62,747 nucleotides of DNA from a bacterium (GCA_021789915.1 JAJYIV010000003.1:1-62747), one strand, 5' to 3'; positions 1 to 62,747 are shown, counted from the first letter of the stretch. Program-made: numbers and translations. Notes: generated by a model not told the origin, from the letters alone.

Positions 1-109
1 GCTGCGCCTGCGCGATGGAGGACAGCGTGTTTGGAAGGAACCCGTGATCCTGCTCATCTGCCGGCGGCTCCGTGCCCGGCAGTTCGATCATGTCGAATCT
101 GTTCGGCAT
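1..109 (-). CDS. N-terminal fragment of an unidentified gene running off the left edge
   Basis: Minus-strand ATG at ~107-109, preceded by AGGAGG (revcomp of ~114-120). The frame stays open to position 1 (MPNRFDMIELPGTEPPADEQDHGFLPNTLSSIAQAQ...). No recognisable domain, and too short for the ORF track. Confidence 0.3.
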   Translation of the reverse strand, partial: MPNRFDMIELPGTEPPADEQDHGFLPNTLSSIAQAQ

Positions 110-240
110 CGAAGCCTCCTTGCCCGCATCTCGACAGGTCCTTCGCCCAGACCGGAATTGGTCGGGGCTCAGGATGACAAAGGTGGCGGGACGCGGCACC
201 ATAGCGCAGACGAGACGGGACGTCAACCACACGTCACGTT

Positions 241-810
241 ATGTCACGTCACGTTATGCGCCCCGCTCCCCGTCCCCTGCCCCGCTCCTTCTACGCCCGC
301 GATGCGGAAACCGTCGCGCGCGAGCTGTTGAACAAACGGCTGGTTCGCGTCGGACGCGGCAAGACGCTCGTCGGCCGCATCGTCGAGACGGAGGCGTATC
401 TCGGCCCGCACGACCGCGCGTGTCACACGGCGCGCGGGAAGACGGCGCGCAACGCGGTGATGTTCGGCCCGCCCGGGCACGCGTACGTCTACTTCGTCTA
501 CGGCATGCACCATTGCCTGAACGTCGTGACGGGATACGGCGACGGACAGGCGGTGCTCATCCGCGCCGTCGAACCGCTCACGGACGGGCTGGAAAAAACG
601 AACGGGCCGGCGCGCGTGTGCAAGGCGTTCCACGTCACGCGCAACGACAACGGCGACGATCTGCGCGGCAGCGAACTGTTCATCGCCGACGGCCCCGCGC
701 CCGAACGCATCGTCCGCCGCGCGCGCGTCGGCGTCGACTACGCGGGCGCCTGGGCGAAGCGGCTCCTGCGGTTCTACGTGCGCGGCAATCCGTGGGTGTC
801 GAGGAGGTAA
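241..810 (+). CDS. mpg: DNA-3-methyladenine glycosylase (AAG/Mpg family)
   Basis: 189-aa ORF with the family hallmarks IVETEAY and GHAYVYFVYGMHHCLNVV. The start may instead be the second ATG at 256, because a 15-nt tandem duplication at 229-258 carries two ATGs. Confidence 0.85.
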   Translation: MSRHVMRPAPRPLPRSFYARDAETVARELLNKRLVRVGRGKTLVGRIVETEAYLGPHDRACHTARGKTARNAVMFGPPGHAYVYFVYGMHHCLNVVTGYGDGQAVLIRAVEPLTDGLEKTNGPARVCKAFHVTRNDNGDDLRGSELFIADGPAPERIVRRARVGVDYAGAWAKRLLRFYVRGNPWVSRR

Positions 811-829
811 TGTGCTATTCTCATCCCGT

Positions 830-1390
830 ATGATCGCGATCTTCGGGCTGGGCAATCCCGGCAAGGAATACGAGCGCACGCGGCACAACGCGGGTTTCCT
901 CGTCGCGGACGAATTGGCGCGGCGGGCCGGCGCCTCGTGGCGCGACAAAAAGGCATGGCAGGCGCAGATGGCCGAAGGCGAGCTTGATGGGAAGCGCGTG
1001 CTCGTCGTCAAACCGCAGACGTTCATGAACCTGAGCGGCGAGGCCGTCCACGCCGTCTTCGCGCACACGCAGGCGGCGCCGGCGGCGTCGCTGGTCGTTT
1101 TCGACGAGGCCGATCTTCCCTTCGGCGCCGTCCGCTTCCGCACGGACGGCTCCGCCGGCGGGCACAACGGCATGAAGTCGATTCTGGAGGCGTTACCGAA
1201 AGGCACGGCGATCGCGCGCGTGCGCGTCGGCATCGGCCGGCCCGCCGACGGGCGGATCCCGATGGAAGACTGGGTGCTGGGGAAATGGACGGCGGACGAA
1301 AAAAAGACGCTGGACGACGCGGTGCGCCGCGCGGCGGACGAGGCGGAGAGGTGGATGAAGAATTTGAAGGAACGTGGTGCGAAGGATTGA
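830..1390 (+). CDS. pth: peptidyl-tRNA hydrolase
   Basis: MIAIFGLGNPGKEYERTRHNAGF and GGHNGMKS motifs. The start is trimmed from ORF 812 to the ATG giving the canonical N-terminus. Confidence 0.9.
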   Translation: MIAIFGLGNPGKEYERTRHNAGFLVADELARRAGASWRDKKAWQAQMAEGELDGKRVLVVKPQTFMNLSGEAVHAVFAHTQAAPAASLVVFDEADLPFGAVRFRTDGSAGGHNGMKSILEALPKGTAIARVRVGIGRPADGRIPMEDWVLGKWTADEKKTLDDAVRRAADEAERWMKNLKERGAKD

Positions 1391-1399
1391 GCTCTCCGC

Positions 1400-1438
1400 G
1401 TCCCCTCCTTTCCAAGGAGGGGTTAAGGGGTGGTTGCC
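1400..1438 (+). repeat. hairpin repeat element, forward copy (C7 - ttccaagg - G7 ... ggttgcc), left flank of the DUF559 gene
   Basis: Sequence gtcccctcc-tttccaa-ggagggg-ttaaggggtggttgcc. The 7-bp C/G stem is self-complementary. Related copies lie at 1802-1860 (inverted), 6393-6428 and 35336-35360. Confidence 0.7.
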
Positions 1439-1447
1439 GATACGCGT

Positions 1448-1822
1448 ATGAAGATCTTCAATCGCCGCGCTGGACGCGAACTCCGAAAACGATTGCGTCA
1501 TTCCATGACGGATCCGGAATGGAAATTGTGGCTGTACCTATCGTCACATCGTCTTGGCGGATATAAATTTCGCAGGCAGCACGGGATCGGCCCGTATGTC
1601 GTTGATTTTTATTGTCCTGCCATGAAAGTTGCCGTTGAAATCGATGGAGACAGCCACTTTTGTCCAAGGGAACACGATCGAGATGCTGGACGCACCGCAT
1701 TTCTCAACGGACTCGGCATTCGCATCTTGCGTGTCCTAAACACGGACGTTATGAACGATGTCAACGCCGTTTGCGCACAAATCCTCGACAAAATCCAACA
1801 CGGCAACCCCTCCGCCTGCTGA
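1448..1822 (+). CDS. DUF559 (Vsr/PD-(D/E)xK-like) endonuclease-domain protein
   Basis: Typical DUF559 pattern: LRHSMTDPEWKLWLYL...GYKFRRQHGIGPYVVDFYCP...VAVEIDGDSH...GIRILRVLNTDV. The gene is visibly more AT-rich than its neighbours. The track ORF starts at 1430 (GTG); the ATG at 1448 is preferred. Confidence 0.8.
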   Translation: MKIFNRRAGRELRKRLRHSMTDPEWKLWLYLSSHRLGGYKFRRQHGIGPYVVDFYCPAMKVAVEIDGDSHFCPREHDRDAGRTAFLNGLGIRILRVLNTDVMNDVNAVCAQILDKIQHGNPSAC

Positions 1823-1860
1823 AAAGCGGCCGGCAGGCAGCCTCCCCTTGGGAGGGGAGG
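1802..1860 (-). repeat. hairpin repeat element, inverted copy, right flank of the DUF559 gene
   Basis: The reverse complement reads cctcccc-tcccaa-ggggagg-(31-nt insert)-ggttgcc. This is the same architecture and ggttgcc terminus as 1400-1438, facing inward. Confidence 0.65.
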
Positions 1861-1921
1861 ACACGCATTTCCAATTCCCATCGCACCAGGATAATCCTTC
1901 GTTCGCTCCACGCTCCACGCT

Positions 1922-3007
1922 ATGCGCCACGACATCGCCTTCTGGCTCGGCCTGCTGCGGTTTCCAAAATTCGGCGCCGTGCGCATGAGCAAGATGATGA
2001 ACGCCTTCCCCGACATGGAGCAGGCGTTCGGCGCGTCGCGAGAGGCGCTCGTAGCCGCCGGCATCGAGCCGTTCATCGCCGACGGATTTCTCGCCGAGCG
2101 TCCGACGATCGACCCGGCGCGCGAGCTCGCGCGCGCACAGGCGGCCGGCTTGCGCATCGTCACGCGCGCGGACGGCGATTATCCGCCTGCGCTTCTCACG
2201 CTCTTCGATCCGCCCGCCGTCCTGTTCGTGCGCGGCCGTCTGCCAGACCCGGCGGCGACCCTGCTCGCCGTCGTCGGTTCGCGGCATGCGACGCCGTATG
2301 GGCTGGAATGCACGCGCGGATTGTGCGTGCCGGCGGCGCGCGCCGGCGTGGGCGTCGTGAGCGGACTCGCTTACGGCATAGACGCGGCCGCGCATGAGGC
2401 GGCGCTGGAAGCGGGCGGCTACACGCTCGCGGTCCTGGGCGGCGGCGCGGACGAGGAGAGCGTGTATCCGACGGCGCACCGCGCGCTCGCGTCGCGCATC
2501 GTCGGCGCGGGCGGCGCCGTGCTGTCCGAATATCTCCCCGGCACCGCGTCGCTCAAGCCGCATTTCCCCGTGCGCAACCGCATCATCGCGGGCTTGTGCC
2601 GCGCCACGCTCGTCGTCGAAGCCACGGAACAGTCCGGCTCGCTCATCACGGCCAAGGCCGCTCTGGACGCCGGCCGCGACGTGTTCGCCGTGCCAGGCCC
2701 CATTGCGTCCCCGCTCTCCTCCGGCCCGCACGCGCTGCTCAAAAACGGCGCGCTGTGCGCGACGTCGGCGGCCGACATCCTGGAAGCGCTGGCGCTCGAA
2801 CCGTCCGCCGTCTCCGCGCCGGCCTATGAACCGCTGGATGCGGAGGAAGCGCGCGTGTGGCGCGCCCTGTCCGCTTCGCCGCGGCATGTGGACGAGCTCG
2901 TGGACGCGACGGGATTGCCGGCCCCGCGCGTGTCGTCGCTGCTGTCGCGTCTGGAGCTCGGCGGCCATGCGCGCGACGCCGGCGGGCTGTACTACGTGCG
3001 GGCGTAA
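1922..3007 (+). CDS. dprA: DNA-processing protein DprA/Smf
   Basis: GLAYGIDAAAHEAAL, FPVRNRIIAGL and VVEATEQSGSLITA...GRDVFAVPG motifs, followed by a C-terminal winged-helix-like tail. Confidence 0.85.
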   Translation: MRHDIAFWLGLLRFPKFGAVRMSKMMNAFPDMEQAFGASREALVAAGIEPFIADGFLAERPTIDPARELARAQAAGLRIVTRADGDYPPALLTLFDPPAVLFVRGRLPDPAATLLAVVGSRHATPYGLECTRGLCVPAARAGVGVVSGLAYGIDAAAHEAALEAGGYTLAVLGGGADEESVYPTAHRALASRIVGAGGAVLSEYLPGTASLKPHFPVRNRIIAGLCRATLVVEATEQSGSLITAKAALDAGRDVFAVPGPIASPLSSGPHALLKNGALCATSAADILEALALEPSAVSAPAYEPLDAEEARVWRALSASPRHVDELVDATGLPAPRVSSLLSRLELGGHARDAGGLYYVRA

Positions 3008-3021
3008 AGAACAAAAGAAAA

Positions 3022-3042
3022 CCGGAGTCAGGCGGACTCCGG
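3022..3042 (-). terminator. intrinsic terminator hairpin shared by convergent dprA and the 3314-4462/3028-3309 operon
   Basis: ccggagtc-aggcg-gactccgg gives a perfect 8-bp stem. On the minus strand it is followed by ttttcttttgtt. It overlaps the stop codon of the 93-aa ORF. Confidence 0.6.
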
Positions 3043-3309
3043 CGGCAAAGCGTCGATGAGGGCGTCGACCTCCCGAAGGCACGCGTGGCCGTCGATTTCG
3101 CCCCGCTCGTACCGAGCGAGAAGGCCGAGGTAGGCGGGCGTCTCTCGCACCCGGCGAAGGCCGGACGACACGTTCATCAGATGACGAACGTGGGGAAAAT
3201 CCGAGGCCGAGATCGGCGTCAGGCCGAGCCGCGCGACGAACGCAGAAACTTCTTGTTCTCCCTGCGACATGATGTCCTCCTGGGACTGGGGAACGATGGT
3301 GTCTATCAT
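3028..3309 (-). CDS. small hypothetical protein, second gene of a two-gene operon
   Basis: 93-aa ORF starting 5 nt after the stop of the upstream 3314-4462 gene. The C-terminal ARYERGEIDGHACLREVDALIDAL weakly resembles VbhA-type small helical antitoxins, but the inhibitory (S/T)xxxE(G/N) motif is not evident. Confidence 0.5.
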   Translation of the reverse strand: MIDTIVPQSQEDIMSQGEQEVSAFVARLGLTPISASDFPHVRHLMNVSSGLRRVRETPAYLGLLARYERGEIDGHACLREVDALIDALPPESA

Positions 3310-3313
3310 AAGG

Positions 3314-4462
3314 CTATGCGGCCGTCAAGGCCTTACGCTCTCCGGCCGGAAAAACCAGCGGGAACGATTCGGTTCGCGGCCCGTGCACCACAACGGATTC
3401 CATGCGCGCGGCGCCGATGACGTCCGGCGACGGAACGATCGGGGCAAGAGCGGCGAGTTCCGCGCTCGAGGCCGGATGCTCCGCGGCCCAGCGGACGAGT
3501 CGCCCGGCCATCCAATCCGCCCGGGCGGCGGGAAGCCCGGCTCCGAGGCGCAGCACTTCGGAGAGGGCGTCGCCTGCCTTTGGCTGGGCGAACCAAGATT
3601 TGAAATACGCGAGGGAAATGCCCGTGCGGCCGAGAGATTGCTCGATGCGGGCATCGTCGACGTCGCCTTCGGCCCAGGCGGCCATCGTGCGCGACGCTCC
3701 TTCCATGGCCTTCGACAGGGCGGAAAGCCCGGGGGTCGTTCGTACGAGTTCCGCCGTTCGCCGGGCCTCCATCGACCGGTTGACGCGACGATACACGTTT
3801 TCCGAAACCAGGACGTCCCTCACGAAGCGCTCATGCGCCCTCACGATTTTTTCAATCTCCGCCGGAGGCTGAACGGAACGCTTGACCTGCACCAAGCGGA
3901 TCACGTCGATGGCCGGACCGGCTTCGGCGGCGCGGTAGCGGATGTCCACGAGATCGATTTTGTCGCCCGCGTCCAAACGGTCGTTGGTGGCAATCAGCTG
4001 GCGCTGGTCCGTGGACGAGCGCGTCGCGGCGAAATCCTGTTCCAGGCGCCGGATGACCTGCCGCGTCGCCTCCACGCCGTCGAACGCCTCCGTCGCATAG
4101 CGCGTCATCGGTTCGTCGCCTACGGTCAGCTGCTCGTCTCCCATGAACGCGAGCAGGGCGTCCTTGAACGCGCGCTTGAACCGTTCAGGGTTCGCGATCA
4201 AGCCGGCGTACAGCGCGCGTCCGAGCGTGTTTTGCAGCCGGGCTTCTTCCAACCGGAGTTTGCCGGCCCGATCGGCGGTGGACAATGCCAGAAACCGCTG
4301 CGCCATGTCGATCGTGAAGAGCTGCTCGTTGAAGCCTTCCTGCCACTCGCGCGTATCGCCGACGAACGTCAGGGATTCCTCGATCGTTTTGGGGACGCCC
4401 TTCTCGCGGCGACTCGTGACCAGGCGCAAGCGAGGCGACGACTCGGGATGAGCGGATTCCAT
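3314..4462 (-). CDS. hypothetical protein with a possible Mrr-like PD-(D/E)xK nuclease core
   Basis: Long ORF in coding-like composition, with the start trimmed to MESAHPESS. The segment GDKIDLVDIRY...GPAIDVIRLVQVKRS resembles the D...D/(E/Q)xK core of Mrr-type restriction endonucleases. Motif-level resemblance only. Confidence 0.55.
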   Translation of the reverse strand: MESAHPESSPRLRLVTSRREKGVPKTIEESLTFVGDTREWQEGFNEQLFTIDMAQRFLALSTADRAGKLRLEEARLQNTLGRALYAGLIANPERFKRAFKDALLAFMGDEQLTVGDEPMTRYATEAFDGVEATRQVIRRLEQDFAATRSSTDQRQLIATNDRLDAGDKIDLVDIRYRAAEAGPAIDVIRLVQVKRSVQPPAEIEKIVRAHERFVRDVLVSENVYRRVNRSMEARRTAELVRTTPGLSALSKAMEGASRTMAAWAEGDVDDARIEQSLGRTGISLAYFKSWFAQPKAGDALSEVLRLGAGLPAARADWMAGRLVRWAAEHPASSAELAALAPIVPSPDVIGAARMESVVVHGPRTESFPLVFPAGERKALTAA

Positions 4463-4519
4463 ACGCGTGCCAGCGTACTCTTTCGGGGGAAAAAATGCAC
4501 GTCGTTTTCTCGTCCGGCC

Positions 4520-4549
4520 TTGACGGATCGCGGCGCTTTCCCCCATTAT
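4520..4549 (+). promoter_or_regulatory. putative sigma70-type promoter of topA, possibly giving a leaderless or near-leaderless mRNA
   Basis: TTGACG (4520-4525), an 18-nt spacer, then CATTAT (4544-4549). The topA ATG at 4557 lies only ~8 nt downstream, and no SD is visible. Confidence 0.35.
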
Positions 4550-4556
4550 CTAGTCC

Positions 4557-6962
4557 ATGCCGCAGCACCTCATCATCGTCGAGTCGCCGACGAAGGCCAA
4601 AACCATCGGGAAATTCCTGGGGAAGGACTACCGCGTCCTTTCCTCTTTTGGGCATGTCCGCGACTTGCCGAAATCCAAGACCGGCGTGGACACGGCGCAT
4701 GATTTTGCGCCGACGTACCAAGTGCCGCCGGAGAAAAAGGACAAGGTGAAGGAGCTCATTGCGGCCGCGTCGCACGCCGACGACGTCATCCTGGCGACCG
4801 ACGAAGACCGCGAGGGCGAGGCCATCGCCTGGCACATCGCCGAAGTGCTGAAGCTCGATCCTGCGACGGCCGAGCGCATCACCTTCCACGAAATCACCCG
4901 CCCCGCCATCGAGGCGGCCCTGCGGCATCCGCGGCACATCGATACGAATCTCGTGAACGCGCAGCAGGCGCGCCGCATCGTGGACCGCCTGGTGGGCTAC
5001 GAGCTGTCGCCGCTCCTGTGGGAAAAGATCCGCCGCGGGCTCTCCGCCGGCCGCGTCCAATCCGTGGCCGTGCGCCTCATCGTGGAGCGCGAACGCGAAC
5101 GCCAGGCGTTCCGCGTCGACGAATACTGGACGGTGGAAGCGCAGCTGTCCAAGGACGGCCAGGGCTTCGAGGCCAAGCTGTTCGCGATCGGCGGCCGCAA
5201 GCTCGAAAAGCTGGAGATCAAAACCGAAGCGCAAGCCAAGGCGATCGAAGAGGCGGCGCGCGGCTCCCGCTTCGTCGTAACCGCGGTGGAGACGAAAGAC
5301 GTGGCCAAGGCGCCGCCGACGCCGTTCACCACCTCCACGCTGCAGATCGAAGCCAACAACCGCCTGGGCTTCGGCGCCAAGCAGACCATGGCGCTGGCGC
5401 AGAAACTGTACGAGACGGGCCGCATCACCTACATGCGCACGGACTCGCTGAACCTGGCCGAACCGTTCCTGGCCGAGGCGCAGGCCTACATCGGGGAGGC
5501 GTTCGGCGCGCAGAACGCGCCCGGCGCCAGGCGATACAAAACCAAGGCCAAGGGCGCGCAGGAGGCGCACGAGGCCATCCGCCCGACGGACGTGCGGGCC
5601 ACGCCGGAGGCGCTGCAAAACGACCTGGACCAGAAGCTCTGGAAAATCTACGACTTGATTTGGCGCCGGACGCTCGCGTCGCAGATGCCCTCGGCCGTGC
5701 TCGAGCGCGTGTCCGTGGACCTCGAGGCCAACGCGGTCCTTCCGCCTGCTGGCGTCAGGACAACGCCGCCTCCGGCCGGGACCAACCGCGTCGGCTTCCG
5801 CGCCTCGGGCCACTCGGTGAAGACGCCGGGCTACCTGAAGGTCTACCGCGGCGCGCAGGAAAAACTGCTTCCGCCGCTCGCGAAGGGCGACGAGGCGAAG
5901 CTTGAATCGCTTGCGTCGGTGCAGCACTTCACCGAACCGCCGCCGCGCTACTCCGACGCCACCATCGTCAAGGCGATGGAAGAGCTCGGCATCGGCCGCC
6001 CGTCCACGTACGCGCCGACCATCTCCACGATCGAGGCGCGCGGCTATGTCGAACGCGACGACAACCGGAAGCTCAGGCCGACGGACGTCGCGTTCACGGT
6101 GACGGACTTGCTCACCGCGCACTTCCCGCACGTCGTCGACTACGCCTTCACGGCGAACATGGAACAGGGCCTTGACAACGTGGAGGAAACCGGCGAGTGG
6201 GTGCCCATGCTCAAGGATTTCTACGGCGACTTTCACGCCAAGGTGGAAGAAAACGAGAAGCGCTTGAAGCGCGAGGATTTCGCGGTGAACCGCGATCTTG
6301 GCGCGGACCCGAAGACGGGCCTGCACGTGTTCGTGCGCACGGGACGCTTCGGACCGTTCGTGCAGCTCGGCGACGCGCCGGCTGCGCCGCGTTCCTCCCC
6401 TGCCAAGGGGAGGTCAGGTGGGGTTGCCGCCGCGCCGGCGCCCAAGCCCAAGCGCGCGTCGCTTGCGGGCGAGATGACGGCCGATACCGTAACGCTCGAA
6501 CAGGCGCTCGTGCTGCTGTCCTTGCCGCGCACGGTCGGCGCCATGGAGAACGGCGACGAAATCATCGCCAACAAAGGGCGCTTCGGCCCGTACCTCTCCG
6601 CCATGGGCGGATCCGCCTCCGGCGGAAAGGCCGTCGCGACGGCCACCATCGCGCCGCCGCTGTCGCCATATACGATCACGGAGGAAGAGGCGCGCCGCGT
6701 GCTGGCGGAATCCATCGCGCGCAAGAAGGCCGCGGCCACGCCGCTCAAGCAGCTCGGCGTCGACCCGGTCTCCGGCGGAAAGATGCTCATCAAGACCGGC
6801 CGCTTCGGAGCGTACGTCACGGACGGCACGACGAACACCTCGCTCGGCAGGAAGCTGGCCGTCGAGGACGTGACGGATGCGATCGCGTCGGAGCTGCTGG
6901 AGAAGAAGCGCCACGCGCCCAAGCGCGCGTGGGGACGTCGGAAGAAAACCGAAGGCGCCTAG
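4557..6962 (+). CDS. topA: DNA topoisomerase I
   Basis: TOPRIM N-terminus (IIVESPTKAKTI, LATDEDREGEAIAWH), the catalytic region (ITYMRTDS) and C-terminal GRFGPF/GRFGPY/GRFGAY repeats. Confidence 0.95.
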   Translation: MPQHLIIVESPTKAKTIGKFLGKDYRVLSSFGHVRDLPKSKTGVDTAHDFAPTYQVPPEKKDKVKELIAAASHADDVILATDEDREGEAIAWHIAEVLKLDPATAERITFHEITRPAIEAALRHPRHIDTNLVNAQQARRIVDRLVGYELSPLLWEKIRRGLSAGRVQSVAVRLIVERERERQAFRVDEYWTVEAQLSKDGQGFEAKLFAIGGRKLEKLEIKTEAQAKAIEEAARGSRFVVTAVETKDVAKAPPTPFTTSTLQIEANNRLGFGAKQTMALAQKLYETGRITYMRTDSLNLAEPFLAEAQAYIGEAFGAQNAPGARRYKTKAKGAQEAHEAIRPTDVRATPEALQNDLDQKLWKIYDLIWRRTLASQMPSAVLERVSVDLEANAVLPPAGVRTTPPPAGTNRVGFRASGHSVKTPGYLKVYRGAQEKLLPPLAKGDEAKLESLASVQHFTEPPPRYSDATIVKAMEELGIGRPSTYAPTISTIEARGYVERDDNRKLRPTDVAFTVTDLLTAHFPHVVDYAFTANMEQGLDNVEETGEWVPMLKDFYGDFHAKVEENEKRLKREDFAVNRDLGADPKTGLHVFVRTGRFGPFVQLGDAPAAPRSSPAKGRSGGVAAAPAPKPKRASLAGEMTADTVTLEQALVLLSLPRTVGAMENGDEIIANKGRFGPYLSAMGGSASGGKAVATATIAPPLSPYTITEEEARRVLAESIARKKAAATPLKQLGVDPVSGGKMLIKTGRFGAYVTDGTTNTSLGRKLAVEDVTDAIASELLEKKRHAPKRAWGRRKKTEGA
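6393..6428 (+). repeat. in-frame copy of the hairpin repeat element inside topA
   Basis: tcctcccc-tgccaa-ggggagg-tcaggtgg-ggttgcc. It encodes SSPAKGRSGGVAA in the linker between C-terminal repeats. Confidence 0.65.
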
Positions 6963-7021
6963 AAAAAACAAACGCGTTCCGGCAAGCGTCGGGGCGCGTT
7001 TTCCCGTTCGCGAAAAGAAAA

Positions 7022-7049
7022 CCCGCGTCCCTCAAACGAGGGAAGCGGG
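7022..7049 (-). terminator. intrinsic terminator of the kinase-vWA-PK-like operon
   Basis: cccgcgtccctc-aaac-gagggaagcggg (12-bp stem, 1 mismatch). On the minus strand it is followed by ttttcttttcg. Confidence 0.6.
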
Positions 7050-7055
7050 CGCGCG

Positions 7056-8090
7056 TCAACGGACGCCGTCTTCCATGAATGCCCAAAACGCGTTCATGGC
7101 GGCGGCAAGCAGTGCGCCGTCCAGGCACAGTTCGTCGCACAGCAGGAAGCGGCGGTAGCCGATATCCGCGAGCCAGGCAAGCTCGGAAAAATCGGCGCAG
7201 GACGGCACGCGCGGCTGCGCCAGTTTGGCCGCCGCTTTGCGGCGGCCGTCGTCATCGGGATGGCTTTGGACGAAGGCCAATCCGCGCTTCACGTCCGCCA
7301 GCAACGGCTGCATGACGGACAGCAGCAGGCGCGATCCCACCATCGCCTCCGGATCCGCGCGCAGGATGGCGCGGACGGCCCGGGGCATATGGTGTGGGCG
7401 GCCGATCTCGACGTACAGGTCGCCTCGAGCGGCGACGAGCGTCCGCCCGTCCCGCTTGCGGAACTCTTGCGTCGCCCGGCGCACGCCGCGCTCGTTTTCG
7501 ATCTTCAGCATCAGCTCGGCGTCGCGGCCGGCAAGCTCGAGGAAGGCATGAACGTCTGCCTCGCTCTCGACGTAGGAGAGGAACCAGCGACGGATGCCGG
7601 ACCGTCGCACGGTCTCGATTTTGGCTTTCTCCTCGTCCGTGAACAGCGGGCCGAGGAGAGTGAAGGACGGATGCCGGACATGCAGGGACTCTCCCGCTTG
7701 AACGGCATAGACGGGCCCGTGCGTGCGGCCCGGAGCGAATACGAGCCGGCGCCCGCCGTCTTCCAGGCGCTCGAGCAGCGCCGCGTCTTCCCCGGCCTTG
7801 AAGAGCACCGGCTGCGGCAGATCCGCCACGCGGACGGCGTGGTTGAGCGTCACCACGAGCCGGTCGGGGTCTGGATGGACTTCGGCCACGCGTGGCTGCC
7901 GCCCTTTTACGTCGAACCACAGCGGAACGCTTGGCTGCGCGGCATCGGCCGCCGTCAGCTCCTCCTCCACTTCCCGAGGCGCCGTCATCGCGCTGTTCAA
8001 TCGGATGCCCGCCAGGCGAACATCGGATGCAAAGCGCGCGAAGTGCGGGAACGTGGGGAGGAGCGTGGCAAACAGGTCGACGCCGGTCAC
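7056..8090 (-). CDS. divergent pyruvate-kinase-like TIM-barrel protein without a regulatory C-domain
   Basis: PK A-domain motifs appear in the canonical order: IRLNSA, FDVKGRQPR, LKIENERGV, VAARGDLYVEIG, FLLCDELCLDG. The protein is 344 aa. Its GTG start overlaps the vWA stop (GTGA). Confidence 0.7.
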   Translation of the reverse strand: MTGVDLFATLLPTFPHFARFASDVRLAGIRLNSAMTAPREVEEELTAADAAQPSVPLWFDVKGRQPRVAEVHPDPDRLVVTLNHAVRVADLPQPVLFKAGEDAALLERLEDGGRRLVFAPGRTHGPVYAVQAGESLHVRHPSFTLLGPLFTDEEKAKIETVRRSGIRRWFLSYVESEADVHAFLELAGRDAELMLKIENERGVRRATQEFRKRDGRTLVAARGDLYVEIGRPHHMPRAVRAILRADPEAMVGSRLLLSVMQPLLADVKRGLAFVQSHPDDDGRRKAAAKLAQPRVPSCADFSELAWLADIGYRRFLLCDELCLDGALLAAAMNAFWAFMEDGVR

Positions 8091-9025
8091 ATCAGGTCTC
8101 CGCCGCGCGAGCCGCGCGGCGGACGATGCATCGTGGAGCGCCCGTCATTCGCGGACGGCACGCTTCCGTGCACCGTCCGCAAAGCCTCGTAGGTGGACGC
8201 CACCTGCGCGGGCGTCTGCCGACCTTCGATCTCCTCGCGAAAGTACGCGATGCGGTCCGTCACCTTGGCGAGAAGGCCGAAGAGGACGTCCACCACCCGA
8301 CCGGGTTCCGACAAGGGAACCACGCGGTCCTTGCCGACGAGGCGCTCCCAGCCGCCCGGCGTGCAGTTTTCGTACGGCTTGAGCACCACGAAGACCTCGA
8401 AGCGTTCCATCAGCTCGCGGAAAATCCGTTCCGTCGTAAGGCCGTTTGCCTCGCCGCCATCCGGCAGGAATTCCCTTGCTTCCCGCGCCGAGAAGGCATG
8501 AGGCATTTCGTCGGTGATGAAGATGATCACCGGCCGCTCCGCGTTGGGGGTCCTGACGCAGCGCAGCACGTAGAACGCCATGAGCTCCGAGGACTCCCCG
8601 TTGTTTCCGCCGCCGTTGTTGGTGTGCACGAGCTGCTCGAGCTGGCCCTTGGCTTCTTCGCCCTGCGCGAAGGGGCGGGCCTGCAGCGGATAGTCCGCCT
8701 GCACCTTCACGTCGTCGAACGCCAGATAGCTCACCGCGTAGCGCGGCCCGAGATATTCGGTCCGGCACTCGTGATCCAGGTAGGGCAGCTTGCCGGCGAT
8801 CACCGCCGTCCAGTCGCCCATGGAACCCGTCTGGTCCAGGACGATGAGCAGCGGCGCCGGACTGTCGGTCTCGAGCAAGGCCGGCAGTACGTCGCGGACC
8901 GTCTTGCGCTCCGCGCGCGCTTCTTCGTAGCTGCGGCTCTGCCGATCCTGGTAGGCGCGACGGGCGTCGTCGAACGTATCCGCGCCGCTCCAGGTTGCCG
9001 GCGTATAGTCTCCGCCTTCGGACAT
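8087..9025 (-). CDS. von Willebrand factor A (vWA) domain protein
   Basis: MIDAS-like DQTGSMG, then GGGNNGES and IFITDE. AAGGAG lies 6 nt upstream of the ATG. Confidence 0.8.
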   Translation of the reverse strand: MSEGGDYTPATWSGADTFDDARRAYQDRQSRSYEEARAERKTVRDVLPALLETDSPAPLLIVLDQTGSMGDWTAVIAGKLPYLDHECRTEYLGPRYAVSYLAFDDVKVQADYPLQARPFAQGEEAKGQLEQLVHTNNGGGNNGESSELMAFYVLRCVRTPNAERPVIIFITDEMPHAFSAREAREFLPDGGEANGLTTERIFRELMERFEVFVVLKPYENCTPGGWERLVGKDRVVPLSEPGRVVDVLFGLLAKVTDRIAYFREEIEGRQTPAQVASTYEALRTVHGSVPSANDGRSTMHRPPRGSRGGDLM

Positions 9026-9055
9026 CGGATGCTCCTTTTCTCTCGGTCGTGCGGG

Positions 9056-9841
9056 TTAGGGAACGGTCCCGGAAAGGTCGATGATCAAGCGGCCGAAGCA
9101 CTCCTGCCGTACGTGGGAAATCGTCTGGATGAGGTTTTCCCTGCCCCAATGGGGCCGGTTCAAGGGATCCGTCGCCGTCAAGCGGCCGAGGAACTCCTTG
9201 AGCGGCCGCGGAACTTGGCGCGGCACTTCGCGGCGGGCGACGCGGTCTAGATCCCCTCCGCAGAGGGCGTATACGATCGTCTTGCCCAAGCTGAAAAGAT
9301 CCGTTTCGGGGATGAGCGGATTGCGCGAATCCGCCTGCTCCGGCGGGACGAAGAGATCCGTCAACCCTTTGTTGCCACTCGCGCGCGTGGGGCGGATGGA
9401 CGCCAGGCCGAAATCCACGAGGACCGCGGTCCGGCCGTTTTCTTCCGCCATCACGTTCTGCGGCTTCACGTCGCCGTGGATGATGCCGTGCCGATGCACG
9501 TATTCGAGCGTGCGCAGCAGCATGTCGAACATCCACGCGATCCGCTCGGCGTCCAGGCGGTCCGTTTCCACGAGCTTCGCCATGGTGGAGCCGCTGATCC
9601 AGCGTGAGATGAGCGCGAGCCGGCCGTCCGGCAGGCGGATGACATCGCGGACGGACGCTACGCCGAAGTGACCAAGATTCCACGTCGCGAGCGCTTCTTG
9701 CAGCAGGATCTCGTCGGATTCTGGCGAGACGTAATGCCCGTGCTTCAGGCACACGGGACCGCCCGTCAACACATGTTCGGCCTTGTACGTCGTGCCGAAC
9801 CCGCTCGGCGGCCGTCCCTTTGCGCCCTCAAGCTCCTTCAA
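9056..9841 (-). CDS. stand-alone Hanks-type Ser/Thr protein kinase (non-RD)
   Basis: Glycine loop GFGTTY, VCLK lysine, catalytic loop HGIIHGDVKPQN, DFG and PPE. There are no extra domains. The predicted start is TTG, so the exact start is uncertain. Confidence 0.85.
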   Translation of the reverse strand: MKELEGAKGRPPSGFGTTYKAEHVLTGGPVCLKHGHYVSPESDEILLQEALATWNLGHFGVASVRDVIRLPDGRLALISRWISGSTMAKLVETDRLDAERIAWMFDMLLRTLEYVHRHGIIHGDVKPQNVMAEENGRTAVLVDFGLASIRPTRASGNKGLTDLFVPPEQADSRNPLIPETDLFSLGKTIVYALCGGDLDRVARREVPRQVPRPLKEFLGRLTATDPLNRPHWGRENLIQTISHVRQECFGRLIIDLSGTVP

Positions 9842-9876
9842 CTCCTTAAGCTCCTTCAGCTCTTCAAACTCCTTTC
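9822..9876 (-). repeat. about six tandem 9-nt units, each carrying AAGGAG on the kinase coding strand
   Basis: Plus strand: gctccttca actccttaa gctccttca gctcttcaa actcctttc. The array spans the kinase start codon and 5' leader. Confidence 0.7.
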
Positions 9877-9923
9877 TCTTTACATCCCCGCGCTCCCAGG
9901 TCTACGCTTGAACCTGCCGCCGT

Positions 9924-11432
9924 ATGCCCGAAAACGCGCGCACGTACGAGCAGCTCGCGGAGCTCATCCGCACCCACTACCAGAACCCGGACCTGGCCCT
10001 GGTTGAGCGCGCCTACCGCCTGGCCGAGGAATCGCACCGCGAAGCGAAGCGCCTCACCGGGCACCCGTACATCGTCCATCCGCTTGCCGTCGCCTACAAG
10101 CTGGCGGAAATGGGACTGCACCTCCATGTCGTCGCGGCCGGATTGCTGCACGACGTCGTCGAGGACACCGGCCTGACGGTCGAGGACGTCCGCCGGCATT
10201 TCGGCGACGACGTCGCCGGGCTCGTGGACGGCGTGACGAAGCTCAAGAAAGTCCGCTACCGCGGCGAAGACCGGTACGTGGAAAACATGCGCAAGATGTT
10301 CCTTGCCATGGCGGCGGACGTGCGCGTCGTGTTCATCAAGTTCGCCGACCGCCTCCACAACCTGCAGACGCTCTACGCCCAGCCGATACACAAGCAGCAG
10401 CGCACGGCCAAGGAAGCGCTTGAAATCTACGCGCCGATCGCCAGCCGCCTGGGCATGGCCGAGATGAAGGGGGACCTCGAGGATCTCGCCTTCGCCTATC
10501 TCCTGCCGAAGGAATACGAGCGCATTCGATCCGTGATGGACACGAAAATCCAGACGCAGGGCGCGTATGTCAGCCGCGTCATCGACGAGACGGAGCGCCT
10601 GGCCGACGCGGCCGGGCTGGCCGATGCGTCGGTCAGCGGCCGCGTGAAGCGGCTGTACAGCCTCTACAAGAAGCTGCTCAAGCACGGCAACGACTTTTCC
10701 AAGATCTACGATTATATCGCCGTGCGCGCCATCGTGCAGGACGTCGAGGAATGCTACGCCGTGCTCGGCATCTTGCATCAAAAATGGAAGCCGCTGCCCG
10801 GGCGCATCAAGGATTACATCGCCCAGCCCAAGCCGAACGGCTACCAGTCGCTGCACACGACCGTGTTCGGCGACGACGGCCACATCGTCGAGTTCCAGAT
10901 CCGCACGCAGGAGATGAACGAGCTGGCCGAGTACGGCGTCGCCGCGCACTGGCGGTACAAGGAAGGCGGCTCCAAGCCCATCCGGAACATGCGCTGGATG
11001 GAAGAGCTGGCCAATATCCAGAAGGAGCTGGCCAACCGGAAGGACTTCCTGGAGCAGCTCGAGATCATGAAGATCGACGCCTTCAAGGACCGCATCTTCG
11101 TGTTCACCCCCAAAGGCGACGTCATTGATTTGCCCGAGGGGGGGACGCCCGTGGATTTCGCGTACGCCATCCACACGGAAGTCGGCAACGCGTGCGTGGG
11201 CGTCCGCGTCAACGAGCAGGCCGGCTCGCTCAACATGGCGCTGAACTCCGGCGACATCGTGGAGATCCTCATGGACAAGAACCGCAAGGGACCGAATGCC
11301 GACTGGCTCAAGTTCGCCAAGACGCACCACGCGCGGCAGAAAATCAAGGACGCGACGCGCAGCGGCCTCAAGCGGTGGCTGGCCAATGCCTTCCGCGGCA
11401 AGCCGAAGGCCGCGGCGCAGACGAAAACATGA
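9924..11432 (+). CDS. rel: RelA/SpoT-homolog (p)ppGpp synthetase/hydrolase (HD + synthetase + TGS, no ACT)
   Basis: HD motif HPLAVA...LHDVVEDT, synthetase motifs DYIAVRAIV and YQSLHTTV, and TGS motif IFVFTPKGDVIDLPEGGTPVDFAYAIH. Confidence 0.9.
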   Translation: MPENARTYEQLAELIRTHYQNPDLALVERAYRLAEESHREAKRLTGHPYIVHPLAVAYKLAEMGLHLHVVAAGLLHDVVEDTGLTVEDVRRHFGDDVAGLVDGVTKLKKVRYRGEDRYVENMRKMFLAMAADVRVVFIKFADRLHNLQTLYAQPIHKQQRTAKEALEIYAPIASRLGMAEMKGDLEDLAFAYLLPKEYERIRSVMDTKIQTQGAYVSRVIDETERLADAAGLADASVSGRVKRLYSLYKKLLKHGNDFSKIYDYIAVRAIVQDVEECYAVLGILHQKWKPLPGRIKDYIAQPKPNGYQSLHTTVFGDDGHIVEFQIRTQEMNELAEYGVAAHWRYKEGGSKPIRNMRWMEELANIQKELANRKDFLEQLEIMKIDAFKDRIFVFTPKGDVIDLPEGGTPVDFAYAIHTEVGNACVGVRVNEQAGSLNMALNSGDIVEILMDKNRKGPNADWLKFAKTHHARQKIKDATRSGLKRWLANAFRGKPKAAAQTKT

Positions 11433-11457
11433 CATCGCCCGGAAGGGGCGATGTTTT
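11433..11457 (+). terminator. intrinsic terminator after rel
   Basis: catcgccc-ggaag-gggcgatg followed by tttt. Confidence 0.65.
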
Positions 11458-11459
11458 GC

Positions 11460-13127
11460 TTACGCGGCGTGACGCGGCCGCGATGCCGCGCCTGGCGCCG
11501 GAACGGACGGCGGACGGACGAGAAAATCCCTGAACGTGATTTCCGGCCGCGTCGCCGTCGCCGGCAGGATGATGCGGAACCGGATGGCCGAATCGTCGCC
11601 CCAGTCCGAGAGCCGTGCCGTAATGTCCGTCGGCTGTTTCGTCATCGCTTGGACGTCGACGGCAAGACGATGCTTCAACGCGTCAAGCGCGGCGTTCCCC
11701 TTCCCCGCGTCCAGCGACCGGAAAAACGATTCCCAATCCTTTTCGTCCAAATCCGTCAGGCGCTGCAGCACGGCGTCGCACACGCGCTCGACCAGACGGC
11801 GCTCCTTGCCCGACGCAAGGGCCGGCGCGACGCGAACCTCTTCGAACGGCGGCAGGTGTCCGTGGCGCAACAGAGGCTTCAGCGCGCGCTCGTAGGCGTC
11901 CTTCGCCTCCTGCGTCCCTTGCGAGAGCGATGACACGTCCGCTTCCGACGTCCCTTTCACATCCGCGGCAAGGATGCTCGACGAGAGACGATCGTCTTCG
12001 TCGCGATACGCTTCCTCCTTCCGGCCCGCTTCCTCCGCCATCGGCCGCAGCCGCTTCGCGAACCGGATGGAGCCGCCGAACAAGTGGATGCCGAAGGACG
12101 GGACGCCGAATTTTCTCACGCGCGCATCGCGTCGGCGACGATAGAACTCCGTCAGCCGACGCACGCGGCTGGCCATGGCCGTCAACGGCACGTCAATCAG
12201 CTGGTACACGAGTAGGGCGTCGGCCCCGTCGGAGGCGCCAAGAATCTTCCTCCATGCATCAACGGCCTCGCTAATGTCCGCCATCGCATGGCGCAAGGTT
12301 TCGGTCTTCGCACCGGGCACGGAAAAAAGACGACCGTAGAGCGTGTCGTCCTTCAAGGATCGTTCCATCTGCATCCCCGAACGTCCTTCGCGGAGAAACG
12401 CCAACACTTCATCTTTCACCTGCTGGGTCGCATCACGCTCCCGCCAGCGGCCGGCGGCAGGAACTGGCTCGACGCCGTCGAAGAGATGGAACACGGCGTG
12501 GTTGATGAAATGCTGGCGCTCGTGGGCGATAACGGAATCCGGCACGGACGCATGATATCCAAGCCGTATCAAAAGAAGAGGCACCGTCGGCCCGCTGAGC
12601 AATTTCACCGCCGCCGCGCCGTGATACATGCCGCCGCTCGACTGCGATCGCGGAAGCGAAGTGCCGAGCTTCACATTAAAGCGGTCAAAATCGCCGCGGT
12701 CTTCAAACTCCATGAGGAAGTATCCTTCCTTCTGTTTGAGCTCGACATGAGCGCGCGGCGGCTCGCCGACTTCCTTGCGGAAGATGTACACCCCGAATTC
12801 ATACGGCGACTTGACGTCCGACGACAGACGCTCTTCCAAGACCATATGGTCCTTCAGCAGCCGCTCCGCTCGCCTGCTTTCCGCGCGCTGCTCACGATAC
12901 GTCGCAAGACACTGCGCAAACCTGTCGCGCACCTTTTCCGGCAGATATGGCGCTTCGCGGGCGATCAGCTCTTCGTCCGTTTCCTTCGGCTCGTCGGGAC
13001 CGGAAAACAGCCGCTCGATGCGCATGGCGGCATGCGCCACCTGGTGGCGGCGCTCGAGCAGACGTTCGATGCGGCCTTTTCCCTCCTCCGGACGTTCAGC
13101 GGAAACGCGTGGGAACGATTCTGACAT
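11460..13127 (-). CDS. hypothetical protein with an HExxH (putative zinc-peptidase-like) motif
   Basis: 555-aa ORF downstream of parB with a coiled-coil-rich N-terminus. VIAHERQHFINHAVFH contains HExxH(xxxH). No family recognised. Confidence 0.55.
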   Translation of the reverse strand: MSESFPRVSAERPEEGKGRIERLLERRHQVAHAAMRIERLFSGPDEPKETDEELIAREAPYLPEKVRDRFAQCLATYREQRAESRRAERLLKDHMVLEERLSSDVKSPYEFGVYIFRKEVGEPPRAHVELKQKEGYFLMEFEDRGDFDRFNVKLGTSLPRSQSSGGMYHGAAAVKLLSGPTVPLLLIRLGYHASVPDSVIAHERQHFINHAVFHLFDGVEPVPAAGRWRERDATQQVKDEVLAFLREGRSGMQMERSLKDDTLYGRLFSVPGAKTETLRHAMADISEAVDAWRKILGASDGADALLVYQLIDVPLTAMASRVRRLTEFYRRRRDARVRKFGVPSFGIHLFGGSIRFAKRLRPMAEEAGRKEEAYRDEDDRLSSSILAADVKGTSEADVSSLSQGTQEAKDAYERALKPLLRHGHLPPFEEVRVAPALASGKERRLVERVCDAVLQRLTDLDEKDWESFFRSLDAGKGNAALDALKHRLAVDVQAMTKQPTDITARLSDWGDDSAIRFRIILPATATRPEITFRDFLVRPPSVPAPGAASRPRHAA

Positions 13128-13163
13128 ACGAGGAAGGCGGGTGCCGACGCAAAACGATCCGTT

Positions 13164-14027
13164 TCACGCGCGGCCGGCGAGCTGGTTGAGCAGCTCTTTC
13201 AAGTCATCGTCGGAGTAGAACTCGAAAATGATTTTCCCTTTGCCGGCCTTGCGCTGAATCGTCACCTTCGTCGCGTAGAGCTCGCGCAGACGCCTCTCGT
13301 GCGCCGCAAGGTTCGGGTCCTTGCCCGCGCGCGGCTTGTAATGGCGCGTGATCGCGGCCTCTTCCGCTTCGCGGACCGTCATGCCGCCCGCGAGCATGCG
13401 CGCGAACAGCGCGCGCCGTTTCACCGCGTCGTCCTCGGCGAGCAGCGTGCGGGCGTGGCTCTTGGTGATCTTCCCTTCCCGCAGCGCGGAAAGCATTTCG
13501 TCCGGCAGCTCGATCAAGCGCAGCATGTTGGCCACGGCCGAGCGGCTCTTGCCCATGCGCGCGGCAACCTGCTCCTGGGTGAGCCCGAACTCGTCGATCA
13601 GCGCCTTGTAGGCGATGGCCTCCTCGTAGGGATTGAGATCGGAACGCTGGACATTCTCGATGATGGCCAGCTCGAGTTTTTGCTGCTCCGTGGCGTCGCG
13701 GACGATGGCCGGAACCGTCTTCAGCCCGAGAGCCTTGGCGGCGCGCAGGCGGCGCTCGCCGGCGACCAGCTCGTACGCGCTTCCCTGGCGCGTGACGACG
13801 AGCGGCTGCAGGATGCCGTGCTCCTTGACGGACTGGATCAGATCCTCCAGGTCCGCCGCGCCGAAATCCTGGCGCGGCTGGCGCGGGTTGGGCCGGATCT
13901 TGCCGGCATCGATGTCCAGCACGGCGCGGCCCGCTTCGGCCGGGACGATCTGGGCCGTCGCTGTCTGGGCGGCCTTGGGAGGAATGAGCGAGCCGAGACC
14001 CCGGCCCAGGGCGGATGGACGTTGCAT
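13164..14027 (-). CDS. parB: chromosome partitioning protein ParB/Spo0J
   Basis: GLGRGLGSLIP and LAIIENVQRSDLNPYEEA motifs plus an HTH region. Confidence 0.9.
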   Translation of the reverse strand: MQRPSALGRGLGSLIPPKAAQTATAQIVPAEAGRAVLDIDAGKIRPNPRQPRQDFGAADLEDLIQSVKEHGILQPLVVTRQGSAYELVAGERRLRAAKALGLKTVPAIVRDATEQQKLELAIIENVQRSDLNPYEEAIAYKALIDEFGLTQEQVAARMGKSRSAVANMLRLIELPDEMLSALREGKITKSHARTLLAEDDAVKRRALFARMLAGGMTVREAEEAAITRHYKPRAGKDPNLAAHERRLRELYATKVTIQRKAGKGKIIFEFYSDDDLKELLNQLAGRA

Positions 14028-14028
14028 A

Positions 14029-14802
14029 TTACAAATTTCCTTCGTCGCGCAGGATGAATTCTCGGGCCAGCCGCTCGTACGCCTTCGCCGCCTTGCTCTC
14101 GGGATCGTACCGGGCGATCGTCTTGCCGAACGACGGCGCCTCCGCCAGGCGGATGCTGCGCGGGATGACGGAGCGGAAGATCTTGTCGGGGAAATACCGG
14201 TACAGCTCCTGCAGGACTTCGTTGGAGAGCTTCGTGCGCGCGTCGAACATGGTGATGACGGCGCCCAATACCTCGAGCTCCGGTTTCAAATTCTCCTTGA
14301 CCATGTTGATGGTGTTCATCAACTGGCCCATGCCCTCCAGCGCGAAGTATTCGGCCTGCACTGGGATGAGCACCGCGTCGGCCGCCACCAGGCCGTTCAG
14401 CGTAATGAGGCCGAGCGACGGCGGGTTGTCGATGATGACGTAGTCGAAGTCGTTGCGCACCCCCAGCAGCGCCTTGCGCAGGAAATGCTCGCGTTCTTCC
14501 GCGTTGACCAATTCGACATTGGCGCCGGAGAGGGCCTCCGTGGCGGGCAGGATCTTGAGCCCTGTGTGCGCCGTGTCCTGCACCACGTCCGAAAAGGCGC
14601 GCGTCCCTGCCATCAGCTCATATACGCCGCCCGGCATCGACGCGCGATCCAGGCCCAAACCGGAACTCGCATTGCCTTGCGGATCCAGATCGACCAGCAG
14701 CACGAACTTGCCGGCGTCCGCCAAAAACGCCGCCAGATTGACGGCCGTGGTGGTCTTGCCGACGCCGCCTTTTTGATTGACGACCGAAATCACGTGGGCC
14801 AT
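14029..14802 (-). CDS. parA: chromosome partitioning ATPase ParA/Soj
   Basis: Deviant Walker A NQKGGVGKTTT. It sits immediately upstream of parB. Confidence 0.9.
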   Translation of the reverse strand: MAHVISVVNQKGGVGKTTTAVNLAAFLADAGKFVLLVDLDPQGNASSGLGLDRASMPGGVYELMAGTRAFSDVVQDTAHTGLKILPATEALSGANVELVNAEEREHFLRKALLGVRNDFDYVIIDNPPSLGLITLNGLVAADAVLIPVQAEYFALEGMGQLMNTINMVKENLKPELEVLGAVITMFDARTKLSNEVLQELYRYFPDKIFRSVIPRSIRLAEAPSFGKTIARYDPESKAAKAYERLAREFILRDEGNL

Positions 14803-14857
14803 AGCAGGCGCAGCTTTTAGCCTTTAGCTCAAGGTTCGCCTAACGGCTAATAGTATA

Positions 14858-15382
14858 TCAAAGCAGGCCGAAGTGGCGCAGAGCCGCTTCAATTCCGGGC
14901 TTTTTCCTTATCCATGCCAGATCGATCAACGCCAGAGGCGTGTCCCACCACACGCGGGAGAACTCCTGGTCATGCGCGTCGAGATGGAACACGGTGTCCG
15001 GACGTATGCGCGCCAAAAAGAAACGGATCTCTTGGCCCACATACGTTCTTCGGTCTTCGGGGAGAGAATGCAGGTAGGCCTCGGGCCAGTCATAGCGAAA
15101 GGCGCCCGGGGCCTGCCCGATGAACGCGTACTCCTTTTTTGTGATGCCCAACTCTTCCCGGAGCTCGCGCGCGGCGGCATCTTCGGGGGTCTCGCCTGGG
15201 TCGATGCCACCTTGAACGGTTTGAACCGCCCGTCTTCCGGCCCCGGACGTCGGATGGAGACGCTGGCAAAGCAGCACGCGGCCTCCGCCATCCGTAACGA
15301 CAACGCCAACGGCAGGACGATAGCGCTTGGCAAATGCCCCAGACATAGCGGGGGCATGATAGCATGCGGACGCCATTCCCAC
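14858..15382 (-). CDS. NUDIX hydrolase (RppH-like)
   Basis: Nudix box GGIDPGETPEDAAARELREELGI. The true start may be an internal Met (MSGAF..., ~15346). Confidence 0.8.
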   Translation of the reverse strand: MGMASACYHAPAMSGAFAKRYRPAVGVVVTDGGGRVLLCQRLHPTSGAGRRAVQTVQGGIDPGETPEDAAARELREELGITKKEYAFIGQAPGAFRYDWPEAYLHSLPEDRRTYVGQEIRFFLARIRPDTVFHLDAHDQEFSRVWWDTPLALIDLAWIRKKPGIEAALRHFGLL

Positions 15383-15453
15383 AGGAGGGGAAAACCTGGA
15401 CGAAAATGGTTCATGTTGCTATGATTTTGCCGCCGTGTTTGGCTCAAAGAGCC

Positions 15454-15540
15454 GGGCGAGTGGCGGAACTGGTATACGCGCAGGACTCAAAATCCTGTGT
15501 CCGCAAGGGCATGAGGGTTCGATTCCCTCCTCGCCCACCA
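15454..15540 (+). tRNA. tRNA-Leu (anticodon CAA)
   Basis: Manual cloverleaf: acceptor GGGCGAG/CTCGCCC, anticodon loop CTCAAAA, long variable arm, GGTTCGATTCC T-arm, encoded CCA. Confidence 0.9.
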
Positions 15541-15608
15541 TCCCAACGCGGCTTGGCCTATCCTTGTCAAAGATGCGGGTTTCCGATATCATTCGGGCAC
15601 CCAATTGA

Positions 15609-15685
15609 GGCTGGGTAGCTCAGTTGGTTAGAGCGAGGGACTCATAAGCCCTAGGTCGGCGGTTCGATTCCGCCCCCAGCTACCA
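15609..15685 (+). tRNA. tRNA with CAT anticodon (elongator Met, or Ile2 if lysidinylated)
   Basis: Acceptor GGCTGGG/CCCAGCT, anticodon loop CTCATAA, T-arm GGCGGTTCGATTCCGCC, encoded CCA. Confidence 0.85.
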
Positions 15686-15808
15686 AAATCTTTCTAAAAT
15701 CGCGGTCTGCCGGCTTGCGGCTCCGCGCCCTCCGTCAGCGTACGTCTTGGTACGTCTCCGTCGGGTACTCGCCGCGCGCCGGCGTCCCGTCGATTTTAGA
15801 AAGATTTT
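15685..15808. repeat. perfect 18-bp AT-rich inverted repeat enclosing an 88-nt GC-rich segment between two tRNA genes
   Basis: aaaatctttctaaaatcg (15685-15702) and cgattttagaaagatttt (15791-15808) are exact reverse complements. Confidence 0.8.
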
Positions 15809-15819
15809 CAACCATTCGA

Positions 15820-15896
15820 CGCGGGGTAGAGCAGCCAGGCAGCTCGCCGGGCTCATAACCCGGAGGTCGCCGGTTCAAATCCGGCCCCCGCAACCA
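15820..15896 (+). tRNA. initiator tRNA-fMet (CAT)
   Basis: Near-identical in pattern to the E. coli initiator: CGCGGGG...GCTCGCCGGGCTCATAACCCGG...GGTTCAAATCCGGCCCCCGCAACCA, with the C1 mismatch and three G-C pairs in the anticodon stem. Confidence 0.92.
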
Positions 15897-15902
15897 GAAC
15901 AT

Positions 15903-15929
15903 CCTCTCACACCCGTGAGGGGATTTTCT
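15903..15929 (+). terminator. intrinsic terminator after the tRNA cluster
   Basis: cctctcac-accc-gtgagggg followed by attttctgtt. Confidence 0.55.
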
Positions 15930-16026
15930 GTTGCTTGAGCCATATATTTGGACAGATGACTTCCGGTTTATGTCTAAGTTCCAGACACGACGGAACAGCT
16001 GCCGACCGCCTGCTGACCAAAAAACT

Positions 16027-16182
16027 TCATTTCGGGCATCTCGTCCGCCGTAGACGGAGGTGCCCGAGCATGTCTGCATCGGGCTCGAGGAGGGATCGCA
16101 CGCCGCGGCGCGCGAGATGCCGATGATGGCGCAGGAGAGGCAAGCTGTCGCCGTCTACAACTTGTTCACGAATGCCGTGAAA
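16027..16182 (-). pseudogene. possible decayed C-terminal fragment of a tyrosine recombinase
   Basis: The minus-strand translation ...PLLRHHRHLARRGVRSLLEPDADMLGHLRLRRT has LRH and GH spaced by 21 residues, exactly as in the integrase fragment at 29867-30046 (VLRH...LLGH). The DNA around both motifs is alignable by eye. The catalytic Tyr is not preserved. Confidence 0.3.
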
Positions 16183-16220
16183 GAGTCCCCGTCCCGGCTT
16201 GCCTCCGCGAGCCGGCGGAC

Positions 16221-16264
16221 CCTCAAGCCCGTGAAGGCACGGGCTTCTGAGACCTGCGCGTACC
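16221..16264 (-). pseudogene. ~44-nt partial duplicate of the internal part of tRNA-Leu(CAG)
   Basis: cctcaagcccgtgaaggcacGggcttctgagacctgcgcgtacc matches 16305-16350 of the intact gene with 1-2 differences. It lacks the acceptor and T-arm ends. Confidence 0.75.
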
Positions 16265-16281
16265 GATTTTTCCGATCCGGG

Positions 16282-16368
16282 TGGTGGGCAAGGAGGGACT
16301 CGAACCCTCAAGCCCGTGAAGGCACAGGCTTCTGAGACCTGCGCGTATACCAGTTCCGCCACTTGCCC
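16282..16368 (-). tRNA. tRNA-Leu (anticodon CAG)
   Basis: The reverse complement folds as GGGCAAG...CTCAGAA loop...long variable arm...GGTTCGAGTCC...CTTGCCCACCA. Confidence 0.9.
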
Positions 16369-16400
16369 TTCATCCGGGTCGGATGCGCCGATGAAGATGT

Positions 16401-18212
16401 TTACTTGAGCTTCCATCTCGTCTTCACGTACCAATCCGCCACGTCCGAGAAACGGTCGGAAGGGACCCGGATGCGCTCAAGCGACGCGCCTTTCACGTCT
16501 GCCCCGAGACCGTACGCATAGGTCGGGCGGTAGAGGAACACGGCCGGGACGTCATTCATGACCTGCGTATCGAACGCCTCGTAGTCCTGCGCCCGGGCGG
16601 CCGGATCCGATTCCCCGCGCGCTTTTACCAGCAAATCGTCCGCGCCTTTCACGGCGTAGTCCGCGAGGTTCAATCCCTTCATCGTCGCCTGGGACGAATG
16701 CCAGAACGGATACGGATCCGGATTGTCGCTGTAAAAAAGGCTGACGAGGAGAAGATCGAAGCTGCGCGTCTCAAGCGTGGTCTTCGCCAAGTCCTGCGCA
16801 TCCACGGCCGAGATCTGCACCTTTATGCCGATGGCGGAGAGCTCAGTCGCGATGGTCTGGGCGGCTTGCAGGAATTCGGGCGTCTGGACCGTGGTCAGGG
16901 TAAAGGAAAGCGCGCGGTCTGTCGAGGGTTTCGCGCCTTTCTTTGATCCCGGGGCAGGTTTTTGCAGGCGGACGTCGCTGCCGTCCGGTTTTGCATAACC
17001 GGCATCATCCAGCAGTTTGTTTGCGGCGATCGGATCGGGGGCGGGAATCGCCGGGGGCGCGAGACCGTCGAGCGCCTCATCCAGCACGGGTCCGACAATG
17101 GGTTCCGCCTGCCCTCCGACGGCATTCTGCATAATCGCCCGGCGGTCGAGCGCGAGAGCGATCGCCTGGCGCACGGCCTTGTCCTTGAAAGCCGTCTGCC
17201 GGTCCTGATTGAAGAACAGAATCGTCTGCTGCGGGATTTCCGGGCGCAGCAACTGCAGGGCCTTCGTCTTTTGCGCCTCCGCCTCAAGTTCCGGCGGAAC
17301 ATAGGCGACCCCTTCCGCGCTTCTGGTCTCAACGGCTTTCAAAGCGCTTTGCGCATCGTCGTAGAACTTGAACGTCAGCGTGTCGATGAGCGGCTTGGCC
17401 CCGTAGTAGCCGGCATTGCGCTCAAGCGTGTAGGAGCGGATATTCCCGTTCCTGTCCTTTTCAAATTCCTTGAACCGATACGGGCCGCTGCCGATCGGCT
17501 TCAGGTTATAGGCCGCGAGCGGCGTGTTCCGCGGAGCCACGTCGCTCCAAAGGTTGGAAGGAAGGATGCCGACGGTCAGAAAAGAAGGAAAGAAAGCATC
17601 CGGATCTTTCAGGCTGAACACGACGGTACGATCGTCCGTCTGCGAAATGTCCACGCCTTGGTACGTCCCCGCCAGGGGGCTTCGGTAGAGAGGATCCTGC
17701 AGGGCGCTGTACGTGAAGACGACGTCCTTGGCCTGCACCGGATCGCCGTTTTGGAATCGAGCGTCCGCCCGCATGGTGATCGTGTATGTCTTTCCGTCGG
17801 CGGACACATGGACATCCGACGCCAGGTCGTCGACAAGCGTTCCGTCCGCTTGGCGCCGCATCAGCCCCGAATACACCAAGCGCGCGATGTCCGCGTCCGG
17901 GTCATTGGAGGATGCATAAAGCGGGTTGACGAACTGCGGTTCGCCTACCAAGGCTTCCGTGTAGGAACCGCCGACGGCCGGAACATCCGCATGGTGCGCG
18001 AAAAAATACCAACCGCCCAGAAAAAGGACGGCGAGCACGACGGCCGTCCAGGCGCCGGCAAGCACGGATTTTTCGCGCCGCGTCAGAACGAGCCCCGCAT
18101 GCGCCCACTGCCGCATGGTCGGGAACCGCTTCGTCTTGGAAACCGCAGCAACCTGGCGCAGGGCCAGGTCGCGATCCGTCTGCTGCAATGGCGGTCGTTT
18201 TCGGAACAGCAT
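16401..18212 (-). CDS. ABC transporter substrate-binding protein, family 5 (peptide/nickel type), with an N-terminal membrane anchor
   Basis: 603 aa with one N-terminal TM segment and SBP_bac_5-like composition (e.g. GSGPYRFKEF..., FLYRPTYAYG). Confidence 0.8.
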   Translation of the reverse strand: MLFRKRPPLQQTDRDLALRQVAAVSKTKRFPTMRQWAHAGLVLTRREKSVLAGAWTAVVLAVLFLGGWYFFAHHADVPAVGGSYTEALVGEPQFVNPLYASSNDPDADIARLVYSGLMRRQADGTLVDDLASDVHVSADGKTYTITMRADARFQNGDPVQAKDVVFTYSALQDPLYRSPLAGTYQGVDISQTDDRTVVFSLKDPDAFFPSFLTVGILPSNLWSDVAPRNTPLAAYNLKPIGSGPYRFKEFEKDRNGNIRSYTLERNAGYYGAKPLIDTLTFKFYDDAQSALKAVETRSAEGVAYVPPELEAEAQKTKALQLLRPEIPQQTILFFNQDRQTAFKDKAVRQAIALALDRRAIMQNAVGGQAEPIVGPVLDEALDGLAPPAIPAPDPIAANKLLDDAGYAKPDGSDVRLQKPAPGSKKGAKPSTDRALSFTLTTVQTPEFLQAAQTIATELSAIGIKVQISAVDAQDLAKTTLETRSFDLLLVSLFYSDNPDPYPFWHSSQATMKGLNLADYAVKGADDLLVKARGESDPAARAQDYEAFDTQVMNDVPAVFLYRPTYAYGLGADVKGASLERIRVPSDRFSDVADWYVKTRWKLK

Positions 18213-18235
18213 GGATGGGAACGACAGGACGCAGA

Positions 18236-18390
18236 GCGTAGAAGGCGTAGAAAACGTGGAATCGCTCGCCAGGATCGGGGGTCCGGCTCGCTCGTAGAAA
18301 CGCTTCGTTTCTGGAATGCGACGTTTCTACGCCTTCTACAAGGCCGGTTCCGCCGGACGATTCTACGTCTTCTACGTCAATGCGTTCGTC
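18236..18390. repeat. array of direct and inverted GTAGAA(A)ACG / CGTTTCTAC motifs with 9-nt periodicity
   Basis: gtagaaggcgtagaaaacg (~18239-18257) is the inverted partner of cgtttctacgccttctac (~18323-18340). An inner hairpin agaaacg/cgtttct lies at ~18295-18311, with further ttctacg units at ~18362-18390. Confidence 0.65.
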
Positions 18391-18391
18391 T

Positions 18392-18634
18392 CTACACGAG
18401 GGCATGGGCGAGTGCCAGGCCGAAGAACAGGATGGCCAGCACGATGGTCGCCTGAAAGAGGCGCTTCTCAACGCCTCGCTTGGTGCGATAGACGTTGCCC
18501 TCGCCACCAAAGGCCATGCCAAGGCCCGTGCCGCGATCCTGCAGGAGGATGCTGGCGACCAAGAGGGCGGCGACGACAAGCTGGGCGATCGAAAGGATAA
18601 GGGAGAGGGACATAAGGTCAAAGGTGGAAAACAT
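18392..18634 (-). CDS. secG: preprotein translocase subunit SecG
   Basis: Two TM helices and LLQDRGTGLGMAFGG. The start is trimmed to MFSTFDL (the track ORF extends to 18667 with a TTG). Confidence 0.8.
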   Translation of the reverse strand: MFSTFDLMSLSLILSIAQLVVAALLVASILLQDRGTGLGMAFGGEGNVYRTKRGVEKRLFQATIVLAILFFGLALAHALV

Positions 18635-18874
18635 GCGAAGACTAGCAAACGGGGCTGTTTGCGTCAACGCCTTTTTCGCGGAGAGGCGAACCGCTTCATG
18701 CCGCGGCCGCTGACCCGCATGGCGGGGCGGCGCTTGCGTTCGCGGCGCCCGGCGCGTTCCCCCGCCTCGCGTTCCAGCTGTTCCGTACGTTCAGCGTCCA
18801 TGCCGTTTCATGATATACTCAAAGCATTCTCTCCGCTACGTTCGCGCGGGATCCCGCGGAAGTGCGCGTCGCAT

Positions 18875-19618
18875 ATGCCCGACAAGCCCTCTTCGTTCAG
18901 TTCGCGTGCGGCGGCCGTCCTTACCGTGGGCGTTTTGGCGCTGCTGGTCTTTTTCACCTGGCGCGTCGTGTACTACATGAACCAAATCCGTACGGGAACG
19001 GTCGATCTCTCGACGTTCAAAAGTTCGAGCTTCACCCCGCTGGCGCACAAGCCGACTCTGCCGCCCGCTTCCGCCAGTCTTCCCCTGGAGCGCGCGGACG
19101 CGCCTTCGCTCGGTTCGCCGGGCGCCGCTTTGCATATTGTCGAGTTCGCGGATTTCGGCTGCCCGTTTTCCAAACAGGCCAGCTCGGTCGTCCGCGCCCT
19201 GGCGGCGAAATACCCCACCCGCTTGTATCTGACCTTCCGCCATTTTCCCATCACGGAGCTGCACCCGGCGGCCGAACGCGCCGCTGAGGCGGCGGAATGC
19301 GCCCGCGAACAGGGGAAGTTTTGGGAGTATCACGACAAGCTGTTCATCAACCAGGCGGACCAATCCGATGCGGCCTTGCTCCAGGACGCCCAGGAGGTCG
19401 GCTTGGACGCGTCCGCCTTTCAATCCTGTCTGGATTCCGGCCAAGAAGCGGCGCGCGTGAAAGAGGACATGGACGCCGGCCTGGCGGCGGGCGTTTCCGG
19501 GACGCCGACGTTCTTCTTTAACGGCGTGGCCGTGCCCGGCGCCATTCCTCTGGACGTCTTCGAACAGATCATCCTCCAGGCGACGCCGCCTGCGGCGAAC
19601 GGATCCGCCGCTCCCTAG
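18875..19618 (+). CDS. membrane-anchored DsbA-family thioredoxin-fold protein with a CxxS active site
   Basis: N-terminal TM segment and a DsbA-like domain (IVEFADFGCPFSKQ, GVSGTPTFFFNG). The motif reads CPFS rather than CxxC. The start is trimmed from the track ORF at 18380. Confidence 0.8.
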   Translation: MPDKPSSFSSRAAAVLTVGVLALLVFFTWRVVYYMNQIRTGTVDLSTFKSSSFTPLAHKPTLPPASASLPLERADAPSLGSPGAALHIVEFADFGCPFSKQASSVVRALAAKYPTRLYLTFRHFPITELHPAAERAAEAAECAREQGKFWEYHDKLFINQADQSDAALLQDAQEVGLDASAFQSCLDSGQEAARVKEDMDAGLAAGVSGTPTFFFNGVAVPGAIPLDVFEQIILQATPPAANGSAAP

Positions 19619-19625
19619 TCTGCGT

Positions 19626-21074
19626 ATGCGCTTCGCCTGGCCCATCCTCGCCTTGTCCCTCCTGTTGCCGGCTGGCACGGTTTTTGCGCAGGCTCCTTCG
19701 TCCTGCACGTGCTATTGCTCTGCACCGGGCGGCGCAAAGGCCGCCGGCACCCCCGTGTCGGACGTGAGCGAATGCGACGCCGCCTGCGGGCAGATATCCT
19801 CGCAGCTGTCCTATGACAGCAAAGTCGTCGCATGCACCGCCGGCCAGCCATTCGACATCAAGGATTTCCCAACGTGCTTCAAGGATGAAAACGATTGCGC
19901 GTTCAATTGTTCCTCCGGGCCGAAGGTGGCGAACCAGCCGCAGGAAGAGAGCGTGTTCGACTCCTCGCAGCCGCCGGTTTGTCCCGTCGGGTACCATTAT
20001 TGCTACTGCGTGGGCAAGAATTACCCGCTGGAAATTCCCATCGGCGCAAACACCACCGTCAAGGACGTCGGCGACTACGTGCAGACGATCTACCATTACC
20101 TCCTCGGAATCTCCATCATCGTGGCCGTCGTCATGGTGATGATCGGCGGGCTGCAGTACTTGCTGACCGCGAGCGGCTCCGGCGGCGTGTCGGAAGCCAA
20201 GACCAAGATCACGAACGCCGTCGTCGGGCTCGTCCTGCTCTTCGGCGCCGCCGTCATCCTGCAGACGGTCAATCCGCAGCTGCTCAATCTGGAAATCCCG
20301 CGCCTGCCGGTACAGAGGAAGATCGTCCCTGTAAAGGAGATCATCGGAAATTGTGAGGATTATACGGATCAGGCAAGCTGCGAGGCGGACGCTCAACACG
20401 TGGGGAAGAACGGATGTCTTTGGTTCAATGCCACTGGCGTGAGCGCAGGAACGGTAGGTACGGTCGTCGGAGCCATATCACCTGTTCCAGGAGGATCAGC
20501 GATTGGAAATGCCGTCGGCAACGCTGTCGGGGGATATGTGGGAGGCGTAAGCCATTGCGAGCCGGCGGCCCCCACCGGGGGAAATGGCCAACTCTGCAAA
20601 GCAGATGGAACCTGCACTTCAGGTTTGAACTGCGTCCAAGCCCTTACTGCTCCTCCGCAGAGTCAACAGGGAAAAGTGTGCACCGACGGTCAGATCAATT
20701 CGCCGTGCGCATCCTACCGCGATTGCAAGAACGGAGGGAAATGCGCAAATAATTGGTGTGCGGCGAAAACAGGGAATCCACAAGGAGGGAACTGTTCACA
20801 AGATACTGATTGTGCAACACCGTTGGTCTGTAAATATCACTCCTGTGCCTCGGCTGCTCCGATGGGGAATGGCGGACATTGCGTGACAAAATCCGATTGC
20901 ACGGACTCGCCAAAATTCGGCTGCTTAAAACCTTCCGACGGTGACTGTTCTAGAGGTGCATGCCAATGCAGTGATGGGGGTCCCGGGGCGCCCTGCTACA
21001 CCGATGGCCAATGCAATTCCAGCGCCTGTGCAGGTGCCGGCCCGAACGGTTCATCCCTCGGCCGTTGCCATTAG
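19626..21074 (+). CDS. secreted Cys-rich protein with a central T4SS-pilin (TrbC/VirB2-like) two-TM domain
   Basis: Signal peptide [23 protein letters not shown]. The pilin-like core is [62 protein letters not shown]. Cys-rich modules flank it on both sides. Confidence 0.75.
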
Positions 21075-21110
21075 CCTGCGCCCCTTGCCCGTCTTCAAGA
21101 GAGGTGTTAG

Positions 21111-21138
21111 ACTCCCACGCGACTTTATCCGTGGGAGT
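21111..21138 (+). promoter_or_regulatory. 5'-UTR hairpin that could sequester the uvrA Shine-Dalgarno sequence
   Basis: actcccacg-(10 nt)-cgtgggagt gives a perfect 9-bp stem. The 3' arm contains GGGAG ~9 nt upstream of the ATG at 21145. Confidence 0.35.
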
Positions 21139-21144
21139 TTCCTT

Positions 21145-24027
21145 ATGTCGCAAGAGTTCATCTCCGTGCGCGGCGCGCGGGTGCACAATCTCAAGAACGT
21201 TTCCGTCGACATCCCGAAGAACAAGCTGGTGGTCATCACCGGACTGTCCGGCTCGGGCAAATCATCGCTTGCCTTCGACACGATCTTCGCGGAAGGGCAG
21301 CGCCGGTACATGGAGTCGCTGTCGTCCTATGCGCGGCAATTCCTGGAGCTTCAGGACAAGCCGGACGTGGACGAGATCCTCGGCCTGTCTCCGACGATCG
21401 CGATCGACCAGAAGTCCTCGTCGCACAATCCGCGCTCGACGGTCGGCACGGTGACCGAGATTTACGATTTCCTGCGCGTGCTCTTCGCGCGCGCCGGAAC
21501 GCCGCATTGTCCCAAATGCGGCGTGGAGGTGCACGAGCAGACGCCGGACCAGCTCGTGGCCCGCGTCGCGGCCGAAGCCGGCAAAGGAGCCGTCCTGCTC
21601 CTGGCGCCGGTCGTGCGCGAGCAGAAGGGCGAACATCGACAGGTATTCGCCGCCGCCACCGCGGCCGGTTTCTCGCGCGTGCGCTTCGACGGATTCCCGA
21701 TGGACGTCGAGGAGGCCGCGGCCATGCGCAAGGACAAAAAGAAGCCGCATTCCGTCGACGTGGTCGTCGCGGAGCTGGACGCCTCCATGAACATGCCGAA
21801 AGCCCAGCTGACGGAGCTGGTGAAGAAGGCGCTGGAGTACGGCAACGGGCTTATCATCGTCCTGAACGACGATACGGGCGACGAGCTCCTGCTGTCGCAG
21901 AGCTTCAGCTGCCCCAAGTGCGGCTTGAACCTGCCCAAGCCCGAGCCGCGCCTGTTCTCGTTCAACTCCCCGCACGGCGCGTGCCCCGAATGCACCGGCC
22001 TCGGCCTCAAGCTCGTGCTGGAGCCGGAATTGGTGATCCCGAACCCGAAGCTCACGTTCGCGGAAGGCGCCGTACGCCCGTGGACGCGCATCGCCGGCAA
22101 TCAGACGAGCTACCTGCGCCTCTTGGAGACCATGGGCAGGAAGCACAAGATCTCCGTGCACGTGCCCGTGGCGTCCCTTTCGAAGGACAAGCTGCAACTC
22201 GTGCTCTACGGCACGGGCAATGAGACATACGCGTTCGACGGCCAGGAAGTGACGTACCCGGGCGTCCTAGCGCAGCTGGAACAGAAGTACAAGGAAACGG
22301 ATTCGGACTACGTGCGGCATGAGTTGGAGACGTACATGCGCACGATGGTGTGTCCGGCCTGCCAAGGGAAACGCCTGCGCCCCGAGGTCCTGGCCGTCAT
22401 GATCGACGGCCGCTCGATTTCCGACGTGACGGGCCAGTCGATCGAGGACGTGCACGCGTTTTTCCGCCCCTACGCCTCCGGCGGGAAGATGAAAAAGGCG
22501 AAACCGCCGACGCGCGCGGCCAAGGCTTTGAAAAAGGCGGAATCCGCGCCGTCCGCCGAAGCGCTCGTGACGGAACGCGTCGCGAAGGAGATCGTCGCGC
22601 GCCTCGCGCATTTGCTGGACGTGGGGCTCGGCTACCTGACGCTCGACCGCAGCGCGATGACGCTTTCGGGCGGGGAGGCGCAGCGCGTGCGCCTGGCCAC
22701 CCAGCTCGGGTCGGCCCTTTCGGGCGTCATCTACATCCTCGACGAACCGTCCATCGGGCTGCATGCGCGCGACAACGCCCAGCTCATCGCGACCATCAAG
22801 CAGCTGCAGGCGCTCGGCAATTCCGTCATCGTCGTGGAGCACGACGAGGCGATGATCCGCGCCGCGGACTACGTCTTCGACGTCGGACCCGGGGCGGGCG
22901 AGTACGGCGGGGAGATCGTCTCGGAAGGCACGCCTGCCGAAATGAAAAAAGACCCGGAATCGCTGACCGGCCAGTACCTCTCGGGCAAGAAATCCATCGC
23001 GCCGCCCAAAAAATACCGCCGAGGCAACGGCAAGAGAATCACCGTGCAGGGAGCCACCGCCTTCAACTTGAAAAATGTCACGGTGGACATCCCGCTCGGC
23101 AGGCTCGTGGCGGTTACGGGCGTGTCCGGCTCCGGCAAATCCACGCTGATCCTCGACATCCTCGGCAAGGCGTTGTCCAAACACTTCTACCGCACGAAGG
23201 AGTATCCGGGCGACCACAAGGCCATCAAGGGGCTGGAGCACATCGACAAGGTCGTGGCCGTGGACCAGTCGCCGATCGGCCGCACGCCGCGCTCCAATCC
23301 GGCGACGTACACCGGCGTGTTCACGGCCGTGCGCGACTTGTTCACGCAGGTGCCGGAGGCGAAGCTCAAGAATTTCGACGCGGGAAAGTTCAGCTTCAAC
23401 GTGAAGGGAGGGGGCCGCTGCGAGGCGTGCGCCGGCGAAGGCATGCGGCGTATCGAGATGCAATTCATGCCGGACGTGTACGTCGAGTGTCCGGAATGCC
23501 GCGGCACGCGCTACAACCAGGACGTGCTGGAAGTGCATTACAAGGGCAAGAACATTGCGGACGTGCTCAATATGACGGTGGAAGAGGCCCGCCGCTTCTT
23601 CGCGGACCAGTCGTCCGTGTTCGAGAAACTTCACGTCCTGCACGAAGTCGGATTGGGGTATCTGCGCCTCGGCCAAAGCGCCACGACCCTTTCGGGCGGG
23701 GAGGCGCAGCGCGTCAAGCTCGCTACCGAGCTCTCACGCCGCGCCACGGGGCGGACGCTCTACATCCTCGACGAGCCGACCACGGGGCTGCACTTCGACG
23801 ATATCAAGCGACTGCTCGGCGTCCTGCAGCAGCTGGTGGACAAGGGCAACACGGTGGTGACGATCGAGCACAACCTGGACGTCATCAAATGCGCTGATTG
23901 GGTCATCGACATGGGTCCGGACGGCGGGGATAAGGGCGGGACCGTCGTGGCGGAGGGCACGCCGAAGGAAGTGGCGGCCGTGAATGCGAGCGCCACGGGC
24001 GCTTATCTGAAACCCATGCTCAAATAA
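21145..24027 (+). CDS. uvrA: excinuclease ABC subunit A
   Basis: [30 protein letters not shown], two ABC modules and zinc-finger CxxC pairs. The start is trimmed from the track ORF at 20941. Confidence 0.95.
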
Positions 24028-24037
24028 TACGGCCACG

Positions 24038-24066
24038 GAAAAACAGGGGTTCTTCCCTGTTTTTTC
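24038..24066 (+). terminator. intrinsic terminator after uvrA
   Basis: gaaaaacagggg-ttctt-ccctgttttttc. Confidence 0.7.
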
Positions 24067-24097
24067 GTCTGTAAATGAAAAAAGGGCTTTTCAAGCG

Positions 24098-24126
24098 TTG
24101 ACGGAGGGTTACGAGTATGCTATCAT
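24098..24126 (+). promoter_or_regulatory. sigma70-type promoter for the 24174 gene
   Basis: TTGACG, a 17-nt spacer, then TATCAT. Confidence 0.55.
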
Positions 24127-24173
24127 CCATCCTTCAGTTTTTGCGCTGGAGACACATTAAAACCTTCTTCCCT

Positions 24174-25859
24174 ATGACCAAGAAGATTCTCTTGGCGGCC
24201 GCCGGCCTGCTCGTGTCCGTCAACCCGCTTCTGCCGTCCGTCTCCGCGACCGGCAACGGGTGGGCGCCCGCTCCCGCCGCCGCCGCCTGGAGCTACAACG
24301 GCTATACCGTTCAGCAGATCGCCTCTTCTTCCCGCATCATCGGGCCCTTGGCCATCGGCGGCGCGGTTCTTACGGCCGAGGCTCCCGCCGCGTGCCTGGG
24401 TGACGCCTGCAACGCCTTGACGGTCTCCGTGTACAGGAACGGCGTTCGCACGCAGGCAACCGGCATCCCGTCTTCCGCGCTTTCCGCCGACCGTTACGCG
24501 AAGAACGGCAACCGCTTGATCTACGCCAAGCCGACGGCCGACGGCGTGTTTGCCGTCTACGAGCTGTCCCTCGACACCGGCATCGAGACCACGCTTTTCT
24601 CCGGCGTGTCCATTCCCGGCGGCAGCAACGTCGATGTCATGGCGGACCACGCGGGCACGTACTTCCTGACGGCGGACATCCGCTTCTCCAACGCCGACAC
24701 GGCGTTCACCCAGCGCGCCCTGTACGTGTGGGACCCCGCCGCGCGCGCCGCGCGCCCGGCCGTCGGACCCGCCAACGAGGAAGACCGTCGCTTCGAGCTT
24801 CTCGACGTCCGCAACGGCGTCGCGCTCGTCACCATGGGATTTCCCGACGGTTCCCGCCAGCTGTGGCTGGAAGATTCCAACAACATCGATTACGACGGCG
24901 GCAGGGCGACGGCCGTCCCGAAGACGTGGGTGGACGCCCATGGCACCATCCAGTACGGCCGCTTCCTGCCGGACGGCGGCATCGAGTTCTTCGAAAACTT
25001 CTCGCATGAAACATGGCATCCCGGCGACGCGGCTCCGACGGCCGGCGGCCAGCAGGTCACGTGGTATCATCCGGCGTCCGAGGCCGTGAAACTCGACGGC
25101 GCCTACCTGGCGTGGACCAATGCCGCGGATGAGCTGTACCTCAGCGACGGCACGACCGTGCGCGACGTGGGCGTCGCCCCGGGGAACACGTTCGCCCTTG
25201 AGGGCGGCACGCTGTATTTCCACGGCGCATCGTATGACATCGCCCATCAATCGACGTCCGACATGCCGTTTCCCGTAACGGACGTCCATGACATTTCCCT
25301 GGCCGGCGTCGACCAGGCGCACAACGTCTATCTGTCGTCCGGCTCCGTGAGCCTGAAGGTCGGCTACGGCACGTCGCCAGCCGTCTCCGATCCACAGCAC
25401 GTTTACTGGCGCGGCGCGGACGGCCACGTCTATGTCGCCGCCCTCTCGGCCAATCCCGCCTATAGCGCCCAGGCGCTGCACACGGCGGATGACCCGACGG
25501 TCTATCTCGTGACGGCGGACGGCATCCGCCACGCCATCCCGAACGAGCAGGTGTATTTCTCCTGGTTCCCGGACTGGTCAAGCGTGAAGGTCGTCTCCGC
25601 GGACACGCTGGCGAGCCATCCATTGGGCCGTCCCGCCACGTTCGCCGTCGGCGCCCTGCTCAAATTGTCCGGCGATACGCGTGTGTATGCGCTCGCCAAG
25701 GACGGGACGCTGCGCCACATCATGAACGCGGAGACGGGCTACGGCCTGTTCGGAGAAACATGGTATAGCCGCATCATCACCGTTTCCCCGGAGACCTTCA
25801 CGGCCTATCCGCTCGGCGCCCCGCTCATGTCGGCAGCCGACGGCGCGAACGCGTTCTGA
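24174..25859 (+). CDS. secreted hypothetical protein (beta-rich, propeller-like composition)
   Basis: Signal peptide MTKKILLAAAGLLVSV..., then a long ORF with coding-like codon bias. No family recognised. Confidence 0.6.
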   Translation: MTKKILLAAAGLLVSVNPLLPSVSATGNGWAPAPAAAAWSYNGYTVQQIASSSRIIGPLAIGGAVLTAEAPAACLGDACNALTVSVYRNGVRTQATGIPSSALSADRYAKNGNRLIYAKPTADGVFAVYELSLDTGIETTLFSGVSIPGGSNVDVMADHAGTYFLTADIRFSNADTAFTQRALYVWDPAARAARPAVGPANEEDRRFELLDVRNGVALVTMGFPDGSRQLWLEDSNNIDYDGGRATAVPKTWVDAHGTIQYGRFLPDGGIEFFENFSHETWHPGDAAPTAGGQQVTWYHPASEAVKLDGAYLAWTNAADELYLSDGTTVRDVGVAPGNTFALEGGTLYFHGASYDIAHQSTSDMPFPVTDVHDISLAGVDQAHNVYLSSGSVSLKVGYGTSPAVSDPQHVYWRGADGHVYVAALSANPAYSAQALHTADDPTVYLVTADGIRHAIPNEQVYFSWFPDWSSVKVVSADTLASHPLGRPATFAVGALLKLSGDTRVYALAKDGTLRHIMNAETGYGLFGETWYSRIITVSPETFTAYPLGAPLMSAADGANAF

Positions 25860-25924
25860 CAAACGGATCCTTCGTCCCGTGATCGGGACTCAGGATGCGC
25901 CTACGGTGCATCCGCACGCCGAAT

Positions 25925-25953
25925 AAAACTCCCCGACGATGGCGGGGAGTTTT
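25925..25953. terminator. bidirectional intrinsic terminator between the convergent 24174 gene and rplS
   Basis: aaaactccccg-acgatgg-cggggagtttt, with A- and T-runs on both sides. Confidence 0.7.
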
Positions 25954-25957
25954 GCGT

Positions 25958-26311
25958 TTAGGCCTTGGCGGCCGCTTTCTTTTCCTTGAGCTGGCGGCTG
26001 AAGGGCTTCTTCGGATTTGCCAGATAGGTGAGTTTCGCGCGACGCACCTTGGCGGCCTTCACGAACTCGACCTTGTTCACGATTGGCGACGACAGCGGGT
26101 ATATTTTCTCCACGCCGTAGCCGCCAGACATCTTGCGGACGGTGAACGTCTTTGAACGTCCCGCGCCGCGCACCCCGAGGACGAGGCCCTCGAAAACCTG
26201 CACGCGCTGGCGCTCCTCGCCTTTGTTGTTGACGTCCTTGATGAGCTCATGGACGCGCACGGTGTAGCCGGGCTTGAGGCCGGCCATGCCGACGAGCTTT
26301 TCATTTTCCAT
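25958..26311 (-). CDS. rplS: 50S ribosomal protein L19
   Basis: [12 protein letters not shown]...[16 protein letters not shown]...TFTVRK...[11 protein letters not shown]. Confidence 0.9.
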
Positions 26312-26419
26312 ACGATGTTTCCCCAATCTCCCAGAGGACCGCATCGCCTTAAGCGGGCGAATCAGCGTTCATCGAAGCGGCGGAATGTGCGGGAAGGGTA
26401 ACGGACGGGCGGCCGTTCG

Positions 26420-26977
26420 TCAAGCGCCGGCCTTCCGGCGCACGGCCTCCAGGATGCGGGCTGCGGTTTCTTCCGGCGGCACGCGCGTCGTGTCGATGAC
26501 GAGGTCGTAATTGGCGTGGTCGTGGAAATCCACGCCGTAATACTTTTGATAGCGGCGGACGTCGGAAGCCACGCGCGCGGCCATGGTGTCCGCCGCTTCC
26601 TTGGCGGACCCGTAGACCGGCTCGTCCGTGCGGCGATGCGTCAGCTGGGCGCGGTAGATGCGCTCGCCGGCGACGGCCGGGTCGGCGTCGAGGAAGACCT
26701 TGAAGGACGAAGGGATGAAATGCCAGGAGAGCCGTCCCTCAACGATGCAGTCCTCGCCGCGTTCGCCGATCTTCGCCTGATAATCGTCTATGTCCCTGTC
26801 GGTGAACGCTTCTTTCTCGCCAAGCGCATTCAGCTGGTCGATCGTCAGACCGCGCTCCTGCGCCATCTTGCCGCGCAGGTCGCCGATCGAGTACCACGGC
26901 ACGCCGAGCGCCGCCGAAAGCGCTTTGGCTGCGGTCGTCTTGCCGGATCCCGGCACGCCGGTGAGGGTGATGATCAT
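26420..26977 (-). CDS. cytidylate-kinase-like P-loop NMP kinase
   Basis: MIITLTGVPGSGKTT Walker A. Layout resembles the archaeal-type Cmk/AAA family. Confidence 0.7.
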   Translation of the reverse strand: MIITLTGVPGSGKTTAAKALSAALGVPWYSIGDLRGKMAQERGLTIDQLNALGEKEAFTDRDIDDYQAKIGERGEDCIVEGRLSWHFIPSSFKVFLDADPAVAGERIYRAQLTHRRTDEPVYGSAKEAADTMAARVASDVRRYQKYYGVDFHDHANYDLVIDTTRVPPEETAARILEAVRRKAGA

Positions 26978-27003
26978 AGGAGAGCAGTGTAGCACGGGGA
27001 GGC

Positions 27004-27045
27004 GTCAGCCATCAGCCGTCAGCCGTCAGCCATCAGCCGTCAGGC
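27004..27045. repeat. six tandem heptamers (G/A)TCAGCC
   Basis: gtcagcc atcagcc gtcagcc gtcagcc atcagcc gtcaggc, ~27 nt upstream of the kinase-like gene start. Confidence 0.85.
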
Positions 27046-27117
27046 GGCAAGCTACTGGACCACAACTCGTTCGCGGCACGCAAAAAAAAGACGCATCCCG
27101 CGGATGCGTCCGTTCCT

Positions 27118-27735
27118 CTACGCCGCGTGCGGCGCCGTTTCTTTTCCGCCTCCGTCGAGCAACAGGAGGTAGTCGGTAAGGCCGGGACCTCGGTAGGGCG
27201 TCCAGTGCGGCGGCGTCCGCTGGTGGAACCATCCCTTGACGCGCGCATCGCCGATGACGAGCGTGAGGTCGCCCTTCTCGTCCGTCGGATCGAACGCGAG
27301 CGTCCCCGAACGCGTCTGCATCCACGACGTCAACTGCACTGAATCACCCAGGCCAGGGTGATGGCGTCTTCCTTCCACGAACCGATCAGTCAAAACCGCT
27401 CCTTTGTCGAAACGCCGTTGCGCGGCGATGCGCCCGACGTGCAGCGCGTCCGGCGATCCCGGGTCCGTCTCTTCGTGCCTATACGAGGCGCTCCTTCCGT
27501 ACCGCACCAGGAGAAAGAGCTCGCCCGCGTGCGCCGCAAGCTCGGCGTCGAGCGCGCGGTGCTTCCGCTCTTGCTCGCTCGTGAAGTCCGGGCCGAAAGC
27601 GAGGACCAAGTAGTCGATCAGGAGATCGCCCGTCGATTCTTCGGTGCGCAGCCGCTGCTCCAGCTTCTGCTTTTCCTGCGCCAGCGTCGCCGTTTGGGCG
27701 CGCAGCCGTTCGAGCATTTCCCTCGCCGTTTCCAT
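27118..27735 (-). CDS. hypothetical protein (N-terminal coiled coil)
   Basis: ORF downstream of rluD on the same strand, with the start trimmed to METAREML. No family recognised. Confidence 0.5.
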   Translation of the reverse strand: METAREMLERLRAQTATLAQEKQKLEQRLRTEESTGDLLIDYLVLAFGPDFTSEQERKHRALDAELAAHAGELFLLVRYGRSASYRHEETDPGSPDALHVGRIAAQRRFDKGAVLTDRFVEGRRHHPGLGDSVQLTSWMQTRSGTLAFDPTDEKGDLTLVIGDARVKGWFHQRTPPHWTPYRGPGLTDYLLLLDGGGKETAPHAA

Positions 27736-27803
27736 CTTCTCCTCCTCGCGGAACTTCCGCGCCGGCACCGTACGCCCGTCCGCCTGCGCGCGCAAGGGTG
27801 GCG

Positions 27804-28724
27804 TCAGCGCCGCGGGAGCGAGGCCAGCAGCGCCTGCAAATCCTCCGGCAGCGGCGCGGCGAAAGAGACGCGCGTGCCGTCGGGCAAATCAAAGGACAAA
27901 CTCGACGCGTGCAGGAACACGCGGTTGAGCGCGATGGGACGGATGTGGCGCATGTGCGCCTTCTTGTAGAGCGGATCGCCCACGAGCGGATGGTTGATGG
28001 CGAAGAAGTGCGTGCGGATCTGGTGCGTGCGGCCGGTGTGCGTGCGCACGTCCACCAAGGTCGCCGTCTTCAGCCGCTCCGCGACGTCGTATTCCGTCAC
28101 GGCTTCTTTCCCCTCCTGCGATTCGGGCCGCGCCACCATGCGCCCGCGGCCGCGCGAGCGCGCGATCTTCAGGCGGATGACGTCGTGATCCTTCGACAGC
28201 GCGCCATAGCACAGCGCGACGTAGTGCTTTTCCGTTTCGTGCGCGGCAAACTGGCGTTTCAGCGACGCGAAGGCCGGCGGCGTCTTGGCGACGACCATGA
28301 GGCCGGAAACGTCCTTGTCCAGCCGGTGCACGATGCCCGGGCGCAGCGGATCGTCGCCGATCGCGGCGATCTTTTTGTCATGGGCCACGGCGGCTCCTGC
28401 CACGGTCGGGACTTCTTCATCCGCGCGGTTTGGATGGACGAGCAGCCCCGCCGGCTTGTTCACCACCAACACGTCGTCGTTCTCGAAGACGATGTCGAGC
28501 TTCGGGAGCGCGGCCTTGGCGTACACGGGCTCTCTGACGTCTTCGACGGACAGCTCGTCGCCCGCCTTGGCCTGCGCGTGCGCGATCGCCGGCTTGCCGC
28601 CGCGCATGACGGCGCCCTGCTTGAACAGCGCCTGCGCACGGCGGCGCGAAACGCCAAGGCGCGCCGCGAGCAGGATGTCGAGGCGCGTGCCGGCTTCCTC
28701 GTGCGTGATGATGAACGGCGGCAT
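27804..28724 (-). CDS. rluD: RluA-family 23S rRNA pseudouridine synthase (RluD-like)
   Basis: S4-like N-terminus and the catalytic motif HRLDKDVSGLMVVAKT. Confidence 0.85.
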   Translation of the reverse strand: MPPFIITHEEAGTRLDILLAARLGVSRRRAQALFKQGAVMRGGKPAIAHAQAKAGDELSVEDVREPVYAKAALPKLDIVFENDDVLVVNKPAGLLVHPNRADEEVPTVAGAAVAHDKKIAAIGDDPLRPGIVHRLDKDVSGLMVVAKTPPAFASLKRQFAAHETEKHYVALCYGALSKDHDVIRLKIARSRGRGRMVARPESQEGKEAVTEYDVAERLKTATLVDVRTHTGRTHQIRTHFFAINHPLVGDPLYKKAHMRHIRPIALNRVFLHASSLSFDLPDGTRVSFAAPLPEDLQALLASLPRR

Positions 28725-28725
28725 G

Positions 28726-28902
28726 TCAGAAGAACAAGGTGAGGCTTCGATACAGGATGCCGTACAGGATGACAAGGATGACCCCGGCGTAAATCAGATG
28801 CTCGGAACCCATGGTGCCGTTGTGGTCGTGGCTGCGCTTCGCCTCGTGGTGCAGCAGGAACCCGACGATGATGAGGAAGACGCCGATGAAGAGAAACGGC
28901 AT
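28726..28902 (-). CDS. possible 58-aa two-TM membrane protein (below the ORF-track cutoff)
   Basis: MPFLFIGVFLIIVGFLLHHEAKRSHDHNGTMGSEHLIYAGVILVILYGILYRSLTLFF. Its stop lies 1 nt before the rluD ATG. Confidence 0.4.
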   Translation of the reverse strand: MPFLFIGVFLIIVGFLLHHEAKRSHDHNGTMGSEHLIYAGVILVILYGILYRSLTLFF

Positions 28903-28968
28903 AGGGCTTGCTTCGCAAGAAGATCCAAAGGAGGCAAAGAACCAAGATTCAAGATTTTGTTTTTCTCA

Positions 28969-29045
28969 TGGTGGGTCCGCTTGGATTCGAACCAAGGACC
29001 ATCGAGGTATAAGCTCGACGCTCTAACCAACTGAGCTACGGACCC
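28969..29045 (-). tRNA. tRNA-Ile with a genomically encoded TAT (UAU) anticodon
   Basis: Manual cloverleaf: GGGTCCG TA GCTC AGTTGGTTA GAGC G TCGAG CTTATAC CTCGA TGGTC CTTGG TTCGAAT CCAAG CGGACCC A CCA. Confidence 0.85.
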
Positions 29046-29167
29046 GCATGAGACCCATTCTAGGCGCGGCCCCGGCGTTTGTGAAGGCCGTTTTTCGTCT
29101 ATGCCACGCGCTTTTGCCGATGCCGCCGGTTGATCCTCGCCGACGGAACGACTATGCTGGGAGCGCT

Positions 29168-29596
29168 ATGGGAACGGACTTGGCTTGGCTGACGGGCGTC
29201 CTCGCGTTCTTTTGGTTCCTGCTCTACTGGATTCTCGGCGGCGTGGCGTTCGCGCTGCTCCTTTTGCTGCGTTTGAGCCGCATCCGTAAAGTGCGCTTCG
29301 GCTGTCTCTTCACGCTCTACGCGCTCGCCGTGGCTGTGACGGCGGCATATGGCGGCGTGCGCTATTCGCACGAGGCGATCGGCCAATGCCTGGCGGAGGC
29401 CGACAATCGCGCTCAAGTCGTCACGGCGATTTTCGGCTGCGGCGGCATCGGCATCATCGGCGCCTTCGTCCTTGGCGCCTCGGCCATTCTGTTCGGCGGG
29501 CTCTTCCTCCTGCTCATTTCGCGGCGGCATCGCGCCGTCGGCGGGCCGCCCGTGGCGGAAGCGCCGTCGGGCCAGCCCGCGCACCGGTATTTCTGA
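29168..29596 (+). CDS. hypothetical multi-pass membrane protein
   Basis: About four hydrophobic helices (LAWLTGVLAFFWFLLYWILGGVAFALLLLL...). The start is trimmed to MGTDL. Confidence 0.5.
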   Translation: MGTDLAWLTGVLAFFWFLLYWILGGVAFALLLLLRLSRIRKVRFGCLFTLYALAVAVTAAYGGVRYSHEAIGQCLAEADNRAQVVTAIFGCGGIGIIGAFVLGASAILFGGLFLLLISRRHRAVGGPPVAEAPSGQPAHRYF

Positions 29597-29645
29597 ATCC
29601 GTTGACAGACGCACGGCAATCGCATATCATGCGCGCGCCCGTTGA

Positions 29646-29722
29646 GGGCGGCTAGCTCAGTTGGTTAGAGCGTCACATTGACATTGTGAAGGTCAGAGGT
29701 TCGAATCCTCTGCCGCCCACCA
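29646..29722 (+). tRNA. tRNA-Val (anticodon GAC)
   Basis: GGGCGGC...anticodon loop TTGACAT...GGTTCGAATCC...GCCGCCCACCA. Confidence 0.9.
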
Positions 29723-29866
29723 TCAACCTGTCTTCGGACCGAAAAAGTCCAAATGGAAACGCGCCAATCGGTCCGCCTGATGGCGCGTTTTCCGTCGGCT
29801 GGAGCAAGGCCGACCGTCGAGCCGGCAAGGCATCCATCTGTCGGCGGCGTCTGCGATCGCACGAGC

Positions 29867-30109
29867 GTGCGCCGCATCGGCTGGCACGTCCTGCGGCATT
29901 CGTTCGCGTCGCAATTTGCCGGAGCAGCGGTGCCGATGCCGGCGGTGCAACAGCTCCTCGGGCACTCGACCATCAACATGACGATGCGCTACGCGCACGC
30001 GGCTCCGTCCATCCTCCGCGACGCCGTTTCCGTCCTCGATCGGATCGCCCAAGAAGCCCGTCTACGGCAACACTTAGGGCAACACCAGGCCGTTTCCGTA
30101 CATGCCTGA
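29867..30109 (+). pseudogene. C-terminal remnant of a tyrosine recombinase/phage-type integrase
   Basis: WHVLRHSFASQFAGAAVPMPAVQQLLGHSTINMTMRYAH shows the catalytic R, H-x-x-R-type box and Y region. No N-terminal or core-binding part is present, since tRNA-Val sits only ~145 nt upstream. Confidence 0.65.
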
Positions 30110-30191
30110 GGCGTCTGACAACGGTTTGAAGGCTCCGACTTCTCCGCTTCGCACACACAAAAATCCCGACCATACAAGGTCGGGATCTCTG

Positions 30192-30278
30192 TGGTGCGGA
30201 CGGAGGGATTTGAACCCTCAATCCCTTGCGGGCGCCAGCCCCTCAAGCTGGTGCGTATACCAATTCCGCCACGTCCGC
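30192..30278 (-). tRNA. tRNA-Leu (anticodon GAG)
   Basis: The reverse complement folds as GCGGACG...CCAGC TTGAGGG GCTGG...long variable arm...GGTTCAAATCC...CGTCCGCACCA. Confidence 0.88.
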
Positions 30279-30318
30279 GCGTGCGGCGCCAGGATCATAA
30301 CGGATGATCGGCGGAAGA

Positions 30319-31098
30319 TCAAGAAGCGGCGCCGGGATGCGTGGCCGCGCCGCCGAATTGCCGGTTGCGGCCGGTGATCACTTTGAAACAGCGCGGCTCC
30401 ACGGCCACGTCGAAGCGCGTGGCCGTCAACGGCTCGCCGTCGGCGCTCAGGGCGATCGGCTCATCGCTGCGGATCTCGAACGAGGGCGAGGGGATGACGG
30501 ACGTCGCCGTGCGCGGACGGCGGAACCATCCGCCCGGTATCGGCACGCGCAGCACGGCCTCCAGGCAGCCATCCGTCGGAATGGCCGTGTGGCCGGCGGC
30601 CGGATCCATGCCGGCGCCGAGATTCAGGATTTCCAATGTCGCCGGCGCGGACGGCTTCACGCGGAACCCGTCGCAGACAAGTTCCGCCAGGAATGCTTCC
30701 GCATACAACCCGTTCAGGAACCGCCGGCCGTTCACGGCGCCCAAATCAATCGTCTCCACGATGCGCGCGGACAGCACGTCGCAGGCAGGAAGCCCAGGCG
30801 GAACGCCGAACATGCGCGCCAAGGCGTCCGGCGTCCCCATGGGAATAAGCCCGAGCGTCGCCTTCCCTTCGGCCACGACGTCAAGCACCTTGCGCACGGT
30901 CGAATCGTCGCCGACGGCGACCACCGTGTTCACGCCCCGCCGGATCTCGTCGCGAATCATTTCTCCCGGGTCGCGAAAAAGGGCGAGGCGGGCGACCTTG
31001 CCGGAGAGCCCCAGGTCCGTCACGCGGTTTTCGATCTGGATGATATCCTTCTCGAACCGCTTCTCCTGGATGAAATCGTCGTAGATGTAGAGGTACAC
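30319..31098 (-). CDS. diacylglycerol/lipid kinase catalytic-domain protein (YegS/BmrU-like)
   Basis: VVAVGDDSTV occupies the GGDGT position, and GLIPMGTPDALAR occupies the GxxPxGTxNDFA position. Confidence 0.75.
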   Translation of the reverse strand: MYLYIYDDFIQEKRFEKDIIQIENRVTDLGLSGKVARLALFRDPGEMIRDEIRRGVNTVVAVGDDSTVRKVLDVVAEGKATLGLIPMGTPDALARMFGVPPGLPACDVLSARIVETIDLGAVNGRRFLNGLYAEAFLAELVCDGFRVKPSAPATLEILNLGAGMDPAAGHTAIPTDGCLEAVLRVPIPGGWFRRPRTATSVIPSPSFEIRSDEPIALSADGEPLTATRFDVAVEPRCFKVITGRNRQFGGAATHPGAAS

Positions 31099-31136
31099 AC
31101 GAACAAACCGACGGGTGCCCCCATCGGTCCAAAGCC

Positions 31137-31505
31137 CTACGCCTCGTCCTCCTCCGCCTCCTTGCCCATGGCGACGCGCCCGTTCACCTGGGCGCCGGCG
31201 GCCACCGACAGGACGCGGGCGGACACGTCGCCGTCCACGCGCGACGTCTCAAGCAATTCCAGCCGGTCTTCCACCTGCAGGTTCCCACGGATGCGCCCGG
31301 CCACGACGGCCGACTGCGCCTGCACGTTCGCCTCGATCGCCGCCGTCTCGCCCACGCGCAAAGCGCTGGCCGTGCGGATGGTCCCGGCCACTTCCCCGTC
31401 GATCACCACGTCGCCCTGGCTCGCGAAATCCCCCTCGACCTTCACGCCCTGGGCGATGACGGTCTCCTGATGCTGGTTGTTCCCCATATTGGGCTTGCCG
31501 AACAT
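31137..31505 (-). CDS. bactofilin (polymer-forming cytoskeletal protein)
   Basis: Beta-helical repeat pattern: VKVEGDF.SQGDVVIDGEVAGTI...RVGETAAIEANV...VVAGRIRGNL. Confidence 0.85.
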   Translation of the reverse strand: MFGKPNMGNNQHQETVIAQGVKVEGDFASQGDVVIDGEVAGTIRTASALRVGETAAIEANVQAQSAVVAGRIRGNLQVEDRLELLETSRVDGDVSARVLSVAAGAQVNGRVAMGKEAEEDEA

Positions 31506-31561
31506 ATGACGAATGAAGCCCCCCTGTTGGGGGACAGTGTAGCATAGAATTTCCCCTTTGG

Positions 31562-31616
31562 GATCCTTCCCCCGCCTGCATGCAGGCGGGGTCAGCAGGC
31601 GGGGTCAGGATGACAC
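31562..31616. repeat. REP-like palindromic element (core ccccgcctgcatgcaggcgggg)
   Basis: gatccttc-ccccgcctgcatgcaggcgggg-tcag(caggcggggtcag)gatgacac. The same element occurs at 33467-33508. Confidence 0.85.
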
Positions 31617-31640
31617 GGCCTCCCGTTGGGGTCTGTCGTG

Positions 31641-33353
31641 TCACATCTCCTTCACCGTCTCCATCCCCAAGAGCGCCAAGCCGTTTTTCAAGACCTGCCC
31701 CGTGGCGGCGCACAATCCCAGGCGCTGCGCGACGATCTCGGCGCCTTCGTCGGAGAGGATGGGCACCTCGGCGTAGAACTCGGCAAAGCGCTTGGCGAGA
31801 TCGAAGAGATATTGGGCCAGCAGCGACGGGCGCATCTGCGCGGCCGCGTCGAAGACGGCCTCGGGATAGGAAGCGAGGAAGATCAGCAGGCGCCGTTCGG
31901 GAAGCGCGGAGAGATGCGCGGCGGCGAAGGACGGCTTGGCGCGGCCGGCTTTCCTGAGCACGCTGGCGATGCGCGCCAAACTGTAGAGCAGGTACGGCCC
32001 GGTGCAGCCGTCGAAGGACAGCGCCTCATCCATGTCGAAGACGATTTTCCTGTCGGGATCCTGCTTGAGCATGCCGAAGCGGATGGCGGCGAAGGCGATT
32101 TTCCGCGCGGCGGCGTCGACGTCCTTCGGCGCCCAGTCGGGGTGCCGTTCGGCCGTCTCTTCGCGCGCATGCGCGATCATTTCGTCGCGGAAGAACTCGT
32201 AGCGGATGATCGTGCCCTTGCGCGAAGACATGGCGCCTTCCTTGAGCGTCACGAACTCATAGGACACGTGCGTGAGCTCCTCCGTTTTGCCCATCTTCCT
32301 GAGCGTGGCGAACAGCTGACTCATGGCGAGCGACTGGCGGCCGTCCACGACGTACAGGCTGCGCTGGGCGCGGAAATCCTGCTCCTTGCGCATCGCGAGC
32401 GCCAAATCCTTGGCGTTGTACAGAAGCGTCCCGTCGGATTTCACCAGCAGATTCACGCCGAGCCCTTCGGTTTCCAAATCGACGATCCACGCGCCCTGGC
32501 TGTGGAGTGCGAGGCCCCGCTTGATCAGCTGTTCGACGATGGCCTTTGTCTCGCCGATCAAGTCGCTCTCGTAATAAAACGTCTCAAGCGGCAGGCGCAG
32601 CTCCTTGAACACGGCCTTCATGGCCGCAAGCGACCACTGGCGCGTTTTCTTCCACAGCGCGCGGTACGGCCCGGTGCCTGCCTCGAGTTCGCGGTGCAGC
32701 GCCGAGACCTCCTGCTTGGCCGCCGGGTCCTCGGCCATCTTCGCCGTGGCCGCCGCGTACATCCGGCCCATGAACGTCACGGGGTCTTCGCCCTTTGGCG
32801 GCAACTCGCCTTGATGCAGGTGCTTGATGCCCCACAGGCACGCGGCGACATGCGCGCCAAGATCGTTGATGTAGGACACGGGCACCGTTTCGTAGCCGTT
32901 GGCCGACAGCAGGTTGGTCAGGGACTGGCCGAGGAAAAAATTGCGCAGGTGGCCGACGTGGATGTCCTTGTGCGTGTTCGGGTTGGCGTACTCGATGAGC
33001 ACGCGCACGCCGCGCGGCTCTTCCGCCGTGCCGTAAGCCTCGCCTTTTTCCTTGATCTGCGCCAGGACGGCCGAGCCGAGCGCGGACGGATCAAACGTGA
33101 AGTTGACATACGGCCCTGCGGCGTCGACCGATCGGATGAATCCTTTCGGTCCGATCTTCGCGGCGATTTCCGACGCAATCTCCGTCGGCGGGCGCTTCAA
33201 ACCCTTGGCCAAACCGAAGCACGGGAACGACGCGTCGCCCATGTCGGGGTTCGGCGGCACGGTCAAGTCGCCGATGTCCGGCGTGAACTCGCGGCCGACG
33301 GCCTTTTTCAATTCCGTGAGGATTTGCTGCTTGGCCTCGTGGAGCGCGTACAT
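31641..33353 (-). CDS. argS: arginine--tRNA ligase
   Basis: HIGH-type NPNTHKDIHVGHLRN and KMSK-type AMSSRKG. The start is trimmed to MYALHEAK, because the track ORF extends through the upstream repeats. Confidence 0.95.
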   Translation of the reverse strand: MYALHEAKQQILTELKKAVGREFTPDIGDLTVPPNPDMGDASFPCFGLAKGLKRPPTEIASEIAAKIGPKGFIRSVDAAGPYVNFTFDPSALGSAVLAQIKEKGEAYGTAEEPRGVRVLIEYANPNTHKDIHVGHLRNFFLGQSLTNLLSANGYETVPVSYINDLGAHVAACLWGIKHLHQGELPPKGEDPVTFMGRMYAAATAKMAEDPAAKQEVSALHRELEAGTGPYRALWKKTRQWSLAAMKAVFKELRLPLETFYYESDLIGETKAIVEQLIKRGLALHSQGAWIVDLETEGLGVNLLVKSDGTLLYNAKDLALAMRKEQDFRAQRSLYVVDGRQSLAMSQLFATLRKMGKTEELTHVSYEFVTLKEGAMSSRKGTIIRYEFFRDEMIAHAREETAERHPDWAPKDVDAAARKIAFAAIRFGMLKQDPDRKIVFDMDEALSFDGCTGPYLLYSLARIASVLRKAGRAKPSFAAAHLSALPERRLLIFLASYPEAVFDAAAQMRPSLLAQYLFDLAKRFAEFYAEVPILSDEGAEIVAQRLGLCAATGQVLKNGLALLGMETVKEM

Positions 33354-33560
33354 AGAAAATTCCTTCTCGTCATTGCGAGGAGCGATCAGAGCCGCAGGCC
33401 GACGATGTCGGCCGAAGCAATCCTGTTTTCCCTTCGTGTCATTCCGAGCGCAGCGAGGAATCTCGAGATCCTTCCCCCGCCTGCATGCAGGCGGGGTCAG
33501 GATGACACAAGGGAATAGTTGCAAGATTGCTTCGCTCCCTGCGGTCGCTCGCGGTGACGA
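33354..33560. repeat. cluster of 4-5 different REP-like hairpin units upstream of argS
   Basis: cattgcgaggagc...gaagcaatcc; gtcattccgagcgcagcgaggaatc; gatccttc-ccccgcctgcatgcaggcgggg-tcaggatgacac; gattgcttcgctccctgcggtcgctcgcggtgac. Confidence 0.8.
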
Positions 33561-33561
33561 G

Positions 33562-34749
33562 TTAAATCACGCGCACGAAGAACCGTTTGCCTTTTTGGAT
33601 CACGTCGCCCGGCTTGGCCGCCGCCTCGATGTCTTTGACGACGGTGCCGTTCACCTTCACGCCGCCCTGCTCGATCTGTCGGCGGGCGTCGCCGCGCGAC
33701 GCGCAGAGCGCAGCACCGACGAGCGCATCGAGCACGGTTGATGCCGCCACTTCCGGCATCTCATCCGGTGTTTCATGCTGGCGGAACGTTTTGACGAAGC
33801 TTTCCGCCGCGGCGTCCGCGGCCTCGCGGCCATGGAAAAACGCGACGATTTCGCGCGCCAAACGGTCCTTGGCGTCGCGCGGGTTGAGCGTTTCCGAGCT
33901 CAGTCCGCGGCTGATCGTCCGCAATTCGTCGCGCGGCACGTCGGTCAGGATCTCGAAGCCGGAAACGATCATGCCGTCCGGCCAGCTCATCACCTTGCCG
34001 TACATGTCTTCCGGCGCGTCGCCGAGCGTGATCATGTTGCCTTCGCTTTTGCCCATTTTCTTTCCCGTCGGATCCGTAAGCAGCTCCATGCCGATGACGA
34101 ACTTTTCCATGCCCTTCAGATCCTTCATCAAATCGCGGCCGGCAAGCATGTTGAACGTCTGGTCATTGCCGCCGATCTCGCCGTCCGTGTCGAGCGCCAC
34201 CGAATCATAGCCCTGCATCAACGGATACAGGAATTCATGCAGATAGATAGGCTTTGCCTCCTGCATGCGCCGCTCGAACATGTCGCGCTCAAGCATCTGT
34301 TGCACGGTGAAATGCGACGCGAGGTCCACGATTTCCGTCAGCGTCAGCTTGGAAAGCCATTCGCTGTTGAACCGCAGCTCGGCAGGGTTCTCGCCGTCGA
34401 AGCTGAGGATTTTGGATGCCTGCTGCTTGTAATTTTTGGCGTTCTCGAGCACTTCCTCGCGCGTGAGGCGCCGGCGCGTGGCCGTTTTGTCCGTCGGGTC
34501 GCCGATCATGCTCGTGAAGTCGCCGACGAGCAGCACGGCGCGGTGCCCCATCTCCTGCCAGCGCCGCAGTTTGCGCAGGGTGATGGCGTGACCAAGGTGC
34601 AAGGACGGTCCCGTGGCGTCGATGCCGAGGTACAGGGTCAAGCGCTTGCCCTCCGCGAGGCGCGCGCGCAAAAAATCTTCCGACGGGAAGATCTTTTCAA
34701 CGCCGCGGGTGAGAAATTCGTCGAGGTTGGAGACGGTTTCCGTAGCCAT
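33562..34749 (-). CDS. tyrS: tyrosine--tRNA ligase
   Basis: GIDATGPSLHLGHAI (HIGH), KKMGKSEGN (KMSKS) and a C-terminal S4 domain. The start is trimmed to MATETV. Confidence 0.95.
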   Translation of the reverse strand: MATETVSNLDEFLTRGVEKIFPSEDFLRARLAEGKRLTLYLGIDATGPSLHLGHAITLRKLRRWQEMGHRAVLLVGDFTSMIGDPTDKTATRRRLTREEVLENAKNYKQQASKILSFDGENPAELRFNSEWLSKLTLTEIVDLASHFTVQQMLERDMFERRMQEAKPIYLHEFLYPLMQGYDSVALDTDGEIGGNDQTFNMLAGRDLMKDLKGMEKFVIGMELLTDPTGKKMGKSEGNMITLGDAPEDMYGKVMSWPDGMIVSGFEILTDVPRDELRTISRGLSSETLNPRDAKDRLAREIVAFFHGREAADAAAESFVKTFRQHETPDEMPEVAASTVLDALVGAALCASRGDARRQIEQGGVKVNGTVVKDIEAAAKPGDVIQKGKRFFVRVI

Positions 34750-34826
34750 AACGTTCGTATCGTAGCCAAAAGAGACGGAAACCGCAATGATTCGCGCAAA
34801 GACCGCCCCGGCCGGGGCGGATTTGC

Positions 34827-37595
<2,769 letters not shown>

Positions 37596-37670
37596 AGCTT
37601 AGAGGAACCGCGCTCGCTTGGCAACGAAAAAACCGCCCGGCGTCCACGAGAGGACGACGAGCGGCGAGTG

Positions 37671-38966
37671 TCAGCGGGCGGACGTCCCGACGTACGCCCT
37701 GATGAGCGCGTGGCGCGCGCGGGCGACCTCCTGCTTCCCCGACCCGCTCTTTCGCAAGCGCCAGGAAGGATCCGGCAGGTCGCCCAGGGAGGCATCGTGG
37801 AAGCACTTGGCGTAGTGCGTCCACTGCCGCGAGGCGGAGGGCGCCGTGCCGAGCAGCCGGTCGACGAGACGCTGGGTCGGCAGCGGCCGCAGCGCCATGT
37901 TGAAGCCCCGCAGCTCGTCGAGCACCATTTGCGCTGAGAAGACGCGCGAGAGGCGGCGGACGGCGGAAGCGATGGGCGAACCCTTCACCGTGCTCCAAAT
38001 CAAGGCACGCTCGAGATCCGTGCGCACGTACCGGCGCTGCTCCTCGCGCGACAGCCGCACCCTCAGGCGCTTCGCTTGCGCCAGGAAGTTCTCGTCGTAC
38101 GCGTTTGCGTCCAGCTGGCGCCGGATGAAGTCGGCGCCGAAACGCTCCTCGAGGCCGAAGTCGATGATGAACTGGAAGAACTCCTTACCGAGAACGCGAC
38201 CGCTCGGCTGGGCGAGGAGCATTGCCTCCGCTTCGTCGCGGGTGAACGCCGTACGCCCGAGCACCTTCAGCGCCTCGTGGGCGAAGAAAACATGTCCCTT
38301 CCGCACCGTCCACGCGAGGAAGCGCTCGGTCAGATTCGTGTTTTCGCCCGGCTTGAAAGCCGCGAGCAACTGCTTCTCCGCGTCCGGCATTTCTCGCAGC
38401 GTCCATCGGACGCGCTCGACGCCGCCGTCGTACTCGATCTGGGCCTTTATGAACTGCCGGGGAACGAACGCGGGCGGAGAATCAGGAGGCGCGTCCCTCG
38501 CCTCGAGAGACCCCATCAACTTCTCCATGACCGAAGGGAAGCTCAGGTCATCGCTGAATTCCACAGCGAGTCTCCCCAGATCGCCCGCCGCGACGAGCAT
38601 GCTGTGCAGAACGCTCGCGTCGCCGAGGTCTCGAAGAATGCGCGCGAGCGGATAGTCGAGCTTGACGCGGTCTTTCAACGCGGGCGCGCGGGCGAGCGGA
38701 TGGCGGTATAGGCAGTCGCGGGCCGCCTGCAGCGGCGTGAAGCCGTTGGTGCGCGCCGCTTCCTCGATGCGCCTGCGCAGGTCAGTCTCGTCGAGGCCGA
38801 CGTCGTTGTGAGCCGACCGCTCGAGCATCTCCCACAGTGCGAGCACGGCCTCGAATGCCGTGCGCGTCTTCTTCTTCCACAGGACGATGAACAGCGGCGG
38901 GAGCTCGGGCGCGAGCACGGGCAAGGACGACGGATCGGGCGCGGGCTTCTTGCTTCGGGGAGCCAT
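37671..38966 (-). CDS. hypothetical protein (431 aa, helical)
   Basis: Long ORF with coding-like bias, divergent from the 39121 gene. No family recognised. Confidence 0.55.
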   Translation of the reverse strand: MAPRSKKPAPDPSSLPVLAPELPPLFIVLWKKKTRTAFEAVLALWEMLERSAHNDVGLDETDLRRRIEEAARTNGFTPLQAARDCLYRHPLARAPALKDRVKLDYPLARILRDLGDASVLHSMLVAAGDLGRLAVEFSDDLSFPSVMEKLMGSLEARDAPPDSPPAFVPRQFIKAQIEYDGGVERVRWTLREMPDAEKQLLAAFKPGENTNLTERFLAWTVRKGHVFFAHEALKVLGRTAFTRDEAEAMLLAQPSGRVLGKEFFQFIIDFGLEERFGADFIRRQLDANAYDENFLAQAKRLRVRLSREEQRRYVRTDLERALIWSTVKGSPIASAVRRLSRVFSAQMVLDELRGFNMALRPLPTQRLVDRLLGTAPSASRQWTHYAKCFHDASLGDLPDPSWRLRKSGSGKQEVARARHALIRAYVGTSAR

Positions 38967-39120
38967 GGCAACCTCGTGAAAAGGACGAACGGCGGAATGC
39001 CGTCCGCCCGTTCTTACTGCGGCTGCCGCGCCGCGTCAAGCCCCAAGCCTTGACAATCGTCCCCGCGCCGGCCTACCGTTCGTCCGCCGGTCCAGTGCGG
39101 CCGGCCAGAGGAGAACGACG

Positions 39121-39873
39121 ATGGCGGACAAGACGATCAAGATGGTTCTGGCGGGCATCCCCACATGGGAGGCCCAGCCGACGTTCGAAGAATGGAAAGA
39201 GAGACTTCGGCACGCGAAGACGGTTGTGGACGGCATCGCGCTTCTGCACATGCTCCCGAAGCTGTTCTGGGAGGAACACGGCGGCGCCGCCCGATTCCTT
39301 CTGGAGCTCGTCGACGCGTGGAAGGAAGATTGGTGTGAGGCGTGCAACAAGGGCTACGTCAACTGCCGTCACGGTGCGTTTTGGAAGAAGGCTTGCGACG
39401 TTTTGGCGTTCGAGCTTTTTACCTCCTCGTCGTCGCCGACCGAGGTTCCGTGGTGGAGGCTCGTCGACGACCGCACCTTCCATCCCGATCCGACCGCATA
39501 CGCGCTGATGCTGCGCGTCCTTGCGAAGAGTGCCTTCCGGAGTGATCGACCGAAGATCGTGCGGCAGTTCGTGCACCACAGCCTCGCCGTCGTCCACAAT
39601 CATCCGTCTGGGATCTCGCCGCACGTCGCGCAAGCCGTGGACGGCCATCTCGTCCCGCTGCTCAAGCTCGGCGGTTCAGATCTCGTTCGCATCGACGATC
39701 CAAGCGAGGAGATGCACGAAGCCTTGCGCACGATCGTCTTCGAGGCAGACAAGGACGGCTGGAAGCCGACGTCGATCGAGGAAGCCATCACGAAATACGA
39801 CCGGCAGCCGTACGCCATCAAGTTGTTGGTCATGAACGTGTGTTGGGAACAGCAAGCGAAGCACAAGCGCTAA
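39121..39873 (+). CDS. hypothetical protein with a RadC/JAB-like HNHPSG motif and an N-terminal Cys cluster
   Basis: SLAVVHNHPSGISPH resembles the RadC-like JAB signature (AHNHPSG), but the downstream S-x-x-D is not preserved. CEACNKGYVNCRHGAFWKKAC is a possible zinc-binding cluster. Confidence 0.5.
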   Translation: MADKTIKMVLAGIPTWEAQPTFEEWKERLRHAKTVVDGIALLHMLPKLFWEEHGGAARFLLELVDAWKEDWCEACNKGYVNCRHGAFWKKACDVLAFELFTSSSSPTEVPWWRLVDDRTFHPDPTAYALMLRVLAKSAFRSDRPKIVRQFVHHSLAVVHNHPSGISPHVAQAVDGHLVPLLKLGGSDLVRIDDPSEEMHEALRTIVFEADKDGWKPTSIEEAITKYDRQPYAIKLLVMNVCWEQQAKHKR

Positions 39874-39891
39874 CTGCCGTCACGCGACATG

Positions 39892-39925
39892 CCGCCAGCC
39901 CGACGCTCGGGCCGGCGGATTTTTT
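39892..39925 (+). terminator. intrinsic terminator after the 39121 gene
   Basis: ccgccagcccga-cgc-tcgggccggcgg (12-bp stem, 1 mismatch) followed by atttttt. Confidence 0.7.
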
Positions 39926-39962
39926 GTCCACGAAAAACGGACAGGCGGCGGACCAGGATTTC

Positions 39963-39991
39963 TTGACGCGTTTTCGCGCGCCGGATACGAT
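39963..39991 (+). promoter_or_regulatory. sigma70-type promoter for the DHH-cca operon
   Basis: TTGACG, a 17-nt spacer, then TACGAT. Confidence 0.5.
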
Positions 39992-40115
39992 GCGCCATTC
40001 CCATGCTTGGGTTTTCGAGAGGAGCAAGCTGCCGACGGCAAGAAATCAGGGAGGAACTCCCCCGCGATTTTCCCCGCTTGCTCCAAGCTCCTTGTTGCAA
40101 GCTACTTTGCCCCCC

Positions 40116-41249
40116 ATGGCCCTCGGCAGCACCCAATCCGTCCTCGAAGCCCTCAAGCGGAGCGACCGCCCGCTTTTGTGCGTTCCCGTGGGCGCCGGCG
40201 CGGACGGCTACGCCTCGGCGCTCGGCTTCGCCCGCGTGCTCAAGGCCCTGGGCAAGAAGGCCGACATCCTCGCCGCCGAGCCCGCGCCCGCCGCGCTCTC
40301 CTTCCTTGCCGGCCACGGCGGCATCCAGACGCAGTTCCACGACCTGCGCCGCTTCACCATCGAGCTGGACGCGTCCAAAACCAAAGTGAAGGAACTTACC
40401 TACGAGGTGAAGGACGGCAAGCTCCTGATCCACGTCCAGCCCGCGTCCGGTTCCTGGCATCCGAAAGACGTGCGCGTGAACGACGCCGGCTTCCGCTACG
40501 ATCTCGTCGTCTGCTTCGGCGCGCCGGATCTGGAAAGCTGCGGCGAGGCGTATCGCGCGCATCCGGACTTTTTCTTCGCGACGCCGATCGTGAACATCGA
40601 CCACGCGCCGGAAAACGAGCATTACGGCGCACTGAACATCGTGGACCTGACGGCGTCGGCCTGCGGCGAAGTGTGCTTCGATCTCGTCGAATCCATCGAT
40701 CCGAACCTGCTGGACGAGGAAGCGGCCACGGCATTCCTGACGGGCATCATCGCCAAGACGCGCAGCTTCAAGCGGCCGAACGTGACGCCGAAGACCATGG
40801 CCGCCGCGGGCAAGCTCGTGGCGCGCGGCGCGCGGCGCGAAGAGGCCGTGATGGCGCTGTACCGCACGCGCTCGGTGCCGACGCTGCGGCTGTGGGGCCG
40901 GGCGCTGGCGCGGCTCAAGCAGGATCCGGAGCGGCCGCTCGTATGGAGTCTGCTCTCGCGGCAGGATTTTCTGCACGCCGGTGCCGACGAGGCCCATCTG
41001 GCCGACGTGATCGACGAGCTCATCACGAGCGCGCCGTCCGCGCGCGTCGTCGCCCTGCTTTATGAAGGAACCGACGGGGCCGTGCACGGCATCGTGCACG
41101 CGGAGCGGCCGTTTGACGCCCTGGCGCTCACGGCGCCGCTCGCGCCCGCCGGCACGCGCGAAGACGTGCGTCTGCGCGCGGAGGGCGGGCTGCTCAAGGC
41201 GGAAGAGGCGTGTCTGGCCGCCGTGCGCAAGGGAATGCAGACTCGCTAG
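40116..41249 (+). CDS. DHH/DHHA1-family phosphoesterase (NrnA-like)
   Basis: GADGYASALGFARVLKALGKKADI, NIDHAPENEHYG and a DHHA1-like C-terminus. The start is trimmed from the track ORF at 39840. Confidence 0.75.
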   Translation: MALGSTQSVLEALKRSDRPLLCVPVGAGADGYASALGFARVLKALGKKADILAAEPAPAALSFLAGHGGIQTQFHDLRRFTIELDASKTKVKELTYEVKDGKLLIHVQPASGSWHPKDVRVNDAGFRYDLVVCFGAPDLESCGEAYRAHPDFFFATPIVNIDHAPENEHYGALNIVDLTASACGEVCFDLVESIDPNLLDEEAATAFLTGIIAKTRSFKRPNVTPKTMAAAGKLVARGARREEAVMALYRTRSVPTLRLWGRALARLKQDPERPLVWSLLSRQDFLHAGADEAHLADVIDELITSAPSARVVALLYEGTDGAVHGIVHAERPFDALALTAPLAPAGTREDVRLRAEGGLLKAEEACLAAVRKGMQTR

Positions 41250-41290
41250 ACGGCGCCGCTCGCGCGGCGTCTTTGGTATACTTGGACGGC

Positions 41291-42661
41291 ATGGACGATC
41301 CCCTGCTCCGCATCGAACGCGCGCTCGCCGGCCACCAGGCGCTGCGGTTCCTCCCGCCGCTCTTGGCCGCCTTTCCCGAGGCCGAGGCCTACCTCGTAGG
41401 AGGCGCCGTGCGCGACCTGTTGCTCAACCGGCCCACCGCCGATTACGATTTCGTGCTGCGCCGCCTGCCGCGCGAAGCGGTCGAGACGTGGTTCTCGGCG
41501 CGCGGGCAGTTGGATCTCGTCGGCCGCGTCTTCGGCGTGTACAAATTCCTTCCTGCCTGCTGCCAGCTGCCAACCGCCAGCTGCCATCCGATCGACCTCG
41601 CGCTGCCGCGCACGGAAACGCCCGCATCCGGCCGTCTCGGCGGCTATCGCGATTTCGACGTGCAGAGCGATCCATCGCTGCCGATCGAGCGTGATTTGGC
41701 GCGCCGCGATTTCACCGTGAACGCCATGGCCTATGACGTCCGCCAGCGCGAACTCATCGATCCGTTCGAGGGCCGGCGCGACCTGCAGGCCCGCCTCATC
41801 CGCGCCGTCGGCACGCCGCGGGAACGATTTGCCGAGGACCTTTCGCGCCTGCTGCGCGGCATGCGCTTCGCGTGCCAGCTGGACTTCGAGATCGACGCCG
41901 ACACATGGCTGGCCATGCGGCAGACGATGCCGGAAGGCAACCGCACGCGCACGCGCGCGGACGGCGCCAGCGAATTCGTCCTGCCGCGCGAAACCGTCGG
42001 GCGCGAACTGGCCAAGGCGCTGGACGCCCAGCCGCTGCGCGCGGCACAGCTGTTCCTCGCCAGCGGCGCCTTCGCCTGCTTCCTGCCGGAGGTCGCGCGC
42101 GCGGCGCAGAAGAGACCGGACCGCTTCCTCGCGCCGCTGGAGGCGCGCCCTTCTCTGCCGGCCGCCCTCGCCCTTCTCCTGCGCGAGACGACGCCCGCAA
42201 ACGCCAAGCGGGCGCTGAACGCGGCCGGCCTCTCCAGTCTGCCGCGCCACAGCGGCTTGCGCGCCATGGCCGAGGACGTGGCGTGGATCGTCGAGCGCCT
42301 CGCGGCGGCGCCGGACGCTTCGGCGGCCGAAACGACGCCGGGCCATGACTTTGAACGGACGTACATGAACGAGCGTGGAACCTGGTACCTGGAAGCGCTT
42401 TCCGCGCTCGGAAAGACGGAGCTCGTCGACGCCGCGCGCGCGCGCATCGCCGCCATCCGCGAGCGCTGCGGCATTTCCGGGAGCCGGCGCGGCGACCCCA
42501 TCCCTTCCCTCGCCACGGGCGGCGACGTCCTGGCGCTCGGCGTGGCGCCCGGCCCGCGCGTGCGCGAACTGCTCGACGCCGTGCGCGACGCGCAGTTCGC
42601 GGGCGAGATCCGGACGAAGGAAGAGGCGGTGGCTGCCTTGCGAACATGGACACACGCCTGA
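41291..42661 (+). CDS. cca: class II tRNA nucleotidyltransferase (CCA-adding enzyme / poly(A) polymerase family)
   Basis: LVGGAVRDLLLNRPTADYDFV, RRDFTVNAMAYD and EDLSRLLRGMRFACQL. Confidence 0.85.
   Translation: MDDPLLRIERALAGHQALRFLPPLLAAFPEAEAYLVGGAVRDLLLNRPTADYDFVLRRLPREAVETWFSARGQLDLVGRVFGVYKFLPACCQLPTASCHPIDLALPRTETPASGRLGGYRDFDVQSDPSLPIERDLARRDFTVNAMAYDVRQRELIDPFEGRRDLQARLIRAVGTPRERFAEDLSRLLRGMRFACQLDFEIDADTWLAMRQTMPEGNRTRTRADGASEFVLPRETVGRELAKALDAQPLRAAQLFLASGAFACFLPEVARAAQKRPDRFLAPLEARPSLPAALALLLRETTPANAKRALNAAGLSSLPRHSGLRAMAEDVAWIVERLAAAPDASAAETTPGHDFERTYMNERGTWYLEALSALGKTELVDAARARIAAIRERCGISGSRRGDPIPSLATGGDVLALGVAPGPRVRELLDAVRDAQFAGEIRTKEEAVAALRTWTHA
42578..42622 (+). repeat. direct repeat copy 1 (3' coding end of cca)
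   Basis: 45 nt. The last 28 nt (gttcgcgggcgagatccggacgaaggaa) are identical to 43745-43772, and there are 3 mismatches in the first 17 nt. Confidence 0.85.
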
Positions 42662-43725
42662 ATATGCATGAATTCCCCCTGCCGCACGCCGGACGCCCTG
42701 CATCGCTGACCTACACGTTGGAGGAGAAATTGTTTCCGAAAGAAGCGCGTACGCGTTCCCTAGAAAAACAGCGTCGGCTGGAGCAGGCGTACCGCGAACG
42801 CGAACGCGCCGTCAACGACACAGAAGCGGCCGAACTCTTGCGCGCATACGGCGTAGACCCGGGCGGGATCGAGCAAGAATCCGACGGCACATTCCATCTC
42901 CCTGTTCGACAACATTTTTCCGATCGTCGTCTGCCGAACGTATCGGGCCGTTCTCCTGAATTCGCGTACAAGGGCGGCGCGGCGCGTGCCCTGCTGCTGC
43001 GCTCGCTCGGCATCGATCCGACGTATCAGCCGCGGGACGTCGACATCATCGCCTTCGGTTCGGAATCGCAACCGGGATTGAGACAGCAAGTCGCGCACGA
43101 ATTCATGACGGAAGACGCGGCCCACGGAGGGGGCGTCGAGGAACTGCCTCATTGGAAGACGTCACGTAAGAATTATTTTTCCACGCGCGACTTCACCCTG
43201 AACGAAGTTCTTGCGACGGATGAAGAGATTTGGGTGACGCGTCAGGGTCTGTTGGACACCCTGCGTCACGTGATTCGTCTGACGTCATACGAACACGATT
43301 TTCGATCCGGCATTGGCCCAAAAATGCTCGCGAAGCTTCTTCGGTTGTCCCAAGAAGGAATCCGGCGATGGGGAGATGCCGAGGTCGTCCAAGACGGCTG
43401 GAGCTTCGAAGAAGCTTTCACGCAACCGTTTTGGCTGGCTCTCCAGTTAGACAAAGCGTGCGAGCAATCGCTGGAACTCGGTCAGGCATACGTAGACGAG
43501 GTGCGTCGTCTCGGATTCATTCCAGACAACGTTCAATCCATAGAAGATGCCGCGTCGTATCTCTCGCGGGAGATTTACGACTTCACGTTTCGCCATGCGC
43601 CGACGCAGCAATTCGATCTTGAGAACTGGTGGGCGGAGCAAGATGCCGAGGATGGGCCGCGGCGCATGGGCCACGGCCGCAGTCGGGAGCTTCGGAAAGA
43701 TCAGAGACGCCGGACGCGCGTTTGA
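42646..43725 (+). CDS. divergent pol-beta-fold nucleotidyltransferase related to CCA/poly(A) polymerases
   Basis: YKGGAARALLLRSLG...RDVDIIAF, STRDFTLNEVL, QGLLDTLRHVIRL and GPKMLAKLLRL parallel the GGAVRD / DxD / RRDFTxNA / G..D....IR / DP.R.LR motifs of class II enzymes. The gene is visibly more AT-rich than cca. The start may be the ATG at 42664. Confidence 0.6.
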   Translation: MDTRLNMHEFPLPHAGRPASLTYTLEEKLFPKEARTRSLEKQRRLEQAYRERERAVNDTEAAELLRAYGVDPGGIEQESDGTFHLPVRQHFSDRRLPNVSGRSPEFAYKGGAARALLLRSLGIDPTYQPRDVDIIAFGSESQPGLRQQVAHEFMTEDAAHGGGVEELPHWKTSRKNYFSTRDFTLNEVLATDEEIWVTRQGLLDTLRHVIRLTSYEHDFRSGIGPKMLAKLLRLSQEGIRRWGDAEVVQDGWSFEEAFTQPFWLALQLDKACEQSLELGQAYVDEVRRLGFIPDNVQSIEDAASYLSREIYDFTFRHAPTQQFDLENWWAEQDAEDGPRRMGHGRSRELRKDQRRRTRV

Positions 43726-43727
43726 GA

Positions 43728-43772
43728 GCCGTGTGCGACGAGCCGTTCGCGGGCGAGATCCGGACGAAGGAA
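43728..43772 (+). repeat. direct repeat copy 2 (orphan duplicate of the cca tail)
   Basis: It begins 3 nt after the paralog stop. The frame continues as ...PFAGEIRTKERAKPLARAVDAA-stop (track ORF 43629-43811). Confidence 0.85.
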
Positions 43773-44025
43773 CGCGCAAAACCCCTGGCACGTGCCGTGG
43801 ATGCGGCTTGAACACGAAAAACTGGACAAAAGGAGGAAAGTTTGATATCCTATCAGCCGTGATGCACGCGACCTTTGGTCGATCGGTCAGTCTTGGCCGG
43901 CCGGACAAAGATCACGTATCGCCGCCGCAGGGACGTCGATCCCGGGGCCGCGGTTCAACGCTTCAATTCAATGCCGTGCCCAGACGTGATTTTGCTTTCG
44001 GGCCGGCGAAACTTTTTGATTCGCT

Positions 44026-45828
44026 ATGAGCGATCACAAGCCGCAAGGCCGCGGATCCCGCGGCAACATGGACCGTTTTCGCGGGCGCGTCTTCCGCGCC
44101 GCCGGAGCGCATCGCGCCGGCACGGGTCCGGCCGGGACGCCGTCTTTTGCGCCCGCCACGCCGGCTCCGTCCGGCGACAAGCTGCGCGTCGTCGTGCTGG
44201 GCGGCCTCGAAGAAGTCGGCCGCAACTGCACGCTGCTTGAATACAAGAACGACATCATCCTCATCGACATGGGGCTGCAGTTCCCGGACGAGGACATGCC
44301 GGGGGTGGATTACATCATCCCCAACATGAGCTATCTCAAGGGGAAGGAAAAGAACGTCCGGGGCGTCATCATCACGCACGGCCACTACGACCACATCGGC
44401 GCCATTCCCCATACCATCCCGTACATCGGCAACCCGCCCATTTTCGCGCTGCCGATGTCGGCCGGCATCATCAAGCGCCGCCAGACGGATTTCGACACGC
44501 CGCCTCTGAACGTCAAGGTCAGCAAGATCGAAGACGTGATCCAGCTCGGCGCCTTCAAGGTGTCGTTCTTCCACATCAACCACAATATCCCGGACTCCGC
44601 CGGCATCGTCGTGGAAACCCCCGTGGGCACCATCTGCCACACGGGCGACTGGAAGTTCGACTTCCATCCCACCGGCACGGAGCACGCGGATTTCCAACGC
44701 ATTGCGAACATCGGCCAAAAGGGCGTGCTGGCGCTCATGGGCGACTCGACGAACTCAAGCAAGCCTGGCCATCAGATCTCCGAGAAGGTGATCGGCGAAG
44801 AGCTGGAGCGCATCCTTGAGAAGGCGCCGGGACGCGTCATTATCGGCACGTTCGCTTCCCTGCTCGGGCGCGTGAAGCAGATCCTGGAAATCTCGGAACG
44901 GCTCGGCAAGAAAGTCGCGCTGGACGGCTTTTCCATGAAAACCAACGTGGAGATCGCCAAGGAGCTCGGCTTCATCAAAATCTCCATGAGCACGCTCATC
45001 CCGATCGAGCGCGTGGACGATTATCCGCCCAGCCGCATCGTCGTGGTGTGCACGGGCGCCCAGGGCGAGAAGAACGCGGCGCTGAACCGCATCGCTTCCG
45101 ACGAGCACCGCTCCGTGCGCGTGAACCCGACGGACACGGTGGTTTTCTCCTCCTCCATCATCCCCGGCAACGAAAAGGCCGTGGAGCGCCTGAAGGACAT
45201 CTTCTACCGCAAGCGCGCCAAGGTCATCAATTACCAGATGATGGACGTACACGCCGGCGGCCATGCGCTCAAGGAAGACATCAAGCTGATGCTGGCGCTT
45301 CTCAAGCCCAAGTACTACATCCCGATCGAGGGAAACCACTATCTGCTGCGCGAAAACGCGGACGTGGCCTACAGCATGGGCTGGCCGGAATCCAACGTTT
45401 TCGTGTCCGACAACGGCCAGGTGATGGAATTCTGGCAGGGCGGCGGCCGCCAGACGTCGGAAAAGGTGAATACCGAATACGTCTTCGTGGACGGCCTGGG
45501 CGTCGGCGACGTTTCACAGGTGGTCCTGCGCGACCGCCAGGCGCTGGCCGAGGACGGCATGGTCGTCGTCGTGCTCCAACTGGAACGCAAAACGGGCAAG
45601 CTCGTCGGCACGCCCGACATCGTCTCGCGCGGCTTCATCTTCATGAAGGAGCACCGCGAGCTCATCGACGCCACGCGTCAAAAAGTCACGGAAGTCATGA
45701 GCAAGGACGCCAAGATGGATGCGGATCCGAACGAAGCGAAGAACCGCATCCGCGACGAAATCGGCGCGTTCCTGTTCCAGCGCACCGAGCGCCGCCCGAT
45801 GATCCTGCCGATCATCATGGAAGTGTAA
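44026..45828 (+). CDS. rnj: ribonuclease J
   Basis: Metallo-beta-lactamase motif ITHGHYDHIGA, a beta-CASP region and the RNase J C-terminal domain. Confidence 0.9.
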   Translation: MSDHKPQGRGSRGNMDRFRGRVFRAAGAHRAGTGPAGTPSFAPATPAPSGDKLRVVVLGGLEEVGRNCTLLEYKNDIILIDMGLQFPDEDMPGVDYIIPNMSYLKGKEKNVRGVIITHGHYDHIGAIPHTIPYIGNPPIFALPMSAGIIKRRQTDFDTPPLNVKVSKIEDVIQLGAFKVSFFHINHNIPDSAGIVVETPVGTICHTGDWKFDFHPTGTEHADFQRIANIGQKGVLALMGDSTNSSKPGHQISEKVIGEELERILEKAPGRVIIGTFASLLGRVKQILEISERLGKKVALDGFSMKTNVEIAKELGFIKISMSTLIPIERVDDYPPSRIVVVCTGAQGEKNAALNRIASDEHRSVRVNPTDTVVFSSSIIPGNEKAVERLKDIFYRKRAKVINYQMMDVHAGGHALKEDIKLMLALLKPKYYIPIEGNHYLLRENADVAYSMGWPESNVFVSDNGQVMEFWQGGGRQTSEKVNTEYVFVDGLGVGDVSQVVLRDRQALAEDGMVVVVLQLERKTGKLVGTPDIVSRGFIFMKEHRELIDATRQKVTEVMSKDAKMDADPNEAKNRIRDEIGAFLFQRTERRPMILPIIMEV

Positions 45829-45926
45829 GAAGGGTAGGAAGAGTAAGAAGGGTAGGAAGAGTAAGAAGGGGACGAAAAGTAAGGGAAAAAGATGAAAAGT
45901 AAGAAGGGTTGGGAAAGAGTAAAAAG
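45825..45926 (+). repeat. purine-rich tandem array (18-nt unit = 2 x 9 nt, ~5 units)
   Basis: gtaagaagggtaggaaga x2, then degenerate gtaagaaggggacgaaaa / gtaagggaaaaagatgaaaa / gtaagaagggttgggaaaga. It starts inside the last codons of rnj. Confidence 0.85.
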
Positions 45927-45935
45927 ACAAAGATT

Positions 45936-46352
45936 ATGAAAACGCAGCCGCACCATTCGCTCGTCGTTTGGCAGGCTGCGTATTCATTTATCCTGGCAGT
46001 TTACAAAAAGACCGGTGCTTTCCCGACGGAAGAACGCTACGGACTTACAAGCCAGTTGCGTCGAGCGGCTGTTTCGATTGCAGCGAACATTGTCGAAGGG
46101 TACGCAAAACGAACTCCTGCCGATTTGCTTCGATTCTTGAACATCAGCCGCGGCTCGCTGGCGGAATCCATTTTCCTGCTGCAGCTGGCAAAAGACCTTG
46201 GCTATCTTTCTTTGAACGATTACGATGCTTTGGAAAGGATGCACGGACGAACGGGTTATTTCCTCAACCAATTTATGCAAGGGGTGAAGCGTTCATCCCT
46301 TTCCAACCCTTCATCCTCTTCATACCCTTCAAACCCTTCAAGCCCTTTATGA
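45936..46352 (+). CDS. four-helix-bundle protein (23S rRNA intervening-sequence protein family)
   Basis: ERYGLTSQLRRAAVSIAANIVEGYAKR...FLNISRGSLAE is the family signature. The gene is AT-richer than its neighbours. Its stop overlaps the trpS ATG (ATGA). Confidence 0.8.
   Translation: MKTQPHHSLVVWQAAYSFILAVYKKTGAFPTEERYGLTSQLRRAAVSIAANIVEGYAKRTPADLLRFLNISRGSLAESIFLLQLAKDLGYLSLNDYDALERMHGRTGYFLNQFMQGVKRSSLSNPSSSSYPSNPSSPL
46296..46350 (+). repeat. pyrimidine-rich 9-nt tandem array, roughly the inverted counterpart of 45825-45926
   Basis: aacccttca tcctcttca tacccttca aacccttca agcccttta. Compare the reverse complement of the upstream unit, ccttcttac. Confidence 0.75.
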
Positions 46353-47335
46353 CCCGCGTCCTCACCGGCCTCCAGCCGAGCGGCCTGCTCCACATCGGCA
46401 ACTACTTCGGCGCGGTGGAACCGATGGTCCGCCTGCAGGGCGAATCCGAGATGTTCATGTTCATCCCGGACTATCACGCCATCACGGTTCCGCAGAAGCC
46501 GGCGGAATTGCGCCGCAACATCCTGTTCGCCACGGCCGTTTATCTCGCCGCCGGCATCGATCCCAAAAAGACCGTGCTCTTCCAACAGTCGGCCGTCTCC
46601 CAACACACGGAGCTCGGCTGGATCCTGAACTGCATCGCCAAGATGGGCGAGCTGGGCCGTATGACGCAATTCAAGGACAAATCGACGGGCAAAGGAGAGA
46701 ACGTGTCCGTCGGCTTGTTCGACTACCCCGTCCTCATGGCCGCGGACATCCTGCTATACGACACGCAGGCCGTGCCGGTCGGCGCGGACCAGAAGCAGCA
46801 CGTCGAGCTGGCGCGCGACCTCGCGATCCGTTTCAACAAAACGTTCGGCGACACCTTCGTCGTGCCGGAGCCGCTCATCCGCAAGGAAGGGGCGCGTCTC
46901 ATGGGTCTTGATTCGACGGAGAAAAAGATGTCCAAATCCGCCGCCAGCCCGAAGAACTACATTTCCTTGATGGACGACGCCGCCGCGGTCGAGAAAAAGA
47001 TCAAGGCGGCCGTCACGGATTCGGGCACGGAAGTGAAAGCCGGCCCCAACCGTCCCGCCCTGACGAACCTGCTGACGATCTTCTCGCTCGTTTCCGGCAA
47101 AACGGTCGCGGAATTGGAAAAGAACCACGAAGGCAAAGAGTACGGCGCGTTCAAGACGGACCTTGCCGAGGCCGTGAATGCCTGGTCGGCGCCGCTGCAG
47201 ATGAAGATCAGGGAGCTGCTCGCCGACGAGGCGGCGCTCGTCGCCGTGCTCAAAGCGGGAGCCGAGAAAGCCCGCGTGGTCGCGGAGAAAAAGATGCAGG
47301 CGGTGCGGACGAAGATCGGGGTAGCGTTGACATAA
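46349..47335 (+). CDS. trpS: tryptophan--tRNA ligase
   Basis: GLQPSGLLHIGNYFGA (HIGH-type) and KMSKS. The start is trimmed from the track ORF at 45968. Confidence 0.95.
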   Translation: MTRVLTGLQPSGLLHIGNYFGAVEPMVRLQGESEMFMFIPDYHAITVPQKPAELRRNILFATAVYLAAGIDPKKTVLFQQSAVSQHTELGWILNCIAKMGELGRMTQFKDKSTGKGENVSVGLFDYPVLMAADILLYDTQAVPVGADQKQHVELARDLAIRFNKTFGDTFVVPEPLIRKEGARLMGLDSTEKKMSKSAASPKNYISLMDDAAAVEKKIKAAVTDSGTEVKAGPNRPALTNLLTIFSLVSGKTVAELEKNHEGKEYGAFKTDLAEAVNAWSAPLQMKIRELLADEAALVAVLKAGAEKARVVAEKKMQAVRTKIGVALT

Positions 47336-47362
47336 GGTTCATTCCCTGCTATCTTCCCTTTT

Positions 47363-47840
47363 GTCTCCGGACTGCCGGACGGCCGCTTCGTCTCGTAAGA
47401 GGCGGAGAGGAAAGTCCGAACACCGCGCGCATCGCAAGGTGCGCGATACCCCGCCTGCTTGCAGGCGGGGTGGAAGGTCGCTAACGGCGACCGGGCATAC
47501 GATTCAAGGCTCGCGGCATTGGAGAAATCTGTGCCGAGATTCTTGAAACAAAACCCAGGGATTAGTACCACAGAGACAATTCTGGCTATTGGCTGTTGGC
47601 TTCTGGCTTTTGGCCCGAAGGAAAACGCAATGGCAAAAGGTGAAAAGTGCGCCGATGTCCTTCTGGGCTACGGCGTTCGTCCCGCGGCGACGCGGAGACG
47701 TGGCAAACCCCTTCCGGTGCAAGAGCAAGTTTTGGTAGCTCGCTTGAGCCGTCCAGCAATGGCCGGCCTAGAGAGATGGCCGTCTCCCCGGTCGCAAGAT
47801 CGGGATAGACAAAATTCGGCTTACAGGCATCGCCGGAGAC
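47363..47840 (+). ncRNA. rnpB: RNase P RNA, bacterial type A, enlarged
   Basis: P1 pairing gtctccgg/ccggagac; GAGGAAAGTCCG (47407-47418); GGTCGCTAACGGCGACC (P8-like); AAAAGGTGAAAAGTGCGCC; ACAAAATTCGGCTTAC (47809-47824). Confidence 0.85.
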
Positions 47841-47843
47841 GAC

Positions 47844-47872
47844 AAAAACCTTCGCGTCGTGCGAAGGTTTTT
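47844..47872 (+). terminator. intrinsic terminator after rnpB
   Basis: aaaaaccttcgc-gtcgt-gcgaaggttttt. Confidence 0.75.
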
Positions 47873-47892
47873 GCTATGATGGGCGCGATTCT

Positions 47893-49302
47893 ATGAAACG
47901 GTCGGAACTGTTCTTCACCCTTCTGTTGGTGCCGGTTGATTTCGTCATGATCGTGCTGGCCGCTTCCGCGGCATACGTTTCGCGCTTTCTCCCCGTCTTC
48001 ACCAGCGTCCGCCCCGTCATCTTCGACCTCACCTACGCGCGCTACCTGGCCGTCGTCGTCCCCGTCGCCTTCGTGTGGATCGCCGTGTTCGCATTTTCAG
48101 GCCTGTATTCCACGCGCCGCCGCTCCATCGGAGCGGAGCTGTCGCGCGCGGCGCTGGCCTGTTCCTCGGCCATGGCGGCCGTGTTCGCCATCCTGTTTTT
48201 CTCGCGCACGTTCTTCGACTCGCGTTTCATCGCCGTGGCGGCCTGGCTCCTCTCCATCGCGTTCGTCGGCGCCGGGCGCGTCGCCGTCCGCGTCCTGCAG
48301 CGCCTGCTGCTGCGCGCGGGCGTGGGCGAGCATCGGATCGTCCTGATCGGAGAAACGCGCGGGGCGGCCATCCTGTCCAGGCTGTTCGCGCGGCGCAATG
48401 AATTGGGATTGCGCGTCGTCGCCGCGTTCCCCGCCTTCACGGGAACCGTGGCGGACAGCGTCCGCAAGATGAAGCGCGCCGACCGTGCGGACGAGATTTG
48501 GCTGGCGGATCCGGAAGCCTCGCGCGCCGCGGCGCTCGAGCTGCTGGAATTCACGGACACCGAGCACCTGGGCTTCACCTACACGGCGGATTTTTTTTCC
48601 GCGGCGGTAGGGCGATCCGTTCAGCACTCGTATGCCGGCATCCCCGTGATCGAGGTGCGCAAGACGCCGCTGGACGGCTGGGGCGCCATCTACAAGCGCC
48701 TGTTCGACATCGTCGGCTCCCTTGCGCTCATCATCCTGACGTCGCCGATCATGCTGTTGGTGGCGCTCGCCGTCGCGCTGGATTCAGGCTTCCCGGTCTT
48801 TTGGAGCCGGCTGGACGACGGGGCGCCGGCCATGCGCATCGGCCAAGGCGGCAAGCCGTTCCGGTATTTCAAATTCCGCTCGATGAAGCCGGGGACCCAT
48901 TTGATGCGCTACAGGGAGCTGGCGCACCTGGACACGCGCCACGGGCCCCTGGTCAAGACAAAAAACGACCCCCGCATCACGCGGGTCGGGCATTTCATCC
49001 GCCCATTCAGCTTGGACGAGCTGCCGGAATTCTTTCTGGTCTTCGTCGGACGCATGTCTCTGGTGGGTCCGCGGCCGCATCTGCCGGAAGAAGTCGCCGC
49101 CTACCAGCCGCTGCAGCGCAAGGCGCTGACGGTGAAGCCCGGCATCACGGGCCTGGCGCAGGTGAGCGGCCGCGCGGATCTTTCGTTCGACGAGGAAGTG
49201 ACGCTCGACATCCGTTACATCGAGCACTGGTCGCCCTGGCTGGATTTCTACATCCTGCTCAAAACGCCGCTTGTCGTCCTTTCGCGCAAGGGAGCGTCGT
49301 GA
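47893..49302 (+). CDS. polyprenyl-phosphate glycosyl-1-phosphate transferase (WbaP/EpsL-type bacterial sugar transferase)
   Basis: N-terminal TM helices and the C-terminal motif KFRSM...DPRITRVGHFIRPFSLDELPEFFLVFVGRMSLVGPRP. Confidence 0.85.
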   Translation: MKRSELFFTLLLVPVDFVMIVLAASAAYVSRFLPVFTSVRPVIFDLTYARYLAVVVPVAFVWIAVFAFSGLYSTRRRSIGAELSRAALACSSAMAAVFAILFFSRTFFDSRFIAVAAWLLSIAFVGAGRVAVRVLQRLLLRAGVGEHRIVLIGETRGAAILSRLFARRNELGLRVVAAFPAFTGTVADSVRKMKRADRADEIWLADPEASRAAALELLEFTDTEHLGFTYTADFFSAAVGRSVQHSYAGIPVIEVRKTPLDGWGAIYKRLFDIVGSLALIILTSPIMLLVALAVALDSGFPVFWSRLDDGAPAMRIGQGGKPFRYFKFRSMKPGTHLMRYRELAHLDTRHGPLVKTKNDPRITRVGHFIRPFSLDELPEFFLVFVGRMSLVGPRPHLPEEVAAYQPLQRKALTVKPGITGLAQVSGRADLSFDEEVTLDIRYIEHWSPWLDFYILLKTPLVVLSRKGAS

Positions 49303-49312
49303 ACGGAAGGGT

Positions 49313-49350
49313 TGACACCGCAGGAACGCCAAGTATGATGTCATCATACT
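49313..49350 (+). promoter_or_regulatory. promoter with an overlapping palindromic operator for the ParD/RelE pair
   Basis: TTGACA, a ~16-nt spacer, then TATGAT. gtatgatg-t-catcatac is a perfect 8-bp inverted repeat overlapping the -10. Coordinates are +/-1-2 nt. Confidence 0.55.
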
Positions 49351-49360
49351 ATTTCTTCTT

Positions 49361-49582
49361 ATGTCCACGCTTTCCATTCCCTTGCCGGCCGCGCTTGAAG
49401 CATTCGTCGAACAAGCGGTGAGGCGGGGCGTCGCCCCCAACAAGGCCGAAGTCGTGCGCCAGGCGCTCGCCCGCTACGCGGAGGACCAGGCCGTGGAACA
49501 GGTGCTGCGCGCCGAACAGGAACTCAAAGAGGGAAAGATCCTGCGAGGCAATCTGAAGGCTCTGATACGCGCCCTTCCGTAA
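49361..49582 (+). CDS. ribbon-helix-helix antitoxin (ParD/CopG-like)
   Basis: LSIPLPAALEAFVEQAVRRGVAPNKAEVVRQALARY is a typical RHH N-terminus. It lies 6 nt upstream of the toxin ORF. Confidence 0.7.
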   Translation: MSTLSIPLPAALEAFVEQAVRRGVAPNKAEVVRQALARYAEDQAVEQVLRAEQELKEGKILRGNLKALIRALP

Positions 49583-49588
49583 CGGCAT

Positions 49589-49855
49589 ATGGAGATCTGT
49601 TACTCGCCGACATTCATCCGGCTGCTGAAGGCGCTTCCGCCGGCCGTGCGGGAAGAAGCGGTCGAGCGGATCGAATGGTTCAAGCGGCCGGACCGGCGCG
49701 CGGCTCTGAAAATCCACAAGCTCAAGGGACGGCTCAAGGGGCGTCTCAGCTTTTCGGTGAACTACCGTTTCCGCGTCGTCTTCACGTATCTGAGGAAGAA
49801 CCCGCGGACGGCATTCCTGTTGGCGATCGGCGACCATTCCGTGTACGACGCCTGA
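49589..49855 (+). CDS. RelE/ParE-superfamily toxin
   Basis: 88 aa. KIHKLKGRLKGRLSFSVNYRFRVVF...IGDHSVY matches the RelE/ParE pattern. Confidence 0.7.
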   Translation: MEICYSPTFIRLLKALPPAVREEAVERIEWFKRPDRRAALKIHKLKGRLKGRLSFSVNYRFRVVFTYLRKNPRTAFLLAIGDHSVYDA

Positions 49856-49930
49856 CGCCGCGTCTCAGGAACCGGTTTGAAAAACCGCCCACGTTCCAGC
49901 GTTTGGAACGGGGGCGTTGTCGTCAGAACG

Positions 49931-50722
49931 TCAATCCGTGAAGAGGCCATCAACGGCCCGCGCGTAGGCCAGAACCTTTTGCATGTCCAGGCGGTCGTCC
50001 GCGTCGCGCAGCCTTCCTTCCGCGTCGATGGAGAGGAACGGGAAGCGCCTCACGAGCGGCGCGAGCGCGGGCAGCGTCTCCGCGCACAGCCCGCCCGCGA
50101 CGCCGATGCCCAGATCGGCGTACGCTTCGGCCGCCGCCTCGACGAAGGGCGCAACGGCTTCGGCATCGATCTCCTTCCCTTCGCCGCCGCTTGCGTCGAA
50201 CAGCACGTCCGTGACGAGGCCCGACGCGACATAGGTCGCCAGTCGCGCGATGACGCCCTGCGGCGTCCCTCCGGCCTGCTCCACCGCACGGCGGTTGATC
50301 TGCAGGACGATGCGGCGGCGCCCTTTGCAGACAGCCGCGAGCCGCGGCGTGATGGGCGGCCACGCGACGTTGAGCTGGAAGCCGCCAAACCTGCCGACCG
50401 CCGCACAGACGGCCTCGAGCTGCTCGCCGAGCGTCTCCGCGTCGTCGGTGGCGTAGTGCACCAGGCACAAGACCCGCAAAAGGATCTCCAGTCCGTCATC
50501 CGGCGAACCCCAGGCGAGGATATCGGCGATCTCGCCGGCGGCCGGATATCGATTCGGCCTTCGCACCGAGATGGGAGGATTCGCAAACGTCTTGGCGCTT
50601 GCCAAGACGCCGACGGCGACGTCGCGGACGCCGTCGGGAAACCGGAGGACAGCCGCCCGGACTTCTTCGCGGCTCATGAAGCCGGTTATCCCGATGTACG
50701 GGCACGGATTTGAAGGAAACAT
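49931..50722 (-). CDS. phosphoribosylanthranilate-isomerase-like (TrpF-like) TIM-barrel protein
   Basis: YIGITGF, LFDASGGEGKEID, GVAGGLCAETL and SIDAEGRLRD parallel the TrpF motifs (CGIT, LDS..GGTGK.FDW, AGGL.PENV, DVSSGVE). No other trp genes are in the window. Confidence 0.5.
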   Translation of the reverse strand: MFPSNPCPYIGITGFMSREEVRAAVLRFPDGVRDVAVGVLASAKTFANPPISVRRPNRYPAAGEIADILAWGSPDDGLEILLRVLCLVHYATDDAETLGEQLEAVCAAVGRFGGFQLNVAWPPITPRLAAVCKGRRRIVLQINRRAVEQAGGTPQGVIARLATYVASGLVTDVLFDASGGEGKEIDAEAVAPFVEAAAEAYADLGIGVAGGLCAETLPALAPLVRRFPFLSIDAEGRLRDADDRLDMQKVLAYARAVDGLFTD

Positions 50723-50826
50723 GGAACCCTTTTCCCTTCCCAAGGAGGAACTATTTCCTCTGGAGGAAGGGTTCAAGTGTAGGAGGGTTTTGCGCTCCGC
50801 GTCAACTGTTGTAAGGTGATGCCCGC

Positions 50827-51933
50827 ATGAAACTTGCGATCGTCCACGACCATTTGTCCCAAAACGGCGGGGCGGAACAGGTGCTTTCGGTCATCCAGCG
50901 GATCTGGCCCGAGGCGCCGACCTTCACGTTGTTTTTCGATCCGGACCGGTTCCCGGATTTCGCCGGACGCGACATCCGCACGTCTTTTTTGCAGCGCGCG
51001 CCGTTCATCAAATCCAAATACCAGTGGTACGTTGGGCTCATGCCGACGGCCACCGAATCGTACGACTTGAGCGCCTTCGACGTCGTCATCAGCAACGCCT
51101 CCGCCTTCAGCAAGGGCGTGCTGGTGCGGCCGGGCGCGCTGCATGTGTGCTACTGCCACACGCCGACGCGCTATCTGTGGGTGAACCCGCACAGCTACGT
51201 GCAGGAATTGCGCGCTCCGGGCGCCGTGAAGGCGCTGCTGCCGCCGCTGTTGTCGCATCTCCGCCAATGGGACCGCCAAGCCGCCGAGCGGCCGCACGTC
51301 ATGTTGGCGAACTCGCGCGGCGTGCAGGAGCGCATCCGTGCCTTTTACGCCCGCGACAGCGTCCTGTTGCATCCGCCCGTGGAGACGTCGCGCTTCACGG
51401 TTTCGGATGCGCCGAAAACGTATTTCCTGGCCGGCGGACGCCTGGTCTCCTACAAGCGTTTCGACCTCATCGTGGAAGCGTGCAACCGTCTCGGTCTGCC
51501 GCTGAAGATTTTCGGCACGGGGCCCGTGGAGGAAGCGCTGCGCGCGCAAGCGGGAAGCACGGTGGAGTTCCTGGGCTATGTGCCGGATGAAGACCTGCCC
51601 GCGCTCTACGCCGGTGCCAAGGCCTTCATCCATCCGCAGGAAGAAGATTTCGGCATCACGGCCGTGGAATCGATGGCGGCGGGCCGGCCGGTGATCGCGT
51701 ACGCGAAAGGCGGGGCGCTGGAGACGGTTGTCGAGGGAAAAACGGGCATGCTGTTCGACCGGCAGGATTGGGAGACGCTCGCGGACGTCCTGCTTGGATT
51801 CGACGAGCACGCCTTCGATCCGCAAGCCATCCGGACCCACGCGCAGGCGTTCGATACGGCGCGTTTCGTGCGCGGCCTGAAGGAATTGGTCGACGCGGCG
51901 TGGGAAGAAAGGCGGCGCCTATGCGCATCCTGA
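50827..51933 (+). CDS. GT4-family glycosyltransferase
   Basis: Glycos_transf_1 C-terminal domain with EDFGITAVESMAAGRPVI (EX7E). Confidence 0.85.
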   Translation: MKLAIVHDHLSQNGGAEQVLSVIQRIWPEAPTFTLFFDPDRFPDFAGRDIRTSFLQRAPFIKSKYQWYVGLMPTATESYDLSAFDVVISNASAFSKGVLVRPGALHVCYCHTPTRYLWVNPHSYVQELRAPGAVKALLPPLLSHLRQWDRQAAERPHVMLANSRGVQERIRAFYARDSVLLHPPVETSRFTVSDAPKTYFLAGGRLVSYKRFDLIVEACNRLGLPLKIFGTGPVEEALRAQAGSTVEFLGYVPDEDLPALYAGAKAFIHPQEEDFGITAVESMAAGRPVIAYAKGGALETVVEGKTGMLFDRQDWETLADVLLGFDEHAFDPQAIRTHAQAFDTARFVRGLKELVDAAWEERRRLCAS

Positions 51934-53114
51934 TCGACGGACGACATCTGACGCGGCCGCCGTACAGCGGCGTGGGGGAATACACGACGCAGCTCCTCCG
52001 CGCCCTTTTTTCGATCAGCACCCAGGACACGTTCACCATCTTGACGACCGGGCGCGCGCGCCTGCCGGACGGCCTGCTTGGACCGCTGCCGCAAAACGTC
52101 TCCGTGCGCCACGTTCCGGTTCCAAATCGGCTGTTGACGCTTTCGATGGCGGCGGCGGGAAAGCCGACCTTGGATGCGCTCGCGGTCCGTCCAGCCGCAG
52201 GGCAGGCGCGGGGGCCTGCCCCTACAGAAACAGCGCGGTTCGACGTCGCGTTCATGCCGAACCTCGCCGTCGGCGCGCCGTCCGCGCGCGTGCCGTACGT
52301 CGTGATGCTCCACGACCTGTCGTGGAAGCTGTTCCCGACGTTTTATCCGGCGCGCATGCGCCTGTGGCACCATTTGGTGCGGCCCGCGCGCCTGCTCGGC
52401 GGCGCCGCGGCCGTCCTCACGCCCTCCGCGCACGCCGCGCGCGACGCGGCGCGTCTGCTCGGCCTGCCGCCCGAGCGCCTGCGCGCGATGCCGCACGGCG
52501 TCAACCCCGCGTTCCAGCCGCGCGCGCTGCCCACGGACAGCGGCGTGCGCTCGCGCCTGCGCCTGCCGCGCCGCTTCGCTTTGTCCGTCGGCAGCTTGGA
52601 GCCGCGCAAAAACCTCGTGGCCGCCGTCGATGCGGTCGCCGCGTATCGGGCGCGCACGCGCGACGATCTGCGCTTCGTGCTGGCCGGTCCGCGCGGATGG
52701 AACACGGACGCGCTTGAAGCGCGGCTGCGCCGGGCGGACGCGCGCGCGTTCGCCCGGCGGCTCGGGCCCGTGTCGCGCGACGATCTTGCGGCGCTGTACC
52801 GGATGGCGGACGTGCTGCTGTGGCCGTCGATCTACGAGGGCTTCGGGCTGCCCGTGCTGGAGGCGATGGCGTCGGGCCTGCCCGTCATCACCAGCCACGC
52901 GTCGTCGCTGCCGGAGCTTGCGCTCGATGCCGCCGTGCTGGTGAACCCGTTCGACCAGGCAGAGATCGCCGCGGCGCTGGAGGAAGTGATGGGCTCGGAC
53001 GCGCTGCGCGCGCGGATGCGGACGCGCGGATTGGCCCGCGCGGCGGCGTTCACGTGGGAATCTTCGGCGCGCGCGACGCTCGCGGCGCTGCGCGAGGCGG
53101 CGCAAGCGTCGTAA
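51921..53114 (+). CDS. GT4-family glycosyltransferase
   Basis: MRILIDGRHL...; EGFGLPVLEAMASGLPVI. It overlaps the upstream GT by 13 nt. Confidence 0.85.
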   Translation: MRILIDGRHLTRPPYSGVGEYTTQLLRALFSISTQDTFTILTTGRARLPDGLLGPLPQNVSVRHVPVPNRLLTLSMAAAGKPTLDALAVRPAAGQARGPAPTETARFDVAFMPNLAVGAPSARVPYVVMLHDLSWKLFPTFYPARMRLWHHLVRPARLLGGAAAVLTPSAHAARDAARLLGLPPERLRAMPHGVNPAFQPRALPTDSGVRSRLRLPRRFALSVGSLEPRKNLVAAVDAVAAYRARTRDDLRFVLAGPRGWNTDALEARLRRADARAFARRLGPVSRDDLAALYRMADVLLWPSIYEGFGLPVLEAMASGLPVITSHASSLPELALDAAVLVNPFDQAEIAAALEEVMGSDALRARMRTRGLARAAAFTWESSARATLAALREAAQAS

Positions 53115-53173
53115 CGACGAAAAAAGGCCGGGGAGCGATGGATGCTCCGCGGCCTCGAGGGTTTCGTCTTCGC

Positions 53174-54091
53174 CTACGCGCTTTCCGGCGGATCCGTCGG
53201 CGTCTCTTCCGGCGGCACGACCGACAGCGCGGGTGGGTTGCCCTCGGCCGGCTTGGTCATCGCCGCCTTCCAGTCACGAGCGCGCTTTTCCTCCTCGCGC
53301 CGCGCGGCCAACTGCCCGTCTGCGACGTGCAGGAATTCATGCACGCGTCCTGCGTCAACGAGCCTCCCCATCGCCTCGACGACCATCCCCTTGGCTTCGG
53401 CCACACCCTTGCTCGGCGCCGTCGCTTTCGACTCGGCCAGCAAGGCGGCAACCGCAGCCAAGTTCTCCGCCGCCTCACACATGCTCCTCATCTTCCCCGA
53501 CACGGTTTGATTCGCCTGATCGAGATTCGCCTGCAGATTGCGCACGACCTCGCCGTTCCTCGCCGCCATTCGATCGGTCTCACTGCGGACCAGGAATCGG
53601 ATGAGGCTGCGAACGAGCGCCAGACAGACGAGGACCATGACGACGCCGGCGCCAATCGTTCCGGCCCGACTATCCTCGAGGGAAGCGGTCAAACGCCAGA
53701 ACGCGGGCCACGCCCATGCGGCGGCCGCTTCGATGCCGATCACCAGCCACCACCAAACGACGACGGCAACATCTGGCAGAACGACCTCGCGGAGGAAATT
53801 CTCCGCGTATCTCCCGCGTCCGAACAAGCGAACTTTCACCCAGTCGGCCGCGTCGTACGACACGTGCAGGGACGCCTTGAGCAGCGGAAACGGCTCCCGC
53901 ACGCGCACGTTGACGAGCCCGATTCCCGCGATCACGACAACCGCGAGCGCGCAGAGAACGAGCCACGCGACGTGGCCGCCGTCGATGCGCGGCGAGAAGA
54001 ACATCGCCGCCGCCGCGAGCATCGCCGCGAGGACGATGCGCGTCTTCCAGCCGATCAAGCTTTCCTGCCTCTTCTTCTCTTCGCTTGCCAT
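53174..54091 (-). CDS. hypothetical membrane protein with a C-terminal coiled coil
   Basis: About five TM helices, then a helical tail. The start is trimmed to MASEEKK. Confidence 0.5.
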   Translation of the reverse strand: MASEEKKRQESLIGWKTRIVLAAMLAAAAMFFSPRIDGGHVAWLVLCALAVVVIAGIGLVNVRVREPFPLLKASLHVSYDAADWVKVRLFGRGRYAENFLREVVLPDVAVVVWWWLVIGIEAAAAWAWPAFWRLTASLEDSRAGTIGAGVVMVLVCLALVRSLIRFLVRSETDRMAARNGEVVRNLQANLDQANQTVSGKMRSMCEAAENLAAVAALLAESKATAPSKGVAEAKGMVVEAMGRLVDAGRVHEFLHVADGQLAARREEEKRARDWKAAMTKPAEGNPPALSVVPPEETPTDPPESA

Positions 54092-54396
54092 GGTCGAACT
54101 CCTTCTCTGATCCGCCGGAGGCGGACAGAAGGCGGCTTCGGCGCCGACGCGACGGTCCGCAGGGACCTCGGAACACGGCCACCCGGCCGTTCCCTTCCGC
54201 GCGCGCCTCGGCCGATTTTCCAAGCGTACATGCGTGGCAGCCCGCGGCCGCCCGCGCACGCGCGCGTCCTATCACGAAAAACCGGCTCTGTCAAGGCGCC
54301 GCGCGCCAAAACCTTCGGCTACCAACAGGTTATCCACAAGCGTAGACAGACGAAAATCGGGCGACTTGCGTCCGGTTATTTGGTATGATGACGGGC

Positions 54397-55524
54397 ATGA
54401 AGATCGGTATCGACGCACGAATGTACGGACCAGCCGTCGGGGGCGGCGGCATCGGACGGTACGTGCAAGAGCTCGTCACCTTTCTTCCTGCGTGCGACGG
54501 ATTTCCTCCGTGCGTCGCGTTCGTCAAGCCGGAGAACGCCGACGCCCTGCCTGGCGGCTATGAAAAGCGCGTGGTGGACGTACATTGGTACACGCTGCGC
54601 GAGCAGATCGCCCTGCCGCGCGTGATCGACCGCGAGCGCCTCGATCTCGTGCACATCCCGCACTGGAACGTCCCGCTGGCGCTGCGCACGCCGTTCGTCG
54701 TCACCATCCACGATCTGATCCTGCTCGACGAGCCGCGCTCCGCCCGCGCCACCACGCGCCATCCGCTCGTGTTCGCCCTCAAGCAGGCGGGCTTCCGCCG
54801 CGTCCTGCGCCACGCGCTGTTCGCCTCGCGGCGCGTCATCGCCGTGTCGGAGGCTACCAAGCGGAGCATCCTGCGCCATTTTCCCGCCCTGCCGCCGGAA
54901 AAGATCGACGTGATCTACGAGGGCGTGACGGCGCTGCCCTCGCCGGACGAAAGCGCCGCCGCGCCGAAGCCGTACCTGCTCTCCGTCGGCAATGCGTACC
55001 CGCACAAGAACCTCGAGGCGCTCCTGCGCGCCTTCCGGCTCGCACGCGAAGCGCATCCCGGCGTGCGGCTTGTTCTGGCCGGCCGCGATGACGTATTCGC
55101 GCGGCGCCTGAGCGCTTCGCCGGAAGCGCGCGCGCTGGGCGACGCCTTCATCTTCGTCCCGAATCCGACGGACGCGCAGCTGGCCGCCCTCTATCAAAAA
55201 GCCGCGGGGTACGTCTATCCGTCGCGCCTGGAGGGCTTCGGCCTGCCGCCTTTGGAAGCGATGAGCCAGGGCGCGCCGGTCGCCGCCGCGCGCGCGGGTT
55301 CGCTGCCGGAAGTGCTGGGCGACGCGGCGCGGTTCTTCGACCCGCGGGACGAGCGCGACATGGCGCGCGCGCTTGAAGACCTTGTCGGAGACGCCGGCCT
55401 GCGCCGCGCGCTCGTCGAGCGAGGATTCGCCCGCGTCCGGCGCTACTCCTGGCGGCGCATGGCGGAGGAAACCCTGGCGTCGTATCGGCGCGCGCTCGAA
55501 AGATCGAACCCATGCGACCTGTAG
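54397..55524 (+). CDS. GT4-family glycosyltransferase
   Basis: MKIGIDARMYG...; EGFGLPPLEAMSQGAPV. Confidence 0.85.
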   Translation: MKIGIDARMYGPAVGGGGIGRYVQELVTFLPACDGFPPCVAFVKPENADALPGGYEKRVVDVHWYTLREQIALPRVIDRERLDLVHIPHWNVPLALRTPFVVTIHDLILLDEPRSARATTRHPLVFALKQAGFRRVLRHALFASRRVIAVSEATKRSILRHFPALPPEKIDVIYEGVTALPSPDESAAAPKPYLLSVGNAYPHKNLEALLRAFRLAREAHPGVRLVLAGRDDVFARRLSASPEARALGDAFIFVPNPTDAQLAALYQKAAGYVYPSRLEGFGLPPLEAMSQGAPVAAARAGSLPEVLGDAARFFDPRDERDMARALEDLVGDAGLRRALVERGFARVRRYSWRRMAEETLASYRRALERSNPCDL

Positions 55525-58208
55525 GACGTGCCGGTCCTATGAGAACTTCGCCAAAGAAAAAGAACCCGCGCGTGAAGACGTCCATCGCCGCTCAGGCGGG
55601 AGAGGCGGTGCTTCGCGCTTCCGCGCGCCGGGCGCGCCAGGGCACGGACGCGCCGTTTGATCTTTCCGTGCCTTCCGCCTTGCGATCCCGGAATCTCCCG
55701 CGCCCCGAAATCCGGCAGAAGCCGGCCATTCGGCTGATGGCGGAGGCCGAGCTCTCGCCCTTCGTCCTGCGCCTGGCGCCGCCCTCCCCGGAGACCCTGA
55801 TCGCCGTCGACGCCGAAACGCCCGTCCTCCTCAATTTCCTGGACGCGGAGCCTCTGACGGCCCTGCGGCCGTCCTCCCCGGGGATGGATCTGTCCCTTGA
55901 GGCCGGGGACGTCGGCGGACAGATCGCCGAGGACGCGCAGGCCATGCCCCGCGCCTGGCGCCTGCCCCGGCTGCACATCCGCCGGCCGACCGCGGAAGCG
56001 CTGCCGGCGCCGTCCGATCCGGTGGCCGAACCTTTGAACGTCGAACGGCTCGCGCCCGATCACGGGCCGGCCGCCCTGCTGGCTTCGCTCGATTTGCCGG
56101 AGATGGAGGACGAAGAGGAATCCGAGATGGTGGAATTCGCCGGAGCGGAAATGCGCCCTTCGGGGCCGGCAGGCCGGACCAGGCGCGCTTGGCGTTGGCC
56201 GAAGTTTTCGCTGCCGCCCGTTCCGTCCTTCGGCCTGCCGTTCGGCTGGGAACGGGCCGTGGGCGCCTTCGTCCTGCTGGCCTTCGCCTTCGTCCTTCCC
56301 CTGCACGCCATGACGGCGGTCGGCGGATGGCAGGACGCGCGCGCAAGCGCCGCGGCGGCGGGGACCGACGCCGTGTCGCAGCTTTCGGCGGGCGCCAGCG
56401 CGGTCGCGTCGCAGAATCCCGCGCAGGCAAGCGCCGCGTTCGCGCGCGCGGCCGAACAATTCCAGTCCGCGCAATCGGACATCGCCAGCCTCGGCGGAAC
56501 GGTTTCCCTCCTCGTCTCGGCGCTTCCGCGCGTCGGCGGCGCGCTGCGCGCGGGAACCGAGTTGGCGGACGCGGGCGCCGCGCTGGCGCGCGCGGGAGCG
56601 CGCCTCTCCGACGGCTTCTCCGCCATCCAGAACAGCCTCTCCTCGCCCACCGACCGGCTGGGCCTGCTCGACGATTACATCGCTTCGGCTCTGCCGTGGC
56701 TTGATCAGGCGCGCGGAGACGTACAGGCCGTCCAGTTCTCCGACGTTCCGGCCGCCCAACGCGGCGCCTTCCAGACGCTCTCCGCCCAGCTGCCGCCCGT
56801 CACGGACGGGCTGAAGCAATTCGTGTCCGTCAGCGGCGCCTTGCGGCAAATCCTCGGCGGCGACGGCCAACGCACGTATCTCGTCGTGTTCCAGAACAGC
56901 GATGAGCTGCGCCCGACCGGCGGCTTCATGGGCAGCTTCGCAGAACTCACCGTGCGAGACGGCAGAATCGTCAGTCTGGACATTCCCGGCGGCGGCACCT
57001 ACGACGTGCAGGGCAATCTCAAGACCTTCACGGTCTCGCCGCCGCCGCTGCAACTGCTCGCGGCGCGCTGGGGATTCCAGGATGCCAACTGGTTCCCGGA
57101 CTTTCCGACGTCGGCGCGCGCCATGCTTTCCTTCTACCGGGACGCCGGCGGCCCGACGGTGGACGGCGTCATTGCCGTCAACGCGGACTTCGTCGCCGGC
57201 CTTCTCTCGGTCGTGGGGAGCATCGACATGCCGGAATACGGCCGCACCATCACGTCGGACAATTTCGTGGCGGACACCCAGCAAATCGTCGAGCGCGAAT
57301 ACGACAAAACCCTCAATCAGCCGAAGGCCTTCATCGCCGCCCTCGCTCCGAAACTGCTGGACCGCGTGAAAAACCTGCCGGCCGGAGATTTCCTGCAGCT
57401 GCTGCAGCGCGTGCATGCGGGATTCGAGCAACGCGACATCCAGGCGTATTTCCCGGACGAGCGCCTGGAAAAACTCGCCATCCGCCTCGGATGGGACGGC
57501 GGCATCAAGGCCACGGGCGGCGATTACCTGATGCCGGTGGACGCGAATCTCGGCGGCGGCAAGACGGACGGCGTCATTCAGGAAACCGTCGACGTCCTTT
57601 CCAACATCGCGTCCGACGGGACGGTGATCGACACGGTGGCGGTCACGCGCATCCACCGTGGAACGCCGGGCGACCCGTTCACGGGCGCGAACAACGTGGA
57701 TTATCTGCGCCTCTACGTGCCCAAAGGCAGCCAGCTCCTGAACGCTTCCGGCTTTTCGCCGCCGGATCCGAATCTCTTCCAGCCGCCGGAACCGGATTGG
57801 AGCGTATACCCGGATATCGCCTATGACGAGCAGACGCAAACCAAGGATCCCGTGAGCGGCACGGACATCTACCAGGAAAGCGGGAAAACCGTCTTCGGAA
57901 ACTGGGTCCAAGTGAAACCCGGGTCGCAGGCGACGGCGAGCTTCACCTACCGGCTTCCCTTCAAGGTCGCCGTCCCGCCGCGCGGCGCCCTCGATCGCCT
58001 CCTGCGCCTGGCCACCGGGCTGCCGGACACGGCCCGCTACACGTTCACGCTGCAAAAGCAGTCGGGCGCGGATCACCGCACGACCCGCCTGCAGGTGAAC
58101 CTCCCGGATTCCCTGCGCCCCTTGTGGGCGGACGCCCCGTCGACGGTCGTGGATTTCGATCCGGCGCGCGATCATGTGTACGCCGCGCTGTTGGAGGCGA
58201 AAAATTAG
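55512..58208 (+). CDS. DUF4012-domain envelope protein
   Basis: GDGQRTYLVVFQNSDELRPTGGFMGSFAELTVRDGRI is the DUF4012 signature. A TM segment and a disordered N-terminus precede it. Confidence 0.8.
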   Translation: MRPVGRAGPMRTSPKKKNPRVKTSIAAQAGEAVLRASARRARQGTDAPFDLSVPSALRSRNLPRPEIRQKPAIRLMAEAELSPFVLRLAPPSPETLIAVDAETPVLLNFLDAEPLTALRPSSPGMDLSLEAGDVGGQIAEDAQAMPRAWRLPRLHIRRPTAEALPAPSDPVAEPLNVERLAPDHGPAALLASLDLPEMEDEEESEMVEFAGAEMRPSGPAGRTRRAWRWPKFSLPPVPSFGLPFGWERAVGAFVLLAFAFVLPLHAMTAVGGWQDARASAAAAGTDAVSQLSAGASAVASQNPAQASAAFARAAEQFQSAQSDIASLGGTVSLLVSALPRVGGALRAGTELADAGAALARAGARLSDGFSAIQNSLSSPTDRLGLLDDYIASALPWLDQARGDVQAVQFSDVPAAQRGAFQTLSAQLPPVTDGLKQFVSVSGALRQILGGDGQRTYLVVFQNSDELRPTGGFMGSFAELTVRDGRIVSLDIPGGGTYDVQGNLKTFTVSPPPLQLLAARWGFQDANWFPDFPTSARAMLSFYRDAGGPTVDGVIAVNADFVAGLLSVVGSIDMPEYGRTITSDNFVADTQQIVEREYDKTLNQPKAFIAALAPKLLDRVKNLPAGDFLQLLQRVHAGFEQRDIQAYFPDERLEKLAIRLGWDGGIKATGGDYLMPVDANLGGGKTDGVIQETVDVLSNIASDGTVIDTVAVTRIHRGTPGDPFTGANNVDYLRLYVPKGSQLLNASGFSPPDPNLFQPPEPDWSVYPDIAYDEQTQTKDPVSGTDIYQESGKTVFGNWVQVKPGSQATASFTYRLPFKVAVPPRGALDRLLRLATGLPDTARYTFTLQKQSGADHRTTRLQVNLPDSLRPLWADAPSTVVDFDPARDHVYAALLEAKN

Positions 58209-58288
58209 GAAGCATGCGTGCCTGCCGGATCCGGCAGGCATTTATTTTCCCGACCTCCGCCGGCTCTGCTACAATGGGGGCCGCATCT

Positions 58289-60157
58289 ATGCGCAAGCGC
58301 GTCTCTCACAAACCGAATGCCGCGCGCAGATTCGACGATGAATTGCGCGCGATCTATGCGGACGGCGACGGCCGGATGCCGGATTTGAGGCGCTTGGAGC
58401 GCCGGCGCGGATCGCGCATGACGCGTTTTCTCGTACGAACGCTGTTCCTGCTTGTGATCCTGTCGGCGGCGTCTTGGACGGGATTCCTCCTGTGGAGCCG
58501 CGGCTGGCTGCAAGGCAACACGGATCCGCTCACCGTTTCCGTCGAGGGTGCGGACACCGTAAAGGGGGGCGAGCAAACCTATTACACGATCCGCTATGCC
58601 AACCACAGCCACGTGCCGGTCGCTTCCATGTCCATGAAACTGAACGCACCGCCCGGCTTCCGCATCCTTTCGCTGACGCCGCCGCCGACGGATCCCCAGG
58701 GCAATACTTGGACGCTGGGCTCCCTGAACCCCGGTTCGGACGGCGCCATCGTCGTCTCCGGATTGTTCCGATCGGCCGCCGCCGAGGGAGCCGGCGAAGC
58801 GCCCCCCGCTCCGCAGCAGCTGCAGGCCGTCTTTACGTTCAAGCCGGCGAACTTCAATTCGGACTTCCAGGACATCAAAACGAAGGACGTTGCGGTCAGC
58901 GGATCCGTTCTGGCCCTGTCGATCTCCGGCCCTCCGTCGGCGTCCGCCGGCGACGAGGCGGATTACGTTGTCACGGTGCAGAACACGTCCAGCGCGGCCG
59001 CGGATCACGTGCGCCTGATACTGGATCCGCCAAGCGGCTACACCGTGTCCGGCGCCGCACCCAAACCCGGCTCGCCCGGCGCGTGGCAATGGGATTTCGC
59101 CACGCTGGCTCCCGGCGAAACGCAGACCGTCACCGTGAACGGGCAATATACGGCGTCCGTCGCCGGAACGGCGGACTTTGCCGCCGAGGCCGCGTTCGTG
59201 GATCACGACGCGCCGGCCACGCAAGCGGTGGCAGATGCCAAAACGGACGTGCAGAAAGGCAGCCTCTCGCTGGCCCTTACGGTCAACGGGGGCGTGCAAA
59301 ACCAGGGCGTGCAGCCGAACTCGACGCTGCACCTCACCGCTTCCTACGGCAATATCAGCGGCACCTCGCTCGGCGGCGTGAAAATCGCCCTTGCCGCGGA
59401 CACGCCGGACGGCAAGGGCGTCCCGATCGACTGGTCCAAGGCGGATCTTGGGGCGGCTACCCGCAATGGCAATGTCCTGACATGGGATGCGAAAGCGGAC
59501 CCGAACTTCATTCATTTCGCCGAGAACCAATCCGGCTCCTTCGACGTGAACCTCCCGCTGCTTCCGGTCGACCCGTCCAAGATGTCGGACTCCGTCGTCT
59601 TCACGCTTTCGGCGTCGTTCACGCAGGGAACGCCGCGGACGATCCAGACGTCCCCCATTACCATCGGCGTCAATTCCGATTTCGTCACGACGGCAAACGG
59701 CTTCTACTATGCCCCGGACGGGTCGGCATGGGGCAGCGGCCCTCTCCCGCCCGCCGTGGGAAAGACGACGTCGTACCGCATCGTCTGGACGGCGAGCAAC
59801 GGCCTGCACGACGTAAAGGGCTTCACCATGACGGCGCACATTCCCGGCACGGTTTCCTGGGGCGGCGCGCAGCAGCCGAGCTTTGGCGCGCTCTCCTTCG
59901 ACCCGACGACGCGCACGGTGAGCTGGGCGGCGGACGTGCTGGCGCACGACACGCCGACGACCGCGGCCTCGTTCACGGTGTCGGTCACGCCGGGCGCCGC
60001 CGACGTCAACACGACGCCGCGCCTGCTGGATCCCACCGCCGTCACGGGCATGGATGCCAGCACCAACCAGGTGTTCAACCGGACTCTGGACGCCATCACG
60101 ACGTCGCTGCCGAACGATCCGGGGGCGAAGGACAAGGGGACGGTCGCAAACCAATAG
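58289..60157 (+). CDS. membrane-anchored surface protein with DUF11/CARDB-like beta-sandwich repeats
   Basis: N-terminal TM segment, then repeated segments such as GEQTYYTIRYANHSHVPV and GDEADYVVTVQNTSSAAADHVRL. An extended -10 TGCTACAAT lies at ~58268-58276. Confidence 0.7.
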   Translation: MRKRVSHKPNAARRFDDELRAIYADGDGRMPDLRRLERRRGSRMTRFLVRTLFLLVILSAASWTGFLLWSRGWLQGNTDPLTVSVEGADTVKGGEQTYYTIRYANHSHVPVASMSMKLNAPPGFRILSLTPPPTDPQGNTWTLGSLNPGSDGAIVVSGLFRSAAAEGAGEAPPAPQQLQAVFTFKPANFNSDFQDIKTKDVAVSGSVLALSISGPPSASAGDEADYVVTVQNTSSAAADHVRLILDPPSGYTVSGAAPKPGSPGAWQWDFATLAPGETQTVTVNGQYTASVAGTADFAAEAAFVDHDAPATQAVADAKTDVQKGSLSLALTVNGGVQNQGVQPNSTLHLTASYGNISGTSLGGVKIALAADTPDGKGVPIDWSKADLGAATRNGNVLTWDAKADPNFIHFAENQSGSFDVNLPLLPVDPSKMSDSVVFTLSASFTQGTPRTIQTSPITIGVNSDFVTTANGFYYAPDGSAWGSGPLPPAVGKTTSYRIVWTASNGLHDVKGFTMTAHIPGTVSWGGAQQPSFGALSFDPTTRTVSWAADVLAHDTPTTAASFTVSVTPGAADVNTTPRLLDPTAVTGMDASTNQVFNRTLDAITTSLPNDPGAKDKGTVANQ

Positions 60158-60166
60158 ACGAAAAAG

Positions 60167-60194
60167 AAAACGTCTCCCAACCGGGAGGCGTTTT
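60167..60194 (+). terminator. intrinsic terminator after the surface-protein gene
   Basis: aaaacgtctccc-aacc-gggaggcgtttt. Confidence 0.7.
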
Positions 60195-60195
60195 C

Positions 60196-60272
60196 TGGTG
60201 CGCCCAAGACGATTCGAACGTCTGACCTCTTCCTTCGGAGGGAAGCGCTCTATCCAGCTGAGCTATGGGCGC
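60196..60272 (-). tRNA. tRNA-Arg (anticodon CCG)
   Basis: The reverse complement folds as GCGCCCA TA GCTC...CTTCC CTCCGAA GGAAG...GGTTCGAATC...TGGGCGCACCA. Confidence 0.9.
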
Positions 60273-60350
60273 TCGAACGGGTCGATCGTAGGCCAAACAT
60301 GCCCCGCCGTCAATCGGCGCGCAAAAGAAAAGAGCCTCGCAAGAGGCGTC

Positions 60351-61058
60351 TCAGTCGTTCTTCTGCCCGAGGAGGGACAGAAGCTCGATGAAGATGTTGA
60401 CGAGGTCCAGGAAGACCTGGATGCCCGCGTCGAATGCGTTGAAGAACGTCTTCTCCAGCCGCATGGCGCGGTTGAAGTCGAAGATGGTGATGCCGCAGAA
60501 AAGGACGACGCCGACCCAGTCCCAGAGCCTGAGCGCCCCGTGGATAGGGATGCCGGCGTTGGCGGCGAAGGGCAGGGCGATGTAGCCGATGATGAGGATC
60601 CACAGCGCGCCGAACAGCCAGCTGCCCCACGACGCGAGCGAACGCGGAATCAGCATGCCGACGAAGCCCAAACCGGCGACCATTCCGACGGAGACGCTGG
60701 CGATCGTGACGATGGACACGGCCTTGTAGGCCATCAGGGCCGGGGCGAGGATGAAGCCCATCGGCAGGGCGATCATGGTGAGGCCCAGGACCTTGGCGGG
60801 AAGCACGTTCACCGCCGAGATGAAGCACCCGGCGAGCTCCGCGCCGAAGAGCAGCAGGAAACCGAGCCACCCGATCTTCACGCCGCTCGTGACACCCAGG
60901 TAGGCGCCGACGGCCAGCGTCATCATGCCCAGGAGGGTGATGACCCAGATGGTCGCAACGTAGGACCGGTCGCTGAGGGCGGCCCCTTCGCCGCCATCCC
61001 GATCCCACACCCCCGTGCTGAAAGGTCCCGATCTCGATTCACTTCTCGAACGCGCCAT
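60351..61058 (-). CDS. Bax-inhibitor-1/YccA-family membrane protein
   Basis: Seven hydrophobic helices and the C-terminal IQVFLDLVNIFIELLSLLG. Confidence 0.85.
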   Translation of the reverse strand: MARSRSESRSGPFSTGVWDRDGGEGAALSDRSYVATIWVITLLGMMTLAVGAYLGVTSGVKIGWLGFLLLFGAELAGCFISAVNVLPAKVLGLTMIALPMGFILAPALMAYKAVSIVTIASVSVGMVAGLGFVGMLIPRSLASWGSWLFGALWILIIGYIALPFAANAGIPIHGALRLWDWVGVVLFCGITIFDFNRAMRLEKTFFNAFDAGIQVFLDLVNIFIELLSLLGQKND

Positions 61059-61142
61059 CTCAAACCTCCTTGTAGGCGCCGCGGATCCACCCGCGGAAAG
61101 CCGACCGAATTTCTATCACACGCCAGAGCGTACGTCAACGCC

Positions 61143-62135
61143 TTACACCATCCTCCGCGCGCGGCGGCCGAGGACGTACAACCCGTAGCGGGCCGGATGC
61201 AGCACCGCGTCGAACGTGCCGGGATAGGAAACGCGCGTGCCGCCGAAACCGAGTTTGAAGCGCGTCACGCCCGCGAGCGGATGACGGTCGCCGGCGCTCT
61301 CCGGCGCGATCCCCCACCAATCGTACGCCTTCAGACCCCGCCGCGCGGCGTCTTCCATGAGCGCGTGGTGCAGCGCATACGGCGCCATCGCCTCGCGATG
61401 CGCGTCGGAAGAGGCGCCGTGCAGGTACGTGCGCGTGCCGAGATAATCGATCATCACGTTGGCCGCCAGGATCTCCCCCTCCAGGCGCGCCACGGCCAGA
61501 AACGCCCGGCAGGCGGCGCCGGAGAGGACGGACAGCATCGTTTCGTAATACGCTTTCGGATGGAGATGGAACTTGTCGCGCCTGGCGGTGGCTTCGAACA
61601 AGGGCCAAACGTCGTCGAGCGCCGCCTCCGACGGCGCGTCCGTCTGCACGCCCTTGCGCGCCGCAAGCCGGACATTGTAGCGCGTCTTCGCGCGCCGCGA
61701 AGCCAGCCGCTCGTCGACGCTGCCGTTCAGGCGCGTGAGCAGCGTGTCCGGCGGCTGCGTGTCGCGCGTGCGGATGAAGTGCTTGCGCACGGGATACGCG
61801 GGCCACGGCGGCTCGAAGCGCACGAACGCGGCGTCTTCCCGCGCGCCGATTTCGCGCAGGCGTTCATAGGTCTCCTCATTGCTCCAGCCGCGCGCCGTGA
61901 GCGGGCCGCGCGGCACGTAGGCGTATGCGTGCGCCAAAGGCAGCGGATGCACGATCGTCTGCGCGACGCCCGCCAGGCGGCCGTTCTCCTCCCAGCCGTG
62001 CCGCCGCAGCGTGCGGCCGAGCGCCTCCTGGAATTCGCCCCAGGCCCAGGATTGGAGAAAGGCGCCGGAACGAGGAGCATGCGCGCGCACGAAGGTTTCC
62101 CACGCAGCCTGCTGGGTGATCGATCGGCATTCCAT
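61143..62135 (-). CDS. FemAB-family peptidoglycan bridge-formation aminoacyltransferase
   Basis: FLQSWAWGEF...YAYVPRGP...YLHGASS...YDWWG pattern. Confidence 0.85.
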   Translation of the reverse strand: MECRSITQQAAWETFVRAHAPRSGAFLQSWAWGEFQEALGRTLRRHGWEENGRLAGVAQTIVHPLPLAHAYAYVPRGPLTARGWSNEETYERLREIGAREDAAFVRFEPPWPAYPVRKHFIRTRDTQPPDTLLTRLNGSVDERLASRRAKTRYNVRLAARKGVQTDAPSEAALDDVWPLFEATARRDKFHLHPKAYYETMLSVLSGAACRAFLAVARLEGEILAANVMIDYLGTRTYLHGASSDAHREAMAPYALHHALMEDAARRGLKAYDWWGIAPESAGDRHPLAGVTRFKLGFGGTRVSYPGTFDAVLHPARYGLYVLGRRARRMV

Positions 62136-62140
62136 ATCCG

Positions 62141-62686
62141 TCAGCGCGAAAGGCGTTTAAGGGCCGCGCGCAGGCGCGCTTCGACGTCCGCCGCGGGCAA
62201 TCCCTCGAGCGCGGCGGCCGCCTGCGCGCGCGCATAGCCCAATCCGACGAGCGCCTGCAGCGCTTCGTCTTCCGGCGACCCGGCTGCCTGCTCTTCGGCC
62301 AGGACGCCTTTGAGCTCAAGAATGATTTTCTGCGCCGTTTTTTTCCCAACGCCCGGGATGGAGGACAAGAACGCCACGTCTCCCGCCAGGACGGCCGCCT
62401 TGACGCGGTCCGCGGACGCGGACGCGACGATTTTCTGCCCGCTGCGGGGACCGATGCCGGAGACCATTATGAGGCGCTCGAACAATTCGAGCCGTTCGCG
62501 CTCAAGAAAACCGAACAGCTCGTGGCTGTCCGCGCGGACGGCCTCGTGCGTATGCAGCGTGATGACGGCGCCCGGCGCGAACGCGCCCGCGTCCGGGACG
62601 AACACGCGGTAGCCCACGCCGCCGCACAGGACGATGACGGCGCCGGGCTCGCGGCGTTCAACGGTTCCGTTGAGCAAGGCGATCAT
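62141..62686 (-). CDS. ruvA: Holliday junction DNA helicase RuvA
   Basis: MIALLNGTV...VLCGGVGYRVFVP, followed by two HhH motifs (GIGPRSGQKI, IPGVGKKTAQKI). Confidence 0.9.
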   Translation of the reverse strand: MIALLNGTVERREPGAVIVLCGGVGYRVFVPDAGAFAPGAVITLHTHEAVRADSHELFGFLERERLELFERLIMVSGIGPRSGQKIVASASADRVKAAVLAGDVAFLSSIPGVGKKTAQKIILELKGVLAEEQAAGSPEDEALQALVGLGYARAQAAAALEGLPAADVEARLRAALKRLSR

Positions 62687-62702
62687 AGGGTTCGTCTTCC
62701 TA

Positions 62703-62730
62703 ACTCCTGACTCCTGACTCCTGACTTTTC
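62703..62730. repeat. tandem heptamers ACTCCTG x3 (+1 degenerate) just upstream of ruvA
   Basis: actcctg actcctg actcctg acttttc. On the ruvA strand this reads CAGGAGT x3, i.e. repeated AGGAG. Confidence 0.8.
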
Positions 62731-62747
62731 CCCCTGCGCATAAGCCT

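Follow-up and report, generated by a model that had tools for sequence, protein, structure and literature searches.

The window, which is the whole stretch of 62,747 nucleotides of bacterial DNA that was analysed, carries an operon of three tightly packed minus-strand genes. These code for a Hanks-type Ser/Thr kinase, a vWA-fold protein, and a short protein of the pyruvate kinase (PK) family which we call mini-PK. The invariant core of this module is the pair of vWA-fold protein and mini-PK, and the kinase is an added component. Newly found are this role of the pair as the core, the position of homologous pairs in NAD gene clusters, and the J domain on the kinases of relatives together with covariation between the vWA tail and the kinase. 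We tentatively favour a function of the pair as a phosphotransferase complex which is regulated by phosphorylation and tied to the supply of NAD(P) cofactors.

Organization of the operon

The genes and the signals between and around them are listed in Table 1. An initial annotation, made from the sequence, had described three minus-strand genes which form one unit, with a 30-nt gap carrying AAGGAG, a GTGA stop/start overlap, and a terminator consisting of a hairpin and a T-run. All of these features were confirmed. The GTGA overlap, as read from the sequence, is consistent with translational coupling of the vWA and mini-PK genes. The terminator stem begins 5 nt past the mini-PK stop codon and has 12 positions, of which 11 are paired and one is a mismatch. 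The hairpin has a dG of -26.3 kcal/mol (z -3.64), and none of 200 shuffled sequences folds equally well (RNA fold). A simple consensus scanner did not detect this terminator because of the single mismatch in the stem.

The start codon of the kinase gene lies within a tandem repeat (period 9, 5.1 copies according to Tandem Repeats Finder), and the AAGGAG upstream of this TTG start comes from the repeat. A comparison of the N termini of family members showed that the repeat encodes ELK repeats where relatives have the junction between J domain and kinase. A divergent relA/spoT gene starts at 9924, upstream of the kinase gene, and the flanks of the module consist of housekeeping genes (topA, relA/spoT, and the genes for IF2 and RuvA). 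No NAD genes adjoin the triad in this window, and a PP2C gene was found neither among the three genes nor among their neighbours.

Table 1. Features of the kinase-vWA-mini-PK operon (coordinates refer to the window)
Feature	Position	Strand	Description	Evidence
Kinase gene	9056-9841	-	non-RD Hanks-type Ser/Thr kinase, 261 aa, TTG start	ORF, Pfam Pkinase
Tandem repeat	9826-9874	-	9-bp unit, AAGGAGCTT-like, ~5 copies; spans kinase start codon	Tandem Repeats Finder
Kinase-vWA intergenic spacer	9026-9055	-	30 nt; AAGGAG at 9032-9037, 6 nt before ATG at 9025	sequence read
vWA-fold protein gene	8087-9025	-	312 aa, predicted MIDAS-type site	alignment, AF2, Foldseek
GTGA overlap	8087-8090	-	vWA stop/mini-PK start	sequence read
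Mini-PK gene	7056-8090	-	344 aa, A barrel and small B lid	PF00224, AF2, Foldseek
Intrinsic terminator	7012-7050	-	hairpin 7021-7050, then UUUUCUUUU at 7012-7020	sequence read, RNA fold

Conservation of the module

The module was compared across 96 non-redundant loci from Patescibacteria (CPR) and DPANN archaea. All three genes are present in 86 of these loci and form a tightly colinear triad in 74, with flanking genes that differ between loci. Because the same order recurs in 74/96 independent loci with unrelated flanks, the arrangement is beyond chance, and the reading of the triad as a single, conserved functional unit is supported. Conservation of the neighbourhood across Patescibacteria and other phyla, which had been raised as a point to check, thus extends over two domains of life. 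The module is single-copy at every locus retrieved. In an NJ tree, the sequences cluster by lineage, with those from Uhrbacteria together and those from archaea mostly together. It is also carried by 18 IMG/VR contigs. A PP2C gene (PF00481, 1.8e-13) adjoins the module in five of the 96 loci, and no Hsp70 or AAA+ gene was found linked to it. The literature searched contains no description of the kinase-vWA-mini-PK combination, as had been supposed. The occurrence in DPANN archaea, like the J domain of most relatives and the NAD-cluster context described below, goes beyond that earlier reading.

Members of a sister subfamily of the mini-PK (hhalign E 2.5e-74) always have a vWA homologue (hhalign 1e-35 and 4e-52) as their neighbour, be a kinase present or not. 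In Chloroflexi and Planctomycetes the pair occurs without a kinase, and it is for this reason that we consider the pair to be the core and the kinase to be the addition.

The mini-PK is a reduced member of the pyruvate kinase family

The third protein is a member of the PK family, with intact PK catalytic residues and without a C domain. Pfam PF00224 matches residues 139-233 only (8e-8, 32.1 bits vs a cut-off of 30), and the PK equivalog model TIGR01064 scores 28.6 bits, far under its cut-off of 306.4. Yeast PK (1a3w) matches at 6.5e-6. The AF2 model (pLDDT 94) and its Foldseek comparison reveal a PK-type A-domain (beta/alpha)8 barrel, and pyruvate kinases account for all of the best 50 PDB matches (E 1.5e-16 to 9e-15, TM(query) 0.62-0.71). 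The sole non-PK matches, to KDPG aldolase, are weak (E ~0.01). An identity as HpcH/HpaI aldolase or CitE, considered as the alternative to PF00224, was rejected in favour of the PK family: neither is found in the best 50 fold matches or among the 60 sequence matches listed, all of which are PKs.

The mini-PK resembles pyruvate kinase (EC 2.7.1.40; PF00224 + PF02887) in its barrel, in a lid inserted after strand 3, and in motifs which are collinear over R-x-N, D-x-K-G-x-x-x-R, K-I-E, A-R-G-D, S/T-x-x-L-x-S, P-x-x-A-[DE], and L-x-x-E. We take the catalytic and ligand residues of PK to be, in rabbit M1 numbering, R72, N74, D112, K114, R119, K269, E271, G294-D295, T327, and E363. HMMER alignments place the catalytic residues of the mini-PK on the PK motifs of 1a3w, 7oo1, and 7ueh, the Arg/Asn, Asp/Lys/Arg, Lys/Glu, Gly-Asp, and Ser(Thr) ligand positions being kept. 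Conservation of these residues had been proposed as a check, and R30, N32, D60, K62, R67, K196, E198, G223, D224, S253, D319, and E320 proved to be invariant or nearly so in 48 mini-PKs.

Unlike pyruvate kinase, the mini-PK invariably has a vWA protein as its partner. Of the four K+ ligand positions, two differ from those of PK, S76 and T113 being replaced by A34 and V61. The canonical G-P-E of PK corresponds to G-R64-Q65, which suggests, by analogy, that a built-in positive charge may stand in for K+; this reading has its basis in published work on K+-independent PKs. The B lid, an all-beta insertion formed by about residues 67-138, lies between the D-V-K-G-R-Q-P-R strand and helix 152-164 and is shorter than that of canonical PK. 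The PK C domain (PF02887) gave no match, the protein ending after the last barrel helix at residue 344, so that the initial annotation of a 344-aa protein with PK A-domain motifs in order and no C-domain holds. Family members are 296-400 aa long vs ~470-530 for PKs, and only part of the family has the 35-aa helical insert found at about residues 259-295.

The fully conserved active site suits a plain pyruvate kinase equally well. The mini-PK might be the real, perhaps the only, glycolytic PK of the cell in a minimal form. In that case, trans-acting control would replace the allosteric control by the C domain, the vWA protein acting as regulatory subunit and the Hanks kinase being the switch. 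The complete catalytic set, which is under strong constraint, and the PK fold argue for this, and several annotation pipelines already label family members 'pyruvate kinase'. Canonical PK has been found in only about one third of CPR genomes, with the authors stating that divergent enzymes may have escaped the survey HMMs (PMC7304191). It is likewise patchy in Nanobdellota, which leaves room for a divergent substitute such as the mini-PK. Against this stand the low score with the equivalog model (28.6 vs 306 bits) and the presence of a member in Pacearchaeota (L064), an order reported to be without upstream glycolysis and hence without a glycolytic source of PEP. Together with the gene neighbourhoods detailed below, this leads us to regard a glycolytic PK as rather unlikely.

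The middle protein has a predicted vWA fold

No Pfam, NCBIfam or PADLOC family matched the vWA protein at E<=1, and a profile built from 50 sequences of its family found nothing in the PDB at E<=10. The AF2 model (pLDDT 89, pTM 0.87) gave 154 PDB matches at E<=1e-3 with Foldseek. The best 50 of these 154 are all vWA-type (integrin beta I-like, ANTXR1/2, NorD, VWF A3, and SpaC; TM(query) 0.34-0.46). The top folds are integrin beta I-like, ANTXR, and NorD (E 2e-7 to 3e-5), with a TM of ~0.43-0.46 to integrin beta I-like domains. The translation contains DQTGSMG, GGGNNGES, and IFITDE, which the initial annotation had called MIDAS-like, and their placement agrees with this: D64-Q-T66-G-S68 follows strand 58-64, E144 precedes helix 146-156, and D172 follows strand 166-171. 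In an alignment of 50 sequences, D64, S68, E144, D172, and E173 are invariant and T66 is conserved in at least 90%. On the strength of the predicted structure and the motif positions, we assign the middle protein to the vWA fold with an intact MIDAS.

The protein has a conserved acidic/aromatic peptide at its N terminus and ends in a disordered basic tail with a G-R-S-T motif (S297). Such a tail, with a G-[KR]-S-T motif in which S297 is kept in at least 90%, is found in the kinase-linked vWA proteins. The kinase-less vWA proteins of Chloroflexi end in a CxxC...CxxC zinc ribbon, and the type of C-terminal tail thus covaries with the presence of the kinase.

The kinase has lost its J domain

The stand-alone non-RD Hanks kinase recognized in the initial annotation is corroborated by a match to Pfam Pkinase (PF00069; 3.9e-23, 82.6 bits, above the cut-off of 31.7), by the absence of any further Pfam domain, and by the motifs GFGTTY, VCLK, HGDVKPQN, DFG, and PPE in its translation. 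The K (of VCLK), E, HGDxKPxN, DFG/DYG, and PE motifs are kept in 67-71 of 74 aligned family kinases, with HGD replacing HRD in 67 of the 74.

Compared to its family, the kinase of the window is truncated at the N terminus and is devoid of both the J domain and the beta-1 strand; Ser takes the place of the first conserved G-loop glycine. Since beta-1 and one G-loop glycine are missing, this kinase may be impaired. An N-terminal J domain is the usual form in relatives (66/96 loci by tblastn; Pfam DnaJ, PF00226, 4e-10 in the kinase of locus L003) and has been lost here. No trace of it is detected upstream of the gene, and there is no room for it, since a stop codon precedes the TTG start by 20 codons and relA/spoT begins at 9924.

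The J domain could point to a chaperone-type system, in which the kinase recruits Hsp70, the vWA protein is a peptide-binding co-chaperone, and the mini-PK or another client is assembled or remodelled. Co-chaperones of MoxR ATPases do include vWA domains (PMC7824862). However, only 34 of 74 kinases have an intact HPD motif, which is needed for stimulation of Hsp70; in the others, including that of the window, the J domain is degenerate, replaced or missing. The vWA/mini-PK pair, moreover, exists without any J domain or kinase, and a linked Hsp70 or AAA+ gene is missing. We consider a chaperone system very improbable.

Homologous pairs are embedded in NAD gene clusters

Pairs or triads of the sister subfamily, and one CPR locus, are located inside clusters for NAD biosynthesis or salvage (genes for NMNAT, NadE, NaPRT, NadA, NAD kinase, Nudix, and ADP-ribosylglycohydrolase). 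The gene order in Anaerolineae is NMNAT - vWA - mini-PK - NadE, and Planctomycetes share it. Among 82 Anaerolineae metagenome loci, vWA was found in 77, NMNAT in 53, and NadE in 39, these counts being limited by contig ends. A further cluster reads NaPRT...NadE-Nudix-NMNAT-vWA-mini-PK-NadA. In two clusters from Woesearchaeota, the kinase gene separates NMNAT from vWA; one adds PncB, PncA, NadE, and NAD kinase, the other NadE, Nudix, and ADP-ribosylglycohydrolase. The CPR locus (L017), which belongs to the subfamily of the window, reads NAD kinase, PncB, PP2C, J-kinase / vWA, mini-PK, ARH, NadE, NadA. At least four distinct lineages thus have homologues of the pair between NMNAT and NadE, or among PncB, PncA, NadA, and NADK.

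In this respect the module resembles NAD operons (archaeal-type NMNAT/NadM, NadE, PncB, PncA, NadA, NAD kinase), within which vWA/mini-PK homologues are embedded. It is unlike them in that NAD genes are not adjacent to it in the window and in most CPR loci. An NAD gene lies within 6 kb in only three of the 96 loci of the window's own subfamily, a frequency which by a rough estimate does not exceed chance. The NAD link is therefore drawn from the sister subfamily and the one CPR locus, and for the genome studied here it is a suggestion. To our knowledge, a PK-fold or vWA-fold component is part of no described NAD pathway.

Because its relatives sit in gene clusters for NAD cofactors, the mini-PK is unlikely to be an ordinary pyruvate kinase of glycolysis. 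In Chloroflexi with large genomes (a 4.4-Mb contig) and in Planctomycetes, where a standard PK would be expected, the sister subfamily is found between NMNAT and NadE and not among glycolytic genes. If the mini-PK were nevertheless the glycolytic enzyme, the NAD clusters would reflect only a co-regulation of energy and cofactor supply.

Relation to known vWA-kinase systems

The TerY-P triad, reportedly put forward by Anantharaman, Iyer and Aravind in 2012, is said to consist of the TerY vWA protein, a PP2C phosphatase, and a Ser/Thr kinase. The module shares with it the gene for a cytoplasmic protein with a predicted MIDAS-vWA fold adjoining that of a stand-alone Hanks kinase, 30 nt apart here, and the PP2C gene which joins in 5/96 relatives. 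The initial annotation had assigned the PK-like protein to the third slot of such a triad, that of PP2C. This is not upheld: the vWA-enzyme pair exists without the kinase, and PP2C is additional in the five relatives which have it. Further differences are that PP2C is missing from the window and from most loci, that the PK-family enzyme is obligate, and that the context is NAD metabolism as opposed to tellurite-resistance (ter) genes. The middle protein is also vWA by fold only, the curated vWA models (E<=1) giving no assignment to TerY at the sequence level.

A signalling module of TerY-P type for stress or conflict, with a PK-like effector that responds to a signal, for example host contact or virus attack, by rewiring or draining metabolism linked to PEP, ATP or NAD, would accord with the pairing of vWA and kinase and with PP2C in five loci. 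ADP-ribosylglycohydrolase and Nudix genes adjoin the module in loci L017 and L185, and the chaperone components of NAD/ADP-ribose conflict systems are reported to include vWA domains (PMC9503650). Transfer between domains of life and the IMG/VR contigs point in the same direction. The kinase of the window also resembles the PADLOC defence kinases PD-T4-6 (8e-26) and MAD6 (3e-21), and the TCAD9 domain gives weak matches (E 0.055 for the kinase of the window, 7.5e-4 for that of L003). The PADLOC matches, however, cover the generic kinase domain alone, the NCBIfam MAD6 model yields 68 bits vs a cut-off of 460, and no other PD-T4-6 or MADS components are present. The single copy per locus and the lineage-wise NJ grouping are unlike patchy, variable defence islands. 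The module has no hypervariable or effector-toxin domain, its flanks are housekeeping genes, and in Chloroflexi it lies between the genes for NMNAT and NadE. We thus think that a conflict module is improbable.

In the ArnB/ArnA and ArnC/ArnD system of Sulfolobus, Hanks kinases phosphorylate a vWA protein and thereby control archaellum expression. The module is similar in that its cytoplasmic vWA protein is probably phosphorylated by a dedicated Hanks kinase, with a phosphatase that may reverse the modification. It differs in having an enzyme as partner and in lacking both an FHA partner and any link to motility genes, and phosphorylation of the vWA tail is suggested here by covariation alone.

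A possible role in the supply of NAD(P)

The reading which we tentatively favour, a vWA/mini-PK phosphotransferase complex with an added Hanks kinase, would operate as follows. The mini-PK would be a PK-family phosphotransferase reduced to the catalytic A barrel and the lid, and it retains the residues for PEP/pyruvate, Mg2+, and nucleotide phosphates. In ordinary pyruvate kinases, the C domain provides the tetramer contact and allosteric control; having no C domain, the mini-PK would be without this contact and without the usual allosteric effector site. The vWA protein, as its obligate partner, may serve as a regulatory or adaptor subunit, with an acidic residue mediating its binding to the enzyme or a client. 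In the ultra-small CPR bacteria and DPANN archaea, a dedicated non-RD Hanks kinase, presumably of the constitutively active type, has been added upstream of the pair. Its target would be the Ser/Thr motif of the disordered vWA tail, whose phosphorylation would switch the complex, and the PP2C encoded alongside in some loci may reverse this modification.

Judging from the neighbourhoods of homologues, the role would be in NAD(P) synthesis or salvage and not in ordinary, allosterically controlled glycolysis. The most likely output would be PEP-driven ATP, or a PEP/ATP-dependent phosphoryl transfer, which may feed the ATP-consuming steps of NMNAT, NadE, and NAD kinase.

Organization of the operon

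Three head-to-tail ORFs on the minus strand of the window code for a Hanks-type kinase, a protein with a predicted von Willebrand factor A (vWA) fold, and a protein which comprises the barrel and lid of pyruvate kinase (PK) and is devoid of its C domain (mini-PK). The codon-position GC pattern identifies all three as real genes (GC3 0.82–0.85; genome 64% GC). The kinase gene stops with TAA (9056–9058) and is followed by a 30-nt spacer, in which AAGGAG is located 6 nt upstream of the vWA ATG at 9025; the TGA stop of the vWA gene and the GTG start of the mini-PK gene have the GTGA at 8087–8090 in common. The terminator hairpin (−26.3 kcal/mol, z = −3.6) was not matched in stability by any of 200 shuffles. 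It was not detected by the consensus terminator scan because its stem has one mismatch. The consensus promoter scan found no sigma-70-like promoter upstream of the kinase gene. The initial annotation had described the ORFs, the ribosome-binding site in the spacer, the GTGA overlap, and the terminator, and this description is accurate throughout. Both flanking genes were identified from their translations.

Pfam annotation of 20 other ORFs revealed housekeeping genes only, and neither a second PK-like gene nor any NAD gene was found within the 62.7-kb window. Four large ORFs with coding-type GC3 have no Pfam match. A stand-alone Nudix hydrolase gene (Pfam 3e-21), adjoining parA and parB, is about 5 kb from the triad. 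This is too distant to claim a link, though Nudix genes accompany the module in NAD gene clusters elsewhere.

Coordinates of features in the window (JAJYIV010000003.1) and in related loci (L numbers)
Sequence	Feature	Position	Strand	Remarks
Window	Pfam-less ORF	3314-4546	-	410 aa
Window	topA	4557-6962	+	flanking gene
Window	terminator hairpin	7021-7050		5 nt past mini-PK stop, then UUUUCUUUU
Window	mini-PK gene	7056-8090	-	344 aa
Window	vWA-fold protein gene	8087-9025	-	312 aa
Window	Hanks kinase gene	9056-9841	-	261 aa, TTG start
Window	9-bp tandem repeat	9826-9874		about 5 copies, AAGGAGCTT-like; spans kinase start codon
Window	relA/spoT-type gene	9924-11432	+	divergent flanking gene
Window	Pfam-less ORF	11460-13127	-	555 aa; just beyond relA/spoT-type gene divergent from kinase
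Window	Nudix hydrolase gene	14858-15382	-
Window	Pfam-less ORF	24117-25859	+	580 aa
Window	Pfam-less ORF	37671-38966	-	431 aa
L010	kinase gene	3775-5052		425 aa
L016	kinase gene	3772-5049		425 aa
L015	PP2C gene	6995-7873
L017	PP2C gene	2846-3658
L020	PP2C gene	2852-3595
L053	PP2C gene	2949-3725
L066	PP2C gene	2819-3670
L049	AbrB/MazE-PhoU gene	7079-8038
L062	tandem vWA genes	3908-5854
L077	tandem vWA genes	3865-5899
L070	gene between vWA and mini-PK	4242-5120
L078	gene between vWA and mini-PK	5072-5935
L076	gene between kinase and vWA	4141-5004		287 aa

Conservation and distribution of the triad

Homology searches returned 982 matches for the barrel and 178 for the vWA protein at 40–60% identity, from Patescibacteria (CPR) wherever the source was named. 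The first three contexts (Uhrbacteria, a 1.24-Mb Patescibacteria contig, and Daviesbacteria) have the same triad order and wholly different flanks. A scan of one genome per species resulted in 78 loci, many from DPANN archaea (Woese-, Pace-, and Nanoarchaeota), including the complete chromosome of Archaeon GW2011_AR15; 18 further loci came from IMG/VR.

Arrangements were counted by tblastn of the three window proteins against 96 non-redundant loci. The tight order kinase, vWA, mini-PK occurs in 74 of these. The triad is complete in eight others but contains an inserted extra gene or a further vWA paralogue, the kinase is divergently transcribed in four, and one arrangement with all three genes is unclassified. 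The remainder comprises three loci where the contig ends before the kinase, two with vWA and mini-PK and no kinase within the locus, three with the barrel alone (two being fragments), and one with the barrel at a contig end. Chance adjacency is ruled out by synteny in 86 of the 96 loci with unrelated flanks. The three-gene unit proposed in the initial annotation is thus real and conserved, all three genes being found in these 86 loci across CPR and DPANN.

In a rough neighbor-joining (NJ) tree, the sequences from archaea fall into one main clade, which is nested in the bacterial ones, and one small divergent clade. This pattern suggests one or two cassette transfers between domains, followed by vertical descent.

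The 18 IMG/VR contigs (L084–L101, 6–436 kb) carry a mini-PK relative, 17 of them with the whole triad. Because of the contig sizes and the same triad gene order, misclassified CPR/DPANN fragments are at least as likely as a viral origin. Taxonomic labels of many third-party-assembled MAGs conflict with the tree position of their triads among CPR/DPANN, and the record titles look unreliable. This concerns records labelled Gammaproteobacteria (L009, L014, L059, L073), Methanosarcinales (L050, L076, L078), and Spirochaetales (L060, L061, L065), and many labelled Saccharibacteria.

The mini-PK

The sequence match of the mini-PK to PF00224 (8e-8) is limited to residues 139–233, and yeast PK matches at 6.5e-6. 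The family profile is collinear with PKs from the R-x-N motif through the L-S-x-E motif. The AlphaFold2 model (pLDDT 94) has exclusively pyruvate kinases among its top 50 Foldseek matches (E around 1e-16, TM 0.62–0.71). HpcH/CitE, which the initial annotation had named as the identity to be tested against PK, is ruled out since the top fold and sequence matches are all PKs. The counterparts of PK catalytic and ligand residues, which we take to be R72, N74, D112, K114, R119, K269, E271, G294-D295, T327, and E363 of the rabbit-muscle enzyme, show no or hardly any variation among 48 family members, so that the catalytic-residue conservation considered in the initial annotation holds as well.

The mini-PK thus shares the superfamily fold and active site with PK proper but fails two of its defining features: it terminates past the last barrel helix, the C domain being absent, and it reaches only 28.6 bits against the NCBIfam PK equivalog, with a cut-off of 306. 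IMG and PGAP label family members as 'pyruvate kinase'. Two K+ ligand positions are altered, and the canonical G-P-E is replaced by G-R-Q. K+-independent PKs carry a built-in positive charge in place of K+, and by analogy the G-R-Q suggests such a charge in the mini-PK. Between its S-R-L-L-L-S and P-S-C-A-D motifs, the window protein has an inserted helical hairpin of about 35 aa (residues ~259–295), which only some family members share (e.g., P0005, P0010, P0024, P0028, P0063).

The intact active site would fit a minimal glycolytic PK with trans-acting regulators, as would the finding that canonical PK is patchily distributed among CPR (PMC7304191). The gene neighborhoods of the wider family, described below, bear on this reading.

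The vWA-fold protein

The middle protein has no match in Pfam, NCBIfam, or the PADLOC models, and none among PDB sequences, whether searched singly or as a profile of 50 sequences. AlphaFold2 models it with confidence (pLDDT 89, pTM 0.87), and the top 50 Foldseek matches are vWA-type domains only (E 2e-7 to 3e-5), among them integrin beta I-like domains, the anthrax-toxin-receptor vWA, the NorD vWA, and VWF A3. D64, S68, E144, and D172 are invariant in a 50-sequence alignment and T66 is kept in at least 90%. These residues map to the three MIDAS loops (past strand 58–64, before helix 146–156, and past strand 166–171). In integrin beta I-like domains, the second MIDAS loop likewise provides a Glu, as does E144 here. 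The predicted structure and the motif placement argue for a vWA fold with a MIDAS. Two loci (L062, L077) have two tandem vWA paralogues between kinase and mini-PK; one copy of L077 has DNTRSMG in the region of the MIDAS serine.

Covariation with the kinase is seen at the C terminus of the vWA protein, which is a CxxC...CxxC zinc ribbon in kinase-less proteins of Chloroflexi and a disordered basic tail with a G-[KR]-S-T motif in kinase-linked ones (CPR, DPANN, and the Woesearchaeota loci L104 and L185). Within the window's family, at least 90% of the sequences have S297. This hints at the tail as a kinase target. An acidic/aromatic N-terminal peptide (MSE-GDY..W.G or MYSW..DTS.W.G) is conserved in both kinds and therefore more likely serves the relationship between vWA protein and mini-PK.

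The kinase and its J domain

The window kinase scores 82.6 bits against Pfam Pkinase (cut-off 31.7). When aligned with 73 homologues from related loci, the catalytic Lys, alpha-C Glu, HGDxKPxN, DFG/DYG, and PE motif were found to be kept in 67–71 of the 74 sequences. Gly replaces the Arg of HRD in 67 of the 74, the non-RD state thus being a family trait. Kinases of the relatives mostly have about 340 aa with an N-terminal J domain (PF00226, 4e-10 in L003), which tblastn detected in 66 of the 96 loci. Only 34 of the 74 aligned kinases have an intact HPD tripeptide; in the remaining ones the J domain is degenerate, absent, or swapped for a Cys-rich N-terminal domain, and a chaperone system is a very improbable explanation of the module. 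The swapped domain (about 170 aa), found in two Uhrbacteria (L010, L016), has Cys motifs which look zinc-ribbon-like (CENKRCGEFP...CLYCEH).

The window kinase has neither the J domain nor the beta-1 strand, and the first conserved Gly of its G-loop is replaced by Ser; it is therefore a truncated and possibly weakened member of the family. An in-frame stop is located 20 codons 5' of its TTG start, and the 9-bp tandem repeat fills the stretch between them. The 9-bp repeat encodes ELK repeats exactly at the J-domain/kinase junction of the relatives, creates Shine-Dalgarno-like AAGGAG copies, and looks like a scar of J-domain loss.

PADLOC matches the generic kinase domain only, and nothing for the vWA protein or the mini-PK, so that no known defence system is indicated.

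Recurrent neighbors

When ORFs from about 78 loci of the window's subfamily were clustered, only an AbrB-PhoU regulator, a PP2C, and an ABC ATPase recurred beyond the triad. The ABC ATPase (five loci) is probably coincidental. In five CPR loci, the module has a PP2C gene (PF00481) as its neighbor; kinase and PP2C are divergent from vWA and mini-PK in the L017/L020 clade. A protein of about 320 aa with an AbrB/MazE DNA-binding domain fused to PhoU (Pfam PhoU 2.8e-9) is encoded near the triad in 11 loci, mostly labelled DPANN (L029, L049, L050, L056, L059, L067, L068, L070, L076, L078, L082). Its gene occurs on either side of the module and in most loci is an immediate neighbor, which is transcribed divergently from the kinase or directly follows the mini-PK gene. 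The protein is a possible phosphate-responsive operon regulator. Two archaeal loci (L070, L078) have a conserved Pfam-less protein of 287–292 aa inserted within the triad, and L076 has a different insert.

TerY-P triads and the Sulfolobus ArnB system resemble the module in their kinase/vWA pairing. It is set apart from the former by the lack of PP2C and of a sequence-level TerY assignment in the window, and from the latter by the absence of an FHA partner. A TerY-P-like stress or conflict module, to which the pairing would point, is improbable.

The vWA/mini-PK pair in NAD gene clusters

Only 156 representatives were retrieved at E ≤ 1e-30 when profiles were searched exhaustively, and among them proteins about 300 aa long make up a second tier. 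Members of this sister subfamily, which aligns with the window's family at hhalign E 2.5e-74 and 32% full-length identity, are found in Woesearchaeota, Anaerolineae/Chloroflexi, Planctomycetes, and others. In every context inspected, the gene directly upstream of the sister mini-PK is a vWA homologue (confirmed by hhalign in two contexts, 1e-35 and 4e-52), and the surrounding genes are NAD genes. Among 82 Anaerolineae metagenome loci, all of one lineage, 77 retain the vWA gene, 53 the NMN adenylyltransferase (NMNAT) gene, and 39 nadE, contig ends limiting these counts. The kinase of L104 is 35% identical to that of the window.

Gene order around the vWA/mini-PK pair in NAD gene clusters
Source	Gene order
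Anaerolineae	archaeal-type NMNAT - vWA - mini-PK - NAD+ synthase NadE
Planctomycetes	same four genes: NMNAT, vWA, mini-PK, NadE
L187	nicotinate phosphoribosyltransferase ... NadE - Nudix - NMNAT - vWA - mini-PK - NadA
L104 (Woesearchaeota)	PncB - PncA - NadE - Nudix/NMNAT - Hanks kinase - vWA - mini-PK - radical SAM - aminotransferase - NAD kinase
L185 (Woesearchaeota)	NadE - NMNAT - Hanks kinase - vWA - mini-PK - Nudix - ADP-ribosylglycohydrolase
L017 (CPR, window's subfamily; whole 11.3-kb contig)	NAD kinase, PncB, PP2C, J-kinase / vWA, mini-PK, ADP-ribosylglycohydrolase, NadE, NadA

The vWA/mini-PK pair is the core of the module. The initial annotation is thus borne out in part: the three genes are a genuine and conserved module, undescribed in the literature searched, but not a TerY-like triad, as the pair is kinase-less in Chloroflexi. 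The NAD context is the most informative functional clue. In the window's subfamily, a NAD gene is found within 6 kb in only 3 of the 96 loci, estimated to be no more than expected by chance, and for the window's genome we infer the NAD link from homology. To our knowledge, no described NAD pathway has PK-fold or vWA-fold components.

A glycolytic PK fits poorly with the NMNAT–NadE context seen in bacteria with large genomes, and likewise with the occurrence of the family in Pacearchaeota, for which the lack of a glycolytic PEP source has been reported; we consider it unlikely. The reading which we tentatively favor is a phospho-regulated two-subunit enzyme which supplies or controls ATP-consuming NAD(P) steps. 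The mini-PK would perform PEP-linked phosphoryl transfer, with the MIDAS-vWA protein as an obligate adaptor or regulatory subunit in place of the lost C domain. In CPR/DPANN, the complex would be switched via the vWA tail by a non-RD kinase dedicated to it, in some cases together with PP2C.

A broader version is possible, if rather doubtful: the pair might be a new enzyme unit of NAD(P) metabolism, ranging from Chloroflexi/Planctomycetes to CPR/DPANN, which performs PEP- or ATP-dependent phosphotransfer or regenerates ATP for NMNAT, NadE, or NAD kinase, with a catalytic or sensing MIDAS-vWA. It would have come under Ser/Thr phosphorylation control in the ultra-small symbionts (by a Hanks kinase, J domain and PP2C being optional) and have moved between domains as an intact three-gene cassette.

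Significance

We found no description of the kinase-vWA-mini-PK module in the literature on CPR/DPANN, PK-like proteins, vWA, J domain, kinases, and NAD biosynthesis; closely related comparative-genomics papers of the Aravind group (PMC9503650, PMC7824862) treat vWA in other contexts only. The module, which joins kinase/vWA signalling to a PK-family enzyme, is thus undescribed in the literature found. Metabolic reconstructions of CPR/DPANN report PK as patchy and even present in lineages without upstream glycolysis. If the family members are not glycolytic PKs, reconstructions of CPR/DPANN energy metabolism would be affected, and substrate-level ATP formation is key in arguments on their host dependence. 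A PK-fold enzyme and its obligate vWA partner between NMNAT and NadE point to an unrecognised component of the NAD pathway, which is among the best-studied cofactor pathways. Being simple and widespread, the module also lends itself to testing Ser/Thr-kinase signalling in organisms whose cellular genomes are the smallest known and, as the NJ tree suggests, is a record of whole-operon transfer between CPR bacteria and DPANN archaea.
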